From: an uncultured virus (IMG/VR IMGVR_UViG_3300023687_000086)
Lineage: Duplodnaviria; Heunggongvirae; Uroviricota; Caudoviricetes
DNA: 64,000 bases
Virus record (IMG/VR): IMGVR_UViG_3300023687_000086
Strand: one strand, 5' to 3'
The position numbers were made by a program, and so were the translations under genes. Each line of letters begins with the position of its first letter. Within the stretch, counting starts at the first letter, position 1. The notes under the pieces were generated by a model, which saw only the letters and a program-made list of their open reading frames with translations, had not been told where the DNA came from and made no database searches. This document shows positions 1 to 64,000 of the stretch, in pieces.

Positions 1-127
1 AACAGCAACGGACATAGCAATTAGTGGAAGGATGTTCTTTTTTCTCATCCCAATACCTCATATATAGATTTTTGCACGCTTAGATGCATACAATTAAATA
101 TGGTATGAAAATTAGGCGCCAAAAGCG

Positions 128-163
128 CAAAAAAAAATACACCCAACATAGTTGAGTGTATTT
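128..163 (-). terminator. Intrinsic terminator of TA-like cassette 1
   Basis: Stem AAATACACCCAAC/GTTGAGTGTATTT followed on the - strand by a T-tract; near-identical copy at 22170-22205. Confidence 0.8.
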
Positions 164-179
164 ATGCTATTACATCATT

Positions 180-407
180 TTACGCAGCCTTTGAATAATC
201 GATAATAGAGATTTCTTGAAAAACATTCTTCGCTGCGGATACAATTTCTTCCAAACGTTCGGATACTTCATCACTAAAGGTGACTTCTCCACATACTTGG
301 CATTCAAGACAAGGCACGTTCCGAACAACTATGATGCATCCATTGTATTCCACTGTAAAAGTAGTAAGTGTATGGACTTTATTGTCCCCAAAACAAGCAT
401 TACACAT
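180..407 (-). CDS. YgiT-type zinc finger protein (MqsA-like antitoxin N-domain)
   Basis: CxxC...IVVRNVPCLECQVCGE pattern; 75 aa; directly follows a DUF4258-like gene. Confidence 0.75.
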   Translation of the reverse strand: MCNACFGDNKVHTLTTFTVEYNGCIIVVRNVPCLECQVCGEVTFSDEVSERLEEIVSAAKNVFQEISIIDYSKAA

Positions 408-409
408 AG

Positions 410-745
410 CTATTTCTCCTTTCTTGTCTTATAATCCTGTTCCCAGTGTTCCATATCTGGCCGATATGCGGAAATGATAATGATTTTCCGCTCATTAAAT
501 CCAACAACAACATGTATTGCTCCATTTTCTTGAATATCAATCCATAATATCAAACATGATGGAAATGAGCCGTCGTGCACGTTATCCGCATCAAGAGGAT
601 AGTCTTCAATTATTTCGCCATGAAGAATACAGTTAGCTATATCATTTCTTGAAATATTCCTTTCAAGCATTCTTTTCTGGCAATGAACCGTGTACTCCAC
701 AGGAATCCCTGATGTAAAAGCATCTCGCAGTTCTTTAATGTCCAT
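410..745 (-). CDS. DUF4258-like protein (putative RNase toxin)
   Basis: YTVHCQKRMLERNI...GEIIEDYP...IHVVVG...IISAYRP pattern. Confidence 0.75.
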   Translation of the reverse strand: MDIKELRDAFTSGIPVEYTVHCQKRMLERNISRNDIANCILHGEIIEDYPLDADNVHDGSFPSCLILWIDIQENGAIHVVVGFNERKIIIISAYRPDMEHWEQDYKTRKEK

Positions 746-771
746 ATTGCTAATTCCTTCTCACTTTTATT

Positions 772-854
772 TATTCCAAGTTAGAGAAAGTCCACGAAGG
801 ACTCTCTCTATTCTCTCAAAAGAGAATCCTTCTTGGTAAGGATATTATAGCACG
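772..854 (-). promoter_or_regulatory. SigA-type extended -10 promoter plus structured 5' leader, copy 1
   Basis: TGcTATAAT (ATTATA at 844-849 on +), then CCAAG/CTTGG helix enclosing two hairpins; 77/83 identical to 22946-23028. Confidence 0.7.
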
Positions 855-869
855 TTTTGAAGATTCAAA

Positions 870-2120
870 CTATACTAGTTCTTCTTCCTCATCGGCCCAA
901 TTCTGCTCTGCAGACTTACCGTTGATAAGAACCTCAGCCTCTAATCCATCGGACTGCTTACACAAGAACGATGCGGTTACCGGAACTTCGACATCCTCTC
1001 CGGCCTCGTATCTCGCAACCACATCATCCAGTAATTCAAGAGCCATCTGAACGGTTCGTTCGGTTGTGATCTCTGTTTTTCCTGAACCAGGAGGCGCATC
1101 TACGATACCGGTGCCGGCACGATAATTGGTAACTACCTGCTGATACTCATCCTGCTGAATAGATCCACGAGCTTTTAAGGTTCCGGTCTCTTCATCAGAA
1201 TCAGCAAGAATTGGTGGCTCCTTGAAGTAACAAGAGATATAGTTCGGACAACCCTTACAATCAGTCTCTTCCTTCAAATCACACTTTTCGTAACCGGTTG
1301 CATACTTCTCGAGCAACTCTCGGAACTTCTTGTCCAGATCGTTATCCGGGAACCGAGCATCGTTTGCCATCTTTGTGTACACTTCTTCTTGGCGTCTAAT
1401 AGCCTTCGTGTCAGCAAAATAATCCTCAATTTCGTACGTCTTACCAGACTTGTCCGTGTCTTTACGTAAAAAGTAATACGTAGCCTTAATATCGATACTC
1501 TGGTTTGGCAACAAAAAAGTATCTGCATACTTACGAAGTGCGTGACGCATTACATGAAGCCACATATCAGTCTGTGGGTTGCTCTGTCCTCTTAACGTCT
1601 CGGAAATATCCGGACGGCCTTTACGAAGGATAGCACCTTCTAAGACACCAATATGCATTGGTTTATCGGTTTTGATAATATCTTTTCGAATCCAAGTAAA
1701 CCGGACCTCAATATCATCATCATCAATAAAGTGCGTTCCATCCGCAGCATCGATGAAGTCCGTTAGGTCCAAATAAATCGGATCTTCCGGTACAAACACG
1801 GCCTGCTTCTCTGGATCTGGATTTCCGTATGGCCAGCAGAACGAATTAATGAATCGGTATAAGCACTTAGAAAGTACGTTTACAGCTGCATCCTGAATCT
1901 CAGAAATATCATCTACATTCTCATCACTATAAGATATAGATACATCTTCCTTGATTTCATCAACAGATTGCGGGTCATATTCACCCTTAATAAACGCTTC
2001 TATCATTTGACGTGCGACTAATGTCTCGTCAAAATGCTTATTACTCTTCGTTTTCGTTACAATGCTTGTTCGGTTCTGACAAGCGCTCCTCTTTTGGAAG
2101 TTTTGTCGTTTTAAACTCAT
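870..2120 (-). CDS. Protein with Cys cluster followed by a truncated UvrD/SF1 helicase N-terminus
   Basis: C-x6-C-x2-C-x5-C, then DEYQQVV...IVDAPPGSGKT (Q motif plus Walker A) near the C-terminus; remaining helicase motifs absent. Confidence 0.5.
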   Translation of the reverse strand: MSLKRQNFQKRSACQNRTSIVTKTKSNKHFDETLVARQMIEAFIKGEYDPQSVDEIKEDVSISYSDENVDDISEIQDAAVNVLSKCLYRFINSFCWPYGNPDPEKQAVFVPEDPIYLDLTDFIDAADGTHFIDDDDIEVRFTWIRKDIIKTDKPMHIGVLEGAILRKGRPDISETLRGQSNPQTDMWLHVMRHALRKYADTFLLPNQSIDIKATYYFLRKDTDKSGKTYEIEDYFADTKAIRRQEEVYTKMANDARFPDNDLDKKFRELLEKYATGYEKCDLKEETDCKGCPNYISCYFKEPPILADSDEETGTLKARGSIQQDEYQQVVTNYRAGTGIVDAPPGSGKTEITTERTVQMALELLDDVVARYEAGEDVEVPVTASFLCKQSDGLEAEVLINGKSAEQNWADEEEELV

Positions 2121-2224
2121 ATTGTTCTCCTTTCATGATAGAGTTTTAAAATACATATTAAATATGGAACGTGGAATAATAGACAAAAAAAAGCACAACA
2201 ACCAATTGTTATGCTTTCTTTCCC

Positions 2225-2443
2225 CTAGTTAAACTCACGGAATTCTTCGCACTCATCATAATCGTCTAACATATAGTTGCGATTCTTTCTGTAGCTACGA
2301 TTCTTTTTATGCACTTCTCTTTCTGAGACCTGACGATTGCGTCTAGCAGCTCGTTCCATCTTCGCACGAGAATGGATACTTCCAATCTCACCGATTCCTG
2401 TTTCTACCTCAGATACATACTTTGCATAAATTCCTGTTCCCAT
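2225..2443 (-). CDS. Hypothetical small basic protein
   Basis: RBS GAAAGGAG, own promoter motif and terminator. Confidence 0.65.
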   Translation of the reverse strand: MGTGIYAKYVSEVETGIGEIGSIHSRAKMERAARRNRQVSEREVHKKNRSYRKNRNYMLDDYDECEEFREFN

Positions 2444-2554
2444 ATTTTTATATACTCCTTTCGAGTTGTTAATTTTATGTGTATTAAATATGGAATCTTT
2501 TTTCTGTTAAAAAAAAGAAAGGCTCCGTTTATAAAAAGCCCTTCTTTTTTTTAG

Positions 2555-3022
2555 TTACACTATATTCATTCCAAGACGTTTTGCATCTTCGTCTCCATAA
2601 TAGAAGTACTCAGCGCAATCTGCGAGAGTTTTCGTCCCGCTCTGAAGTTCATGGAATAAATCATAAACCTTATCCTGCGGAATACGACAAAGCGTAAGTC
2701 GGAATGTCTCTCCTTCTTTGATCCAGCCCGGCAAGCTAAGGACGCAAATCGGATATACCCCAATTTGTTTCTCAGTTGCTCCGTCTGAAGTCGGCCACAC
2801 CTCAAGTTGAAGTTTCGGTCCATCTGGCATGGTCCGTCTGAACCAAATCTGATGAACGTCATTCCTGTCAGTTATCTCTTGGATGCCATCTAATTGATGC
2901 TCAAAATTATCACCATATAGATTCCGAACCTTATCCCACGCTTCTTGTTTGCTGGCTGCAATCATTGTTACGTCTTCATGTCCAAGAGTGTTTCCATTGA
3001 TAAAAGATACATCATATAACAT
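2555..3022 (-). CDS. Hypothetical protein
   Basis: 155 aa ORF with RBS GAAAGGAG and promoter motif at 3061. Confidence 0.7.
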   Translation of the reverse strand: MLYDVSFINGNTLGHEDVTMIAASKQEAWDKVRNLYGDNFEHQLDGIQEITDRNDVHQIWFRRTMPDGPKLQLEVWPTSDGATEKQIGVYPICVLSLPGWIKEGETFRLTLCRIPQDKVYDLFHELQSGTKTLADCAEYFYYGDEDAKRLGMNIV

Positions 3023-3125
3023 GCTTTATTCTCCTTTCGTGCATAGCATCTTGTTATGCCTTAAATATGAAACGAAAACAAACACGCAAAAAAAAAAGAC
3101 ACCAACCAAGGTGCCTTTTTATTCG

Positions 3126-4223
3126 TTACGCTGCTGTCGCTGTTGCGGAGCCCATAACACGATTGATAACATCGAGTATTAAGCATCCAGAACCGAGTTT
3201 TCCGGCCCGATATGCTGTCCGAACTGCCATACGCATCAAATTGATTGCACATGCATTATCGGACGTCTTAGGGCTTGTTAATGCGGTTCTAGGATATCTT
3301 CGAATCAGTGAATCAGGAACGATAATCCCTTCATTACTACCTACACCTTGATACTTTGCTCGATACAACCATGTCTGTAAAACAGCCATTTCTTCGTCGG
3401 TATACCCTAACACAGTACGAATTCTACTTAGTACGTCTTGCATTTCGTCTTCATCCATCAAATCTGCATTTGTTGTCTTAAGGTATCGAAGCTCGTTTGG
3501 ATGTTCTCTTTTCCAAGTCGGTCTTTCTCTAAGCGGAAGCCATTCTTCGTTCTCTGATTCGTAACCAAAAGCAACACGAAGCTTATTTACTCGGTCCCAT
3601 GATAAGCTACCTCCTTCAATCTTCTTTTCCTTACACAAATCAACGATTTCCTGGTTTGTAGCATTAGAAAGCGTTATCTTGTAGTCGGAGTTCTTTCTGA
3701 TACGAATATAGATGTTCAAATCCCGCTCCGTTAGAAGTGGATAATCCTTTTTCGCTTCTTCTAGAATCCAGCTTCGATAATAAGAACGAATTCGAGTGCT
3801 TAAATAATGATTCACAAAAGACTGAGACGTATACTTTTTCTCGCCACATAATGATGATAAGATGAAATCCCATTGAATTTGCTTAAATTCTGTAAACGCA
3901 CCCATTAGGAGCGGATAATATGCATCACTTAATACAAGTCTCTCATATACAGGAATAAACTCATCAACACCATAACGACCAAAATTTCGGTTCGTAAAAC
4001 TCATTACGAATCTACAAGTAGCATTTTCGCGGGTAAGATCAACTGCGATTCTCTCTACAGTCTTTTCATCGTTTCTTTCACGGGCCAAGATTAAGTAAGC
4101 ACACATAAGATCCAATCTTGTGGTTCTATTATTGTACTCGTGCTCGATTACGTAAGAAATGACATCTTCTTTCGATGTAAACACACCAACTTTATCTGTT
4201 ACTCTTCTCGTTGTCATATGCAT
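3126..4223 (-). CDS. Hypothetical protein
   Basis: 365 aa ORF with RBS, promoter motif at 4267 and terminator. Confidence 0.75.
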   Translation of the reverse strand: MHMTTRRVTDKVGVFTSKEDVISYVIEHEYNNRTTRLDLMCAYLILARERNDEKTVERIAVDLTRENATCRFVMSFTNRNFGRYGVDEFIPVYERLVLSDAYYPLLMGAFTEFKQIQWDFILSSLCGEKKYTSQSFVNHYLSTRIRSYYRSWILEEAKKDYPLLTERDLNIYIRIRKNSDYKITLSNATNQEIVDLCKEKKIEGGSLSWDRVNKLRVAFGYESENEEWLPLRERPTWKREHPNELRYLKTTNADLMDEDEMQDVLSRIRTVLGYTDEEMAVLQTWLYRAKYQGVGSNEGIIVPDSLIRRYPRTALTSPKTSDNACAINLMRMAVRTAYRAGKLGSGCLILDVINRVMGSATATAA

Positions 4224-4436
4224 TGTTTTGTTCTCCTTTCATGATATGACTTAATAAATTACGAGATTAAATATGGAGTAATCGGATCCCACCACAAAAA
4301 AAAACACCTCCATAAGGAAGGTGTTTTCTTTTTAAGTTATCGATAACTGGCTTAACCCGGCCAGGGAATTCGGGTTCTATCTTTAGAACTGGTTTTTACC
4401 TGACCAGAGTTAAACAGGATTCGATGTACGAAGCAA

Positions 4437-5630
4437 TTATGCCTGTACTAAATTAAACAAAGTACCGCGATCGGTCTCAACGGAAGTGAAGATAACCTCT
4501 TCACGAGCCTTGTTGCTGAAATACCACTTCGCACCGGTATTACCGTCTTCATCCTCGTACGCATATACGCCATCAAAGTAATTGAATCCATTCATCGCAG
4601 TTACGATTTTCGGCTCATCTACTGTAATGGTTCCACGAGCAGTGGTAATCAATACCTGATCCTTATCCTTAATGGTAATAACAGGAGCGGAACCAGACGC
4701 ACCACCAAGATACACACGAGCATTCTTAGAATTAACAACATACGCACCAACAGTGTTGCAAATGTTGCCGGAACGATCCACACGATACAGGCTCAAGGTT
4801 GGCTTTGTAGCTTCGATCTTGCCATTCTTATCCTCGGATACGGATAAGATGACCAAGTCTCTACGGTCAGCCTGAGTAACCAGCTTCATGCTCTCAACGA
4901 TAGGGAAATCGATGTCAACATACTCATCGGCATCCTCATCGTACACCTCGCCATTGCTAATGCGATGCAATTCACCGGACTCTCTCACCTGGTACAGATT
5001 GTTGTACTTAAGCACATCATAGGTATCGACAACGTTGCCGTTCTCGTCCTTCTGCTCCTCGGTAACGATTAATCGCTCGTTAACCAATACGATATCATCT
5101 GCCATACGGAAGAACTTGATATCTGCATCAGCTACAGAGAAGTTATCATGCACCATACGGAACTCATCGCTCTGTACATCATATGCCATGATATCGATCA
5201 TCTTGTCGGAATCAACGTTCTCGGTAATCAAAAGAACAGTTCCCTTGATTGTTCCAAGAACACTAACGACCTTAATGCGTCCACAGGAAACCTCTGGGCC
5301 ATCCTCAAATACCAAAGTGGACTTACCATTTGTGGTATTAACGTCTACAGATGGAACCGGTCTCTCGTTCGGATTGTTCACATAGTGTGCAATATGTGCG
5401 TTCTTCTCAGAAAGCTCTACAACATCTGCCACTGCATCAGAACCCTCCGGAAGAACTTCTGTTACCGTAACGGTTTTTTCTGTGGTATCAATTGCAGTTA
5501 CCTTGTATTCCTTGTTATCAGGAACCATAGTTACAACAGTACCAATAACCTCACGGCCAGTTGCTGCCTGGTCCATCACAAGTGCTACCATAGAATTGTT
5601 TAATTTTGTTGCCTTTTTTGCGTTCATCAT
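4437..5630 (-). CDS. Hypothetical acidic, Val/Asp-rich protein
   Basis: 397 aa ORF, RBS AAGGAGG; flanked by long structured UTRs. Confidence 0.8.
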   Translation of the reverse strand: MMNAKKATKLNNSMVALVMDQAATGREVIGTVVTMVPDNKEYKVTAIDTTEKTVTVTEVLPEGSDAVADVVELSEKNAHIAHYVNNPNERPVPSVDVNTTNGKSTLVFEDGPEVSCGRIKVVSVLGTIKGTVLLITENVDSDKMIDIMAYDVQSDEFRMVHDNFSVADADIKFFRMADDIVLVNERLIVTEEQKDENGNVVDTYDVLKYNNLYQVRESGELHRISNGEVYDEDADEYVDIDFPIVESMKLVTQADRRDLVILSVSEDKNGKIEATKPTLSLYRVDRSGNICNTVGAYVVNSKNARVYLGGASGSAPVITIKDKDQVLITTARGTITVDEPKIVTAMNGFNYFDGVYAYEDEDGNTGAKWYFSNKAREEVIFTSVETDRGTLFNLVQA

Positions 5631-5666
5631 ACGCTACCTCCTTAAAAATCGTGCCAACTTTTGGTC

Positions 5667-5825
5667 ACGTTAATGATTGTTAACCGGGGTTACACCGGTT
5701 TCGAAGAAAGTAATTGCTGGGTCGGACTTTCCGTACCCATCCAGTATTAAACTGGCGTTATGAGCGACCCGCGATGCCTTTATCGCATCTGCTACGGGTT
5801 TCGGGGTTACACCGAATCAAACGTT
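5667..5825 (-). ncRNA. Candidate structured leader RNA
   Basis: Closing helix 5815-5825 with 5667-5678; five internal hairpins; CGGGGTTACACCG occurs twice (5685-5697, 5802-5814). Confidence 0.55.
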
Positions 5826-5923
5826 CTTCTCCATTCGTTGCTTTTTTGTTATACGCTTTAAATATGGAATTATTTTTAGTAATAAAAAAAAGAAGCCCCA
5901 TTATAGAGACTTCTTTTTCTTTG

Positions 5924-6607
5924 TTAGACCCATTCAAGTGCCTTTTTCTGTGTTTTAGGTTGATACCCGCAAAAGTCAATTGCAGTCTGCTGCATATTAC
6001 GAGCGTCCCACTGCTTAGCAGCCTCTTCCTCAGACATTGCACTAATCATGTTCTTCATCTTTTCGTTATTTGAGAACATAACATATAATGCATACTTTCT
6101 TGAGAAGTGATCACCACGCTCCAATTCCGCAACCAATGCCATACGAATCAATTCCTTCGCTTGCTGCAATGTTTTAACTTCCGGAAGATTTGGTCTTGCC
6201 GGCTTAGTATCCTCCGCCTGCTTAGGTTCCTCTGTTGTTTTTTGCTCATCGGCTTTGGCAACCTGTGCAGACTCCGTAATGTCGTCTGATTCGCACACAG
6301 ATTCTTTGGATTCCTCTGGTGCGGATTCGGAAACGACTTCCGTCTCTACTGAAGCCGCAGTAGCTTGCTCTTCAACTTTCGTGGCAGAAATAGGTTCAGT
6401 AACACTTTTTCCGGCAATCGCATCAATATTCTTTGCTTCTTCCTTTGTATTACTTTCCGTCTGCGGGGCTAAAATTGTTGCCAAGTTACCAGCAATTCCA
6501 CCAAAAAGACTTGCAATCTGAGATTCTACATCTTTTGTCGGATTTTCAATTACAACGTAGATTTTATTTCCTTCCTTGAATGTCTTAATCATTTGTTCTT
6601 TAGCCAT
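5924..6607 (-). CDS. Hypothetical protein with low-complexity acidic linker
   Basis: 227 aa ORF, RBS, promoter motif at 6649. Confidence 0.75.
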   Translation of the reverse strand: MAKEQMIKTFKEGNKIYVVIENPTKDVESQIASLFGGIAGNLATILAPQTESNTKEEAKNIDAIAGKSVTEPISATKVEEQATAASVETEVVSESAPEESKESVCESDDITESAQVAKADEQKTTEEPKQAEDTKPARPNLPEVKTLQQAKELIRMALVAELERGDHFSRKYALYVMFSNNEKMKNMISAMSEEEAAKQWDARNMQQTAIDFCGYQPKTQKKALEWV

Positions 6608-6726
6608 AATTAGCTCCTTTCATATAATAACGTTATTTTATGACGTACTTAAATATGAGATATATTTGTGGGCACAAAAAAAAGTCCCAAGTGGATAATT
6701 CCACTTAGGACTTAGCGTTCTTTATC

Positions 6727-7482
6727 TTAGCTCCATAATCCGAAGAACCAGTCAATTGCATTTGAGCAAGCATCGCGAACACCGGCAGCAATGCACTTCC
6801 ATGTGTCGCCAACCTTCTCGAAAACAGCAACAACGACTCCACCCTTTTTAGAGTCATCCATCCTTGGATCCGTTGGTACTTCAGTATCATCTACAACACT
6901 ACTTGGATCTGTAGAATCGAGCTTGTATGCAGGGGCAGCATTGTCATCGTTGGATACCTTTTCAGAATCCTTCTTTACGGCATCCCCAGTAATCTTTTCC
7001 TTGGTACTCTTTTCGGTTTCCTTATCCTTTGCATCTGCATCACTCTTGGTCTGCTTCTTTACGACCTTAGATTCTGCAACGTTGGATGCATCGTTAGAAG
7101 AAATCTGGGTAGATGGAGCACTTGTGGTAGTCTCTGCTGACTGACTCACGTTATTGGTTGCTGGAGCAGGTGCAGGTGCGGACTCTGCAGGTGCTGCATT
7201 TTCGGTCGGCTGCGCCGGCTCGTCATGCTTGCCATACATCGCCTCCCATTCAGCTTGCCCCTGTTCACGGTTTTTCGCATCAATTTCTGCTTGAGAATCA
7301 ATATACTCATGAGACTGTCTAATGAGCTCTTCAAATTCCGGAGTCATTGGTGGTTCCGGAACCTCTTGCACACCAGAAGCATCGGCATTTGGCATTTCTG
7401 CTGCAAAAACGTTAGCAGGCGCAAGTAAATTCGCACCAATTAATAACAAACCTAATAATTTTACCATGTTCTTTTTCTTCAT
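6727..7482 (-). CDS. Secreted low-complexity protein
   Basis: Start moved to MKKKNMVKLLGLLL (RBS AGGAG); signal peptide ending VFA; Pro/Ala/Ser-rich. Confidence 0.7.
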   Translation of the reverse strand: MKKKNMVKLLGLLLIGANLLAPANVFAAEMPNADASGVQEVPEPPMTPEFEELIRQSHEYIDSQAEIDAKNREQGQAEWEAMYGKHDEPAQPTENAAPAESAPAPAPATNNVSQSAETTTSAPSTQISSNDASNVAESKVVKKQTKSDADAKDKETEKSTKEKITGDAVKKDSEKVSNDDNAAPAYKLDSTDPSSVVDDTEVPTDPRMDDSKKGGVVVAVFEKVGDTWKCIAAGVRDACSNAIDWFFGLWS

Positions 7483-7579
7483 AATATTTCTACTCCTTTT
7501 CTGTATTTTTCTTTTGATATCACTAAGACGTAAAATATCAATAAAAGGTTTTAAGAATTCCAATTCTTTTTACAATAAT

Positions 7580-7613
7580 AATACGTATCATTTGAAGCTA
7601 TTTTGTGACAAAA
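7580..7613 (-). promoter_or_regulatory. Class-2 motif TTTGTCACAA-N11-ATGATACGTATT
   Basis: One of 5 exact bipartite copies, all intergenic. Confidence 0.75.
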
Positions 7614-7654
7614 AAAAACTAAAAAGAAGAGGCTTTTTTTTAGCCTCTTTCTTT

Positions 7655-9517
7655 TTAATCATGAAATACTGGTTTTGTAATGTTAATTCCAACGTAATAA
7701 GTAATTTTATTAGCACCCCAGTATTTCATATTGTCATATGACCAGGTATCTAATCCCGACAAAGTATTACGAACAGAAGCACCTGTAACTTTATTGTTAA
7801 AGTCCAAACCGTTTATTGAAAATTGATAGTATCCAGTTGTAGGACTATAGCTCATGATACGCTCACCTTCAACACCCCAATTCGCCGCGAATAACGTGTA
7901 AATCGAATCTGATCTGGCGCCTTCTCTTGTTGCGTAAAATGTAACCGTTTGTGAAGGATCTAAGTATACACCGGTACCGGGATACCAAGCTTCTCCATGG
8001 TTAGGAGATGTTAAATTTTTAATCATCCCTGTAAATCCGTACGTATAATCCTTATGAGTAAAGTCCGCATAAACCACCATATTTACACTGTTCGTATCAT
8101 AATTAAACAAACCGGAGAAACTTGCATTGCCATTTCCGTCAACATTACCAGTATTTGTATTGTATTTGGAAAAACTATAATGGCGTCCTCGCTGGAATGT
8201 TCCGCTATTAGTAATCAAATGTGTAGGATTGTTTGACGAATCTACACTATCTGGATCGAAATATGACTGCGTCCAGGTATCATTACTTAGCAATTCAACG
8301 TCTTTATTTTTCGAATAAGATAATGACCATTTACCAGCTATATTAACAGCAGGCTTCGATTCATTAATCTTGCCCTTTACTCCGTTGCCAGCGTTATACA
8401 CTTCCGTGTAGTAGTAGTGAGTGGTAGCAGAAATCGATGTAGGAGAACTTCCTTCATTGATTCTTGCAGATCCGGCCTCAACACTCTCTGTGCCATCCAT
8501 TCTATTCTTAAGTGTGAATGTTACCGTCTTTGTTGATGTTAAATCTGTCTGTTCATTTGCAGTATACACCGCGTATAACGTCATATTATTTGCGAACGTA
8601 GTTGTCTGGCCCGCATTATATTGTGGCGTTGTATTCGTCGCAGTATCGGTTCGATAACCTCGCAACGTCCATCCATTCAGCGAAGCCGTCCCAAGCGTGA
8701 TTGTTGCATCAGTCTGAGAACCATTATTATAAACACCTCTTCCGGTATTAATAATATCCGCTCCACCAGTTTTAATTGTAACAGTGACGGTCGGCTTTCG
8801 ATACATCGCATATAAAGTCGTATTTTCGGAAAACAGATTCGTGCCTGGCTTAAATAACACATCAGCCTCAGATGTAGATGTACTACTTCTGCTGTATCCA
8901 ATTAAGTCGTATCCACTCCCGTGCGAGAATGTCGGCAGCATAATAGGGGCCTGTCCATCAACGCTTGCTACGTTATACTTGGTCCCCGAATATTGAGCAG
9001 AATTCGCACCATCGACCAACGTTACTGTTACCTGTTTACTAAATACCGGATACAACGTATGGGCTCCATCATTTTGAGAACGCAAGTTGGTTACTATTCC
9101 ATCTGGGCTAATAGACGTATCCGTTTTCCAGCCGAGGAACGTGTATCCGTCCTTCGTTGGGGCTTTGACCCAGTCAATAACGTTTTCACCAATCGGAACG
9201 TCAACAGTATACATTTCACGACCGATCATCACGTCATAGCTGTATGTTTTTACATATACCAACGTGTTATCTACGAATACTTTTTGCATAATACTGTTAC
9301 CGTTGTATACGGTATTCATGGAATTAGCGTTCCCATATACGTTTTCCGGCAAGTGCAAATGATTCGTTCCATACGTGCTCGAGAATTCACCAGCGGCCGC
9401 ACCGTATTCCGCTTCCGGTATTTGTTGCGCATTTGCGACTACCGGTGGGCCACAGATTAGAGCTACTAGCGAAAAGACGCCAAATAGCCCTCGACATGCT
9501 TTAAAATTCAGTTTCAT
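7655..9517 (-). CDS. Secreted surface protein with InlB B-repeat/Flg_new-like repeats
   Basis: Signal peptide; repeated PTKDGYTFLGW...TLYPVF, GYDLIGY...TLYAMY and GWTLRGY...TLYAVY units. Confidence 0.7.
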   Translation of the reverse strand: MKLNFKACRGLFGVFSLVALICGPPVVANAQQIPEAEYGAAAGEFSSTYGTNHLHLPENVYGNANSMNTVYNGNSIMQKVFVDNTLVYVKTYSYDVMIGREMYTVDVPIGENVIDWVKAPTKDGYTFLGWKTDTSISPDGIVTNLRSQNDGAHTLYPVFSKQVTVTLVDGANSAQYSGTKYNVASVDGQAPIMLPTFSHGSGYDLIGYSRSSTSTSEADVLFKPGTNLFSENTTLYAMYRKPTVTVTIKTGGADIINTGRGVYNNGSQTDATITLGTASLNGWTLRGYRTDTATNTTPQYNAGQTTTFANNMTLYAVYTANEQTDLTSTKTVTFTLKNRMDGTESVEAGSARINEGSSPTSISATTHYYYTEVYNAGNGVKGKINESKPAVNIAGKWSLSYSKNKDVELLSNDTWTQSYFDPDSVDSSNNPTHLITNSGTFQRGRHYSFSKYNTNTGNVDGNGNASFSGLFNYDTNSVNMVVYADFTHKDYTYGFTGMIKNLTSPNHGEAWYPGTGVYLDPSQTVTFYATREGARSDSIYTLFAANWGVEGERIMSYSPTTGYYQFSINGLDFNNKVTGASVRNTLSGLDTWSYDNMKYWGANKITYYVGINITKPVFHD

Positions 9518-9623
9518 ATTTCACTCCTTTTGAACCTGATAATAGTTACATTACAAATATGAATCTAATTATTGGAAACAAAAAAAGAGGAACCAAAAAC
9601 GGGTTCCTCTTGCGTAATTAAGC

Positions 9624-10136
9624 CTAATAATCCATTTCGGCAATATCAAGATCGTCAAAATCCGATTCAATTGTATTCGCAGCATCTAAGCTCATTCCAT
9701 ACTGATCAAACCCACTAACGGGCTCAAGTTCGTCACTCAATGACAATTGCGATAGCGGCACACCAGCAACAACCTGATTATTCGCATCAAGTTCCTGGCC
9801 GGATAATTCGTGCTGATACTGTGGACTCATTTCTGGTGTCAACAGTTTGTCGCCATATAACATACGCGCTTCTTCTTGCGTGTACTGAATCTCGATCGCT
9901 GCCACGGAAGACGTTGAAATCACATTTCCATTCGGGCCAGATGGATCGACAATTAGCAAACTACTTCCTTCTTTATAATCCTCAAGGTTACCTTGCAGCT
10001 TACCAACATATCCGTTCATCTGCATTGGCTGCCCAGTCTTAGCATGAAACATAAGGCCGCCTTCTCTTGTTACGTCCTTTGTTTTAGCGTCGACGGAATA
10101 CTTTGTACCGGTTTGCGTGATAAACACTTTCTTCAT
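9624..10136 (-). CDS. Hypothetical protein with acidic tail
   Basis: 170 aa ORF, RBS GGAGG, promoter motif at 10190. Confidence 0.7.
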   Translation of the reverse strand: MKKVFITQTGTKYSVDAKTKDVTREGGLMFHAKTGQPMQMNGYVGKLQGNLEDYKEGSSLLIVDPSGPNGNVISTSSVAAIEIQYTQEEARMLYGDKLLTPEMSPQYQHELSGQELDANNQVVAGVPLSQLSLSDELEPVSGFDQYGMSLDAANTIESDFDDLDIAEMDY

Positions 10137-10278
10137 TTCACTATACCTCCATATTAACGTTTAGTATTAGTCGCATCACAACCTTCACATTAAATATGGG
10201 TAATTATTTTAAATCGCAAAAAAAAACGCACCCACAGTCCGTAGGTGCGCCAGTAATCTTATAACTTATACTCTAAAC

Positions 10279-10425
10279 GTGAACTACTCGGCAACAAGTC
10301 ACCGAGCTTCTTGCTTCAACCACCACTGCTAAGTGCACGTAACCGTGCTGGCTAGTCTTACACAGTGTCCACAAGCGTATAAGTTCGGACAGTTCCTGCC
10401 CTACTATAAGTATTTGCTGAATGAT
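10279..10425 (-). ncRNA. Probable TnpB omegaRNA (reRNA) scaffold
   Basis: Non-coding interval between the tnpB stop and the right end; position inferred from known IS200/IS605 biology. Confidence 0.55.
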
Positions 10426-11550
10426 TTAGGCTGCCTCTAGCAGTCTGAGTCCTTCATTTTTTATATTGATAGCTGCATTGTAATCTCTATCTAACTTTAG
10501 ACCGCAATCGCATTTATATATTCTATCAGCAAGAGCAAGCTTTTTCTGACTTCCACAGCAGCTGCATAGCTGTGAGGAAGGATACCATTTATCCACCTTT
10601 ATAAAGTATTTTCCTCTATCAGAAAGTTTGTACTCTAACATATTTAGAAATAATCCATAGCCGTTATCCATAGTGGCTTTGCCATTACCAAAGTCTTTGT
10701 TTGATATAGCCTTCATATCAAGACTTTCTACACATACTACGTCATACTGATTGGCTATCTCAGTAGAGAGCTTGTGTAGATTATCTAATCTTTGATTTGC
10801 GATATGTCTATGGATTTTATTTACCTTCTTTAGCTGTTTGAGATAATTGTTAGATTTAGTCTGATTCTTCTTAGAACCTACTTTACGAGAGAGTCTGCGC
10901 TGTTCTTTAGCAAGTTTCTTGTGTGACTCTCTGTAATACTTATGGTTACTTCCAATATTGCCATTGGAATCCATATACAGGCCATCAGACTTATAATCTA
11001 ATCCAATAACATTAGCAGATTTGGCTACCTGAATAATGTTTTTCTCAAACTCAAATAATACAGAAATATAGAAAGTCCCATCACTTTCCTGAGATACAGT
11101 AGCAGATTTGATTATCCAGTCGGTCTCTGGCTGTCTATGGATAATTGCTTTTACTTTACCTATTTTAGGTAACTTGATGTATTTGCCATCTATGATAGCC
11201 ACTGTACCTTTTTGATTATTGGTAGTGTAAGACTTTCTGGTATGCTTTCTTGACTTGAATTTAGGGAAGCCATTACGCTTTTTACGTTTCTTATCAAAGA
11301 AAGCTTTGTAGGAAGACTGTAAATTGATTTGAACATTGGCAAGAGCCAATGAATCAACTTCCTTTAAGAATGTATAGTCTCTCTTGTATTGTGCAGGTGT
11401 AGTCTGAAGACTTTCGCCTGTAGCTTTGTAATAAGCAATCTTATCTGCGAGCATAAGATTCCAGACTTTACGGCAACAGCCGAAGGTCTGTGCAAACTTA
11501 GAAGCTTGTTCAGTTGTAGGATATACTCGATACTTGATTGCTTTATTCAT
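10426..11550 (-). CDS. tnpB: TnpB RNA-guided endonuclease
   Basis: KAIKYRVYPT HTH start, RuvC motifs IGLDY / VCVESL / DRDYNAAINI, zinc finger SSQLCSCCG. Confidence 0.93.
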   Translation of the reverse strand: MNKAIKYRVYPTTEQASKFAQTFGCCRKVWNLMLADKIAYYKATGESLQTTPAQYKRDYTFLKEVDSLALANVQINLQSSYKAFFDKKRKKRNGFPKFKSRKHTRKSYTTNNQKGTVAIIDGKYIKLPKIGKVKAIIHRQPETDWIIKSATVSQESDGTFYISVLFEFEKNIIQVAKSANVIGLDYKSDGLYMDSNGNIGSNHKYYRESHKKLAKEQRRLSRKVGSKKNQTKSNNYLKQLKKVNKIHRHIANQRLDNLHKLSTEIANQYDVVCVESLDMKAISNKDFGNGKATMDNGYGLFLNMLEYKLSDRGKYFIKVDKWYPSSQLCSCCGSQKKLALADRIYKCDCGLKLDRDYNAAINIKNEGLRLLEAA

Positions 11551-11752
11551 ATATTTATTATAACAAACATTTGTTTGATTTTCAATCAAACACGGGCTTT
11601 AATCTCGGATACAAGTAACCGAGAATTCCTGCCAGAATTCTTAAATACGCCACGCGAGATACTATTTCATACTTTTCTTTTGACCTATCAATTATGATGG
11701 GTCGTAGTTCATCTTGATATAATTCCATGACAATATACCTCCTATGTGCACT

Positions 11753-11781
11753 ATTTTACAAAAACTCCTGTAGTTGTGCAA
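11753..11781 (-). promoter_or_regulatory. SigA-type promoter
   Basis: TTGCAC-N17-TAAAAT upstream of RBS AGGAGG and ATG at 11728. Confidence 0.55.
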
Positions 11782-11818
11782 AAGAAAAAGGACCCACCAC
11801 AGGTCCTTTTATCGCTTG

Positions 11819-12082
11819 TTAAATTGTTCTCTGAATGTAACGAGCCCACGCTACCATGATTGTCGGTACACTAATAATGACGACCATTGCAATATCGAAT
11901 AATGATGCGTGCCATCTTAAAAGGCCATACACAAGGAACGTAAGTCCTGCAAAGCCAAGCATATAAATTCCGGCACTAAGAAAGGTACTATCGTGGTCCT
12001 TGAAAAAAGTACCAAATGCAATGACGGAACAAAAAAGTGATAAACCGAACATAAAATAAAGTACAGACATGAACATTTCCAT
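11819..12082 (-). CDS. Small membrane protein
   Basis: Three hydrophobic segments; RBS GAAGGGAG. Confidence 0.7.
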   Translation of the reverse strand: MEMFMSVLYFMFGLSLFCSVIAFGTFFKDHDSTFLSAGIYMLGFAGLTFLVYGLLRWHASLFDIAMVVIISVPTIMVAWARYIQRTI

Positions 12083-12185
12083 TTTGAATTCTCCCTTCAT
12101 GGATAAAAATAATAGTTATGTAATAAATATGGGCTAAAAAACAAATGCAAAAAAAAAGAGACTCAAAAGAGCCTCTTTCTTAATA

Positions 12186-13541
12186 CTAGAATTGTAACAA
12201 GTCTGTCGCTTCCTTTGCCAACGTACTTCTTACGCACGTAGTAGAATCGAACGTAACCTGTGCGCTTAATGGCGAATCAATAAATCGCTGTGCAGCAAAT
12301 ACCAATCCGTTGTTATAACGATCCAAATTGTGCGCGTCAACCTGTCCTGGATCTCCACAAAGGATAACCTTCGTACCCTCACCGGCACGTGTAATGATGT
12401 CACGGATTTGAGATCTCGATGCATTCTGAGTTTCATCAACAATCAGATAAGATCCGGAAATGGAACGACCTCTCATGTACGCCAGCGGGCAGATATCTAC
12501 TTGTTTCGACTCAAACAAGTCATCAATTGCCGTCTGGATTACTTCCTCATCATCCCTCGGTTCTCTATTTCGGAACAGATTCTCCAGGTTATCGTAAAAT
12601 GGGGCTAAGAGTGGCGTCATCTTTTCATTGATATCACCAGGTAAAAAACCAAACTCTGCGTCCGCCATTACATTGTTTCTCGAAATTAACACTCTTCGAT
12701 ACATACTGCTGAACGTGTTATCTAATCCGGCCGCCAAAGATAAGAACGTCTTTGCCGAACCAGGGGCCCCTTTTAAGATTACCAGTGGGATTTCTTCTAC
12801 TGGAGCAGACAATGCGTATAATGCTGCTGTCTGATATGCATTCTTTGGGACAACTCCAAAAACGCCAGCCTCTGGCAACGAGATTGCATAAAGCCGATCC
12901 GCTTTATAAATCGCAACCACCTCGTCTTTATCGTATCGAAAGATGCAAAACTCATTCTCATGGAATTTATGGCCTCTAAAATCAATATGATCCACCGGTA
13001 CACCATTGACTAGGTTCTTTCTTAATTCGTCAAGAAACGTTCTACTAGGTAGCTTGTACTCATAGATTCCAGTATAGCTTTCTGCGTCTTCCGATACATG
13101 GTCGTTCTTGTATTCCTGACAATCATTAAAGTGTGCAGCTGATGCATTGATTCTCATGGAAACATCATTGGTAACTAAAATTACCGGACCCTTGTTCAGT
13201 TCAACTAGGTTCAAAGCAGTTCCGATAATTCGGTTATCTGGTCGGTCCGAAGGGAATGTTGCCGGCAGCAGGTGCACATCATCTTCCACGAGTTGGAAGG
13301 TACCGCCATTTTCGATTTCAGTCTCATTCATTAAGTCGTTATTATCCGCATTCTTGCGGATTCCCTCTAACAAACGAACAACTTCTCTTGCATTATAACC
13401 AAGTTCTCCCTTGGCCGTCTTCTTTGAATCAAGCTCCTGAAGCGTGGTCTGTGTAATTACCACATGATTATCTTCGAATCCAAAAAGAGCACGTGGCTCA
13501 GCTAACAAAATATTGGTATCAAGTACATACGTCTTTTTCAA
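12186..13541 (-). CDS. PIN-PhoH (PhoH2/YlaK-like) ATPase
   Basis: YVLDTNILL PIN start; GAPGSAKT, FGFLPGDINEK, YMRGRS, VDETQN, GDPGQVD. Confidence 0.92.
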   Translation of the reverse strand: MKKTYVLDTNILLAEPRALFGFEDNHVVITQTTLQELDSKKTAKGELGYNAREVVRLLEGIRKNADNNDLMNETEIENGGTFQLVEDDVHLLPATFPSDRPDNRIIGTALNLVELNKGPVILVTNDVSMRINASAAHFNDCQEYKNDHVSEDAESYTGIYEYKLPSRTFLDELRKNLVNGVPVDHIDFRGHKFHENEFCIFRYDKDEVVAIYKADRLYAISLPEAGVFGVVPKNAYQTAALYALSAPVEEIPLVILKGAPGSAKTFLSLAAGLDNTFSSMYRRVLISRNNVMADAEFGFLPGDINEKMTPLLAPFYDNLENLFRNREPRDDEEVIQTAIDDLFESKQVDICPLAYMRGRSISGSYLIVDETQNASRSQIRDIITRAGEGTKVILCGDPGQVDAHNLDRYNNGLVFAAQRFIDSPLSAQVTFDSTTCVRSTLAKEATDLLQF

Positions 13542-13556
13542 TAGTTTATCCTCCTG

Positions 13557-14171
13557 TTAAAGAACTTCTGATAATGTTTCAGCTGTAATGATGTCCGTAA
13601 CGATTCCATGGCTTTTTGCTTCTTCTGGAAGCATGTACCACTCAACACGATATTTACGTTCGTACAAATCATCAGAAATAGTTGTCCTAGACTGAACATA
13701 TTTCTGCGTCATAGCTTCAACCTGGCCCTCAAATTCGATTCGATCTCTGGCCTTTGCGGTTGAATCCATTGCAAACGTTGAACCATCATGCATCAAGAAC
13801 TGTGCGTGCGGCATGGAGTATCGTTTATCTCCGGCCAAAAAGATTAAGAAGCCCATCGATGCACATAATCCCTGGTTCACTGTGTAAACAGGGGTCTGAG
13901 ACGTTAAAATAGCATCAATTAACGCATATCCGTCCGTTACTGTTCCGCCTGGCGAATTGATGTACAAAATAATTGGCTGCCGCTCTGATACCGGTATGTC
14001 TTTATCCATTCGATTAAATCTCAGAATATGAAATACGACGCTCTCAAGAACCAGATCATCAACAACATCATTCAAATACAAGTGCCGGTTATTGATTTCT
14101 TCGATGGTGAACTTATCAAAGTAAGATGCGTTGACTGTAACTTTTGCTTTTTCAAGGTTTAACGATTCCAT
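13557..14171 (-). CDS. clpP: ClpP-family protease subunit
   Basis: LYINSPGG, CASMG (catalytic Ser), LMHD (His); Glu appears at the usual Asp position. Confidence 0.88.
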   Translation of the reverse strand: MESLNLEKAKVTVNASYFDKFTIEEINNRHLYLNDVVDDLVLESVVFHILRFNRMDKDIPVSERQPIILYINSPGGTVTDGYALIDAILTSQTPVYTVNQGLCASMGFLIFLAGDKRYSMPHAQFLMHDGSTFAMDSTAKARDRIEFEGQVEAMTQKYVQSRTTISDDLYERKYRVEWYMLPEEAKSHGIVTDIITAETLSEVL

Positions 14172-14389
14172 TACTTACCACCTTCCTTTCGACCATACAC
14201 AGCAAATGTCACCGGATATGCCATCCCGTTTACCTTGTGTTTGTCCATAAAATGAAAAACAGCCGAGAACTCCTCCTTATTGGACGTTGCAAAAACGAGC
14301 CTGGAATTAGACGCGTCAAGTGCAACCGGAAGTCCGGCTTCTTTTGCTGCTTCAAATAAAGTTTCTAAGGTATTCTTCACTTCAATCAA
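14171..14389 (-). CDS. Hypothetical protein
   Basis: RBS AGGAGG, TTG start, stop overlaps the clpP start. Confidence 0.6.
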   Translation of the reverse strand: MIEVKNTLETLFEAAKEAGLPVALDASNSRLVFATSNKEEFSAVFHFMDKHKVNGMAYPVTFAVYGRKEGGK

Positions 14390-14496
14390 GAATCTACCCT
14401 CCTTTTCTTTGTTTGAATTAAATATGGTTAGTTATTATGAGGACAAAAAAAAAGAGACCCACCACAGGTCTCTTTTCTTCTTGTAGCAAGAAATCG

Positions 14497-15066
14497 CTAG
14501 TTCCAGTTATCCCAGTCACCACGAGAATATGGATCAACGCCACGAACGTGCTGCTCTTGCAACTTAATTTCCCATTCCAAATCAGAAATTTCCTGTTGCT
14601 GGCGCTTAATCACACGTTCCTTATGGTCGACAGCCTTCTTCAAGTCTTTGATTTGGGACATCAATTCTTCACGATCGTCATCGCTCAAATTTTCCTGTCC
14701 ATCAATGTAACCACCGTTTGCGCGAATAGATGGTAACACAGTCTCAAAGACCCACTTCTGGAACTTCATTGCAGAATCCAACTTTGAACCGAATACAAGC
14801 TGCCACATACCAGGTTCGGATACTAAAATGATGTCTCGATAATTTTTACCAGACCACATTTCAGCTAATCGCGTTTCGCGATTATCCTTGTAAATTAGGG
14901 CTTTCTTGTACTCTTTTGATACGTGTTTTTGAATTGCATCGTTTAGGTTTTTATAACCCAAAGCCATCGCAACATCGTTCGCGACAAAGAAATACTCCCC
15001 GTCCACAACAACTACACGTACCTGTCCAAAAGTTTCATTTGCAAATGATTTGATAGTATTTTCCAT
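14497..15066 (-). CDS. BRO-N domain antirepressor-like protein
   Basis: FGQVRVV...FVANDVAMALGY...KFQKWVFETVLPSIRANGGY. Confidence 0.88.
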   Translation of the reverse strand: MENTIKSFANETFGQVRVVVVDGEYFFVANDVAMALGYKNLNDAIQKHVSKEYKKALIYKDNRETRLAEMWSGKNYRDIILVSEPGMWQLVFGSKLDSAMKFQKWVFETVLPSIRANGGYIDGQENLSDDDREELMSQIKDLKKAVDHKERVIKRQQQEISDLEWEIKLQEQHVRGVDPYSRGDWDNWN

Positions 15067-15185
15067 AATAGAGATCTCCTTTCGTATTTGAAAAATGAAT
15101 AATACTATGTATATAAATATGTGAAAAATTAATAGCTCATAAAAAAAAACGCCCGACTAATGTCGCGCGCAATTCTTCGTCCTAT

Positions 15186-15557
15186 TTATGCTTTAGCATC
15201 TACATGGAGCCCAAGCCGTTCCTTGTAATATCGTTTCCTTATTTCGTTCAATCTTTGATGTTCCATAGATTCGAATATTTCTTTCGCAAGAGCACACACC
15301 TCGTCGAAATCCAAATCTTCGAACCACTCGGTTCCTTCAACACGATTCTTCGCGTAGTGCGTATGAAGTGCCCGTTCTATAGAATATAGGTATGTATATG
15401 GCGACACCCAGGAACGAACAATCTTGTGACCGCCGCCGTTGGATCCGCCAAGTGACGCGAATCTAGAATCTACGTCACCCGAAACGCCAATCTTTATAAA
15501 CCCACCGTCATTTTCAATAATATAAATCTGTACTAATTTTCCGTCATTCTTTCCCAT
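15186..15557 (-). CDS. GIY-YIG / T5orf172-like nuclease
   Basis: IYII...IKIGVS...R...ERALH...GTEWF; probably leaderless. Confidence 0.75.
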   Translation of the reverse strand: MGKNDGKLVQIYIIENDGGFIKIGVSGDVDSRFASLGGSNGGGHKIVRSWVSPYTYLYSIERALHTHYAKNRVEGTEWFEDLDFDEVCALAKEIFESMEHQRLNEIRKRYYKERLGLHVDAKA

Positions 15558-15632
15558 ATACATAAATATGAGCCGTATTTTTGGAAACATAAAAAAAGAA
15601 AGCCTCCACATAGGAAGCTCTCTTTATAATTG

Positions 15633-18600
15633 TTACTGTACCAAGATATTTACACCAGCATCTTCTAATACAGGAATCACTTCTTTGGATACATTAAACG
15701 CACCATCTCGAAGTTCACCCATACAGTTTGCCAGGCAAAACTTGATTCCACCGAACTTTACACGATAATTCGGAAGCTCTGGAATAATAACCCTTTCAAG
15801 TAACTCCAGGTTATTCGCGTCAATCAATAACAGTTCGTTATTTTTCTCAGCTGCAGATACAGACCAAACTTCAATCTGTGGTTCTCCGTCCTGGTTCTCA
15901 GACATGCGGCCGGATAATTCCACAACCATATTGTCTTCAATTTCCAGGCCCAGCTTTGCAAAAGTCTTAGGGAAAAGCACACAATCAATCTCGCTTGAAT
16001 CTTTGTCGATCAGTTTAAGGAATGCCATGTCGTCGCCGTTTTTTGTTTGAATCTTACGATAATCAAACACGATTCCGATAGTAGTGATCTTATCACCTTC
16101 CTTAACGTCTGCAATGACCTTGTACTTTGGATCGGATAAATCGAAATCATCCAGTGGACTCTTTCCAATAAACATTCCAAGATACTTAAGCTCATATGCA
16201 CACTTCTCGCGATTAGACAATTCGAAACAAGACGGCATCTTAACGGATGATAATACTTCTTCCGCGTTTGTAAGCTTTGTCTGCCAACCCTTTAACTGGC
16301 GTTCTTTCGCGGTGTATTCCTTTTCAGTTAACTCACCGGAAGCAAGCAAAGACTGCAATTCTTCGACATTTGCCTCCGCTTTATTTTTTGACTCCAACGC
16401 TGCAAGACGGTCCTTAGTATACTGGTTTGCAATATCACGATTCTTAACGAACTCATCACACGCTCCAGATAAAATAACAGCCTCCATAGAGTTTGCCTTG
16501 ATATCGCATCTGGTAATAAAATCGTCAAGGGATGTGTACGCCTTGGTACCTCTAGCGGCAACGATTTTCTCGCCCTCTGCTTTAAGGCCCTTAATAGCGG
16601 ACAAACCAATTCGAACTTTTCCTTTTGCTTCTACAGAGTACTCAACAATCGAGTTGTTTACGGAAACCGGTAATACTTCGATACCGTAATTCTTACACTC
16701 ATTTAAGAACTGTAAGGTTTTCTCACCCTGCTCTAACATTGCGCAGCATAAATATTCTTCCGGATAATAAAGCTTTAACCAAGCGGTAATGTAGGATACA
16801 AGTGAATATGCCGCAGCATGTGACTTGTTAAATCCGTACTTCGCGAATGGCATCAGCTGTTCGAACAACCACTCAGCGTCTTCAGCCTTAGCTCCGATTG
16901 TTTTTACGCAACCTTCAATGAACATAGGCTTTTCAGCTGCAAGCTTGTCTTCCTTCTTCTTACTCATGAAACGACGTACATTATCAGCGTGACCAAGATC
17001 GAATCCGGCACAAACAGTCATGATCTTCATTACCTGCTCCTGGTATACCGGGAATCCATAAGTCTCTTCCAAAACGTCCTCTAATACAGGGAATCGTTTT
17101 ACAATTTCACTCTTCTTACCGGTACGTTTGCATTCACAGATATCATCGATAAACTGCATTGGGCCCGGACGATAAACAGATACGGCTAAAACAAGGTCAC
17201 CGAAACGCGTCGGATTCAACTGCTTTAACATACCCTTCATACCATCAGACTCGAACTGGAATACAAAGTTCGTAAGTGCGGCTGCGTAAATCTCACGATA
17301 AACCCGTGCATCATCTACGCTCAGCCCATACATATCAATGTATTTACCATAACGCTTTTCGATCAACTTCTGACAAGCTGAAATAACGTTCAAGTTTTTC
17401 AGGCCAAGAAAATCGAACTTGATAAATCCAAGATGTGCTTCGGCCGCAATCATATCAGCCTGAATTGTCATCTTCTCATCACCATTTTCATCAGATGCCA
17501 TCATAAGAGGAACGTAATCTTCTACGTCGCTATCCATGATTGAAATAACACCTGCTGCATGCTGACCGTATGATTTGATTGTACCTTCCAGACGCTTAGA
17601 TGCGTCCCATACAGCCATTGCATCTTCATTGCCAGCGTATTTGGAGTTTACCATTTCCTCAATTTCGGACAAATGCTTGGAATCACCAACCATGCTTCTC
17701 ATATCGGCTCCGATGCCGTTGAATGTTTTCTTATCAAGCCCAAGAGACATTGCATAAAGCTTTGGTCCATACGTAAGAGCATCCTTTGGTCCCATTTTAG
17801 CCATGGTCATAATACCAGCAACTTTCTTGGCGCCATAGAACTCTGTTACGTACTTAATTGCATATGCACGAGCAGCTTTACTGAAATCTGTATCGATATC
17901 CGGCATAGACACTCTACTTGGGTTCAAGAAACGCTCAAACAACAGATTCAAGCTAATTGGTTCCAGTTCTGTGATTGTAGTTAAGTAACACACAATAGAG
18001 CCGGCTCCTGATCCACGACCAGGTCCAATTGGAGTTCCATACAGGTGCTTACACTTACAGATAACATCCGCAATGTATAAGAAGTATGAAGAAAAGCCCA
18101 TCTGAGAGATAACGCTCATCTCGTACTCAAATCTCGCCTGCAAATCTGGAGTCCAATTTTTGCCGTATCGATTCTGAATACCGCCACGCGCGGTTCTAAT
18201 TTCGATTGTTCGGCCATCCTCAAGCTCCGCAACTACAACACCGGTCTTAGCGAGTTTCTCTAAGGATTCGTCTGCATGTTTAAAGCTTGGATAATGCTTA
18301 CCAAAAGCGCAGATATCGGAAAATTCAATACGGTCAACCATTTCGCCGGTATTTACGATTGCTTCATAGGCATCCTCTTCTGGGATTACATTGCAAAGCA
18401 TCTCGTACTTTTCTTCAGCTGTTTTGATGTACAGCTCTCGGTCACTTTCTTCCAGTGGACGATACTTGCCCTTAGCACTAGATACCTGATCAATGTTACG
18501 AACGTATTCGCGACTCTTGAAGTCCTCTGGACGGGCCATATGAACGTCGTTCGTTGCAATTGTCTTAATACCAAGTTCCTTCGCAAGTGCTGCAAGCTTT

Positions 18601-19634
18601 GGCATTACATACGCTTCATCTTCCCATCCGTGATACATAAGCTCCATGTAGAAATTGTCACGTCCAAAAATATCAACATATCTTTGAACTTCTGCTTTCG
18701 CATTTTCCCACATTTCTTCGTCTGTACGCTTCTGGGATTCTAATGTACGAATCAGCTCTTCATTTGCTTCGATTGTCTGTACTGACGCCTTCTTACTTGT
18801 CAGATACTTCTTATCGTCGCTAATGGAATCCTTTAGTGCCTTTTTTTGTCCCTTCAACTCTTTGATACGCTCTTTCGCTTCCTTGGTTCGAATCATCTCG
18901 ACATCCAATTCTTCCTGCAAACGTTCTTTTGTTGTCGGATCTTTTTCGGCCTTTACGAGCTTCTTAGCTTCGGTAAAAGATTTCTTTGAAACCGGAGTAA
19001 GATCCTCGATTTCGGTCTCAATGGACACAATCTTTGCTTCCACTTCGGTAACATGAGCCTTTGCTCTACCATATTCCTCTCCAAGTAACTCGGTAGAACG
19101 ATCGATTCGTCTTTGTACCTTGTCAATTTCTTTTTGAATCTTATGGTTGTACAGTAATTCGTATGCAATTGGGCCACCGATACATGCGGTAGAACAAATA
19201 ACACCGTCCTTACCAGCAAAATGCTTCTGCAGCATTTCCATAGTGCCAACCGGATAGTTCTTACTATCTCTGTTTCGCTCCGTATCAGATATAAAGCGAC
19301 AGAAATCCTGGTATCCTTTATTGGTTCTAGCTAATAAGATCAGGTGCTGACGAACCACCTTTTCTGCATCTTCAGCTCCGTAAAGATTCTGCTCCTTACC
19401 AATATATGCTTCAACACCAAACAAAAGTCGAATATCCAATGGATGTTCGTTTAAGTAGTGCCAAGCATGAACCAAATCTGCAGCATTTCCATGATTCGTA
19501 ATTGCAATTGCTCGCAATCCACGCTCCTTTGCTACGTTCAAAGCCTGTTCAAAGCTTTGCGCACCATCAGATAATGATGCGTTTGTGTGCAGATGCGTCT
19601 CAACCTGCATCTCCTTTGTGAATTTTCTTTCCAT
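15633..19634 (-). CDS. dnaE: DNA polymerase III alpha subunit
   Basis: HLHTNASLSDG PHP domain, GPGRGSGAGS, FERFLNPSRVSMPDIDTDF, YGFNKSHAAAY, C-terminal OB fold. Confidence 0.96.
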   Translation of the reverse strand: MERKFTKEMQVETHLHTNASLSDGAQSFEQALNVAKERGLRAIAITNHGNAADLVHAWHYLNEHPLDIRLLFGVEAYIGKEQNLYGAEDAEKVVRQHLILLARTNKGYQDFCRFISDTERNRDSKNYPVGTMEMLQKHFAGKDGVICSTACIGGPIAYELLYNHKIQKEIDKVQRRIDRSTELLGEEYGRAKAHVTEVEAKIVSIETEIEDLTPVSKKSFTEAKKLVKAEKDPTTKERLQEELDVEMIRTKEAKERIKELKGQKKALKDSISDDKKYLTSKKASVQTIEANEELIRTLESQKRTDEEMWENAKAEVQRYVDIFGRDNFYMELMYHGWEDEAYVMPKLAALAKELGIKTIATNDVHMARPEDFKSREYVRNIDQVSSAKGKYRPLEESDRELYIKTAEEKYEMLCNVIPEEDAYEAIVNTGEMVDRIEFSDICAFGKHYPSFKHADESLEKLAKTGVVVAELEDGRTIEIRTARGGIQNRYGKNWTPDLQARFEYEMSVISQMGFSSYFLYIADVICKCKHLYGTPIGPGRGSGAGSIVCYLTTITELEPISLNLLFERFLNPSRVSMPDIDTDFSKAARAYAIKYVTEFYGAKKVAGIMTMAKMGPKDALTYGPKLYAMSLGLDKKTFNGIGADMRSMVGDSKHLSEIEEMVNSKYAGNEDAMAVWDASKRLEGTIKSYGQHAAGVISIMDSDVEDYVPLMMASDENGDEKMTIQADMIAAEAHLGFIKFDFLGLKNLNVISACQKLIEKRYGKYIDMYGLSVDDARVYREIYAAALTNFVFQFESDGMKGMLKQLNPTRFGDLVLAVSVYRPGPMQFIDDICECKRTGKKSEIVKRFPVLEDVLEETYGFPVYQEQVMKIMTVCAGFDLGHADNVRRFMSKKKEDKLAAEKPMFIEGCVKTIGAKAEDAEWLFEQLMPFAKYGFNKSHAAAYSLVSYITAWLKLYYPEEYLCCAMLEQGEKTLQFLNECKNYGIEVLPVSVNNSIVEYSVEAKGKVRIGLSAIKGLKAEGEKIVAARGTKAYTSLDDFITRCDIKANSMEAVILSGACDEFVKNRDIANQYTKDRLAALESKNKAEANVEELQSLLASGELTEKEYTAKERQLKGWQTKLTNAEEVLSSVKMPSCFELSNREKCAYELKYLGMFIGKSPLDDFDLSDPKYKVIADVKEGDKITTIGIVFDYRKIQTKNGDDMAFLKLIDKDSSEIDCVLFPKTFAKLGLEIEDNMVVELSGRMSENQDGEPQIEVWSVSAAEKNNELLLIDANNLELLERVIIPELPNYRVKFGGIKFCLANCMGELRDGAFNVSKEVIPVLEDAGVNILVQ

Positions 19635-19813
19635 TTCTATTCTCCTTTCATTTGTTATGGAAATTTATATTACGGTCTTAAATATGAGATAAAAACGGAG
19701 GGACAAAAAAAAGCGACCGGTATCAAAAGATACCAAGTCGCCTTTACTAATATGATTACTGACGAATAAGAGTAATACCAGCCTTTGTGGTCTGATATAC
19801 AAATGATTATGTT

Positions 19814-22108
19814 TTATGGATTTGTACAATGGCCTTCGCCATCAAAATAGTATCTTTTTCCATTCAAATCATTATATGTGTTCGCCAACATGGAGCCGAC
19901 TGGATAATTAGCTCCCCAAGCGGCACTTTCAGATTCTGTTGTAAGGTAATACCAGTAGTTACCAACTTTTTGCCATCCGGTAATCATAGCACCATAAGCA
20001 TGATCATTTGCTGCCGCCGTATCGCTACCATTTTCATCAAAGTAATACCACTTCGTACCAATTTGCTTCCACCCTGACACAGCATACCCATTCGATTCAA
20101 TATAATAGTACTTCGAATTCCATCTGGCCGTCGATAAATTGTTACCATCAGAATTTGGCGTTATCCATCCGTAACGAAGATTCCCGTCACTACCATAGAT
20201 TTTCCATAAGCTTGTTCCGTCTTGTACCCATCCTGGGTTGTGTTTCCAATTGGCTATAAAACCTACATTTCCAGACCAACCACTAGTTATTGTTACGCTT
20301 GTGGACGGCGTAGAACCATTCGTACCTGTCCATCCTGTGAACGTATACCCAGCTCTTGTTGGAACCGGTAATGTGTATGGTACTGTTTCAATGTTGTACG
20401 AATATCTCTCATTAGAAATCGTACCACCATTCGTATTGTAAGAAATCGAATAATTAATTGGCGACCAATTTGCTACGAAAGTCTTATTCCCGGTAGATCC
20501 GTTTGAAACATACACACTCTGTTGAGCAACCGAACCATTAGAACCGGTCCATCCCACAAAAGAATAACCACTTCTTGTCGGAGTTGGCAGATAGAATGCA
20601 TCGAGCTTGTTGTACGTTGTCTTCTGGCCGGAAATGGAACCACCATTCGTATTATAAAAAATGTTGTACGTGGTATAACCGTTGTATTCTATCGCATGGC
20701 ACACAGAACACTCACGACCCCAATTTCCTCCAATATCCTTCCAGACTCCATACTTATGTCCAGTCGCATTAACTGTTACTGTTCTTCGTAACAATTCTTT
20801 ATGATCTCTCTTACAATAAACAACTTCATCATAAGAACCATTTGTTGTGCATGTGGCAGAAATTATCCTTTCCGTAACTGCGGCAAGAGCTTCATGTCCA
20901 AGTGCATCTACTTCTTTATGAACACGGCTAAGTTCTTCATGACAGTCTACACAATAGGTGACCTCATCGTAAGATCCATTCGTTTCGCACGTTGGATCAA
21001 TTACATTCTCTTTTACCGTTTCACCAGTTTGATGCACGTGTCTGGATAACACCTTAACAGGTAATCTCTTTGAATAGTTACCATAAGTAGCAATCAAATC
21101 AAATGTCTCTCCTTCTGGCATATCTTTTGAAATCGTAACGGTACAATAATTACCGCTTCGAAGTAAGCCAAGCCCAGACATTCTTGTTGCAGACCAAATA
21201 ACTGTATCGTCCACTTCCGGTTCAATAATCGCCCGGATCTTCATGCTGTCACCAGGATATAATTGAATCTCATCGATTACATTCATCGTGTTATCGAATT
21301 CGATCTTCATAACCGTGACATTAAATTCGATCGTTTTTGATTTTGGCGCCGCATTTGCTGTTATCACAAATGGATTCCATGCTGTACGGTTTGTTACCGG
21401 CGGCATTGTTCCTGATATCGTCGCACTATCACCAGCTTCAGCCGTAGCCGATACGACAACAGCGCCATTATCCGCTACATACGCGACAGATTCATCGGAC
21501 GACTTCCAATTGATTTGTGATGTTACATCTTCTCCATCAAGCGTTACGGAAATAGGTTGCATCGAGCCGGCACTTAACATCATGTTTGTGTCTACGTTTA
21601 ACTGTAAATCTTCCGATTTGTCTACTAATCGGAACCTATATTTTGCGGTACCAGTGTATTCACCCTTATTCACACCTGTAAAATCATGACGAATAAGACA
21701 AGACATCGATTGCCAATCCTCAGATAATGGCATTTCTCCTTCCTGCTCGCCGAATACGTACTTATGATTCTTTTCACCGGCGGATGCTTGTCCAATATAA
21801 TGCTCTAAAACAAGCTGTTCGCCAGATTCGCTTACTACATCCACATCATGCGTTTCGAGTTCGAGGGACTTGCCAGGCGTCTCTCCACAAACTGATATTT
21901 CATAGTCCTCTTTGTATTGTACGTTTTCTCCATCGTATTCAAGATTTAATGCAGCTGGTAATCGAACCTTGTACCAGTATTTGTTTTCTAGTGTCATTGG
22001 GACGGAACCGCCAGTTGGGTTTATAGAGTTTGCTGCGAAAGCGGTAAGTCCTTGTGATAACACTAAAAACAATGTAATAATTGTTGATATTGCCTTTCGT
22101 TTATTCAT
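19814..22108 (-). CDS. Secreted adhesin-like protein (subunit-like N-domain, Ig-like Big_2, Cys repeats, InlB B repeats, cell-wall-binding repeats)
   Basis: Signal peptide; WKSSDESVA; PTCETNGSYDEV-type repeat x2; LPTPTRSGYSFVGW-type repeat x2; GWKQIGTKWYYF. Confidence 0.8.
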   Translation of the reverse strand: MNKRKAISTIITLFLVLSQGLTAFAANSINPTGGSVPMTLENKYWYKVRLPAALNLEYDGENVQYKEDYEISVCGETPGKSLELETHDVDVVSESGEQLVLEHYIGQASAGEKNHKYVFGEQEGEMPLSEDWQSMSCLIRHDFTGVNKGEYTGTAKYRFRLVDKSEDLQLNVDTNMMLSAGSMQPISVTLDGEDVTSQINWKSSDESVAYVADNGAVVVSATAEAGDSATISGTMPPVTNRTAWNPFVITANAAPKSKTIEFNVTVMKIEFDNTMNVIDEIQLYPGDSMKIRAIIEPEVDDTVIWSATRMSGLGLLRSGNYCTVTISKDMPEGETFDLIATYGNYSKRLPVKVLSRHVHQTGETVKENVIDPTCETNGSYDEVTYCVDCHEELSRVHKEVDALGHEALAAVTERIISATCTTNGSYDEVVYCKRDHKELLRRTVTVNATGHKYGVWKDIGGNWGRECSVCHAIEYNGYTTYNIFYNTNGGSISGQKTTYNKLDAFYLPTPTRSGYSFVGWTGSNGSVAQQSVYVSNGSTGNKTFVANWSPINYSISYNTNGGTISNERYSYNIETVPYTLPVPTRAGYTFTGWTGTNGSTPSTSVTITSGWSGNVGFIANWKHNPGWVQDGTSLWKIYGSDGNLRYGWITPNSDGNNLSTARWNSKYYYIESNGYAVSGWKQIGTKWYYFDENGSDTAAANDHAYGAMITGWQKVGNYWYYLTTESESAAWGANYPVGSMLANTYNDLNGKRYYFDGEGHCTNP

Positions 22109-22169
22109 AACACACCTTCTTTCCAATCAAATTTGGCCGTATCAGAATAAATATGTAAAAATATGCGGG

Positions 22170-22205
22170 CAAAAAAAAATACACCCAACCATGTTGAGTG
22201 TATTT
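22170..22205 (-). terminator. Intrinsic terminator of TA-like cassette 2
   Basis: Same stem as 128-163 with a different loop. Confidence 0.8.
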
Positions 22206-22216
22206 TGTATTACGTT

Positions 22217-22711
22217 TTACTCGTTCTGCGCCCATATCGCAATAGAAAATTTATCTGCAGAATAATATTTGAATGTGCAGTTGTATTCAGTTTTATCATA
22301 ATAGAATATTAGCGACTTCTCATTGATGCGCTTAATAAGTGTATCCGTCTTTGAAAACATTGTTTCACTCATTATTAAAGTACATCCAATTTGCGGTTGC
22401 TTACAAACAGCAATGTGTAAATTGTTTATTCTATATGTGGCGTTTTCATCGGATAACTCAAAAACTGGAATTTTATATATCTTACATTCTTCTTTACCTT
22501 TACCGAATCCAGAAATATATCCTGTTTCATTGACTAATATAGCTTCCGGATACGATTTTAATAGACTTTTCTCTGACAGACACCATACTGGAACAATCGC
22601 TCCACTATCATACATTGCAAGAATTTCAACGCCGTTTCTACTAAACGAATATGTGGGCCGGCTTTGACTGTTAATTAAGTTCAATCGTAAAGTTTGCACC
22701 AATTGGTCCAC
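22217..22711 (-). CDS. Retropepsin-like aspartyl protease-fold protein
   Basis: LAMYDSGA (D-S-G clan AA motif); ISGFGKG flap-like segment. Confidence 0.55.
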   Translation of the reverse strand: MDQLVQTLRLNLINSQSRPTYSFSRNGVEILAMYDSGAIVPVWCLSEKSLLKSYPEAILVNETGYISGFGKGKEECKIYKIPVFELSDENATYRINNLHIAVCKQPQIGCTLIMSETMFSKTDTLIKRINEKSLIFYYDKTEYNCTFKYYSADKFSIAIWAQNE

Positions 22712-22925
22712 CGATTACACCTTCTGTTGTTCTTCGGAATATGTAATTATCATCAAGGTGTTCATCTTGATAATCAATAATTTCTGAATCACTTTTTACA
22801 CAAACTACTTCTGCGGAATTAATATCAGGTCCGTTAAAAGATACGTTTTTTAAAACCACCCATTGATTCGGGTATCTTTTAGTGATTGTATCCCATGATT
22901 CTTGCATAGATACTCCTCCTAACAT
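22671..22925 (-). CDS. Small acidic protein (DUF5678-like)
   Basis: WDTITKRYPNQWVVL pattern; overlaps the protease-like gene. Confidence 0.5.
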   Translation of the reverse strand: MLGGVSMQESWDTITKRYPNQWVVLKNVSFNGPDINSAEVVCVKSDSEIIDYQDEHLDDNYIFRRTTEGVIGGPIGANFTIELN

Positions 22926-22945
22926 ACAGTTTCTCCTTTCTCTAA

Positions 22946-23028
22946 TATTCCAAGTTAGAGAAAGCCCTTGAAGGATTCTCTCTATTCTCTCAAAAGAGAA
23001 CCCTTCTTGGTAAGGATATTATAACACG
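22946..23028 (-). promoter_or_regulatory. SigA-type extended -10 promoter plus structured 5' leader, copy 2
   Basis: TGtTATAAT; 77/83 identical to 772-854. Confidence 0.7.
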
Positions 23029-23069
23029 CTTGCAACTATCGTGTCATTTAAAGCACTATGGCGATTCCA

Positions 23070-23948
23070 TTAACTCGCTTTTTCGTACTTCGATACGAAC
23101 TCTTCTTCGTTTCGGACCCCAGCCTTCTTGTACACCTCAGATAAAACCTCGTCTTCTGGAAGTCGGTTACCGATATACCACATACGCTTAAAGATATCAT
23201 AGTAAATCTTTGCATCCAGATTATTCTTAACATAGATACGATTCACTGTATATGATCTCTTAAAGTGACTAATATAGGTAATAAAGAATCCGTCCATAGT
23301 AAGCTCCGGTTCATCAGATGGCTCTGGAACCTTGTACATTGGCATCAATTTAAGCATTACCTTAAACGTAGCCTTTACATCTTCGATTGCCTCATGGAAA
23401 TGGGTATCATCCGCAACGCCAAAGAATTCAGCCATTGTTGCAAGCTTGTGATTAGCAACTTCCGTTGGCTTTCTATCCTTTCTTCGATTTGCTGGGATTT
23501 TCTCCTTAGCCATACGGCACACATCTAAATGTTCCGTGCACCAGAATGAGGAGCCAATTGTCTTCTTGTAGAACGCGTCTACGAGCGGCTCATCGAATGA
23601 AATAGAATTGTAGCCACACAGTACCGGGTTGTCGCCCCAGAAGTTATGAATAATATCATAAGCTTCCATCTGCGATACACCATCAGTATCTACTTTCTCC
23701 TGTGTGATTCCGGTAAGCTCTGTAATCTTCTCCGGCACTGGATATCCTGGATTGATGTAAAGATCCAATGTATCTACAATATTTAGTCCTGTGTTTGTCA
23801 CTGATACCTTGACGGCACTAAACTCAATAATATCAACAACCGGATCCTTGCCGGGGATACCCGTCGTCTCTAAATCGAATACGAAAAACTTGCCGGCCTT
23901 CTGAGCTGCCTTTTGGAATCTAATTACTTTTGGTCTGTATTGATCCAT
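23070..23948 (-). CDS. DEDDh 3'-5' exonuclease (DnaQ/PolC-exo-like)
   Basis: VFDLETTG, ITELTGIT, GYNSISFD, HEAIEDV. Confidence 0.9.
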   Translation of the reverse strand: MDQYRPKVIRFQKAAQKAGKFFVFDLETTGIPGKDPVVDIIEFSAVKVSVTNTGLNIVDTLDLYINPGYPVPEKITELTGITQEKVDTDGVSQMEAYDIIHNFWGDNPVLCGYNSISFDEPLVDAFYKKTIGSSFWCTEHLDVCRMAKEKIPANRRKDRKPTEVANHKLATMAEFFGVADDTHFHEAIEDVKATFKVMLKLMPMYKVPEPSDEPELTMDGFFITYISHFKRSYTVNRIYVKNNLDAKIYYDIFKRMWYIGNRLPEDEVLSEVYKKAGVRNEEEFVSKYEKAS

Positions 23949-24039
23949 AATTTATTCTCCTTTCTTATATCTTATAATTCAATACGTACTTAAATATGGA
24001 CTCTAGTTTAGGGAATAAAAAAAAGAGACCCGTGAAAAA

Positions 24040-24318
24040 TCACGAATCTCTCTTCATCGCCTTATTTATATATTGCTTATAATTGCTATTATCAAAATCT
24101 TCATACCAGAGTTCGAGTAACTTATGCCCATTCTCCTCTGCAAATGCCTTTTTATAAGCATCCTTTTTCCTTTGATACTCAAATCCTTCCGGAGAAACAT
24201 GGAACAATTCAATAAAACTTCGGTGCTGTTCGCCCTAGACTTCAATCAAGAGCTTTTTGTCAGGTATTTCAAAATCGTACGGCATCACGTAACCAGTATC
24301 AGGATTAATGCATTTTAA
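24040..24318 (-). pseudogene. Vsr/DUF559-like endonuclease remnant
   Basis: My translation: CINPDTGYVMPYDFEIPDKKLLIEV*GEQH...KDAYKKAFAEENG; in-frame TAG at 24235-24237; 5' end cut by the IS; 3' boundary approximate. Confidence 0.65.
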
Positions 24319-24355
24319 GGTATCTCGTTGCGTTTATACCTTATTCCACACCGCT

Positions 24356-24505
24356 TTAAGTAGTCCTCAACACATCTTTAATATATAGCTTTACATCTTC
24401 GGCTATTGAATCTTTTAGTATTTTCTTCCTGTATTTAGTAACAATAACGATATGTACCTTAAGACTGTACTTTCTACGGTTCTTGTGATTATAACGATTA
24501 TCCAT
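24356..24505 (-). pseudogene. tnpA: Truncated IS200 Y1 transposase
   Basis: YSLKVHIVIVTKYRKKIL N-terminus only; HUH motif and catalytic Tyr missing. Confidence 0.8.
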
Positions 24506-24593
24506 ATTACACACACATCCATTCAAATTGAATTTCACTAGAATTTAGTGTATAATATAATTAGTGAAAGCTATTTCACAAGAGGTATATAGT

Positions 24594-25733
24594 ATGGAAC
24601 AATTAACAATAACAGCAAAAGTTCAAATTATTGTTACTGATGCAGACAAAACTCTCTTAGAAGAAACGATGTCTGCTTATTGTGCTGCTTGTAATTATGT
24701 TTCAGACTATGTATTTAAGACACATAATCTATCACAAGTACAGCTTAACAAAGCTTTGTATTATGACCTTAGAGAGAAATATTCTCTAAAAGCTCAGATG
24801 GCTCAGTCGGTTCTAAAGACTGTAATCGCCAGATACAAAACTATTCTTGAAACAGAAAGCAAATGGATTAAGCCTTCTTTCAAAAAGCCACAATACGACC
24901 TTGTATGGAACAGGGATTATTCGCTTACAGGTGAATACTTTTCGGTAAACACCTTAAGTGGAAGAATTAAGTTGACGTACCACTCTGAAGGTATGGAAAA
25001 ATATTTTGACCATACAATCTACAAATTTGGCACGGCAAAACTTGTAAACAAACACGGAAAGTATTATTTGCATATCCCAGTTACATACGACGTTGAAGAA
25101 TTTGATTCTTCTAAAGCCACCAATGTTGTTGGCATTGATAGAGGTATCAATTTTGTGGTGGCTACATATGATAGCAAACATAAATCTTGTTTTGTAAACG
25201 GCAGAGCTATCAAGCAAAAGCGATCTAATTATTCAAAGCTTCGTAAAGAACTCCAAATGAGAAGAACACCATCGTCAAGACGAAGAATTAAAGCTATTGG
25301 TCAAAGAGAAAACCGTTGGATGCAAGATGTAAACCATTGCATATCTAAGGCACTCGTTGACAATAATCCAAAGCATACATTATTCGTATTGGAAGATTTA
25401 TCAGGTGTTCGTAATGCTACGGAACGTGCTAGGACTAAAGACCGCTATGTATCTGTTTCTTGGTCATTTTACGACCTTGAACAGAAATTAATTTACAAAG
25501 CAAGACAGAATCAATCAACTGTAATCAAAGTAAACCCTCGTTATACATCTCAATGTTGCCCTATGTGTGGACATATTGAGAGAAGTAATAGAGACAAGAG
25601 ATTGCATCTGTTTTGTTGCAAAAATTGCGGTTACAAGTCTAACGATGACCGTATTGGAGCTATGAATCTGCACCGTATGGGAATAAACTATCTTGAAGAT
25701 AGTCAAGTACCTAATGCAGTTACAACTGAGTAA
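24594..25733 (+). CDS. tnpB: TnpB RNA-guided endonuclease
   Basis: VGIDRG, FVLEDL, YTSQCCPMCG...CKNCG, NDDRIGAMNL. Confidence 0.93.
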   Translation: MEQLTITAKVQIIVTDADKTLLEETMSAYCAACNYVSDYVFKTHNLSQVQLNKALYYDLREKYSLKAQMAQSVLKTVIARYKTILETESKWIKPSFKKPQYDLVWNRDYSLTGEYFSVNTLSGRIKLTYHSEGMEKYFDHTIYKFGTAKLVNKHGKYYLHIPVTYDVEEFDSSKATNVVGIDRGINFVVATYDSKHKSCFVNGRAIKQKRSNYSKLRKELQMRRTPSSRRRIKAIGQRENRWMQDVNHCISKALVDNNPKHTLFVLEDLSGVRNATERARTKDRYVSVSWSFYDLEQKLIYKARQNQSTVIKVNPRYTSQCCPMCGHIERSNRDKRLHLFCCKNCGYKSNDDRIGAMNLHRMGINYLEDSQVPNAVTTE

Positions 25734-25968
25734 ACTCTGTTGTAAAGGGTGCTGTCAGCCACCCCATGATGTAACGCCACTTTTAGCAGCAATGCTAAAC
25801 GACTAAATGTGGAAGGAGTAATCCGCTACACCACAGGGCAGTTACAAGCCCATTTCCTTTAGGTGATGGGTAGTTGACGAACTCATAGATATAAAAATTA
25901 CGAATTTAATATGTGATTTACCAAAGGTTCAAAAAAAAAGACGCCACAAAAAAGTGACGTCTTATCCA

Positions 25969-26304
25969 TTATTTCTTTCTCCGCTCCCTAAATGTAATCC
26001 CGATACCGGCAGCAATCGGCAAAAATACTAATAGAACATCTAAGAGCGAATTATATGCAAAGTAAATATGCACGCTCAACAATAAATTCAACAACAACAG
26101 TGCACAAGATGCGTACATCGCAATGTGCGCAAAATCACAATCTGGTTTCAAAAACACTCCAATGAACGATGCTAACAACAAAACAAAAGCAATAGCTGTC
26201 GTATTTATGCTGCCAATTCTATAGAATCCGAACGAAGATACCCGAACCATTCGAAATACCATAATAAGTCCGAGTAAAATCAATATGCGGCCATAATTTC
26301 TCAT
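25969..26304 (-). CDS. Small multi-pass membrane protein
   Basis: Four hydrophobic segments; RBS AGGAGG. Confidence 0.7.
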   Translation of the reverse strand: MRNYGRILILLGLIMVFRMVRVSSFGFYRIGSINTTAIAFVLLLASFIGVFLKPDCDFAHIAMYASCALLLLNLLLSVHIYFAYNSLLDVLLVFLPIAAGIGITFRERRKK

Positions 26305-26319
26305 CTTTTATAACCTCCT

Positions 26320-27513
26320 TTACAAGTCCTTAAGAGTGAGTCGATACTTATCACTTGCATCCACGAGCCCATTTGCAAGGTTGTATGCATGATTATCAAT
26401 CAATCGGTCCACTTCATTACGAACCTCTCTAGCGTTACCAAAATTCGACTGTGAACGTCTGGCTCCGATAGTCGCTGCAACCTCATCTGTAAGCTCGTAT
26501 GACGGTACCAAATTGTTCGCCTGGACCATCCGATTGAAAATTAAGCCCAGCTCATAATCGCTATAGTCCTCAAAATTGAACCAATACTTGATACGAGACT
26601 TGATACCGCTATTGGAATCCAAGAATTCCTGCATCTCCTTCTTATATCCAGAGTAGATGAACACGATACTGTCCGCATTATCCTCCATCTGCTTTACTAG
26701 CGATGCAATTACTTCCTGTGTTCTAGAAGAACAAAGTGCATAGGCTTCATCAATATAGATACAACTTCCTCTTGCGGCCCTACATAACAGAGTCACTTTC
26801 TTAGACGCTTCACCAATGGTTAATCCGTTAAAGAAGTTACCATCAATCTCGAAATAGTACGGCTTTTCTATAAAGTGGTACTGATACAAGTATGATGCAA
26901 CAATTCTTGCTACCGTTGTTTTACCGGTACCAGGATTGCCAGTAAAAATGCAATGCATATTTGACGCGGTCCGCACTTTTGTAACCTTCTTTTTAGATTT
27001 AACCTGCATTCGCTCCAATTCGTACTTCATTCTGGCTTCCATTTTCTTAACTTCGGTTTTCACGGATGATAATCCGATAAGATTATTCAGTTCAGTCTCT
27101 GGATCCTTGTATACGTCCCTCTTAATGGACTTAACGGTGGTAGCCGATAAGATACGTTCATTATCCATCGTCGTCTGCAGGTCGATTTCTTTTCGCTCCT
27201 TAGTTGATAACTGAGAAAACTTACCGTGCTTTTTGGATACACCATCTTCGTCGTACTCCACTTCGTCTCTAAGTTTCTGCCGCCATTTCGTAAGAACCGG
27301 ATAGCACACGATTCCAACAACAATAACAGCAACCTCTATGATTTTGACCAATGTTCGCGACGGATCGTAGGTCGCATTAAATGTTTGCGCCGCCATATGG
27401 CCTTGTACCGCACTAATCAAAAGACGTGCAGCACATCCGATGACAGCAATTAAATCCAGGACGGATAATCCAATAGCCAGTCCATATAATAATGTCTTAT
27501 TTTCTTGTCTCAT
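26320..27513 (-). CDS. Membrane-anchored SpoVK/CbbX-family AAA+ ATPase
   Basis: Two N-terminal TM helices; LIGLSSVK, FTGNPGTGKTTVAR, YIDEAY, NFGNAREVRN. Confidence 0.88.
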   Translation of the reverse strand: MRQENKTLLYGLAIGLSVLDLIAVIGCAARLLISAVQGHMAAQTFNATYDPSRTLVKIIEVAVIVVGIVCYPVLTKWRQKLRDEVEYDEDGVSKKHGKFSQLSTKERKEIDLQTTMDNERILSATTVKSIKRDVYKDPETELNNLIGLSSVKTEVKKMEARMKYELERMQVKSKKKVTKVRTASNMHCIFTGNPGTGKTTVARIVASYLYQYHFIEKPYYFEIDGNFFNGLTIGEASKKVTLLCRAARGSCIYIDEAYALCSSRTQEVIASLVKQMEDNADSIVFIYSGYKKEMQEFLDSNSGIKSRIKYWFNFEDYSDYELGLIFNRMVQANNLVPSYELTDEVAATIGARRSQSNFGNAREVRNEVDRLIDNHAYNLANGLVDASDKYRLTLKDL

Positions 27514-27524
27514 AAACTTCCTTT

Positions 27525-28388
27525 CTACCAATCACTGTCCCAATCCGTACTTCCCGAATCCCATGAATCAGAGGAATCCCAACTGTAAGAATCGGAGCTG
27601 CTGGAACTATCATTTTCACATCTTTCCTGATAATCCGAATAGAATGTAGTATCATACCAATCTGTTGTACAGTAATAATTATTCCACTCAGAAGATACGT
27701 AATAGTCTTTTACCGTATCACTGTTTTGCAATTCTGCAGGCAAGCTGTATTGCGAAATCGAACTCCATGTATCCGTGTTATCGTCATAGGAATACCATGC
27801 GCCATTGGAATCCTCAAAATAAGTATCATTATCATAAGAGTAATACCCCATTTTCGGAGCACCAATGATTTGAATCCCAATTGCAAAAATTAGGAATCCA
27901 ATAAAAACACTCATTATAAATGCGTAAAAGGTAAATGGTGTAGTTTTATGAGCACCAATATAATATTTGTATGATTGCTTTGCACACGCCCCTGCATAAA
28001 GTCCTGTTTTGGCCGTATTCTTTTGATTGTTCTTCTGGTTTACAATCTCATCCTTTAATCTCTGCCACAGTTCATGCACAGCATATTGTTCATCTTCGCC
28101 TTCGTATCGAATCGCACGACTACCGTCCGCCTTATTCTTATATACAACGAACTTATTACCGTCTTTATAGATACCAAACGCTTTTGGTCCTTTATAATTG
28201 ATTCCAATAAAGAACCTAGTCGTCTCGTATGGCGGCAAATTATGATCACTGTACCACTTTTTTAACTCTTCAATTGTTCTCGGACGAACATCTCCATCAT
28301 TATGGGATGGATTCCTCGCTCCGCAATGAGGACAATTATACAGAGTGTCCTCATATGTGTTATCACAATAATCACACTGTATCTTCAC
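27525..28388 (-). CDS. Zinc-ribbon membrane protein with Ser/Asp/Trp-rich tail
   Basis: CDYC...CPHCGA; one TM helix; SWDSSDSWDS tail. Confidence 0.7.
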   Translation of the reverse strand: MKIQCDYCDNTYEDTLYNCPHCGARNPSHNDGDVRPRTIEELKKWYSDHNLPPYETTRFFIGINYKGPKAFGIYKDGNKFVVYKNKADGSRAIRYEGEDEQYAVHELWQRLKDEIVNQKNNQKNTAKTGLYAGACAKQSYKYYIGAHKTTPFTFYAFIMSVFIGFLIFAIGIQIIGAPKMGYYSYDNDTYFEDSNGAWYSYDDNTDTWSSISQYSLPAELQNSDTVKDYYVSSEWNNYYCTTDWYDTTFYSDYQERCENDSSSSSDSYSWDSSDSWDSGSTDWDSDW

Positions 28389-28401
28389 AATTACTCTCCA
28401 T

Positions 28402-28992
28402 TTACACTTTCATCTTCATTGAGGCAGGGTATATGATACCTTTAATTACGCCGTTTTTATCTCCAGTGTCCGTACATACGATAATTCGATCTTGTGGCAT
28501 TCCAGATATGTGATACTCTGGTCGTGCGTACGTAACAACAGCTTTAGATAGCTTTGTGTCACACACCTTTTCTTTTTTCGATACCTGCGTGACTTCGACA
28601 AGCTTCATCAGTGATACCATCCGGAATCCGTCCTTGGTCTGTACCAGTATCAATTTCGGATATCCCATTGCCTTTGCTTTTTCGATTGCTGAAATGCAGG
28701 TATCGGTTTCTAAAATCGTCATTTTTTGTGCCGATTTCATGATTCCCTTTACCGTATCGCCGGAAAGATACACGATCATATCTTCCATGAAACTTACCAT
28801 CTCATCCGTCACGTCTATAAACCCAACATCATTCTGGTGGCTTAAGTAGTTACGAAACATTCGGCACATACGAAGTCGATTTGACGTTGTATCATCGGCC
28901 TCGTTCTCATAATCCTTCGGATCAATTCCTTTGTTTCTAAGAATTGTTTCATATTCTCTGTAAAGGTTTAAAAAATCATTTCTATTTTTCAT
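28402..28992 (-). CDS. Putative HEPN domain plus degenerate CBS-like domain
   Basis: FLNLYREYE...RMFRNYLSH (R-x4-H); TVKGIM...GVIKGII. Confidence 0.5.
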   Translation of the reverse strand: MKNRNDFLNLYREYETILRNKGIDPKDYENEADDTTSNRLRMCRMFRNYLSHQNDVGFIDVTDEMVSFMEDMIVYLSGDTVKGIMKSAQKMTILETDTCISAIEKAKAMGYPKLILVQTKDGFRMVSLMKLVEVTQVSKKEKVCDTKLSKAVVTYARPEYHISGMPQDRIIVCTDTGDKNGVIKGIIYPASMKMKV

Positions 28993-29773
28993 ATAACAGC
29001 TTCTCCTGGTACTTAATTTCTTTGTCCGTAACATATGATTTTCCATCGTCCGGCAAAACGTGCCTGTAATAATGGAAATAATCCTGGTAATACGAATTTT
29101 CCTTGGCATCTACAATTCGGACCCCATTACAAGCGTCGGAACAATCCAGATACTTATCATCACCAATATATATGGCAACGTGATTGAATTCTGATGTCGA
29201 TGTCTCGTTTTTGAGCAGCTCTTCTCCGGTTCGAATTACTCCGGACCCACCATTAAATCGAAAACACAAATCACCAACCTGCGGATTATTCACTTTTGTT
29301 CCGTCTAACGTCTGAAAGTACGTTCCCCTGCCGATTAAACATTCATCGGTTCTACTCTTATTCGTATCCGTTACCGTCGCGACCCAATATAGATACTGAA
29401 CGAACGAAGAACAATCCATCTTCATTCCGGACTTGTAATACAATCCCGGCCTCTCGAAGTCAGCATCCAATAGTTCGTTATCCCAGTTGAACAGGTTTTC
29501 GCCTAATTCATACGTAATATCTCCAGATTCTGCTAATAAAGTTCCGATTTTTACGATCTTTTCCTCGTTCGAATCGTCTGAGTGCTTTATTTTAAGAATC
29601 TCCTGGTTAATCTTTTGTTCTGATTCGGACATATCCGAATAATCATAGCTATACTTCACTACGGACGTCTTTTGGACCGTAGTCTCGGCCGTAGTTAACG
29701 CAGCATGACTCATTGTTCCCATTTGTCTACACATGCCGGCTGTTAATGTTAAGGCCGTTAAAATTCCTAACAT
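28982..29773 (-). CDS. NlpC/P60 cell-wall peptidase
   Basis: Signal peptide; MDCSSFV, PQVGDL, NHVAIYIGD. Confidence 0.85.
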   Translation of the reverse strand: MLGILTALTLTAGMCRQMGTMSHAALTTAETTVQKTSVVKYSYDYSDMSESEQKINQEILKIKHSDDSNEEKIVKIGTLLAESGDITYELGENLFNWDNELLDADFERPGLYYKSGMKMDCSSFVQYLYWVATVTDTNKSRTDECLIGRGTYFQTLDGTKVNNPQVGDLCFRFNGGSGVIRTGEELLKNETSTSEFNHVAIYIGDDKYLDCSDACNGVRIVDAKENSYYQDYFHYYRHVLPDDGKSYVTDKEIKYQEKLLYEK

Positions 29774-29838
29774 ATAAATCCTCCTAAAATAAGCGGCCGT
29801 ATAATAGGCCGCCTTATTCTTTGGGATTAAATATGATT

Positions 29839-30486
29839 CTATTTTCTGGGAATTAATTGGAGTTTCGAATCAAATTGTTCTTTGATCTCGCGAAAAATGG
29901 CTTCGTTCCCGGCTTTGGAATCCGGGTGGAATACTTTTGCCAGCGCCTTATAGCGGGTAATTAGATCTTCTCTTGTCTTGCAATCGTCAAAGTACGAAAC
30001 CGATGATGAGCCGGATGACACAACCTTATCTTCTGGTAAAGACATTTTAATCTTTACCGTTTCTATCTCGACTCCTTTTAACGTCTGCAGCAACCCATTC
30101 ATATATTCAATATCTTTGTCTAGATCCGCTAACTGACTCGGAACTTGAGCATAATATCCGGTGTCGATATGATTTCGAACCGAATTTAACCGGCTCTGAA
30201 TAATCTCGGACGTTTCGTTCCATTCATCAACCAGATACGCGCATTTTTGATGAGCATAAGCATCCTGGTTCAGTAAAACAAGGCGCTGCTTCGCCGACAA
30301 TGTCTCCGCAAATGAATCGTTTATTCTTCGAACCCTATCAAGGTACGTATTATATTGATTCGCGGCTGCAGCATGATTTTCATCAATCACATATACCGGC
30401 TTCTTTTTCTTTGGTGATAAAAGAATGAGAGCCACACCTAATACGGTGACTGCTAACAGGAATATTATGTACACTGATGTTTGCAT
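29839..30486 (-). CDS. Membrane-anchored J-domain protein
   Basis: N-terminal TM helix; C-terminal YKALAKVFHPD. Confidence 0.78.
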   Translation of the reverse strand: MQTSVYIIFLLAVTVLGVALILLSPKKKKPVYVIDENHAAAANQYNTYLDRVRRINDSFAETLSAKQRLVLLNQDAYAHQKCAYLVDEWNETSEIIQSRLNSVRNHIDTGYYAQVPSQLADLDKDIEYMNGLLQTLKGVEIETVKIKMSLPEDKVVSSGSSSVSYFDDCKTREDLITRYKALAKVFHPDSKAGNEAIFREIKEQFDSKLQLIPRK

Positions 30487-31319
30487 TTTAAAGACTCCCT
30501 TCGTCCATATACCACGTCATACAAAACATCAATCTGATCCTTTGCATATGGCCACAATCCAGTTGCTTCCAATTCTTTTCGCCTTGCATACATCTGATCT
30601 ACGGCGGATCGCAACGCATCTCTTACGGCATAAAAGGCTGTATTCTCTTCCCCGTTGTACCAAGTAATATTGCCAGATTGAACATCTTTCAGACGAGACT
30701 CTATTTCATCACAGTTCGAAAGAAGTACATTTCTTTGTGTATCGCCTAAGTTCCAGCACTCCTCCATTGTGCGCAACATGGTATTTCGCCATTGATGTAA
30801 CCACATTCCGTATAATGGTTTAATATCCATCTCGACTACGGGCCTAATCGGTCGTTTTTGCAGCTTCTCTTTTAATTCGCTAAGATAAATGTCTAACCCC
30901 ACTTGAGCCAAAAAGAGCTTCCTGCAAACAGAAGCCGACCAACAAGCTCCGGTGAGCTGCAATTGGTACTCAGATTTAACGAATCTTCTTTCTCCATCCA
31001 CATATTCGATTCCAAAGAACCCCTCTCCGTCCGGTGTATAACAGTGCCGGATACTTTTGATTCGATGGCCGTGGCGAATGCTTTCAATCTTGAATTTATC
31101 CACCGCGATGGAATCGTAGATGTTTTGTACGTTGGTGTACAATTCAAAGATATCTTTGTTAAAGTCCCAGGAACTAAGCTCCAGCTTTCCATCAGAACTT
31201 AATTCGTACGGTAATGCTAAGAAACTAAAAATCGATGCGATCTTTTTGAATTCCGGGTTATATGTATTTCCAATCCCGGGTGTTTTTAATAATTCTATCT
31301 CTTCGTTTGCTAGTAACAT
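30465..31319 (-). CDS. Hypothetical protein
   Basis: 284 aa ORF with RBS; overlaps the next gene. Confidence 0.7.
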   Translation of the reverse strand: MLLANEEIELLKTPGIGNTYNPEFKKIASIFSFLALPYELSSDGKLELSSWDFNKDIFELYTNVQNIYDSIAVDKFKIESIRHGHRIKSIRHCYTPDGEGFFGIEYVDGERRFVKSEYQLQLTGACWSASVCRKLFLAQVGLDIYLSELKEKLQKRPIRPVVEMDIKPLYGMWLHQWRNTMLRTMEECWNLGDTQRNVLLSNCDEIESRLKDVQSGNITWYNGEENTAFYAVRDALRSAVDQMYARRKELEATGLWPYAKDQIDVLYDVVYGRRESLKCKHQCT

Positions 31320-31419
31320 AACCTTCTCCTATATGTTTTGTTTATTAAATATAAAAAAGTTTTTTGTAGACAAAAAAAAGGAAGAGTGATGCAAACTCTT
31401 CCCCTTTTTCGATTAACAA

Positions 31420-33749
31420 TTAAAATGAACCAACTGAATTGTCATTGATGTATACTTGCCTCGACCATATCTCGGACGTTGATAAGAATGAGTCAGGAAG
31501 ATATAATTCTGATATCGTGCCTCCAGTATACTTGTATGTTCCTTTTTTAGTGACCGTGTATGGTGATTTAGTAAGCACCTTACTTACATCTATCTTAACA
31601 GTCGAATTAGGGGATACATTGGAAGCATCAATAACATATGTATCTTTTTCAAACTTGTTTTTTATGATACGTAACCCTTGCTTATCCAAAAGTTCCATCG
31701 TTTTTAATGAAAATGCAGGGTTTTTAAACGTTTTTTCAGTCAAAACATTCGTATACGCGTAATATTTATTATCCGAACTACTCCAATAAATTGGAGCTAA
31801 TTTTATCGTAACTTCTTCCGCATATGATGGAATTAAGTCTATAGGTAGCATGAATGTTGAAGACTTTGTAAGGTCTGTCGTGTTCGGATATTCGACACCA
31901 TCTATTCTTGTTATACCTTCTCCAGCTTCATATTGTCTATCTGATACGTATATTCTATGAGCAGTTTTGCTTAGATTATCATAACCAAGATGTTGTTCAT
32001 AAGTTTTGCCACCAACGGTTGTTTTATAATCAATAGAATATAAAACATCAGTAGTGTATTTTGGCTTTCTCATACCTTTTATCGGATTAAGCACATTAGA
32101 AACGTAAACAAGTGTATCATCAACTATACGCTTTTCCCTTCTTTGTGTCTTTATATCCGTTATTTCTATCGGCTTGATATCACTTTCGTTCAATTCATAG
32201 TTCCTATACTGTGACGTGAACGAATAAGAACTGTAATCTGGTGTATTTAAGGATATTTCCTTTAGCACAATACCATTAGATCCTTTCCAGCCATTAAAAA
32301 CCTTGCTATCTCCTATCGATTCAGGCAATGTAAACTCATCGCTTGGTGTATAAAAGATTCTTGCATATTTCTTAGTATCATCAAGATAAACTATTCTCGA
32401 CTGATCTTCTTCGTTATCATATTCAATAGTGTAGTCTGAATGCAGGTCTACAGCATATAATGTATTATTGCAGTTTTTACATTTTCCATAAGTTCCGAAT
32501 TTAGGTTCGTGAGCTTTTTTAGCAATTGTTTTCTGTTCTCTGCTTATCTCTGTACCATCTTCTGGACAATAAATAACCTCATCATATGAGCCTTCGGATG
32601 TACAGGTCGCCTCAATTACATTTTCGCGGACAGGGGTCCCTTCAATATGCGTATGGTGCGACTTTACGTTAACTGGAAGCTTTTTGGAATAATCACCATA
32701 AGTAGCAAGTAATTCAAATGTATTCCCTTCTGGCATATCTTCAGCGAGTCGAATAGTACAATAATTTCCTTCTTTTTTAAGGCCTACTCCGGACGAACGG
32801 GTTACGGACCAAGAAACAGTACCATTCGTTTCTGGCTCAATGAGTGCACGTATCTTTATACTTTCCCCAGGAAATAAATTAATACTATCAAGAGCAGCAC
32901 TCAAAGTGTCATCGAAATTTATTTCCACGATAGACACTGTGTACGATACCGTTTTCTTCTCTGCAGCATGAGCAGTAATCACTCCAAGTGCATCGAGAAT
33001 AGAAGCAGTTTGATTCGTATCCATATAGGTTCCGACAATTTCAACTGAATCGCCAGCCTTTGCTTTAGCAGATGTTGTCACGATACCATCATCACTTACC
33101 TTTGCAATTGTAGAATCACTAGACTCCCAGGTTACCGATTCCGAAACATCTACTCCGTCAAGAAGTACTGCCGGAGCATCATGTGACTGGCCGGATCCAA
33201 TAAAAAGCTTATTATCCATAATACTTGGATCATTTAATTCCAGTTGCGGGCCCTCAGCATCGACAAGTTTAAACTTATAATTGGCTGTTCCTGAATATTC
33301 GCCCGTTTTCACGCCAGCAAAATCTAAATTTGCCAAACTTGATACCGTCTGAGGTTCCGGGTTTAATCGTTTTCCCCATCACCAGTACCAAATACGTACT
33401 TATGATTCTTTTCTCCTGCATCAGCGCGGCCAACATAGTTACCAACGGTGTACTTATTCGTGCCGTCTGTAATCTCAACATCATCTGTTTCGATCTGTAA
33501 ATACTTACTTCCGATCTCACCTGAGACGTCGAGTTTGTAGTCATCTCGGTAGGTCACCGTTTCTTCATCGTACGTAAGGTCGATGATACCTGGCATTCTG
33601 ACTTTATACCAGTGACTGACATTCAACGCCATTTGTGTGGATCCACTGGTAGGATTGCTATCTGCAGCAAATGCAGACAACGGCGTTAAAAGCTGTGTTG
33701 CGGAAAGCGTAATTACTACCGCCGACGTAAGAAAGCGTCGTTTCTTCAT
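31420..33749 (-). pseudogene. Frameshifted adhesin-like paralog of 19814-22108
   Basis: ORFs 33363-33749 and 31420-33336 align consecutively to the paralog; adding one A in GGGGAAAA (33370-33377) joins them. Confidence 0.8.
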
Positions 33750-33863
33750 AAAATAGTTCCTCCTTAAAATGTAATATGATTAAATATGGAAGTGATTTAT
33801 ACATAACAAAAAAAATAGTACAGACCTTTAGTCTGTACTATTCGTTCTTTTTACCTGGTTAAA

Positions 33864-34358
33864 TTAGTTAGCAGCAACCAACTTATAGGTAAAGTTTGTG
33901 GTACCAGAGTAATCACCCTGAGCAACACCGTGTGCAGCTACTTCTGCGTGACCCTTGATGGTACCATTTGTAGCCGGATCAGTTACACCAACAGTTTCAT
34001 CACCGACCGTTCCAGCTGCGGCATTGAATCCGTTTTCTACAGTAACCTTCTCGCCTGCCTCGGTTGCAAGCTCTACAGTCTTTTCATTGGTAACATTAAG
34101 CTTCTGTCCAGCCGGCAAAATACCATCTACAACAACATCGTAGTCAGCCTGGTAAGCTACGTCACCAGTTACAGTACCTTCAAGAGCGTACTCAAGATCG
34201 ATGCTTGCTGGAAGCGCTACTGTATAAGCAGCTTCAACGTTCAACGTTACAGGAACCTCTCCACTTGTCGGGTTGATCACATCAGCAGCGTGCGCTCCAA
34301 GCGTAGATCACACCATCAAAGTACCCATTGCCAATAAAGGCAGCATTCTTTTCTTCAT
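33864..34358 (-). pseudogene. Small secreted WxL-like subunit with in-frame TGA in the signal peptide
   Basis: RBS AGGAGG; MKKRMLPLLAMGTLMV*STLGAHAADVINPTSG; TGA at 34308-34310; ends GDYSGTTNFTYKL. Confidence 0.7.
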
Positions 34359-34397
34359 ACATTTCCTCCTTGTGAAAAAAAATAATATATCTGCTTC

Positions 34398-34916
34398 TTA
34401 CTGTTTCGTAAGTACGCATTCACATGTTCCGGATGTAAGAGGAACCCACTTACCATCCACTTTAATTTGCGGAACCTGTACAATTCGTAATGTATGTTCG
34501 CCCTTAGATAGGTCCTTGCCAGCTTCCCAATTTACGTGCGTACCGGATTTAATATAATCGGTCTTGTAAATCAGCTTGTCCTTTTCATACACTTCGAACT
34601 TCATTACGATGCCGCCATTCTCTTTTAAGTTCTCAAGCTCAACCGTAGTCTGTTCTACAATTACGTTATCCGTAATACCGGAATAAGTAACATAGAGACC
34701 TTTTAGTGGATTGTCTTTATCCTGATCACTTTCTTCGGAATTTTGAATCGTTACAGTTCCTGGTTGCACCGGTTGCTTATCCTTTAAATAATGTACATAC
34801 CGGATACCACCGGTCACGATAAACAATAGAAGCAAAAGTAGAATCACAATGATTGTTCTTTCCTTGCGCTTACCCTTGTCCTTCTTATCGTTTGTCGCAT
34901 TACAATTTTCGTTCAT
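34398..34916 (-). CDS. Membrane-anchored beta-rich protein (possible assembly factor)
   Basis: Basic N-terminus, one TM helix, LENLKEN...LIYKTDYIKSG...LSKGEH. Confidence 0.65.
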   Translation of the reverse strand: MNENCNATNDKKDKGKRKERTIIVILLLLLLFIVTGGIRYVHYLKDKQPVQPGTVTIQNSEESDQDKDNPLKGLYVTYSGITDNVIVEQTTVELENLKENGGIVMKFEVYEKDKLIYKTDYIKSGTHVNWEAGKDLSKGEHTLRIVQVPQIKVDGKWVPLTSGTCECVLTKQ

Positions 34917-35020
34917 ATTATTACCTCCGTAATGTTGAATTATAATAACGACTTAAATATGGAACAAAATTTTGGAACACACAAAAAAAGAGCGCCAAAA
35001 TCCGACGCCCTTTTCTGTTC

Positions 35021-35623
35021 TTACTGCTGTTCTGACTTAATTGCGTCATAGAATACGGCCGTAGATAAAGCCATATATGGAAGCGCATGGTAAACCAATA
35101 CGACACCGCAAGTAAGCTCGCCCAGAAGAATCCAGCCTAAGAATGATAATAAGAATACGAAGAATCTCCACTTGTTACCCTTCATCATCTCAGAAGAACG
35201 CGCCAACACGTCCTTCCACTGCATGTCCGGATTTTCAGCAAGAATGAATGGAACCATAGCGTACTCATACGCCTTAACGATACCTGGTACAATAAGAAGT
35301 AAAGACCAAAGTAATACAAATGCTTCCATCATGATCATTCCCATGGTAACCGTGTTGAAGTGTTCCTTGGTGTAGAATGCAAACAGATCCTTATAGGAAT
35401 GCTCCTCTCCACGCTGCACCTTCAATACGAAACTGCACAGACCAACCATCAATGGGAACGAACACAAAGATACTGCAATGCTCGCCGGTGCAAATACGTT
35501 TGCAACGAATGCAGATGCGAATGCTGTAATGCCAAATACAATTAACATCGCGACGATTACGGATAATCGCTCCTTTTCTAACAGTGTCTTTGCTCTTTCT
35601 TTCATTTCGGTTCTAGAAATCAT
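35021..35623 (-). CDS. DUF975-family membrane protein
   Basis: LWSLLLIVPGIVKAYEYAMVPFILAENP...MMKGNKWRFF. Confidence 0.85.
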   Translation of the reverse strand: MISRTEMKERAKTLLEKERLSVIVAMLIVFGITAFASAFVANVFAPASIAVSLCSFPLMVGLCSFVLKVQRGEEHSYKDLFAFYTKEHFNTVTMGMIMMEAFVLLWSLLLIVPGIVKAYEYAMVPFILAENPDMQWKDVLARSSEMMKGNKWRFFVFLLSFLGWILLGELTCGVVLVYHALPYMALSTAVFYDAIKSEQQ

Positions 35624-35696
35624 TTCTTTTACCTACCTTTCTCAATTATTTATTCGGTTATAAATATGGATTGCGTTTTTGTAAACAAAAACTAAA

Positions 35697-35783
35697 TTAC
35701 CCATATATCACACGATTAAGAATAATTGGAAAAGAAAAAGAACCAAATGCTACTAATAAAGAAACCATATGAACCGTACCCAT
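35697..35783 (-). CDS. 28-aa hydrophobic peptide (not in the ORF track)
   Basis: RBS GGAGG; MGTVHMVSLLVAFGSFSFPIILNRVIYG*; own promoter motif at 35834. Confidence 0.55.
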   Translation of the reverse strand: MGTVHMVSLLVAFGSFSFPIILNRVIYG

Positions 35784-35898
35784 AACACAATACCTCCATT
35801 TCCCCTTTGCATACTGTTTTTTTACTCTCATTCTTAAATATGTGTATTTTAAAATGTGCAAAAAAAAGAGCCCGCATTATGCGAACTCTTCTTTTTCG

Positions 35899-37263
35899 TT
35901 ACCAGGTGATATCTGAAAACTCAACTACATATTCGATTGTAGCCTGGCATTCCTGATAAGCAATGACCTCGTCAAAACAAAGTCTACGAACGGTTGCATC
36001 TCCTTCGTGTCCAGCTTCCGCCCATAGCACGTCACAATCTGGAACCTGCTTGTGAAAATCTTCCCAATGGTTTGGACGATAGTGGTTTGGTAATTTGGCT
36101 CCGTGTTTATCGGTACCGCGATAGTAATAGTACGGATTTCCAGTTGCTACCTTAAATATCAAAAGATAACCACCCCTGTTTGAACCGCCACGATACCTAG
36201 CACCTGCTGCCGACGTATACCCCATGGACTTACGGCAATACGGTGCAAAGTAGATACCATAACCAAACGCCTTACCACAGATTCGCACGTTAGACTTGAT
36301 CAGCTCTGGGTTCAAATACAATCCGCTCTTAAAGATGGACCATATATTCTCGAACCCTGTTCCGTGCCAAAGATGAGATATACCACCGTTTTCCTCGGTG
36401 ATGCCGCGCTTCTTACAATAATCCTGGAATCGTTTCTCGGTCTCATGATTTGTTACATGCCAAGCACGAACAAAATTCCCGGATTGATCGGACATGTATT
36501 CCAAAATCTTTTGCCTCTCATCTAATGTGACATCTCTCATTTCAAGGTTATTCGCTTCAAGAACAGTCTCACGCTCCAAAGAGCCAGATTCGTATGCCGC
36601 TTTCTCTTCATTGAATTCACGGAGCTGCTGACAAATGGTATCCAACTTCTCCTGAAGCAATGAAATGACACGTTCATAATGCTCGTAGTCATTCTGCATC
36701 GTGAAATAACCATCGTGCTTTGAAATTGCAAGCGGAAGCTGAGTAAATACTTCTTTTAAGTACGTATTAAACGTCTTAACATCAAGTGACTTATTCTGAA
36801 GCTCCATTTGCATCTCAATCAAGATTTCATTCGCTCTATCAATACATTCCTTTGGGATCTCTTCGATAGACTTCGTGTAATCTTGCTTCAATTTCTCGTC
36901 ATTTGCCAAAATAATCGACTCAACGAACTTACTGATTGCACGATTAGCGATATCCTTGAATTCCGAAACGATGGTAAATTCATGCTTTGTTACTTTCTGG
37001 TCTGTAACGAACTGATAACCTCTATTAAGGTAACGATTAATCTCATTACCCCAATCAGAAAGTGGCTTTTCGAGCCTTCTATTGCGGTTCTTACCAAACC
37101 GAACCTGTGTACGGCCGGTTGAGACTGTAAACATCTCCTTGTTAAGTATCGCATTGAACTCGACCGTATCGGAACTTACCTCTCTTGTAACGTTATCCTG
37201 GGATACTAACCGAAGCGTAACAAATGGTGTTACTTTCGGATCTAAAATATTGATATCGCTCAT
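35899..37263 (-). CDS. PARP-like ADP-ribosyltransferase
   Basis: LWHGT...GKAFGYGIYFA...KSMGY...DEVIAY (H-Y-E triad), preceded by a helical region. Confidence 0.85.
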   Translation of the reverse strand: MSDINILDPKVTPFVTLRLVSQDNVTREVSSDTVEFNAILNKEMFTVSTGRTQVRFGKNRNRRLEKPLSDWGNEINRYLNRGYQFVTDQKVTKHEFTIVSEFKDIANRAISKFVESIILANDEKLKQDYTKSIEEIPKECIDRANEILIEMQMELQNKSLDVKTFNTYLKEVFTQLPLAISKHDGYFTMQNDYEHYERVISLLQEKLDTICQQLREFNEEKAAYESGSLERETVLEANNLEMRDVTLDERQKILEYMSDQSGNFVRAWHVTNHETEKRFQDYCKKRGITEENGGISHLWHGTGFENIWSIFKSGLYLNPELIKSNVRICGKAFGYGIYFAPYCRKSMGYTSAAGARYRGGSNRGGYLLIFKVATGNPYYYYRGTDKHGAKLPNHYRPNHWEDFHKQVPDCDVLWAEAGHEGDATVRRLCFDEVIAYQECQATIEYVVEFSDITW

Positions 37264-37376
37264 ATTTATTCTCCTTTCATTGCTGATTCAATATTTATCT
37301 CTTTAAATATGTTCACAACGAATGGGAGCAAAAAAAAGAGACCTGCGTAAGGTCTCTTCCTATTCTAAGATACTTG

Positions 37377-37697
37377 CTAGGCCGCGTTCTTTTTCGCCTT
37401 TTTATAAAGGTCTCTTAAACCTTTATCGTCCGTTGTTGAAAATTCGATCGTGAAAAATGGGCCGACGAAGTCTCGAATCGCACGCTTCATGTTTATGTCA
37501 TTAATGGCAGCTTCTTTTGTCGGGTACCCGTTTTTCGTGATCTTCTTAAAGGTATCATCGTTCATAACAATATTATCCTGTGTACCATTTAAGTATTTGT
37601 CCTGCAAATCCGAGAAAATCTCTCCATTAGCAACGGAAATAATGCTTCTCTTAATGGAACCATTATCAAATTCTTGTTTAGCAATCATGTAATACAT
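37377..37697 (-). CDS. Hypothetical protein
   Basis: 106 aa ORF, RBS GAAAGGA. Confidence 0.65.
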   Translation of the reverse strand: MYYMIAKQEFDNGSIKRSIISVANGEIFSDLQDKYLNGTQDNIVMNDDTFKKITKNGYPTKEAAINDINMKRAIRDFVGPFFTIEFSTTDDKGLRDLYKKAKKNAA

Positions 37698-37724
37698 ACT
37701 TTTTATTTCCTTTCTACTTAAACA

Positions 37725-38714
37725 CTAATGAATTAATAACCAGACGCCTAAGATTAGCGCTGCTGTTACGACGCCAACAACTACGTTTCGAATAATCCAT
37801 ACGAAATCATGGCGTCCGATCATGGCACGTCGGATGTATCCCTTTGTTATAGTGCGCTTTTTACTGTTGCAGCTATGACAGGATGCCACCAAGTTTAACG
37901 GAGAATCTGCACGCTTAATTCCGAGCGTCAATGCTAGATCACGATAAGATGTCCCGTCCATCATCTTTTCATCATTCATAAGTTTCGCAACCGGTATGAT
38001 ATGATCCACTTCGAGCTTGGATTCAGAATCGGTAAGATCTGCGCCCATAATAACCTTGCGACCACAATACGCACATCGATTTACTTCTTTTGCGTTATAA
38101 CGGAAGAAGCGTGCGAAGTATAGGTTACCGCGGCACCATTTCTGTTCGTGCGATTTAATAATGATTCTGTAATTGTTCGTCTTAACATCATCTAACAAAG
38201 CATCTAATGATGTTTTTGCCATTTCTGTCGCTTCGTAATACCAGGTATCGTTTTCTTCGTTATGATTTGGACGAAAACCCCAGTTCTTTAAATATTCATC
38301 GTACTGATGTACCAACTGATTGCTCGTATTTCCACGGCCCGGCCAATAAGCACGGACTGTATACAAGCCCTCCTGTTGCGCATTTAGCCAATCATCCTCT
38401 TTAACCATCTCACGCTTTTTTGCAGATGCAAATCGACCGCCAGGAATCGGCTCGTTGCCTCTTGCAATGCGGGCCTCTTCAGTATCAAACTGGTACTGAT
38501 TAAGGTACTTCATCTTACTAGCAAGCGATTTTAACTGACTTAAGCTAAAACGGCTCAAGACTCGGTCAAGCGCAGCGTTTTTTGCTTTCCCGCCGCAGTT
38601 AGTCTTAATTTCACGCTCATATTTTCCAGCCTCGTATACTTCGGCTCCATGTTGTTCTAAATATGCCAATCTGGATATTGGATCCATCATTTCACGTTGA
38701 TTCTCAGTAAGCAT
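37725..38714 (-). CDS. HNH endonuclease with C-terminal TM helix
   Basis: CAYCG...EVDHIIP...NLVASCHSCNSKK; hydrophobic C-terminus. Confidence 0.82.
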   Translation of the reverse strand: MLTENQREMMDPISRLAYLEQHGAEVYEAGKYEREIKTNCGGKAKNAALDRVLSRFSLSQLKSLASKMKYLNQYQFDTEEARIARGNEPIPGGRFASAKKREMVKEDDWLNAQQEGLYTVRAYWPGRGNTSNQLVHQYDEYLKNWGFRPNHNEENDTWYYEATEMAKTSLDALLDDVKTNNYRIIIKSHEQKWCRGNLYFARFFRYNAKEVNRCAYCGRKVIMGADLTDSESKLEVDHIIPVAKLMNDEKMMDGTSYRDLALTLGIKRADSPLNLVASCHSCNSKKRTITKGYIRRAMIGRHDFVWIIRNVVVGVVTAALILGVWLLIH

Positions 38715-38825
38715 AGTCTGTGCCTCCTTTCACAATGATTAATTATTTCATGCGAGCTATACGCTCGTCAATCGTATTTATACTTACAAGACGAAAACTA
38801 TCTAAAATTAGTTTTATACATATAT

Positions 38826-38859
38826 AATACGTATCATTGAAAATCGTTTTGTGACAAAA
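38826..38859 (-). promoter_or_regulatory. Class-2 motif
   Basis: Exact TTTGTCACAA-N11-ATGATACGTATT. Confidence 0.75.
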
Positions 38860-38909
38860 TAATTCATTTTTTACAATAAAAAAGAGGCCACACTTGTGAC
38901 CTCATTTTC

Positions 38910-41186
38910 TTATGCCCATTTCTTTAGGGTTTCAATGTTTGGATTATTGCTAAGTGCATACCATTTCTTCTTGTCGTTATCCCATCTAGCTCCAAGGCCT
39001 TTTGCAGTCTCTTTGTCGTCAAATGGAACATCCAAGTAGATCTTCTTTGCGGATTTAACTGTTTTTGTTACCTTTCCACCAGGTAACCACTTTTCGAACT
39101 TCGAAATATCAGCATTTTTTGGTACGTACCATGCTTTCTTTTGCATATCGAACCACGCACCCAATTTCTTAACCTCATCCTTATCTGCCCACGGTACATC
39201 CAAATATGTCTGAACATTGTCTTTGGATGGTCCCTTCGTTTTGCCAGGTCGGTCCGGTAACTTCTTCGCTAATTCCGCTACGATTTGATTTGGCTCCGTT
39301 GCCTTAATAATATCAATGTAGTGCGAAATGTACTGATTCAATTTGCTGATGTACTTATCCTGCGACATCTTACCGTCAGCAACGAGCGACAATCCTCGTT
39401 CCCACTCAGCAGTCATCTTCGGATTCAACAGATCCGGAATCGTTTGACGAACAATCTCATATACAACATATCCAAATGGAGCAACGCTAATTACCTGTGT
39501 CTTATTATTAAGCTTCAGATACTCATTTGCTACCAACTTATCAAGTGTTGCGCCACGCGTAGCAGACGTTCCGATACCAGAACCCTTGATTTGCTCACGA
39601 AGCTCTTCGTCCTCAATAAATTTACCAGCATTTTCCATTGCACCAATTAAAGTGTCCGTTGTATAGTGCTTTGGCGGGTTCGTTGTTCCTTCTGTTACAG
39701 AATAGTCACACGCAAATGTCTGTCCAGCCACAAGATTCTTTGCGGATTCTGGTAAACCGTCCTTTTGTTGTGGGATACCTGCAACTGTTAAGTACCCAGG
39801 ATTCTTTAATACGGAACCGGACAAATAGAATCTTTCTCCACGAGCATCGTCCTTTGTGATAATAGACGTCTTTTCATACTCTGCAGGTGGCATAAATATG
39901 GATAAGAATCGTCTTACAATAAGTTCGAACACGTCCTTTTCGATTGGTTCCAACTTGGACACCAGACTCAGGTTTTCTCCGGTAGGAATAATTGCGTAGT
40001 GGTCCTCAATCTTGCTGTCATTCGTATAACGTGTGTTTGCAATATTCTTATAAGAACCACTTGCCATGATCGAAGATGCAGCTCCGCTAATAGACGAATC
40101 ATGATAACGAATCAATGACTGGATGTTCTCATCGATTTCTTTAGCGATTGCTGTAGATAAGTATCTAGCATCCGTTCTTGGATATGTAAGCATCTTCTTT
40201 TCGTACAATCCCTGAATAATAGTAAGGGTTTGCGATGGTGAAATCTTAAACATTCGAGAGCATGTCATCTGCAACTCTGCTAAGTTGAACAGCAACGGAG
40301 CACTCTTCTGTTCTGTCTTCACATCCTTTGATTCTACAATTTGATTACGGCCAAGGCCTGCTGCAAATTGTTCTGCAAAACGCTTATTCTTAAAACCGGT
40401 GTCATTATATAAGAACGGTTCAATCTTCGGATAAATTGGATTTGTCTCGGTTGCTTTCCATCCAAGCGTTACATTTGCACCGTTTAATGTGGTATTAATC
40501 TTATAGAAGTTCGTTGGAACGAAATTCTCAATTTCACGTTCACGATCAACTACAAGCCCGAGTACAGCAGTCATAACACGTCCAACAGCTACTGGCAACT
40601 TACCACCGGTCGTCTTTTCGAATCGCTTTGACAAACCTCTGGAAAAGTTAATGCCAAATGCATAATCTTCAATGTTTCTTGCAACTGCAGCATCACGGAT
40701 GTCGTTATAAGCCTCAACTGGCTTCGCCTCTCGCAATGCTCTCATTACTTCCTCTTCCGTCTGAGAAGAAATCCACATTACTCGCTCCTTTATTCCGGGA
40801 TTCAGTCCGGCCATCTGACGAACCAAGTACTGAATTAATACTCCTTCCCGAGCCGGATCAGGGCAGTAAAATAATGTATCCACATCGGATCTGTGGTAAA
40901 TCGTCTTAATAATTTCGAACTGCTTTATTGTATCCTGGATTGGACGATACTTATATGTCTTTGGTAAGAACGGAAGCGCATCAAGCGACCAAGTCTTTAG
41001 ACTTTCATCATAGTCTTCCGGATAACACATCGTAATTAGGTGACCAAAACACCAGGTTACAATCCACTCATCACTCTCGCCATAGCCAATACCGTTGTTA
41101 GAGTGATTTGTAAATCCGCCAAGATAACCCATAATCGTACGCGCAACCGACGGCTTCTCGCAAATAATAATGTTCTTTTTACTCAT
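38910..41186 (-). CDS. topB: Type IA topoisomerase III with two C-terminal DUF5710-like repeats
   Basis: ICEKPSVA, DPAREG, GRVMT, TYPRTD, GIGTSATR; YLDVP..DK...K.LGA repeat x2. Confidence 0.92.
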   Translation of the reverse strand: MSKKNIIICEKPSVARTIMGYLGGFTNHSNNGIGYGESDEWIVTWCFGHLITMCYPEDYDESLKTWSLDALPFLPKTYKYRPIQDTIKQFEIIKTIYHRSDVDTLFYCPDPAREGVLIQYLVRQMAGLNPGIKERVMWISSQTEEEVMRALREAKPVEAYNDIRDAAVARNIEDYAFGINFSRGLSKRFEKTTGGKLPVAVGRVMTAVLGLVVDREREIENFVPTNFYKINTTLNGANVTLGWKATETNPIYPKIEPFLYNDTGFKNKRFAEQFAAGLGRNQIVESKDVKTEQKSAPLLFNLAELQMTCSRMFKISPSQTLTIIQGLYEKKMLTYPRTDARYLSTAIAKEIDENIQSLIRYHDSSISGAASSIMASGSYKNIANTRYTNDSKIEDHYAIIPTGENLSLVSKLEPIEKDVFELIVRRFLSIFMPPAEYEKTSIITKDDARGERFYLSGSVLKNPGYLTVAGIPQQKDGLPESAKNLVAGQTFACDYSVTEGTTNPPKHYTTDTLIGAMENAGKFIEDEELREQIKGSGIGTSATRGATLDKLVANEYLKLNNKTQVISVAPFGYVVYEIVRQTIPDLLNPKMTAEWERGLSLVADGKMSQDKYISKLNQYISHYIDIIKATEPNQIVAELAKKLPDRPGKTKGPSKDNVQTYLDVPWADKDEVKKLGAWFDMQKKAWYVPKNADISKFEKWLPGGKVTKTVKSAKKIYLDVPFDDKETAKGLGARWDNDKKKWYALSNNPNIETLKKWA

Positions 41187-41370
41187 TCGAATCTTCCTCC
41201 TTTTGTAATTTTTCCTTATGTCGCATGACATCTAATAAGATTTCATTGATGATGATTACGAACGCAATTGCTGCCACTGAATTACTTGGGCCACGAAATA
41301 TGCAACCAAGTAGAATGAAACTTGAAAAGTAATCCAAACATTCCATCGTGTTTCTTAGCTTCTTTTTCAT
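41179..41370 (-). CDS. Small hypothetical membrane protein
   Basis: RBS GAAAGG, promoter motif at 41416, stop overlaps the topB start. Confidence 0.5.
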   Translation of the reverse strand: MKKKLRNTMECLDYFSSFILLGCIFRGPSNSVAAIAFVIIINEILLDVMRHKEKLQKEEDSNE

Positions 41371-41463
41371 TTCTTTTCCTTTCTAAGCGCATCTGATTGA
41401 AGATACTAATGATTATTAAATATGGAACAAAAATAGAGACACCAAAACGGTGTCTCCATTCCA

Positions 41464-43023
41464 CTATGCATATATAACTTCAGCAAAGATACCAAGTTCT
41501 AGATGCTTCTTGATATCCTCGTCCGTAAAGCTACGTTTTGTACGCAAATCATTGTCCAATGATACCAGGTTCGTCTGGAACACATCTTCCGTGATTCCTT
41601 CATCCTCAGAAAAGATTCTAGGTTTGCGTTCCGGATTATTGAATGTTAATACTGCATACTGAATATGACCAGCACTCTTAATCTCAGCCTTTAATACGTC
41701 CAATTTCTCAAAGAACGTATCCATGTTTGAGAACACGAAAAGTTGAGACGCCGACGTAACAATAAATAAGTTACAACAGAAATGGCCACCACGGTTGATG
41801 CCATCAATGATATCGCCTAACACACCAGCTTCTGTTGCGTTGTGCTCATATACAATATGTTCCTTGTATTCACCACTAACATCATCTGTAGCACCTTTCG
41901 GATCAAATGCTTCGGCCGCCTTGATTATTTCAGCTTTCTCATCCACAACTTTTTTAGGGTCCCTAATTTCCGGCTCCGGTCGAACAGACATTACACGAGG
42001 TTGACTCTCGGGGAGTGGTTTCTTGTTTTGACCCGACTGATTTTTAGAAGGCTTGTTCTTTTTATTCTTCTTTGTTACCTTTGGCGTAATCTCTGCCTGC
42101 GCAGGTAAATCTGGTTCCGGCTGAACGAACGTAGGGGCTGGCACCGCTTCTAATTCGAAAGTCTCGAATATATTTGCGTCCGTAACATCTTCTACTTTTG
42201 CCGATTGGAGTTCTGATTCTGGAACAACAATTGGTTCTTCGATAACGGGTTCTTCTTTCTTCTTCGATTTACCCTTTTGAGATCCTCCAAAGATACCCTT
42301 CTTTTTGCTCGAATCTGCCAGCTTCTGCTTAAACACACCCTTCCAGTATGTATTCCATTCCTCTTCGTCGTAAAATTCAACAGCAGCGTATTCCCAGTTT
42401 TCATGATATGTCGGCGGCGTAATTTTAGCACCGCGAAGTACAAACTGCAGCTTCATCGCGAACATATAATCCAATCTCGGTTCCTTCTTATCAGTAACAG
42501 AAATAACAGATGAAATAAATGGTAGGCCCTCTTTATACGCCTGGACCTGTTCTCTAGATGCCCCAACAGACACCAAATCAAATGGCATCACTTGTCCAAA
42601 TTGGTTCGCATAATCACGATCAAATGCTTCGACCAACTCAATATTGCTATCTGATGAATCAATAACCAAATACATTTTATTCATGTCGTTCGGGAATTCG
42701 TACATAAAGTTGACTTGCCCGAAGTCATAAATGCATACGTCTTCTACCGGTTCCAAATTTAACGGTTCCTGTTCCAAAGGCCATACTTCTTTATTGGTAA
42801 TCTTTATTTCCGGATAATAATGGACTTTATTAATAGTAAATGTGCCGTCTAATTCAACATTATTCTTTACGCGATGATATTCTGGTTTATCAATTTTTCC
42901 GGTCTTTTCGATTAGAGCGACACTTTGTTCATCGTCTCCAGCCATAAAGTTCGCAACGTGAATCGCAATGGCTGTACAACCAACATTCGGTTTTAATGAA
43001 AAAAATCCAATTTTAAAACTCAT
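41464..43023 (-). CDS. Hypothetical protein with degenerate MinD/ParA-like N-terminus
   Basis: IGFFSLKPNVGCTAIAIHVA...VALIE. Confidence 0.6.
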   Translation of the reverse strand: MSFKIGFFSLKPNVGCTAIAIHVANFMAGDDEQSVALIEKTGKIDKPEYHRVKNNVELDGTFTINKVHYYPEIKITNKEVWPLEQEPLNLEPVEDVCIYDFGQVNFMYEFPNDMNKMYLVIDSSDSNIELVEAFDRDYANQFGQVMPFDLVSVGASREQVQAYKEGLPFISSVISVTDKKEPRLDYMFAMKLQFVLRGAKITPPTYHENWEYAAVEFYDEEEWNTYWKGVFKQKLADSSKKKGIFGGSQKGKSKKKEEPVIEEPIVVPESELQSAKVEDVTDANIFETFELEAVPAPTFVQPEPDLPAQAEITPKVTKKNKKNKPSKNQSGQNKKPLPESQPRVMSVRPEPEIRDPKKVVDEKAEIIKAAEAFDPKGATDDVSGEYKEHIVYEHNATEAGVLGDIIDGINRGGHFCCNLFIVTSASQLFVFSNMDTFFEKLDVLKAEIKSAGHIQYAVLTFNNPERKPRIFSEDEGITEDVFQTNLVSLDNDLRTKRSFTDEDIKKHLELGIFAEVIYA

Positions 43024-43115
43024 ATTATTCCTCCAGTCTTTTATGTCATAAATATGAACTGATTTTTTACAAACAAGAAAGAAGCCTCATTTTAGAGGCT
43101 CCTTTTTGTATTATG

Positions 43116-44465
43116 TTAGTACGATTCACTAACGCCATCGTGATCAAGATCAACTCTTTCGCGCCGGTCATTAACGCCATTGTGATCTCTATCTTCCCAG
43201 TATCGGAGCTGTTCGTCCGTATATCCAAGAGAACGACGATATTCATATCCTTGTTCAAGGTACTTTTGTTCTTGCACCCGGAACGAATACGCAAGCTTTT
43301 CGTTTCCGTCTTTGCGAATACCTTCCTCGATATTACGTCTACGGTTCTCTTCTATCATAAGGCGTTCTCTTTGTTGCTGAATTATATACTCTTGCTGCTG
43401 AGCCTTTTCTCTTAACTCTTTTACTTGCTTTTCTAATTCATCAACACGGTTTCTAGTCTTTTGCATTCTAGAGGCGCCAACTTTAATCTCCTGCATACGC
43501 TCTGACAAATCGAAGTTTCGAACACGAAGGTCTCGAATCGTCTCTTTTGCTTCGTCCAAAGTTTTTGGCATATCTTTAGCCATTTCCTTTGCCAGACGAA
43601 CTTTATACTCTTTGGTCGTAATGTTGTTAATCCGCTGCGAGTTTCGTTCGCCCCTATGGTACCCAATGTAAGATACTGCATTTGCGTATTCGTCCTGGAT
43701 GTTTCCAAAGACAGCTTCCTTACCAAGCATCTCATAGTAGTTTAATCTTTCGATACCATCCTTATCCTTGACGAGCGGCGTACACATAATATGAATATGC
43801 GGGGTCTGTTCGTCCATATGCAGCTGTGCGGATACGACATTCTCCTCACCGAACCGTTCTTTTGCGAATACAACGGTAGCAGAACACCATTCATCGAACT
43901 CGCCCTGGTTCAGCGGCATTTTGAAGTAGCCTTTGCCAATCATTGGATTTCCGTCCTTGTCAAGAACCGGATTTCCACCTGGATCCGTTACCGGTTTTCC
44001 GGCAGTCGCGATTTCAGCAACATCTACCCTCGCATCCTCCGGAAGCGGAACGACATTCCCTTTCTCATCAAACTTGGACCAAATCATATCACCTGGGTAC
44101 GCCATTTCCATTTCGAACGCCAATACTCGGTCGTACCTATCGTTCGTTCGGTCCTTTGACGCCTTAAGAGCCTTTCCGTCTGAGTAACGAACAACATCTT
44201 CTCCATAAATTGGAACGTTGTCATTCGTATACTGCTTTCCAGAAATGCGGTTAATCAAATTAAGATAGATATCTTCCTGCGATTGGCCGTCCAACAAATC
44301 TTTGTTCATGAACTCGCGCCGCTTATCGATATGGGCACCGCGTCCTTCTTTTCCGATTCGGTTGTTATGACGTACCGCAGCTTTGATTGACTGCGCGGAC
44401 TTGAAATTCGATTTTATACTTATTTGCGCTGTGTGGCTTGTGTGATGAATTGCACTGTATGCCAT
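43116..44465 (-). CDS. MobV/Mob_Pre-family relaxase
   Basis: RHNNR; FGEENVVSAQLHMDEQTPHIH; QDEY; C-terminal coiled coil. Confidence 0.88.
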   Translation of the reverse strand: MAYSAIHHTSHTAQISIKSNFKSAQSIKAAVRHNNRIGKEGRGAHIDKRREFMNKDLLDGQSQEDIYLNLINRISGKQYTNDNVPIYGEDVVRYSDGKALKASKDRTNDRYDRVLAFEMEMAYPGDMIWSKFDEKGNVVPLPEDARVDVAEIATAGKPVTDPGGNPVLDKDGNPMIGKGYFKMPLNQGEFDEWCSATVVFAKERFGEENVVSAQLHMDEQTPHIHIMCTPLVKDKDGIERLNYYEMLGKEAVFGNIQDEYANAVSYIGYHRGERNSQRINNITTKEYKVRLAKEMAKDMPKTLDEAKETIRDLRVRNFDLSERMQEIKVGASRMQKTRNRVDELEKQVKELREKAQQQEYIIQQQRERLMIEENRRRNIEEGIRKDGNEKLAYSFRVQEQKYLEQGYEYRRSLGYTDEQLRYWEDRDHNGVNDRRERVDLDHDGVSESY

Positions 44466-44530
44466 AATCAATCACCCCTTTCTTTCTTGGCATTAATTAA
44501 ATATGGTACAGTTTTGCTGCGAACAAAAAG

Positions 44531-45977
44531 AATCACGTGATTCAATATCCGTATCTCAGGTGTATCCAATATCCGTTCCACCATCTTCGCACCACAATCT
44601 ACGACCCACAATCTTCGCGCCCTCATCTTCGCGCCACCATTATCGCCCCATTATCTCCGCCGCCATCCAGTTCTACCATCTGTTTCCACCTTTTCGGCCC
44701 ACCTATCCGGTCTAATATCCCCGTGCTACCAACCGCCAATTACGGAACAAATCATCCGATAATATGATTTTGTGCCGTTATTAGAACAATCCACGAACCA
44801 AATAACACGAATCCAACCATCGTCCCACCAATTCGAACCATCAATCGATTCTGATTTCACGGTTCCAGCCACACCGCGCCACCAATTCGCCTCTAATTCT
44901 ATCCACACCGATTAACCGCCACCAGCTATTGGCACCACCACCTCGACGCTATTTACCAGCATCAATGCATTCGCACCCAAGACATTGGTACCACCCTTTT
45001 CCTATATGAATCCACAATTATGTACCGAGTATATTGGTGCGTAGCGGCTTGTTCCGCATGGATATAGCACCGGGTATGTTGGTACGGCATTCAACGGCCC
45101 AAACTATTCGCCCCGGGATATTCATACCAAGTATATCGGTACACTTATCTAGAGCCTAAGCCAATCATACGTACCAAGTATGTCGGTACATTTTTATTCG
45201 GGTGTTGATTGTCGGCTGGCGTAATTTATACCAAGTATATATGGTGCTATTCTCTGCCGGCAGCAGGTATTGGACCCCATATTTTCATACCACCTATACA
45301 TGGTGCCAACTTTTCGATCTAATGTGCTTTGTCCGGGAATAGTCGCACCACATATACTCGGTACAGTCATTTCGTTCCTTGCAAGCAAACACGTACCAAA
45401 TAAAGACGGTACAAAGATTGTGGTGCAAAATGAATCGATGCAAAGAATATGTACCAAATAAAGACGGTACGAATGTAAGGTGCTACCATACCGCTATACC
45501 TGGTATGTAGGTAACAAGCCAACGCACCGAATATACTTGGTGCAAAAATCATGGTACGAATCAATCGAACGATAATAAAAGCACCATCTTATCTGGTGCG
45601 AAAGATATGCCACCGGCTGGTACAAATAGCTCCTCGCCCCGAATAATTGGTACCAAATCATTGAATCCAATAGACAGGCCACGTAAAATTAGCCTCGAGA
45701 ATCGCAGATTAACGTAGGAATAGGGTACGAAAGGTAGGGGCGTAGATTGTAGAACAAGGATTTTGGAAACCGCGTTGTGATACGAAGCTTTGGGATAAAG
45801 GAAGAGATACCGGAGTCGCACCGGTTAGTTGATTAATTATTTCAGGTGCATGTGTTTTGGGGTCGTAGGTGGATGCCAGTGATTTTGAATGTGAATTGCG
45901 CACCAAAAGGGTTGAATCGAGGGTAAATGGTGCGTAATTGAGGTACACCTGAGATACGGATACCCAATCACGTGATT
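44531..45977. repeat. Dyad-symmetric non-coding block with terminal inverted repeats and a palindrome array
   Basis: IR 44531-44564 / 45944-45977 (31/34); RYACC-N9/10-GGTRY boxes between 44973 and 45653. Confidence 0.85.
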
Positions 45978-46177
45978 ATATTTTGGCGCCCTCATCCACA
46001 AAAACTGGTCCAGGCCCCAGCCAAAAGTGCCGCAAAAGCGCGCCATTTTACGATTAAAGAATGAGTACCAAAATCAGTCGAATAATTATCACGCGATTAT
46101 ATTCACGCGTTTGTTTTCGTGTGAAAATCCATAATCGTCTTCATGATGAATTGTATTTATTTTCGTACACCAAAAAA

Positions 46178-46211
46178 GTTTGTCACAAAACAAATAAAAA
46201 TGATACGTATT
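46178..46211 (+). promoter_or_regulatory. Class-2 motif
   Basis: Exact copy; points into the AT-rich repeat tract. Confidence 0.7.
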
Positions 46212-46235
46212 AAGTTCGTGGATACGGCACCATAA

Positions 46236-46580
46236 TTTTCGTACGTATATATACGAACAATAAATAATCGTTCTAATAATTCGTACGTCTTTTATGGATA
46301 CCAAGAACAAGTATCAATAACAAGTACCATTCTCTACGAACTAATTAGTACGTATATTAGGTACCATAATTAGATATCACTATTCGTATCCTAGAAATAT
46401 ACGTTCATTTTAAACATATAATATATAACTAAGGTTATATATCTATACTCTACTACTAATCTTTACAGTATCTATATTGGTACGTATATTAGAACGATTA
46501 TATTAGTACGGATTAATAATCACGTATTCTTTAAAGAACCAATATAAGTACGAATTATCGTTCAACAATATATACGTATA
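46236..46580. repeat. AT-rich tract with recurring GTAC/TACG words
   Basis: GTACGTATATTAG at 46348 and 46480; GTACGTATAT at 46241. Confidence 0.6.
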
Positions 46581-46624
46581 TCAAATTTATCATTCTAGTT
46601 TTTATTTGATTCCGAAAAATACTC

Positions 46625-46633
46625 CATATTTAA
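46625..46633 (+). promoter_or_regulatory. Class-1 motif CATATTTAA (representative copy, recJ)
   Basis: Same motif as before the - strand genes, here flipped with gene direction. Confidence 0.8.
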
Positions 46634-46671
46634 ACTGAACTTAAAACATGCATATGAAAGGAGAATGAAAA

Positions 46672-48348
46672 ATGGCATGGATTAAAAGAAGCATTTTAAA
46701 CACTGTATCGGAGATCGTAATGGAACGAACCGGTATGACAGAAGACGAACTGGTAAACGATTCCAGAGTGTACTTCTACCCTAACATCCCGGAAGCTGCA
46801 GCTTTGACTGTTAAACATATCAAGGAAAATCACGTAATCCGTTGCTACGGAGACTACGATACGGACGGCGTTACGTCTCTGTTTATCTTGGAAGACGGAT
46901 TCAAGACAATCGGTTACGATAATGTTGAATTCATCGCTCCAAGACGATTTTCTGACGGATATGGAATTAACGTTGCTAGAGTTAAGGACCTGTATGAGGA
47001 AGGCTGCCAGTTGCTTATCACCATCGATAACGGTATTGCAGCGCTTGATGCGATTCAGTTGGCACGAACTCTTGGAATGGATGTAATTATCCTGGATCAC
47101 CACGAAGCATTTGTAAACGAAACCGGTAGCATTGAACTTCCGAATGCAAATGTAATCGTCGATCCACACGTAACCGGCGGCTTTGTAGTTGGCGAAAATC
47201 ATAGGTTTGAAGACTTATGTGGCGCAGGAATCGGATACTATTTCATCAAAGAACTATTCACGCAGCTCGAGCTAAATCCGAATCTTTATGAGGACGCGAT
47301 GCATGAAATTACGATTGCAGCAGGTATTGGAACTGTAGGAGACTTGGTTGAGCTCGTAGACGACAATCGTCGAATCGTAAGACGTGCGTTAGAGTACATG
47401 TCCAAAGGATATGGTACCGCCGGACTTCGTTGCTTGATGGAGGAACTTAATATTGATCATCCAAGTAGCACTGATATCGGATTCGGAATCAGTCCTTGTA
47501 TCAACGCAAGTGGTCGATTATATGACACTGGCGCCGAAATGATGGTCAAGATGTTAATGCATCGAGAGTGTGACGAAGAACTGGCTCGAATGGTATCTGA
47601 TGCGAAAAAGACGAACGACGATCGTAAAGAGATGACTCGTAAAGCTGTAGCAAAGGCTGAGGATATGATGCTTGATCGTGGTGACGAAAGCGTTATCGTG
47701 TTACTCGACGACGAACTCTCTCCGGGTATCGCAGGCCTCGTGTCTTCTTCTTTGACAGAAACATATTATCGCCCGTCAATTGTTTTGACCAAAAATGCGC
47801 TGAACGTTTGCAAAGGATCCGGACGTTCTATTCCGGAGGTCGACTTGAAGGGCTCCTTGGACCAGGTTCAGAACTTACTGCTTGCATACGGTGGTCACCC
47901 AATGGCAGCAGGTGTTTCCATGAAGGCTGAAAATGTTGATGCCTTCCGGGATGCCATTTGCGCAGTTGTACCTAAGATTCCGATGCCTACGGACCGTTAT
48001 TACGATATCGAAGCTTCGACCGATATTACCGAATTAACCGAGATTCTTAAATCCATCGAAAAATTCGAACCATACGGTCAGGGAAACGAACCGCTTACGG
48101 TCTTTATTCCAGGAATCGAACTTGGAGACTCCATGGGAAATACGCATCGTATGATTGGAAAAGACAAGACGCATGTTAAGTTTATGCTTAAGAATAAGCT
48201 CGACATGGTTTGGTTTGATGGGGCCGCTGAGTACAATTTACTCGGTAAGCCAAAGAAGATCGACGTTTTGTGCGAATTGGGATGGAACTCGTTCAACGGA
48301 AATACTTTTGTTCAGGTTCGAATCAAACGACTTCGACCAGCAATGTAA
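46672..48348 (+). CDS. recJ: ssDNA exonuclease RecJ
   Basis: GDYDTDG, ITIDNG, ILDHH, INASGRL, GSGRS, GGHPMAAG, EPYGQGN. Confidence 0.93.
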   Translation: MAWIKRSILNTVSEIVMERTGMTEDELVNDSRVYFYPNIPEAAALTVKHIKENHVIRCYGDYDTDGVTSLFILEDGFKTIGYDNVEFIAPRRFSDGYGINVARVKDLYEEGCQLLITIDNGIAALDAIQLARTLGMDVIILDHHEAFVNETGSIELPNANVIVDPHVTGGFVVGENHRFEDLCGAGIGYYFIKELFTQLELNPNLYEDAMHEITIAAGIGTVGDLVELVDDNRRIVRRALEYMSKGYGTAGLRCLMEELNIDHPSSTDIGFGISPCINASGRLYDTGAEMMVKMLMHRECDEELARMVSDAKKTNDDRKEMTRKAVAKAEDMMLDRGDESVIVLLDDELSPGIAGLVSSSLTETYYRPSIVLTKNALNVCKGSGRSIPEVDLKGSLDQVQNLLLAYGGHPMAAGVSMKAENVDAFRDAICAVVPKIPMPTDRYYDIEASTDITELTEILKSIEKFEPYGQGNEPLTVFIPGIELGDSMGNTHRMIGKDKTHVKFMLKNKLDMVWFDGAAEYNLLGKPKKIDVLCELGWNSFNGNTFVQVRIKRLRPAM

Positions 48349-48400
48349 CAACAGAATAGGGCCTAGTAATAGGCTCTATTTTTTTAGGAGGAATACATCT

Positions 48401-48697
48401 ATGAAGAAGAACAGATTATCAAATAAAGCTTTCAACTTGATTCTAAAGAAGATTGGTCTATACCAGGACGAAGTATCAATGGAGTCTGGCTATTACATCA
48501 CCAAAACTGTAGAATCCTGTTCTGGTAACGAATCATGTGACTATTTACGAGACGAAGATGGGAATTCGTTAATTTTTGATACAAGAGAAGATGCTGTAAA
48601 TTATTTGTCAAGTGACGCAATTAAAGAATCTGATGGTATGTACACAATTACAACTGAATCTTCACTTATAACATATCGAATTGTAAGAATCAACTAA
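48401..48697 (+). CDS. Hypothetical protein
   Basis: RBS AGGAGG before ATG 48401. Confidence 0.6.
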   Translation: MKKNRLSNKAFNLILKKIGLYQDEVSMESGYYITKTVESCSGNESCDYLRDEDGNSLIFDTREDAVNYLSSDAIKESDGMYTITTESSLITYRIVRIN

Positions 48698-48716
48698 AAT
48701 CTTACACACCCGTGAA

Positions 48717-48750
48717 TTTTGTCACAAAATAAGGTCCAATGATACGTATT
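48717..48750 (+). promoter_or_regulatory. Class-2 motif
   Basis: Exact copy upstream of 48797. Confidence 0.75.
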
Positions 48751-48796
48751 AGTATTGTGAGACGGAAAATTTCTAACTAGAAAGTGGGAATTAGAG

Positions 48797-49279
48797 ATGA
48801 CAAGTAAAATTCTAAAGAGTAGATTTCAACCGGAACCGCACGAGTTCCGAATCTTCAAGCCTGAAATTGAGGCTTTCTATGATGCTGTTAGGAACAATGA
48901 TTACATGAAGCAGCAAAGTCTATTGCACAATAACAATGGTACCGGATTAGCAGATATATTCCACAGTGACTATATAACTGCAAGCATCGTTAACGGAAAT
49001 CCGATTTTTACAAAGACACGTTGGATTTCTTACTTAGCATACGAATTACCATCTGCGAACCGTAAGTGGTCCAATGAAGAAAAGACATTGATTGAAGCAT
49101 TGTGCATTGCAATTGAAAACTTTGGTAATAATGAACTTCAGCAGCAAACGATCAACTACTTAAGAACTCATCTTAAGGAGACATACAAGGAATATAAGCA
49201 GTTGATTATTGGTCAGAAGGAAAAATTAATCGAGCTGCACAAGTTTGAGAATATCGAAGGCATCGATAATATCGCATAA
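48797..49279 (+). CDS. Hypothetical protein
   Basis: 160 aa ORF. Confidence 0.7.
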   Translation: MTSKILKSRFQPEPHEFRIFKPEIEAFYDAVRNNDYMKQQSLLHNNNGTGLADIFHSDYITASIVNGNPIFTKTRWISYLAYELPSANRKWSNEEKTLIEALCIAIENFGNNELQQQTINYLRTHLKETYKEYKQLIIGQKEKLIELHKFENIEGIDNIA

Positions 49280-49350
49280 TTTTTTATATCCAAAAAGTTG
49301 GCCCATATTTAATTCGAATTACTAATACCATAGATAAGGAGGATTAAAAT

Positions 49351-51123
49351 ATGGGTCAAGGTGTACAGGAATCTGGCATGATTGCCCGCGGTACAAGAAC
49401 CGGCGTCGAAATGGTAATACGCCTGGAAGATGTTTTAGCGGCAATGCTCTCCAGCAAAAGTACAAAAGAAGCCAAATTATTCGCTGATTACGTAGAGAAT
49501 GAGCATGGAACGATTCAATATGATATCACAATTCCACGCGCAAAGATTGCGGAATTTGTTACGGAAATGGACGCCAAAAACGTACCATTCATGTTAATCG
49601 ATCCAAGCAAGGGCGCTGCAGTTGGTGGTAGTGAGAATTTTAAGTTCGAAAAAGACGGCGTGACGTATTATGGATCTGAATATGTAGGCGTCATGTATCG
49701 AGGTCCAATCTACAAGTTCGATTTGGACGGTAACGTATTATTGGATAATGAGGGCAAACGTGTGGCCAAGGAAGGTACAGACTTGGATGCTGCAATGATT
49801 CACGAAACCGCATCAAAATTATCCGCTCAGTATCTGGCTGAGATTGGAAAGGAATCGGTAGATCTCGCTCATCAGCTGAATACAACTGAAGCCAACCATA
49901 AATTCGTCGATTCGAAGACCATAAAAATCGAAATGGAAAGTCTTGGTAAGTTGTATATGATGCAGCGACATGCGAACGAGCTTGGTATTGATTCTTACAT
50001 TTCGAAGCTCGAAAGTGGAAAGTATCAATTGGAGGTAAATGCCATTGATGCAGTAAGACTGAATCCAAATGTCCCGAGTCCAGTTGAGCAGCTGGTATTC
50101 GATTCGAAATTCGCATTTAGCGAACGTCGCATCAATGCGTATCTGCAAATCCAGGATCAGGATCGCGAATTCGTTCTTGGTGCAATTAATGATAATCGCA
50201 CCGGTGTACAAAATAAGATTGTTATTTTAGATTTGGATGGCGACGCTTTTGATAAGGATCATTTACCAAAACGTTTTGAATTAGAAAACGGTATCGCTAC
50301 GTTGTATGAAGGTTCTGAGAAGATCGAAAGCTACGATTTACAGGACTTAGATAGTTTTGCTCAATTTGAAACAAAATACCAGGAGTTCCAGCACGTCCAT
50401 CCGATTCCGATGGAACACTTTGAAGCAGCTTTGTCTGATGAAAAGGCTTTAAAAGACTTAGAATTTATGACTAGTGTTAAGCAAAAGGCTGCGTTTGAAT
50501 ACGAATCAATTCGTGATACCGTATTCAATGCATCTAAAATGCTTAGAGACGAAAATCCAGTATTATACTCAGATATCAACCCGACGCTTAAAAGTGATCC
50601 AAGCAAACCTGGTCATCAAATGCTGGAGATGCGCCTGGAAGACTCTGACAAGATCGTATGTGATATGATCGCAACTAAGTCAAATGGTCAAATCAATGCA
50701 GATGAGATGCTTAAGACATTGAAGGAACATGAGAACCGTGAATTGTCATTTGAGGTTACTACTCCATCTCAGTACGTACCTGTTGCACAGTCTGCAAGAT
50801 TGTTACAGTTAGACGCAAGTGAACGTGATCACGTTATTGCTGAAGTTGAACAAGGCGCTCCATTTGAGTCTTACCAGGATGTTCAGGCTTATAAGTTGAC
50901 ACGCGAAGCTGAATATGATCCGGAATTTGCTGCTATGCAAAATGCAATGCAGGATGAGGCAAGAGAGATTGATGCAGCCGTAATGGATCAATACGAGCAA
51001 TCTATTATGAACGGCGATATTTCTGTTCCAGAAATTAATGAACAGATCTGGGGTTCAGAATTTGATAGTTCTGAGTTCGAATCCGATTTTGGTTCAGATT
51101 CTGGAGAGGAACATACCTTATAA
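49351..51123 (+). CDS. Hypothetical acidic protein
   Basis: 590 aa ORF, RBS AAGGAGG, promoter motif at 49304. Confidence 0.8.
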   Translation: MGQGVQESGMIARGTRTGVEMVIRLEDVLAAMLSSKSTKEAKLFADYVENEHGTIQYDITIPRAKIAEFVTEMDAKNVPFMLIDPSKGAAVGGSENFKFEKDGVTYYGSEYVGVMYRGPIYKFDLDGNVLLDNEGKRVAKEGTDLDAAMIHETASKLSAQYLAEIGKESVDLAHQLNTTEANHKFVDSKTIKIEMESLGKLYMMQRHANELGIDSYISKLESGKYQLEVNAIDAVRLNPNVPSPVEQLVFDSKFAFSERRINAYLQIQDQDREFVLGAINDNRTGVQNKIVILDLDGDAFDKDHLPKRFELENGIATLYEGSEKIESYDLQDLDSFAQFETKYQEFQHVHPIPMEHFEAALSDEKALKDLEFMTSVKQKAAFEYESIRDTVFNASKMLRDENPVLYSDINPTLKSDPSKPGHQMLEMRLEDSDKIVCDMIATKSNGQINADEMLKTLKEHENRELSFEVTTPSQYVPVAQSARLLQLDASERDHVIAEVEQGAPFESYQDVQAYKLTREAEYDPEFAAMQNAMQDEAREIDAAVMDQYEQSIMNGDISVPEINEQIWGSEFDSSEFESDFGSDSGEEHTL

Positions 51124-51207
51124 TCTTTTAAAGAGGCACTATTATAGTGCTTCTTTTTTTTGTTTTTAAATTTCAGCCTCAATAGATTCTAAAGAAAAAG
51201 AGCTTAT

Positions 51208-51792
51208 TTAAGGCTCTTCTTTTTGGGTTGCGTTCTTTTTTCGATTCTTTATTAATTCTCCCAGGTAATCCGTTCGCTCCAATATAGAACTGCGTGGCCG
51301 CTGTTCTTTTAATATTTGGTCCAACCTGGTTCTATCCAAGTTACTCCTCTTCTTCGTCCCCTTTTCCTTTTGTCCCTCGTTTGTTGGCTCCTCAGTACTT
51401 CTTGATTCAAGAGTAAACTCGGCCGGCAGATATGGAAGGTCAAATAATAGAACTATCATATACTTGATATAATTTGGGCACTCTCTTTGCCCGCTCTTCC
51501 AGTTCTCAATTGTACGTTTCGGAATACACAGCCGGTTTGACAGATCCGAATTCTGGATTCCTATATCATTCATCAATTCTGCAACGGATTTATGGGCCAT
51601 TGCATAAATCGACTTAAGCAGGTCGTAATATTGGCTCTGGTTAACCTTCAGTAAAAGTAACTCCTTATAAGCACTCGATTTCATCGTGTCTCTATAATAC
51701 GCATCGAATGATTTTGCACCAACAGCTTTTGTCCATAGAGTATGATGCAGTTTGTCGTTCAAATAGATTATATCTGTCTCCATGTGAAACAT
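51208..51792 (-). CDS. XRE/Cro-like HTH protein
   Basis: LSNRLCIPKRTIENWKSGQRECPNY. Confidence 0.7.
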   Translation of the reverse strand: MFHMETDIIYLNDKLHHTLWTKAVGAKSFDAYYRDTMKSSAYKELLLLKVNQSQYYDLLKSIYAMAHKSVAELMNDIGIQNSDLSNRLCIPKRTIENWKSGQRECPNYIKYMIVLLFDLPYLPAEFTLESRSTEEPTNEGQKEKGTKKRSNLDRTRLDQILKEQRPRSSILERTDYLGELIKNRKKNATQKEEP

Positions 51793-51959
51793 CCCCCGTG
51801 AAACAATGAAACATCAAACCACCACCCAATGGGTGGTGCTCTTTTCAATTCAACCATACCACAATCCAACTTTTCGCACAACAAAAACGCTGTAAATACA
51901 AGGGCTTCCGGATGCTCGTATTATTGAAAAACCATCCCGGGGAATGATTTTTCTTGGAA

Positions 51960-52560
51960 CAATATATTCGTTCGTATTATTAGTACCGTAAATATCGCAA
52001 ATATTATCCATACTATAAATATTGTAAGTATGCTAACTACTACCCTCTCATCTTACATTCAATTTTCGATGATGCTAGGCCTTGATTTTACGGGCATTTC
52101 CTTTTGGTGGCATTTTAACGAACCAAGTCGAACATTCCCCCGCATCGACGTGTTTGTTCGAATACTCGGAAATAAAAGCACGTTCTATACTATAAATACT
52201 GTAGATACTTGAAGTATTTGTAGTATTTATAGTATTGTTCATATTTAATGTATTAATAATACGCAAAATACTATTGACACAGATGTCAAAAACCCTCATA
52301 ATCGTTCTTGTAATACTTACAGTATCGTAAATACCACAAATACTATAAATATTATTGATATTACAAGTACTATTTATATTATACGTCTCACAAATATTGT
52401 CATCCCTATAAATATTAGTCATCTCATAGGTATCACAAATAATATAGGTAGTACAAATATTAATAATATTTTAAGTACAAAAGATATGCTACGTATTGTA
52501 AATATCATACATATTATAAATACTGTAATTACTATAAATATTAATAAGACTATAAATAAA
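51960..52560. repeat. Degenerate 9-bp repeat tract (putative centromere)
   Basis: ACTATAAAT at 52012, 52189, 52342, 52531 and 52549 plus many variants; abuts parA. Confidence 0.65.
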
Positions 52561-52568
52561 GGAGAGGG

Positions 52569-53366
52569 ATGGAAATGCCTGTAATTTTTACAATCGCAAA
52601 TCAAAAGGGTGGAGTCGGAAAGACAATGACTGCAAAGGAGTTGGCCTACGTTTGGAGTACGCAAGGTAAAAAGGTATTAGCAATTGATGCAGATCCACAG
52701 TTAGGACTTACTCTTCGTACCAATGTTGAAGAGAATAAGAAGATGACTCTTAAAGCAGCCTTGGAGGGATATATCATGGCGGAGGATGCTATTGAATCCA
52801 CCGGAAGCTACGATATCTTAAGAGGAGATAAGCGCCTTCGAAATGCATCTACCGATTTTAATCTTACTGAGGATAAGACTGCATTAAAGGAAATCCTAGA
52901 AGAGCTTGATTATGACATCATTATCATTGACGGGGCGCCTGGAGACTCGATCCTATATGATATGAGCTATATCGCTAGTAACTATATCATCGCACCAGTA
53001 GACGCTTCACCGGAGGCAGTAGCAGGCCTTGCAGAAATGTACAATGTTATTACCAAGTACAAAGAAGAGGGTATAACGAACGTAAAGATTCTTGGAACGC
53101 TAATGTGCCGCGTTAAGATGGCATTTGGTCACCCAAGTTCCTTATATATCGACCGATACAACGAATTGTCTACGTATATTAAAGATTTGATTGGAGCAGC
53201 TCCATTCGAAACTTATATCCGCGATACAGATAATTGCGGTAACGCTTCAGGCGTACAGATGGCGGTAAATGAATACAACCCAGATTGCAATGCTGCACAG
53301 GATTATTTGGCACTAGCTGAAGAGATTTTAAACCGGATCAAATACTTAGATGGCGTGGAGGTATAA
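52569..53366 (+). CDS. parA: ParA/Soj partition ATPase
   Basis: ANQKGGVGKT, AIDADPQ, IIIDGAP. Confidence 0.93.
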   Translation: MEMPVIFTIANQKGGVGKTMTAKELAYVWSTQGKKVLAIDADPQLGLTLRTNVEENKKMTLKAALEGYIMAEDAIESTGSYDILRGDKRLRNASTDFNLTEDKTALKEILEELDYDIIIIDGAPGDSILYDMSYIASNYIIAPVDASPEAVAGLAEMYNVITKYKEEGITNVKILGTLMCRVKMAFGHPSSLYIDRYNELSTYIKDLIGAAPFETYIRDTDNCGNASGVQMAVNEYNPDCNAAQDYLALAEEILNRIKYLDGVEV

Positions 53367-53368
53367 TT

Positions 53369-54091
53369 ATGAACGACTTTAAAGTATTATCTGCAGCAGA
53401 GATTGCTGAACTTTCGTCGGCGGATAGAAGAATTTATATGCGTAAGCTTAAGGAATATAACAATCAAAAGCACGTATCTTCAGTTCTAACTTCGCAGCCG
53501 ACAAGAGAAAATGAAGAGCAGCCTTTTGGGACCGAGCCAATTCACTCGAGAGAAGTAGTTTCAAGTTTTATATCAGCAGAAGAGCCGGTAACTAAGGTCC
53601 ATACTGAAGAAGAACATACCATTAACAGCACCAATACTATAAATGCTATAAATAGTAGCAATACTGTAAATACCAACGTGGAATCGATGCAGGCGGCATC
53701 AGTTACTCCGAAGGTGGAGCAACAGCCAACAATGCGGCCAGCAGAAAAGAAACCAAAGATAACGAATGATAAATCGCTGTTTTCATCTATTTGTTTCGAA
53801 ACAACATTTGAGCGAGCAGATTACATTCGACGCATGTCATTCCGGAACCACTTAACGAAGGAAGAAATGTACGCAGCATTATTTGAAGACACAATGAGCC
53901 TGGAAATTGATTTTAAGGATCCGTTATATCGGTCACTAACGGAACGGTCCAAAAAGGATACGAAGATCACGACCAGGTTGAACAAAGACCTGCTTCAGAG
54001 GATGAGAGATCGAGCAGCTGATAATTATATGAATATTGGTGCATATATCAACTACGTAATCCAAAAGCACATGGAAGAGCACGATAATTAG
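53369..54091 (+). CDS. Putative centromere-binding protein (C-terminal RHH-like)
   Basis: Follows parA; disordered middle; KITTRLNKDLLQRMRDRA...IGAYINYVI. Confidence 0.6.
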   Translation: MNDFKVLSAAEIAELSSADRRIYMRKLKEYNNQKHVSSVLTSQPTRENEEQPFGTEPIHSREVVSSFISAEEPVTKVHTEEEHTINSTNTINAINSSNTVNTNVESMQAASVTPKVEQQPTMRPAEKKPKITNDKSLFSSICFETTFERADYIRRMSFRNHLTKEEMYAALFEDTMSLEIDFKDPLYRSLTERSKKDTKITTRLNKDLLQRMRDRAADNYMNIGAYINYVIQKHMEEHDN

Positions 54092-54099
54092 GAGGGACA

Positions 54100-54522
54100 A
54101 TGAATAAGGTAATTATGATGGGCCGATTAACACGCGACCCGGAAACGAGATACTCTAAGAATGGATCAGCTGTGGCTAGATATACTCTAGCAGTAGACCG
54201 ACGATTCAAAAGGGATGGCCAAAAGGATGCGGACTTCTTTAATTGTGTATCGTTTGGAAAACAGGCAGAATTCGTAGAGAAGTATCTAAAGAAAGGTTCT
54301 AAGATATTAATCGAAGGCGAGCTTCAAAATGATAATTATACGGATAAAGAAGGCCAGCAGGTACGACGAGATGTAATAATTGTGAGTCAGGTAGAATTTG
54401 CAGAAAGTAAAGGTTCACAAGCTGCAGGTTCAACCCCTATGACACAACCATTTCCGAATCCGGCACCGGACAATGGATTCTTAGATATTCCTGATGACAT
54501 CGAAGGTTTTCCATTTGCATAG
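54100..54522 (+). CDS. ssb: Single-stranded DNA-binding protein
   Basis: MNKVIMMGRLTRDPE; acidic tail ending GFPFA. Confidence 0.95.
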   Translation: MNKVIMMGRLTRDPETRYSKNGSAVARYTLAVDRRFKRDGQKDADFFNCVSFGKQAEFVEKYLKKGSKILIEGELQNDNYTDKEGQQVRRDVIIVSQVEFAESKGSQAAGSTPMTQPFPNPAPDNGFLDIPDDIEGFPFA

Positions 54523-54665
54523 TACAAAAAAGAACTTGGATATTATTCCAGGTTCTTTTTTTTTGATACACACATATATGAAAAGATACGCAACAACAAA
54601 AAGAATTGATTGTTTAGTTGTAGAATGCAAAAACCGCATAAAATCGCAATTTTAGTGACTGAACG

Positions 54666-55112
54666 CTTGTGAATATGGTTGTTTATAATGGTGATTTTGG
54701 TTATGCGCTATGGAGTGTTTGGTCTCTTCTGATGGAGTATTTGGTGCTTCATAGTACCAGATTTTCTGTACTTAGATACCAAAATTTCTGGAGTTTGCTT
54801 TTTGCCGGCGATGGTACGGTATAAATGGTGTTTTATCCGTTGGAAGTGGTATTTTTGGTGTTTTCTTTAAAAGGATGGAAATTTTGTTACCATTATCTCC
54901 AACAATACAACCAAAAACACTATAGATAACACCATATTTACGGCAAATAATACCAAAAACACGTTAAATAGTACCAAAGACACATAGTTCTATGAAATTT
55001 AGTTACCATTTTAGCTGCAAAGACCACCAAAAACACAATTACAAGCACCATATTCTCGGTTGCAATTACCAAATACACCATACTTAGAGACGTAACGATG
55101 GAGTGTTTGGTT
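54666..55112. repeat. Iteron array of Rep 1
   Basis: ATGGWGWDTTTGGT-like units at 54666/688/710/732 (22-bp period); inverted ACCA units at 54889/910/931/952/973 and 55005/026/047/068 (21-bp period). Confidence 0.75.
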
Positions 55113-55168
55113 GCACCTTTTTTGACTTTCTGTATAATGAAACTAGGTTAGTGCAAAAGGAGGTAAAT

Positions 55169-56569
55169 ATGGCTGCTTCTTCTGACTTTCAACAGATGTC
55201 TGTAAAAAAGTCGAATCAATTTGTATCTAGTTATTCGCAGAAAACTGTTACGGAGAGTATTTTAGTTCTTGCTGCGATTGGACGCATCCAGGAGAAAGAA
55301 GTTTTAAATGATGATCCTGAGCTTGTGGCGGAACTTTACCCAAGCGAGTTAAAACAGATTGTTTCTGACAAGAATCACATATATAGAGAACTCAAAAGCG
55401 CCACATCATCTTTGATGAAAAATAGCGCAATTATGATCTTCGATGATAAGAAAAAGGAGTTCCACGCGATTCATATGATCCGCAAGGCTGATTATGAAAA
55501 CAGTATATTCAAAGTCACTTTTGAATCGGAGCTAAAACCTCACATCTTAGCACTAGAAAAGAATTACACGACGCTGCAGCTGTCCATCATGTCATCATTT
55601 CGTTCGATTGGATCGTTTCGGTTATATGAGGTCTTTTCTGCGGAACGTGGCTTGGAGTTATCAGCCAGGTCTAAAAAGGGAATTAAAAATGATTCTGGTG
55701 AAGTTGTGCGTGAATATAATATTTCGCAGCTTAAATTTATGCTTGGCTACGCAGATGCTACGGATCGAAAATGTGCAGAACTAATAAAGAATGCGACGTC
55801 CGACGCCGATTGGGATACGGCATATGATATGCTGGATAAAAAAAGCAAAAAATACAAAGTCTACAATGACTTTATAAAAAACGTGATTGAGGTCGCAAAA
55901 GAAGAGCTTCGAGAAAAGTCGGACATTCGATTCGAATATACGCCGATAAAAATAGGACGAAGTTACAAACGCATTCGTTTTTACACATACCCTAACGTCC
56001 CGGAGAATCCTAAGATTATCGATGAACGCGCGGATTATATCCAAAAAACGTTCCGGATGAATGATGATCAGTTGGAGATTCCATATGATCTGGAAGAGTA
56101 TGCAGATCTATTTGATGTATATGTGGGACACAATGGCTTAGCAGCTGAGGATATCAAAATCTTCCTTGATGAGTGCGGCGGCGACAAGGAACTGGTAAAA
56201 CGTTCCATTATATTAGCAGATGAGCAGGAGAACCTCCATAATTACGTTGGATGGATCCGGGCCTGCGTGAAAAACGGCGGATACGAATCAATTCATACAC
56301 TTGATGGTTCCAAGAGCCGGGCAGAGCGTGTTGAACAAATTGTGGATATGCATAGAAACCTTCCGGAAAATGCTTCTTTCCAGGAACGGCTATGGTCCAG
56401 AAAGCCGGACGATGATAAGTATTTCTTATTTAAGGGCTATTTAGATGAGCATGGTATTGAGTTATCGGATTTCGAGCTCGCGTATAACGTCGATGAGAGG
56501 CTCATTATATACAAAGCAATTATTAATGGCGAAAACAGCATATTAGAACGATACGGATTACCGGTATAA
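55169..56569 (+). CDS. Rep_3-family replication initiator
   Basis: VKKSNQFV, LKPHILALEKNYT, SFRLYE, VIEVAKEELREKSDI; RBS AGGAGG. Confidence 0.85.
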   Translation: MAASSDFQQMSVKKSNQFVSSYSQKTVTESILVLAAIGRIQEKEVLNDDPELVAELYPSELKQIVSDKNHIYRELKSATSSLMKNSAIMIFDDKKKEFHAIHMIRKADYENSIFKVTFESELKPHILALEKNYTTLQLSIMSSFRSIGSFRLYEVFSAERGLELSARSKKGIKNDSGEVVREYNISQLKFMLGYADATDRKCAELIKNATSDADWDTAYDMLDKKSKKYKVYNDFIKNVIEVAKEELREKSDIRFEYTPIKIGRSYKRIRFYTYPNVPENPKIIDERADYIQKTFRMNDDQLEIPYDLEEYADLFDVYVGHNGLAAEDIKIFLDECGGDKELVKRSIILADEQENLHNYVGWIRACVKNGGYESIHTLDGSKSRAERVEQIVDMHRNLPENASFQERLWSRKPDDDKYFLFKGYLDEHGIELSDFELAYNVDERLIIYKAIINGENSILERYGLPV

Positions 56570-56584
56570 AAAGAAAGAGCTCAA

Positions 56585-56935
56585 TTAAGAGCTCTTCTTT
56601 TGGTTTTGGAACTGAATCTGATCTTTACGATTCGAAACAAATGGGATAATTTCTCCTGGCTTGTCTTCAAAGTAATCACAAATAAGGTCAATGCCTTCTA
56701 TAACATAGGTGGCAATAAACATTCCTCCGCATACAGATAGCACATCGAACGAATAAAACATAAACTTATCTGTTACCGGATAAAACAGTTCCATAATTGG
56801 GAAGAATAACGCTCCAACGATAGAGATAGACTTAAACACCGGACCATCAAACGACAAATGAAACTCAGACAATACAGCCTCCCATGCTGAAAACACAACA
56901 ATTAAATTGATGACTAATAAAAACAGATTTCCCAT
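56585..56935 (-). CDS. Small membrane protein
   Basis: Three hydrophobic segments; RBS; promoter motif at 56974. Confidence 0.65.
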   Translation of the reverse strand: MGNLFLLVINLIVVFSAWEAVLSEFHLSFDGPVFKSISIVGALFFPIMELFYPVTDKFMFYSFDVLSVCGGMFIATYVIEGIDLICDYFEDKPGEIIPFVSNRKDQIQFQNQKKSS

Positions 56936-57022
56936 ATTCTAGCTCCTTTCATGGTAAGTCAATGTGTTCTGAGTTAAATATGGGAGCAATCTCTTAAGAG
57001 ACAAAAAAAAAGAAGCCTTAAA

Positions 57023-58345
57023 CTAGGCCTCTTTTCTTCGATTCAATAATTTTCGCTCCAGGTCGTCGTAATCATAGTCACGTTCCTGGAAATTATGAAA
57101 TTTATTTTTTGCTGCGGATTTAACCGGGGCATCCTTTTGGACATATTCAAATTCGCCAGATTCCAATTTATACTTAAGCAATGCGAATTTCGATCTTGGT
57201 TTCTTCATGGCGTTGATATTCATAATAGAACGCATAACCTCCATCATGGTTCTATTATTTGATTCGTACACTGTAATAATAGTACGAATTTCTGGAAGCG
57301 TTAATCCAAAATCCTTAAGTAGATCTACTAAATCTTTATGGGTAATGAATGGGTCTACCTCTATTGGATCCTTCTCTTGTTTAGGTTGCTCCGGTCTTTT
57401 CTCTACTTTCTTTTGTTTTGTGATATCAACGAACCGGAATAAAAATCCGCTTGTACTCCTACCGGATTTCTTCTTTTCATATGTAAAGGTAACATCAATA
57501 TTTGGAACCGCATCGATGTCACGTTTGGCCTTATCTAATAGACGCGTAATATCCGGAACACGATACTTGGAAGTATATCCTAGGTACAGCTGCAGTTCCT
57601 CAAGACTAATTTCCACAATACCAGGCGTCGCGGTAGGATAAGCCTTATAATTTTTGAACGTTTCCGCAACATAAAACATGTTCCTGCTATATTCGGACGA
57701 AAGCTTTGATAACCATGTTGTAGAATAATAAGCTCCGTGCAATAGGCCGGCAGCCTTAACAAAGGCTTCGAAGTACGGAGTAGGCCGGAACTTAAAAGTA
57801 TGGTTTTTAATGGATGTGCTGCCATTTGGAATGAATTCATCGAGGATCATAAACCAAGGAATCCGGAAAATATGCATACCGTCAGCAGTTGAAATGTTAA
57901 GTTCCATCAATACCTTTTCTTTTAATAGCGGCAATGCCTTTTTTAAAACCTGGTAACCATTGTTGCTACCCTTCGCATATCCAAGACGTTCGTCTAATTC
58001 TCGAATCGGAATTTCATAGACCTTTAGATCTGGGTACGTAGACATCTCGGCCAACAGGACGTCCATAATGTTATTTTCGTAAATTGTGTAATTCGGCCTG
58101 GAACGTAAAAATAATACCTCCGGACGATAAGCAATACTAGAACCACCTTTCTTATTAGGGTTTAGGTTGTTTTGAGAAGAACATATATATTGAACCGCAT
58201 CTTGTGGTCGTTCACAAATCAATTGAATGAAGTCATTGGAACTAAGTTTTTTCTGCGGAGCCTTTGGCTCTTCTATTATTTCATCAACGACGGCGCCACT
58301 TGGCATTAATACCATCTGGCCGTCTAAGTTTTTGTCGTAATTCAT
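57023..58345 (-). CDS. Second Rep_3-like replication initiator
   Basis: LSSEYSRNMF, ISLEELQLYLG, LLDKAKRDI; C-terminal KNKFHNFQERDYDYDDLERKLL. Confidence 0.75.
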   Translation of the reverse strand: MNYDKNLDGQMVLMPSGAVVDEIIEEPKAPQKKLSSNDFIQLICERPQDAVQYICSSQNNLNPNKKGGSSIAYRPEVLFLRSRPNYTIYENNIMDVLLAEMSTYPDLKVYEIPIRELDERLGYAKGSNNGYQVLKKALPLLKEKVLMELNISTADGMHIFRIPWFMILDEFIPNGSTSIKNHTFKFRPTPYFEAFVKAAGLLHGAYYSTTWLSKLSSEYSRNMFYVAETFKNYKAYPTATPGIVEISLEELQLYLGYTSKYRVPDITRLLDKAKRDIDAVPNIDVTFTYEKKKSGRSTSGFLFRFVDITKQKKVEKRPEQPKQEKDPIEVDPFITHKDLVDLLKDFGLTLPEIRTIITVYESNNRTMMEVMRSIMNINAMKKPRSKFALLKYKLESGEFEYVQKDAPVKSAAKNKFHNFQERDYDYDDLERKLLNRRKEA

Positions 58346-58432
58346 AAAACGAATTTCTCCTTGCCGACAAAACGCCGGCGATACACACACATCATTTCAA
58401 TGCACAAAGAGTCATCACACCAAAACGACCCT

Positions 58433-58640
58433 TGTGAGATTCATCACACTACACTCAATTCACATTTATAAGTGAATTATCTTGAAAGCCCATAAATAGG
58501 GCGGTTTGAAAACACAACGTGGTAAACATAAACCAACATTGTGAGACCTATCACATTTTGTGTAAGTTATCACGAGCTTGTGTGAAGGCCATCACAAACG
58601 GTTGTTGAATCAATCACCTTCGTTTGTGAGACCCATCACA
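58433..58640. repeat. Iteron array of Rep 2 (TGTGA-N6-TCACA)
   Basis: Perfect copies at 58433, 58540, 58581 and 58625; variants at 58559 and 58603; 22-bp phasing. Confidence 0.8.
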
Positions 58641-58738
58641 CCAAAAATACAATAAATGCAGTAAGAATGCATATCAGGGAGGTTGTTCCTTTACCTATGA
58701 CTATACAACTATCTACTTTTATTATACTTCCCCGTTAA

Positions 58739-58909
58739 CTAGGCCAGAATGGTTAACTCATAACCTGTTCTAAAATACCATACACGCTTCTTTAACGTTC
58801 TCTCGAACTTATACGGTATTCCATGAGTTGGACGAGCATCCTCAAGAAGATCGTGATCCTTCATCAAGAATGGAATAACTTCTTTTGCCTGTCGTTCTTT
58901 TTGTGTCAT
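58739..58909 (-). CDS. Small hypothetical protein
   Basis: RBS GAAAGGAG; TTGCCT-N16-TATAAT upstream. Confidence 0.5.
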   Translation of the reverse strand: MTQKERQAKEVIPFLMKDHDLLEDARPTHGIPYKFERTLKKRVWYFRTGYELTILA

Positions 58910-59110
58910 GACGTTTCTCCTTTCATGCTTTTCGCTTGTTATTATTTTCACGTTTTACACACGATTATTAATTATAGTCACCCCTCCCAAAAAGGCAAGA
59001 GCGTTTTTACGATTTGGGAAGAAAATGCAAATTTAGGATTTTTTCATAACACAGCGTTAAAAACTATACAGTTGTATACAAACTTAACTAGACCGATAGA
59101 AATATGCGCG

Positions 59111-59189
59111 TTTTGTCACAATTTGCCGGCCAATGATACGTATTTAAAATATCGTTTGTTTTGTTTCCAAAACCAGATTTCATATTTAA
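59111..59189 (+). promoter_or_regulatory. Tandem class-2 (59111-59144) and class-1 (59181-59189) motifs before the sigma gene
   Basis: Both motifs exact. Confidence 0.78.
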
Positions 59190-59217
59190 AGCATCATTAA
59201 GAAAGGATGGTACACGT

Positions 59218-60147
59218 ATGACAAAGTGGACAAAAGAAGATGCCGAATACAACAAGTATCAAAGAGGAAAAAACGGCAGCACTAAAAGTTCGCTAGAAAT
59301 TACATTGGAACGTGCAAAGGATATTCCATTGTATTCGTCTGAAGAAGAGTTACGCGTATTTACTGAATATAAAAGTAATCCGACCACAGAACTACGAGAC
59401 GAAATTGTTATGCACAACTTAAGACTCGTGTCATCCGTGGTTATGTCATACAAAGGAACAAATATATTGAGCCAGGATGACCTGTTCCAGCAGGGTATTC
59501 TAGGATTGCTTAGAGCTATCGAAAAATTCGAGCCGGATAAGGGATATAAGTTTTCTACTTATGCAGTATGGTGGATTCGTCAGTCAATAGGTAGACATAT
59601 CGATGATGCGGAACGAACGATTCGAGTTCCAATCCATGCAATGGATTTATATAAGAAGGTAAATCGACTCCAAAATGAAAGAGCCTTGGCGAACAAGCAG
59701 CCGTACACAAGAGATGAACTTAAAAGCATATTAGGCAAAACGGATCTTGAACTTGATGCGATTGCATCGATTCGCGGTTCCGAAACGGTATCTATTTCAT
59801 CCGTGGTATCGGAAGAACATGGTGAAGCAACAGAGCTTGGCGATTTCATCGAAGATCCGAATTGGAACAAAAAATTTTTGGATATCGAAATGGGATCGTT
59901 AAAGGGTTGTTTTGAAGAATGTCTCCAGAATTACCTATCAAATCCAAACTTTGAAACAAGTAGAGAGCGTACGGAAGGTATCCTTAGACGGCGTCTGGGA
60001 CTAAATCCGGATGGAACTATAGAAACATTAGAAGAAATTGGAAAGGATTATGGCATTACGAGAGAAAGAGTTCGGCAAATCGAGGCTAAATTTATGAAAT
60101 ACTTAAGTCGACCTTACAATATACGTAAGTTAAGAGAGTTTTTATGA
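59218..60147 (+). CDS. RpoD-like sigma-70 factor lacking region 1.1
   Basis: HNLRLV, DLFQQG, KFSTYAVWWIRQ, RTIRVP, TLEEIG...TRERVRQIE. Confidence 0.93.
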   Translation: MTKWTKEDAEYNKYQRGKNGSTKSSLEITLERAKDIPLYSSEEELRVFTEYKSNPTTELRDEIVMHNLRLVSSVVMSYKGTNILSQDDLFQQGILGLLRAIEKFEPDKGYKFSTYAVWWIRQSIGRHIDDAERTIRVPIHAMDLYKKVNRLQNERALANKQPYTRDELKSILGKTDLELDAIASIRGSETVSISSVVSEEHGEATELGDFIEDPNWNKKFLDIEMGSLKGCFEECLQNYLSNPNFETSRERTEGILRRRLGLNPDGTIETLEEIGKDYGITRERVRQIEAKFMKYLSRPYNIRKLREFL

Positions 60148-60884
60148 AAGTAGCAACAAATCGTCAAAGACGCTTCATATTTCTTTGGCGAATCATACAA
60201 AGTGCGAGCGTGGCCATGTTTTTGATTATGGCCATACTCGTAAACGCTCCAGTAAAAACTGGGTTAGCGGAGACCTATGAACCGGTAGAAACGTTCTTTA
60301 AAGATGTTGACGCACAACAATTAAAGTCGTATCAGTGGTCCGAAATTATAACAGAAAAGGCGCGATTTGATATACCAACATCGTTTAAAAAGAACGGAAT
60401 AACAAAAGAATATACCGGATTCAAGGCATTCGAAAATACAAACAAAATTACATATGGAAAGGCTGGATGGCTTAATCGAATTTCAATTACAAACGAAAAT
60501 GGGTTCCAAGTCGTACATGATCGTTATTTGGTAGCAGTTGGTACGTACTTTGATATGGAAATCGGTCAGTACTTCGACATTGTACTGGAGAATGGAACTA
60601 CAATCCCATGCATTATGGGGGATACAAAAGCTGACGTGGATACAGATGATGGTAACATATTTACCGCAAACTGTGCCTGCGCAACTGAATTTATCGTAAC
60701 ACAAAGCAAGTTGCCGTATGAAGTGAACAATGCAGGCGATGTAAGTAAATTAAATGCAAGCTGGGAATCAAAGGTTTCACAAATTATCGTATATGAGAAT
60801 GTGTATAACGAAGAACAGTATCAAAAGGATCTTACATCAGAATCAGAAGTTGAGAATGTAGATCGCATCATGGAGGTGGGCTGA
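60144..60884 (+). CDS. Membrane-anchored protein, possible 3D/lytic-transglycosylase-like barrel
   Basis: N-terminal TM helix; YLVAVGTYF...IPCIMGDTKA. Confidence 0.45.
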   Translation: MKVATNRQRRFIFLWRIIQSASVAMFLIMAILVNAPVKTGLAETYEPVETFFKDVDAQQLKSYQWSEIITEKARFDIPTSFKKNGITKEYTGFKAFENTNKITYGKAGWLNRISITNENGFQVVHDRYLVAVGTYFDMEIGQYFDIVLENGTTIPCIMGDTKADVDTDDGNIFTANCACATEFIVTQSKLPYEVNNAGDVSKLNASWESKVSQIIVYENVYNEEQYQKDLTSESEVENVDRIMEVG

Positions 60885-61465
60885 TGACTTATGTAATATA
60901 CATATCAATTTACCTGGGTATAATTGCATTATTTCTACCAGGATTAGAAAAGAAAGGCTTGATTAAAACGGTACCGGTAAAAGAAATCGGTATGATAATT
61001 GCTGCAGCAGCAATAACAACTGGTTTGATTAATGTCGCGATAAATGTAGCAAATAAGATGCAGATAACAAGTGCAACCGTGTACAACAAACAAATTGCGG
61101 AGTCTTTTGATGTGCAAACACCAATTGGAATCACAATTTTAGTTACAGCTGTTTTAACACCGATTATAGAGGAGTTTCTATTTAGATTCGCAGCAATTGG
61201 TCTTATCGAAAAATTCACAAGAAATGTGCCGCAACAAACGGCATTCTGCATCATAACGGCTTCCGTTATTTTCGGAGCTTTCCATTCGGTGCAAATTCAA
61301 AAACTGTACGGTATGGTGTGCGGTCTAATTCTTGGCCTTTTATATTGTTACGAAGTGACGCTTAGTCGGGACGGAATAAAGCTTAAGGAAAATCGGAATA
61401 TTGTCCGACCAATTATATTTCACATAACAGTCAATACAATCGGCTGTATTACCTATTTTATGTAG
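60884..61465 (+). CDS. CPBP (Abi/CAAX) intramembrane metalloprotease
   Basis: EEFLFR, FGAFH, HITVN. Confidence 0.88.
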   Translation: MTYVIYISIYLGIIALFLPGLEKKGLIKTVPVKEIGMIIAAAAITTGLINVAINVANKMQITSATVYNKQIAESFDVQTPIGITILVTAVLTPIIEEFLFRFAAIGLIEKFTRNVPQQTAFCIITASVIFGAFHSVQIQKLYGMVCGLILGLLYCYEVTLSRDGIKLKENRNIVRPIIFHITVNTIGCITYFM

Positions 61466-61478
61466 AAAGGAAATAACT

Positions 61479-62570
61479 ATGTTAAAGAATCGAATAATTG
61501 CATTAGGATTAAGTGCTTTAATTAGTACGTTGGCGTTAACAGGATGTTCTTTTGGCTCTGGAGAAGGCCAACAGGAGTACCAGACGGATGTTAATTCGAT
61601 CGTATATAACACACTAACAGAAAACCAGAAATCGATGTATCGAGATCTTACGAACGGCGTTAAAAATTATAACGAGAAAATCGAATTAAGCGGTACCCTT
61701 GATGATATTAAGATTGTCTACGAAGCGATGATTGCGGATCATCCGGAAGTATTCTATACCGACGGTTACGTCTACAATGAAAAGAAAACATTGTTCGGAA
61801 AGAGCACAAATAAGCTCGTTATGTATCCGAACTATCTGTACGACGAAAACGAAGTAGCAACCATTGATGCAACAATTGAAAAAGAAGCGAATGCTCTTGT
61901 GGCTGGTATTGACATGAGTGCGTCTGATTATGAAAAGTCGGAAGCTGCTTATGAAGCGTTGTTATTATATACCGAGTATGATGCAACAAATGACACGAAC
62001 CAAACGGTTGCATCCACCTTTATGAACAAAAAGTCTGGATGTGGCGGATATGCGCAAGCATATAGCCTGCTGCTGCAGAAATTAAATATTCCAAGCGCAA
62101 CCATCACCGGCACGTTAAGTGACATGGCTCACATGTGGAATGTATCTGTCCTGGATGGTAAGAATTACTTATCAGATCCAACGAATGGAGATATCACACT
62201 GATTTCCGCAAAAGGAAATGAATCTGCGTATGTAAATTATGGATATCTAAACATCCATCCGGATTTTACAGCAAATTACGTACCAAACGAGTTGTTTAGT
62301 GGAATCGAATTTGTCGATACCGATGCAAACTATTTTATGCAGCATGGATTATTCTTCGAATCGTACAATGCTGATATGATTTCCGCTGCAATTAATAGTG
62401 CTAAGGAACGCGGTGATGCAAGCATCACGGTAGCCTTTAAAGATGCTATTGGCCTTCGAATCGCAGAAAGTGATCTGTTCTCAGACAAGAGAATCCAATC
62501 TCTGTTAAACAATTTGAGCGTGGATTATATGGTAAATGATAGCGTCAATACGCTAACAATCATGTTATAA
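61479..62570 (+). CDS. Transglutaminase-like lipoprotein
   Basis: Lipobox LTGC; CGGYA, HMWN, DPT triad. Confidence 0.82.
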   Translation: MLKNRIIALGLSALISTLALTGCSFGSGEGQQEYQTDVNSIVYNTLTENQKSMYRDLTNGVKNYNEKIELSGTLDDIKIVYEAMIADHPEVFYTDGYVYNEKKTLFGKSTNKLVMYPNYLYDENEVATIDATIEKEANALVAGIDMSASDYEKSEAAYEALLLYTEYDATNDTNQTVASTFMNKKSGCGGYAQAYSLLLQKLNIPSATITGTLSDMAHMWNVSVLDGKNYLSDPTNGDITLISAKGNESAYVNYGYLNIHPDFTANYVPNELFSGIEFVDTDANYFMQHGLFFESYNADMISAAINSAKERGDASITVAFKDAIGLRIAESDLFSDKRIQSLLNNLSVDYMVNDSVNTLTIML

Positions 62571-62665
62571 GACTAAGCTGGGACCTAATTTGGTCCTAGC
62601 TTTTTTTTTATTTCCAAAATACCTTTTCATATTTAGTGTATCAACATAGAAAGGAACAAAAAGCA

Positions 62666-63484
62666 ATGAAGCAAAAAGCAATTACAAGACTTCGAATATC
62701 GTCCGTATTGATGACGATTTATTTCGTAGTATTTTTCCTGATCAACTTTAACTATATCGAGTCGTTAAATGAGTTCTTCTCGATCCTGGCTAACGATACG
62801 AATTTTTCGAATTCCGTAAACACGGGCAGATACGAGATGAACGCAGAATTCATTCGAAAAGAATTGATTCTTGGAGCCGTTGGTATCGCAATCATCGGAT
62901 TTGAAATTTCTTGCATCGCTCGATTGATCCACATTTATAAAGACCTGGCATTTAAGGATCCACTTACCGGTTCATTATCTAGAGCTTCTCTAAACGAAAC
63001 ATTCGATAAGCTGGAGAAGCAAAAGAAGGTAAAAGAGATTACGTACTTCTTATTTGATATGAACTATTTGAAGCAGGTTAATGATGGTTACGGCCATAAA
63101 ATCGGTGACGATTTCTTAATTGCGATGTCAAAGTGCATCTGTAGTGCATTTAAAGGAATCGGCGATGTATATCGTTTGGCCGGTGACGAGTTTGTAGCGA
63201 TTGTTACTAAGCCAGAAGAATTGGATCCGGAGCGATTGATTGGTCGCATCGATAAAGAAGTAGATGTATACAACACATCATACAACCGGACCAAAGTAGA
63301 TCTATCGTTTTCGAAGGGCTATTATACCGGTCCGTATGATTACCAGGACACGTATTTTAGAGACACTCTGTATACATTAGCAGACAATGCAATGTACGAG
63401 GAGAAGGAAGCGTTCCATCAGCTGCATCCAAGAGATGAGCGAATTGATCGCGTAACAAAAGAAGTTATCGTAAGACGTTTATAG
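62666..63484 (+). CDS. Membrane diguanylate cyclase (AGDEF variant)
   Basis: Two TM helices; DPLTG, DMNYLKQVNDGYGH, RLAGDEF, ADNAMY. Confidence 0.9.
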   Translation: MKQKAITRLRISSVLMTIYFVVFFLINFNYIESLNEFFSILANDTNFSNSVNTGRYEMNAEFIRKELILGAVGIAIIGFEISCIARLIHIYKDLAFKDPLTGSLSRASLNETFDKLEKQKKVKEITYFLFDMNYLKQVNDGYGHKIGDDFLIAMSKCICSAFKGIGDVYRLAGDEFVAIVTKPEELDPERLIGRIDKEVDVYNTSYNRTKVDLSFSKGYYTGPYDYQDTYFRDTLYTLADNAMYEEKEAFHQLHPRDERIDRVTKEVIVRRL

Positions 63485-63493
63485 GAGGATGAA

Positions 63494-63790
63494 ATGGTTA
63501 TTAGAGTAAACAAGCCCGGATTCAAGCCGGTGTCAAAGACCGTAACATTTGGTTATACTCCAGAGGAGTATGATGAAATTTTTGGAAGAGCGACACATAC
63601 CTTCCATTTTTATCCAACCAAGAACGAATCTGAGTTTTTGGTATGTGTAAATGAGATCGAAAGAGATCAGAAAGTGGGCACGTTGAAAGTGCTCGATATG
63701 AAAAAGGCTGGTAACCAGACGCTGGTTAATAGAGCTCTGACATTAGATTACGGATTAACTGAATCCGAATACGAAATAATTTTCGTATAA
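63494..63790 (+). CDS. Hypothetical protein
   Basis: RBS AGGAGG. Confidence 0.65.
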   Translation: MVIRVNKPGFKPVSKTVTFGYTPEEYDEIFGRATHTFHFYPTKNESEFLVCVNEIERDQKVGTLKVLDMKKAGNQTLVNRALTLDYGLTESEYEIIFV

Positions 63791-63791
63791 G

Positions 63792-63821
63792 AAAAGAGGT
63801 ACCATTGGTACCTCTTATTTT
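63792..63821. terminator. Bidirectional terminator
   Basis: AAGAGGTACCA-T-TGGTACCTCTT between convergent genes. Confidence 0.7.
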
Positions 63822-64000
63822 ATTTCGACATTTTGAATCACATAAGAAAAAACATCCAATAATTCTTTTTTTGCATCCTCTGATATCGGCGCAAATTGAA
63901 CGAACTGTGTTAATCCGGTTTTAGCCGGCGACACATTCGGTTGTAATTGGCTAAGTACTTGTTTTTTATACGGGCAGGTAGGACAATTGATGCTACTAAG
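63815..64000 (-). CDS. 3' end of a gene entering from beyond the window
   Basis: Open frame from 64000 to TAA at 63815-63817. Confidence 0.5.
   Translation of the reverse strand, partial: LSSINCPTCPYKKQVLSQLQPNVSPAKTGLTQFVQFAPISEDAKKELLDVFSYVIQNVEIK

Follow-up and report, generated by a model that had tools for sequence, protein, structure and literature searches.

The window analysed here, i.e. the whole stretch of 64,000 nucleotides, contains a mirror-symmetric, gene-free block of 1.5 kb, which is located within a 2.2-kb intergenic region separating the first genes of two divergent gene blocks. On the left, 36 of 37 hand-picked open reading frames (ORFs) occupy the minus strand, and on the right 14 of 18 occupy the plus strand. 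The first gene of the minus-strand block encodes a relaxase, which features an unusual N-terminal region of 180 aa and is related to MobM only distantly, and the plus-strand block starts with the gene of a RecJ-type exonuclease. Besides RecJ, the replication genes around the block comprise Topo III and, farther out, SSB, PolIII alpha and an RNase T-like exonuclease. Many proteins encoded nearby are devoid of annotation, and a neighbouring protein of 518 aa yielded no match in Pfam, NCBIfam, PHROG or PDB and only uninformative atlas hits. The intergenic region and its borders comprise the following features:

43116..44471, minus strand: MobV/Mob_Pre-type relaxase, first gene of a 44-kb minus-strand block
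44503..44564, no strand: left terminal inverted module, holding the 14-bp palindrome GAATCACGTGATTC (44530-44543)
44565..44960, plus strand: left arm, C-rich (GC skew -0.525), with oriented CCACC/YACC words resembling half-sites
44578-44637: tandem array with a 14-nt period in the left arm, consensus CCACAATCTTCGCG, from the repeat search
44973..45599, no strand: array of 13 quasi-palindromic boxes, RYACC-N9/10-GGTRY, from pattern counts and spacing
45254..45263, no strand: central palindrome CTGCCGGCAG, flanked by the last box pointing right and the first pointing left
45621..45943, plus strand: right arm, G-rich (skew +0.315 overall, +0.483 in 45700-45900)
45636..45653, no strand: degenerate 14th box (GCCCC...GGTAC), overlapping the palindrome TTGGTACCAA (45647)
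45944..46009, no strand: right terminal inverted module, holding AATCACGTGATT (45966-45977)
46087..46125, minus strand: third, partial copy of the core of the inverted repeat (ATCACGCGATTATATT), overlapping a promoter-like site
46100..46671, no strand: AT-rich stretch, candidate unwinding element, 27% GC (23-31%)
46672..48348, plus strand: RecJ-type exonuclease, first gene of the plus-strand block

The ORFs of the block give only low-complexity, composition-driven translations, and the block is therefore treated as non-coding, in line with the original prediction. Contigs of runs X6, X7 and X8, which stem from other faecal samples, are free of differences (0) over the parts of the block that they cover, none of them spanning it as a whole, and they show that it is no assembly artefact. 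Since variation among the runs is absent, the block provides no comparative signal, while its read depth equals that of the flanks and thus indicates a single copy. An RNA run (X11) covers only 46173-46212 and parts of recJ, and its absence over the block is uninformative. Searching the block against plasmids and phages by blastn gave no match, and the relaxase, RecJ and Rep_3 proteins found no relative among viral contigs. The matches listed in a relaxase-family search of viral and metagenome contigs were all distant MobV relaxases, with 26-40% identity apart from a few short segments of up to 61%. Relatives of the relaxase protein are 41-83% identical to it, and those of the Rep_3 initiator 54-76%. 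The terminal inverted module, used as a pattern in viral contigs, returned 0 matches, and an Rfam search of 43000-47500 returned none either.

Mirror symmetry and the terminal modules

Terminal inverted repeats (IRs) of 34 bp had been predicted at the ends of the block, and their identity of 31/34 was reproduced. The repeat search delimits a longer pair of 40 nt at 88% (arms 44525-44564 and 45944-45983), and homology continues outward to ~44503 and ~46009 with one 8-nt indel. Comparison of the left arm with the reverse complement of the right arm gives a score of 20.5 versus -60.8 +/- 8.1 in 100 local shuffles (~10 SD), and the right arm carries degenerate reverse complements of left-arm words, e.g. 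GCGTAGATTGTAG. The skews confirm the anticipated opposition of a C-rich left and a G-rich right arm with shared words, but the arms are unequal: the right one is G-rich over only ~200 nt, and a clear 14-nt tandem array is present on the left. Likewise, the central palindrome is found where it was predicted but is ordinary as a palindrome, ten-nt palindromes numbering 68 in the window, i.e. 1.55 per block length; only its position is notable, 4.5 nt off the IR midpoint (~1% by chance).

Terminal inverted modules of 40-70 nt at both ends would suit an invertible segment or a non-autonomous, MITE-like mobile element. Yet no recombinase or transposase adjoins the block, two TnpB genes being 20-34 kb away, and no target duplication is visible. 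Moreover, contigs of X6 and X7 pass unbroken through both IRs, and the contigs of four runs contain no strand-changing joint, at a depth of only ~4-5, while the equal depth of block and flanks speaks for a single copy. Because the interior is itself dyad-symmetric, inversion would change little. The invertible or resolution segment put forward originally thus finds no support, and an element of this kind is highly improbable.

The position of the left module, 40-100 nt upstream of the relaxase start and with its 14-bp palindrome ~60-75 nt upstream, draws attention to conjugative transfer. In the MobV type, the origin of transfer (oriT) immediately precedes the relaxase gene and overlaps the promoter of that gene (PMC5863519). 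The core of the boxes, AAGTAT(A), is similar to the opening 7 nt of AAGtaTAGTGTG, the contact site published for MobM. In resemblance to the pMV158 oriT, the left module combines a place directly upstream of a MobV-type relaxase with a short palindrome, and the AAGTATA word is present as well. It might represent the oriT, with the block as a relaxosome or accessory site, or with the right module as a second, inverted oriT. On the other hand, the published oriT (PMC5863519) is AT-rich and measures ~43 nt; its hairpins overlap, and a GpT nick is defined 8 nt downstream. The array described here, by contrast, spans 630 bp in a 1.5-kb block without a significant hairpin. Hairpin folding of the IR modules is no better than that of shuffles (z = +0.26 for the left one, including its 14-bp palindrome, and -1.55), and the moderately favoured single-stranded folding of the array (z = -3.6 and -3.1) is what dyad symmetry alone would give. 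In addition, the relaxase is distant from MobM, and none of 141 unrelated loci around other MobV relaxases (1.43 Mb) contains more than one box per 800 nt. The originally suggested oriT or single-strand origin is left unsupported for the block as a whole, and a transfer platform appears improbable.

A similarly low probability is assigned to an array of operators through which a transcription factor would govern both divergent gene blocks, transfer on the left and maintenance on the right. The location between the first genes of both blocks would be appropriate, and a strong promoter-like site, TTCACA-18-TATAAT (11/12 match, 46125-46096), is directed into the block, with the IR palindrome recurring there. 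However, the boxes are 500-1100 nt away from either gene start, no regulator gene adjoins, and promoter-like sites across the region amount to 9 versus 9.1 +/- 2.8 expected, which corresponds to chance. To our knowledge, no operator is as large as thirteen phased sites plus 400-nt repeat arms.

The phased box array

The array comprises 13 boxes in 630 bp (44973-45599), as compared with 0.7 expected across the whole 64 kb (0.39 with N9 plus 0.31 with N10, against 8 and 7 observed). Only two of the 15 boxes in the window are found outside the array (4521 and 40477), which is the chance level. Every box start of the original prediction holds, as do all its other coordinates and the exact duplicate GTACCAAATAAAGACGGTAC with copies at 45393 and 45451. 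The five leftmost boxes share the N9 spacer, and the 26 half-sites give the consensus GYACC-R-A-n-T-A-T.

Centre-to-centre spacings of the boxes fall into three groups (36.5, 45-49 and 56.5-59 nt) and are helically phased, with a coherence of R = 0.83 at 10.5 nt (p = 1.7e-4 in 100,000 simulations). These steps of about one helical turn are as expected for interacting bound proteins, and the spacings themselves equal half-integral turns at 10.5 bp per turn. Helical phase matters for the binding sites of initiators, and half-integral spacing abolishes cooperativity in classical iteron arrays (PMC4980987). The proposed flip of box polarity at the centre is complete on the left, where 5/5 polar boxes point right, but only partial on the right, where 5/7 point left (Fisher one-sided p = 0.027); the duplicated pair (45393 and 45451) accounts for the right-side boxes that do not point left, and one further box is ambiguous. 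Taken together, box density, the dimer-type palindromic form and helical phasing support the large symmetric nucleoprotein platform that had been proposed.

The iteron core and the AT-rich neighbour

The replication and partitioning genes of the element, and the repeats associated with them, are arranged as follows:

51960..52565, upstream of parA: array of repeats with a 9-nt period, likely a centromere or operator, separate from the block
52569-53366: parA
53369-54091: parA partner of 240 aa, with a weak ribbon-helix-helix match (C-terminal, Arc-like)
54674..55111, no strand: Rep_3-proximal iterons, each beginning with ACCA
54674-54753, reverse orientation: four iterons at 22-nt spacing
54889-55092, forward orientation: nine iterons at 21-nt spacing
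55068-55111: inverted pair at the rep promoter, distinct from the boxes of the block
55103..56569, plus strand: Rep_3-family initiator (WH1 + WH2), candidate binder of the boxes (Rep3_N E = 4.3e-22, Rep3_C E = 4.5e-13)
57023-58390: second Rep gene, with a weaker Rep3_C match

The called form of the Rep_3 initiator has 466 aa, which places its start ~22 codons into the ORF; a single-sequence search gave no PDB match for it. The region next to its gene resembles a canonical iteron origin in that direct repeats of 21/22 nt are combined with a flank that is moderately rich in AT. The second Rep gene possesses palindromic repeats of its own (TGTGA-N6/7-TCACA). A relation of these repeats to the terminal palindrome of the block (TCAC-GTGA) was rejected: the half-sites face opposite ways and the shared word extends over only 5 nt.

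The block had been described as far from both Rep genes, which is correct in terms of distance, the Rep_3 gene being 9 kb off, but its half-site core is shared with the iterons of that gene. Each box consists of two inverted RYACCA-type half-sites, and the iterons begin with (RY)ACCA. A half-site matrix finds 8 matches in the Rep_3 iteron region versus 1.06 +/- 1.03 in dinucleotide shuffles (0/300 reach 8) and 7 in the AT-rich stretch versus 1.11 in shuffles (0/300), without enrichment in the parA repeats or in those of the second Rep gene. Per 500 nt, RYACCA occurs 12 and 10 times in the block, 10 times in the iteron region and 7 times in the AT-rich stretch, the window mean being 1.67 (sd 1.94). 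Among 128 bins, the iteron region is one of the two highest outside the array, and apart from the block the motif is concentrated only in the 21/22-nt Rep_3 iterons and in the adjoining 600 nt of AT-rich DNA. Beyond the 6-nt core, the likeness of box flanks to iteron flanks is weak (p = 0.08; AT-matched p = 0.10); the flanks of the ACCA sites in the AT-rich stretch are iteron-like (p = 0.003; AT-matched p = 0.02).

The binder of the boxes might also be another protein. F sopC consists of 12 repeats of 43 bp with a palindromic site in each, and both sopC and the FR/DS elements of EBV oriP present ~12-20 regularly spaced palindromic dimer sites to form a large nucleoprotein complex, the binder in EBV being the initiator. 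The block is likewise an array of palindromic sites at regular spacing, and its ~13 palindromes with 36-59-nt spacing and fixed phasing are reminiscent of sopC. Considering also the weak extended similarity to the iterons and the frequent lack of annotation among neighbouring proteins, the block could serve as a segregation or tethering array, i.e. a sopC-like or EBV-FR-like centromere or anchor unrelated to Rep_3. This reading is doubtful, however, as the large 9-nt array, which the half-site matrix does not match, is situated directly upstream of parA, whose partner is weakly Arc-like at its C-terminus, and no second par system was seen in the window. Unlike sopC and oriP, the boxes are without a linked ParB-type protein, and their spacing is variable but phased instead of strictly tandem. 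Furthermore, the RYACCA enrichment at the Rep_3 iterons would become coincidental. The centromere of the original prediction is weakened accordingly by the repeats and the partner that parA already has.

The AT-rich stretch, which adjoins the block on one side only, includes the 500 nt with the lowest duplex stability in the window (46146-46645, -1.126 versus -1.301 +/- 0.041 kcal/mol per step) and also holds GTACGTATAT words and 14-nt repeats. Given that this AT-rich DNA is one-sided, an origin composed of both parts would lack symmetry. The cumulative GC skew reaches its minimum at the block; the skew tracks the strand of each gene and hence adds nothing beyond gene orientation. With one mismatch allowed, 26 DnaA boxes are found in the window, two of them in or near the block, versus 19 +/- 4.4 expected, i.e. 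without enrichment; a DnaA-dependent origin of the oriC type was rejected, since no DnaA-box cluster exists. A replication fork trap (Ter array), on which genes and skew would converge, was also dismissed: the genes around the block point away from it, and the cumulative skew shows a minimum there instead of a maximum.

A possible site of replication start or control

The block probably serves as an unusual origin or control site of replication. More specifically, we tentatively favour a binding platform for the Rep_3 initiator, which together with the AT-rich stretch would constitute the origin region of a Lachnospiraceae-type plasmid of ~155 kb, though this is far from assured. A Rep_3 gene with both WH1 and WH2 is present on the replicon, and an AT-rich unwinding candidate adjoins the block; the block lacks direct repeats of 17-22 nt arranged in tandem about two turns apart, which occur instead at 54674-55092. 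Among the functions named in the original prediction, an origin is the best supported candidate, in view of gene divergence, the adjacent least stable duplex and the core shared with the Rep_3 iterons.

Proteins of the Rep_3 type bind direct iterons as monomers and inverted repeats as dimers (PMC2367726). The block may be a dense docking platform for dimers of a sequence-specific DNA-binding protein, the likeliest candidate being the Rep_3-family initiator of the plasmid itself, and each box, as an inverted pair of the RYACCA motif that starts the 21/22-nt iterons, would fit this mode of reading DNA. From these features we infer Rep_3 as the binder, its binding as a dimer and a start of replication at the block. 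As the 13 boxes are kept in a fixed helical register, the bound proteins could form one higher-order complex, which would be polar and directed inward from both sides. The AT-rich 600 nt, which combine fuller iteron-like sites with the DNA of the window that should melt most easily, would join the block as an origin region, with the two co-oriented gene blocks leading away from it on either side. The iterons next to rep, 9 kb off, might then function in autoregulation or in coupling by looping.

The main rival to the origin reading is a copy-control or titration locus, in which the boxes would bind Rep_3 (dimers) without firing, and thereby titrate the initiator or handcuff and loop with the rep-proximal iterons. 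The core is common to the iterons, but the boxes are inverted and thus operator-like instead of origin-like, corresponding to an inverted repeat derived from one iteron end as in operators of Rep dimers; an overlap with the rep promoter, which also characterizes such operators, is excluded by the distance of the block from rep. Moreover, a canonical iteron array is already adjacent to rep, so that the block is not needed to explain replication. Half-turn phasing is unlike that of origin iterons (PMC4980987), and dimers on inverted repeats are the repressing species (PMC2367726). Handcuffing is documented as well. Against such a locus, a pure sink requires neither a position at the point of gene divergence nor the most meltable DNA next door, and the AT-rich stretch holds iteron-like sites. 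Extra iteron arrays for copy control are known from P1 incA and F incC, where they are direct and adjacent to rep. By analogy, initiator sites beyond a minimal origin could titrate or handcuff here as well, yet those of the block are inverted, symmetric, distant and placed at the divergence point, and known control arrays are direct iterons near rep, not 1.5-kb dyad-symmetric blocks 9 kb away. Copy control is accordingly considered rather unlikely.

The preferred reading, an origin region organized by Rep_3, has its closest counterparts in the iteron origins of WH1-WH2 initiators such as F RepE, pPS10 RepA and R6K pi. Common to both are a Rep_3 gene on the same replicon, repeated sites with a shared core, an inverted form of the site beside direct iterons, adjacent AT-rich DNA and the relevance of helical phase. 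Whereas these origins use 17-22-nt direct repeats spaced by about two turns, the block contains 13 quasi-palindromes 36-59 nt apart, embedded in 1.5 kb of dyad-symmetric DNA with terminal inverted modules, 9 kb from rep and without a DnaA-box cluster. The nearest annotated relative, a Roseburia plasmid with a Rep of 32% identity, has all 11 exact iteron matches beside rep and no distant array. In R6K, pi that is bound at gamma acts over a distance to activate the alpha and beta origins. A set of initiator sites far from the rep-proximal cluster is comparable, and looping might explain why two clusters contain one core; however, the distant origins of R6K hold one iteron or a half-iteron pair instead of a phased array of 13 boxes, and looping in the present plasmid is hypothetical. 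Taking the origin reading to its full extent, one may envisage a dyad-symmetric bacterial plasmid origin with 13 phased sites for initiator dimers converging on the centre, inverted boundary modules, bidirectional loading and looping to the iteron/rep locus 9 kb away. Such an origin, which would be nearer to viral origins (EBV oriP, HSV oriL) than to known iteron origins, is rather unlikely.

Gut Clostridia harbour many large plasmids, most of them uncultured and little understood, and the origins of these plasmids are usually taken to be AT-rich DNA beside rep. New in the element described here are box spacings quantised in helical turns and a RYACCA motif common to boxes, Rep_3 iterons and the AT-rich stretch, together with the separate 9-nt repeats of parA and the separate palindromes of the second Rep gene. 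Three repeat systems are cleanly set apart in the element, namely par repeats, rep-proximal iterons and, at a distance, the phased array of palindromes, in which only the core of the iterons recurs. Should this array be an origin or a long-range control site, it would exemplify a new mode of DNA organisation by a Rep_3 initiator, with inverted sites, a half-turn register and mirror symmetry. It would then provide a compact and testable model of distance coupling in plasmid replication, improve the prediction of origins for metagenomic plasmids and supply parts for Lachnospiraceae vectors.

Gene content and orientation around the block

The window, 64 kb out of roughly 155 kb, appears to be a section of a large plasmid from a host of Clostridia or Lachnospiraceae type, and contigs of up to 155,428 nt encode identical relaxase and Rep_3 proteins. 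Its Pfam content comprises PolIII alpha, Topo III, a Mob_Pre relaxase, RecJ, ParA, SSB, two Rep_3-type genes, a sigma factor and two TnpB genes. Among annotated Rep genes, the closest come from plasmids of Roseburia (32% identity) and Butyrivibrio; one relative (39%) is named as a Lachnospiraceae MAG protein. With PolIII alpha (15633-19634), an RNase T/epsilon-like exonuclease (23070-23948), a PARP-domain protein (35899-37263) and a sigma-70-type factor (59161-60147) encoded, the replication and transcription gene set is unusually self-sufficient for a plasmid.

Features of the element
10426-11589, minus strand: TnpB/IS605-OrfB (Cas12f-like TNB) gene
24564-25733, plus strand: second gene of this type
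43116-44471: relaxase gene, Mob_Pre/MobV match over residues ~182-289 only
44472-46671: gene-free region of 2.2 kb between relaxase and recJ, holding the mirror-symmetric block
51960-52565: AT-rich repeat array of 9-nt period, ~600 nt, both orientations, ATACTATAA / TAGTATTT type, directly upstream of parA
Upstream region of the first Rep_3 gene: two oppositely oriented sets of classical iterons, one of four (22-nt spacing) and one of nine (21-nt spacing)
57023-58390, minus strand: second Rep gene, Rep3_C only
58408-58646: five TGTGA-N6/7-TCACA palindromes, CRP-site-like in form, upstream of the divergent second Rep gene

The relaxase gene heads a 44-kb minus-strand gene block and recJ a mostly plus-strand one; among hand-picked ORFs, with shadow ORFs dropped, the minus strand carries 36 of 37 on the left and the plus strand 14 of 18 on the right. 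On both sides the GC skew per gene tracks that gene's own strand and is not independent evidence beside gene orientation. The TnpB gene at 24564-25733, the sole plus-strand gene within the 44-kb minus-strand stretch, has a skew near zero, as a recent insertion would. In the relaxase, the N-terminal ~180 aa and the coiled-coil-like C-terminal part are without family match; its relatives show graded identities of 83-41%, all on uncultured contigs, and a metagenome search with the relaxase family yielded, among the matches listed, distant MobV relaxases only.

Symmetric architecture of the block

The original prediction had described a mirror-symmetric block framed by terminal inverted repeats and filled with RYACC-N9/10-GGTRY boxes, and every feature it stated is present. 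The inverted repeats match at 31 of 34 positions, or 88% over 40 nt, and their homology, interrupted by one 8-nt indel, reaches farther out, to about 44503 on the left and 46009 on the right. The 64 kb contain 15 copies of the box motif, where shuffles predict 0.39 + 0.31; 13 of the 15 lie within 44973-45599 and two elsewhere in the window, and more than one box per 800 nt was found in none of 141 unrelated loci (1.43 Mb). The left arm, aligned to the right one in reverse complement, scores 20.5 (100 local shuffles, -60.8 +/- 8.1), and the direct comparison of the arms scores -37.5. As predicted, the left arm is C-rich (skew -0.525) and the right G-rich (+0.483 over 45700-45900), which reflects oriented repeat words; the arms are unequal in that a clear 14-nt tandem array occurs in the left one only. 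Two of the stated features call for qualification: the central 10-nt palindrome is present but ordinary as such (68 in the window), being notable in position alone, 4.5 nt from the midpoint of the inverted repeats (about 1%), and the flip of core polarity at the centre is partial, shown by five of five boxes to the left and five of seven to the right, one box being ambiguous (p = 0.027).

An assembly artefact can be dismissed: contigs assembled separately from three further faecal samples match the parts of the block that they cover with zero differences. The suggested inversion found no counterpart in these contigs, which cross both inverted repeats without a strand-changing joint, at a depth of about 4-5 and none spanning the whole block. 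No recombinase adjoins the block, and an invertible or mobile segment is extremely improbable.

Searches of the block gave zero matches in Rfam, no credible ORFs, no clustering of DnaA boxes and zero DNA matches in annotated plasmids and phages. Single-strand folding of the terminal inverted modules is no better than in shuffles (z = +0.26 and -1.55), and that of the box array is moderately above shuffles (z = -3.6 and -3.1), as much as dyad symmetry alone would predict. The MobV oriTs described in PMC5863519 are about 43 nt long and lie directly upstream of the relaxase gene; the 1.5-kb block as a whole does not fit an oriT, and the left inverted module could hold one. A transfer-related platform is given little credence.

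Helical phasing and a core shared with the iterons

Each box consists of two half-sites placed head to head 14-15 bp apart, with the half-site consensus GYACC-R-A-n-T-A-T (26 half-sites). Spacer length along the array is non-random: 9 nt in the leftmost five boxes, 10 in the next five, and 9, 10 and 9 in the last three. From centre to centre, neighbouring boxes are 36.5, 45-49 or 56.5-59 nt apart; these three classes amount to a quantisation by about one helical turn, with a phasing coherence of 0.83 at 10.5 nt (p = 1.7e-4, or 5e-5 scanning 10-11 nt). Taking 10.5 bp per turn, the phase of the boxes comes to about half a turn, a value that hinges on the assumed helical repeat, of which the quantisation is independent. 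A fixed register between neighbouring boxes is expected if adjacent bound proteins touch, and cooperativity is described as governed by helical phase (PMC4980987).

A matrix built from the box half-sites alone was run over the window. Of 128 bins, the richest two outside the array fall in the Rep_3 iteron region, which has 8 matches against 1.06 +/- 1.03 in dinucleotide shuffles, and in the AT-rich stretch adjoining the block (~46100-46671), which has 7 against 1.11; both counts exceed those of all 300 shuffles. No enrichment is seen in the par repeats or in the repeats of the second Rep gene. Moreover, RYACCA occurs 12 and 10 times per 500 nt in the block, 10 times in the iteron region and 7 times in the AT-rich stretch (window mean 1.67), and each Rep_3-proximal iteron starts with ACCA. 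The reciprocal test of the ACCA flanks, core excluded, tempers the link between boxes and iterons: the resemblance to iteron flanks is only marginal for sites of the box array (p = 0.08; AT-matched p = 0.10) and clear for sites of the AT-rich stretch (p = 0.003; AT-matched 0.02; n = 9). Hence, the boxes have just a 6-nt core in common with the iterons, and fuller iteron-like sites lie in the AT-rich stretch.

Features of the AT-rich stretch
46146-46645: least stable 500-nt duplex of the window, tied with the par repeats
46264-46278 and 46487-46501: 15-nt perfect inverted pair
46473-46515: 14-nt tandem repeats, of the same period as the left-arm array

The rep-proximal region lies outside the eight least stable stretches. 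Within 46200-46620 the word GTACGTATAT(TAG) recurs several times. An A-rich 40-nt segment (46173-46212), which includes an iteron-like ACACCAAAAAAG word, recurs on several further contigs from the same metagenomes with 5-7 mismatches and different flanks, at a summed depth of 11-33 (DNA runs) versus about 5; it may be a marker of related origins or a low-complexity match.

The second Rep gene's upstream palindromes are a repeat system of their own, without box-matrix matches. The 9-nt repeat array is likely a centromere or operator for ParA and its partner, the protein encoded next after ParA, whose C-terminal part gives a weak Arc-like ribbon-helix-helix match (E = 9e-4); a 114-aa ORF inside the array (52075-52422) is probably spurious. 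For the block itself, a segregation array bound by another protein is a doubtful reading, and an operator array is improbable.

Proposed initiator binding and comparable loci

Proteins of the Rep_3/WH1-WH2 family are described as binding direct iterons as monomers and inverted repeats as dimers (PMC2367726). In the simplest reading, which is plausible yet tentative, the boxes would be dimer-type sites for the element's own Rep_3 protein, laid out in phase and with mirror symmetry on a single platform that points inward. Combined with the AT-rich stretch and its iteron-like sites, this platform would make up the origin region at which the two gene blocks part, and the iterons near rep would be left for autoregulation or coupling. 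The main rival, rather unlikely, also has Rep_3 binding the array, but as a titration or handcuffing locus; it is favoured by the canonical iteron array adjoining rep and by the half-turn register of the boxes, which differs from that of origin iterons. On the Roseburia plasmid, 11 of 11 exact iteron matches adjoin rep and a distant array is absent, though with a Rep identity of 32% this plasmid is too distant to decide.

Iteron locus of the Roseburia plasmid
2140-2990 of the locus (NZ_CP135163.1, 105.1-106.4 kb): array of ~850 nt lying between the par genes and rep and made up of about 15 iterons of 20 nt (AAGAAACGGnCAAATTTACT)

Inverted copies bound this array at both ends, possibly a recurring trait of such origins. 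The gut 'Hodor' megaplasmids, as portrayed in a bioRxiv preprint, are a different class of >300 kb with a MOBH-like relaxase and a predicted oriV adjoining Rep_3. Keyword searches of the open-access literature returned no description of such an array as that of the block, which is not proof of absence.

Taken together, the block is a real, highly non-random and unusual architecture with predicted protein binding. It resembles R6K's distant origins as well as P1 incA, F sopC and EBV oriP and, by its putative function, is best filed among initiator-binding repeat loci.
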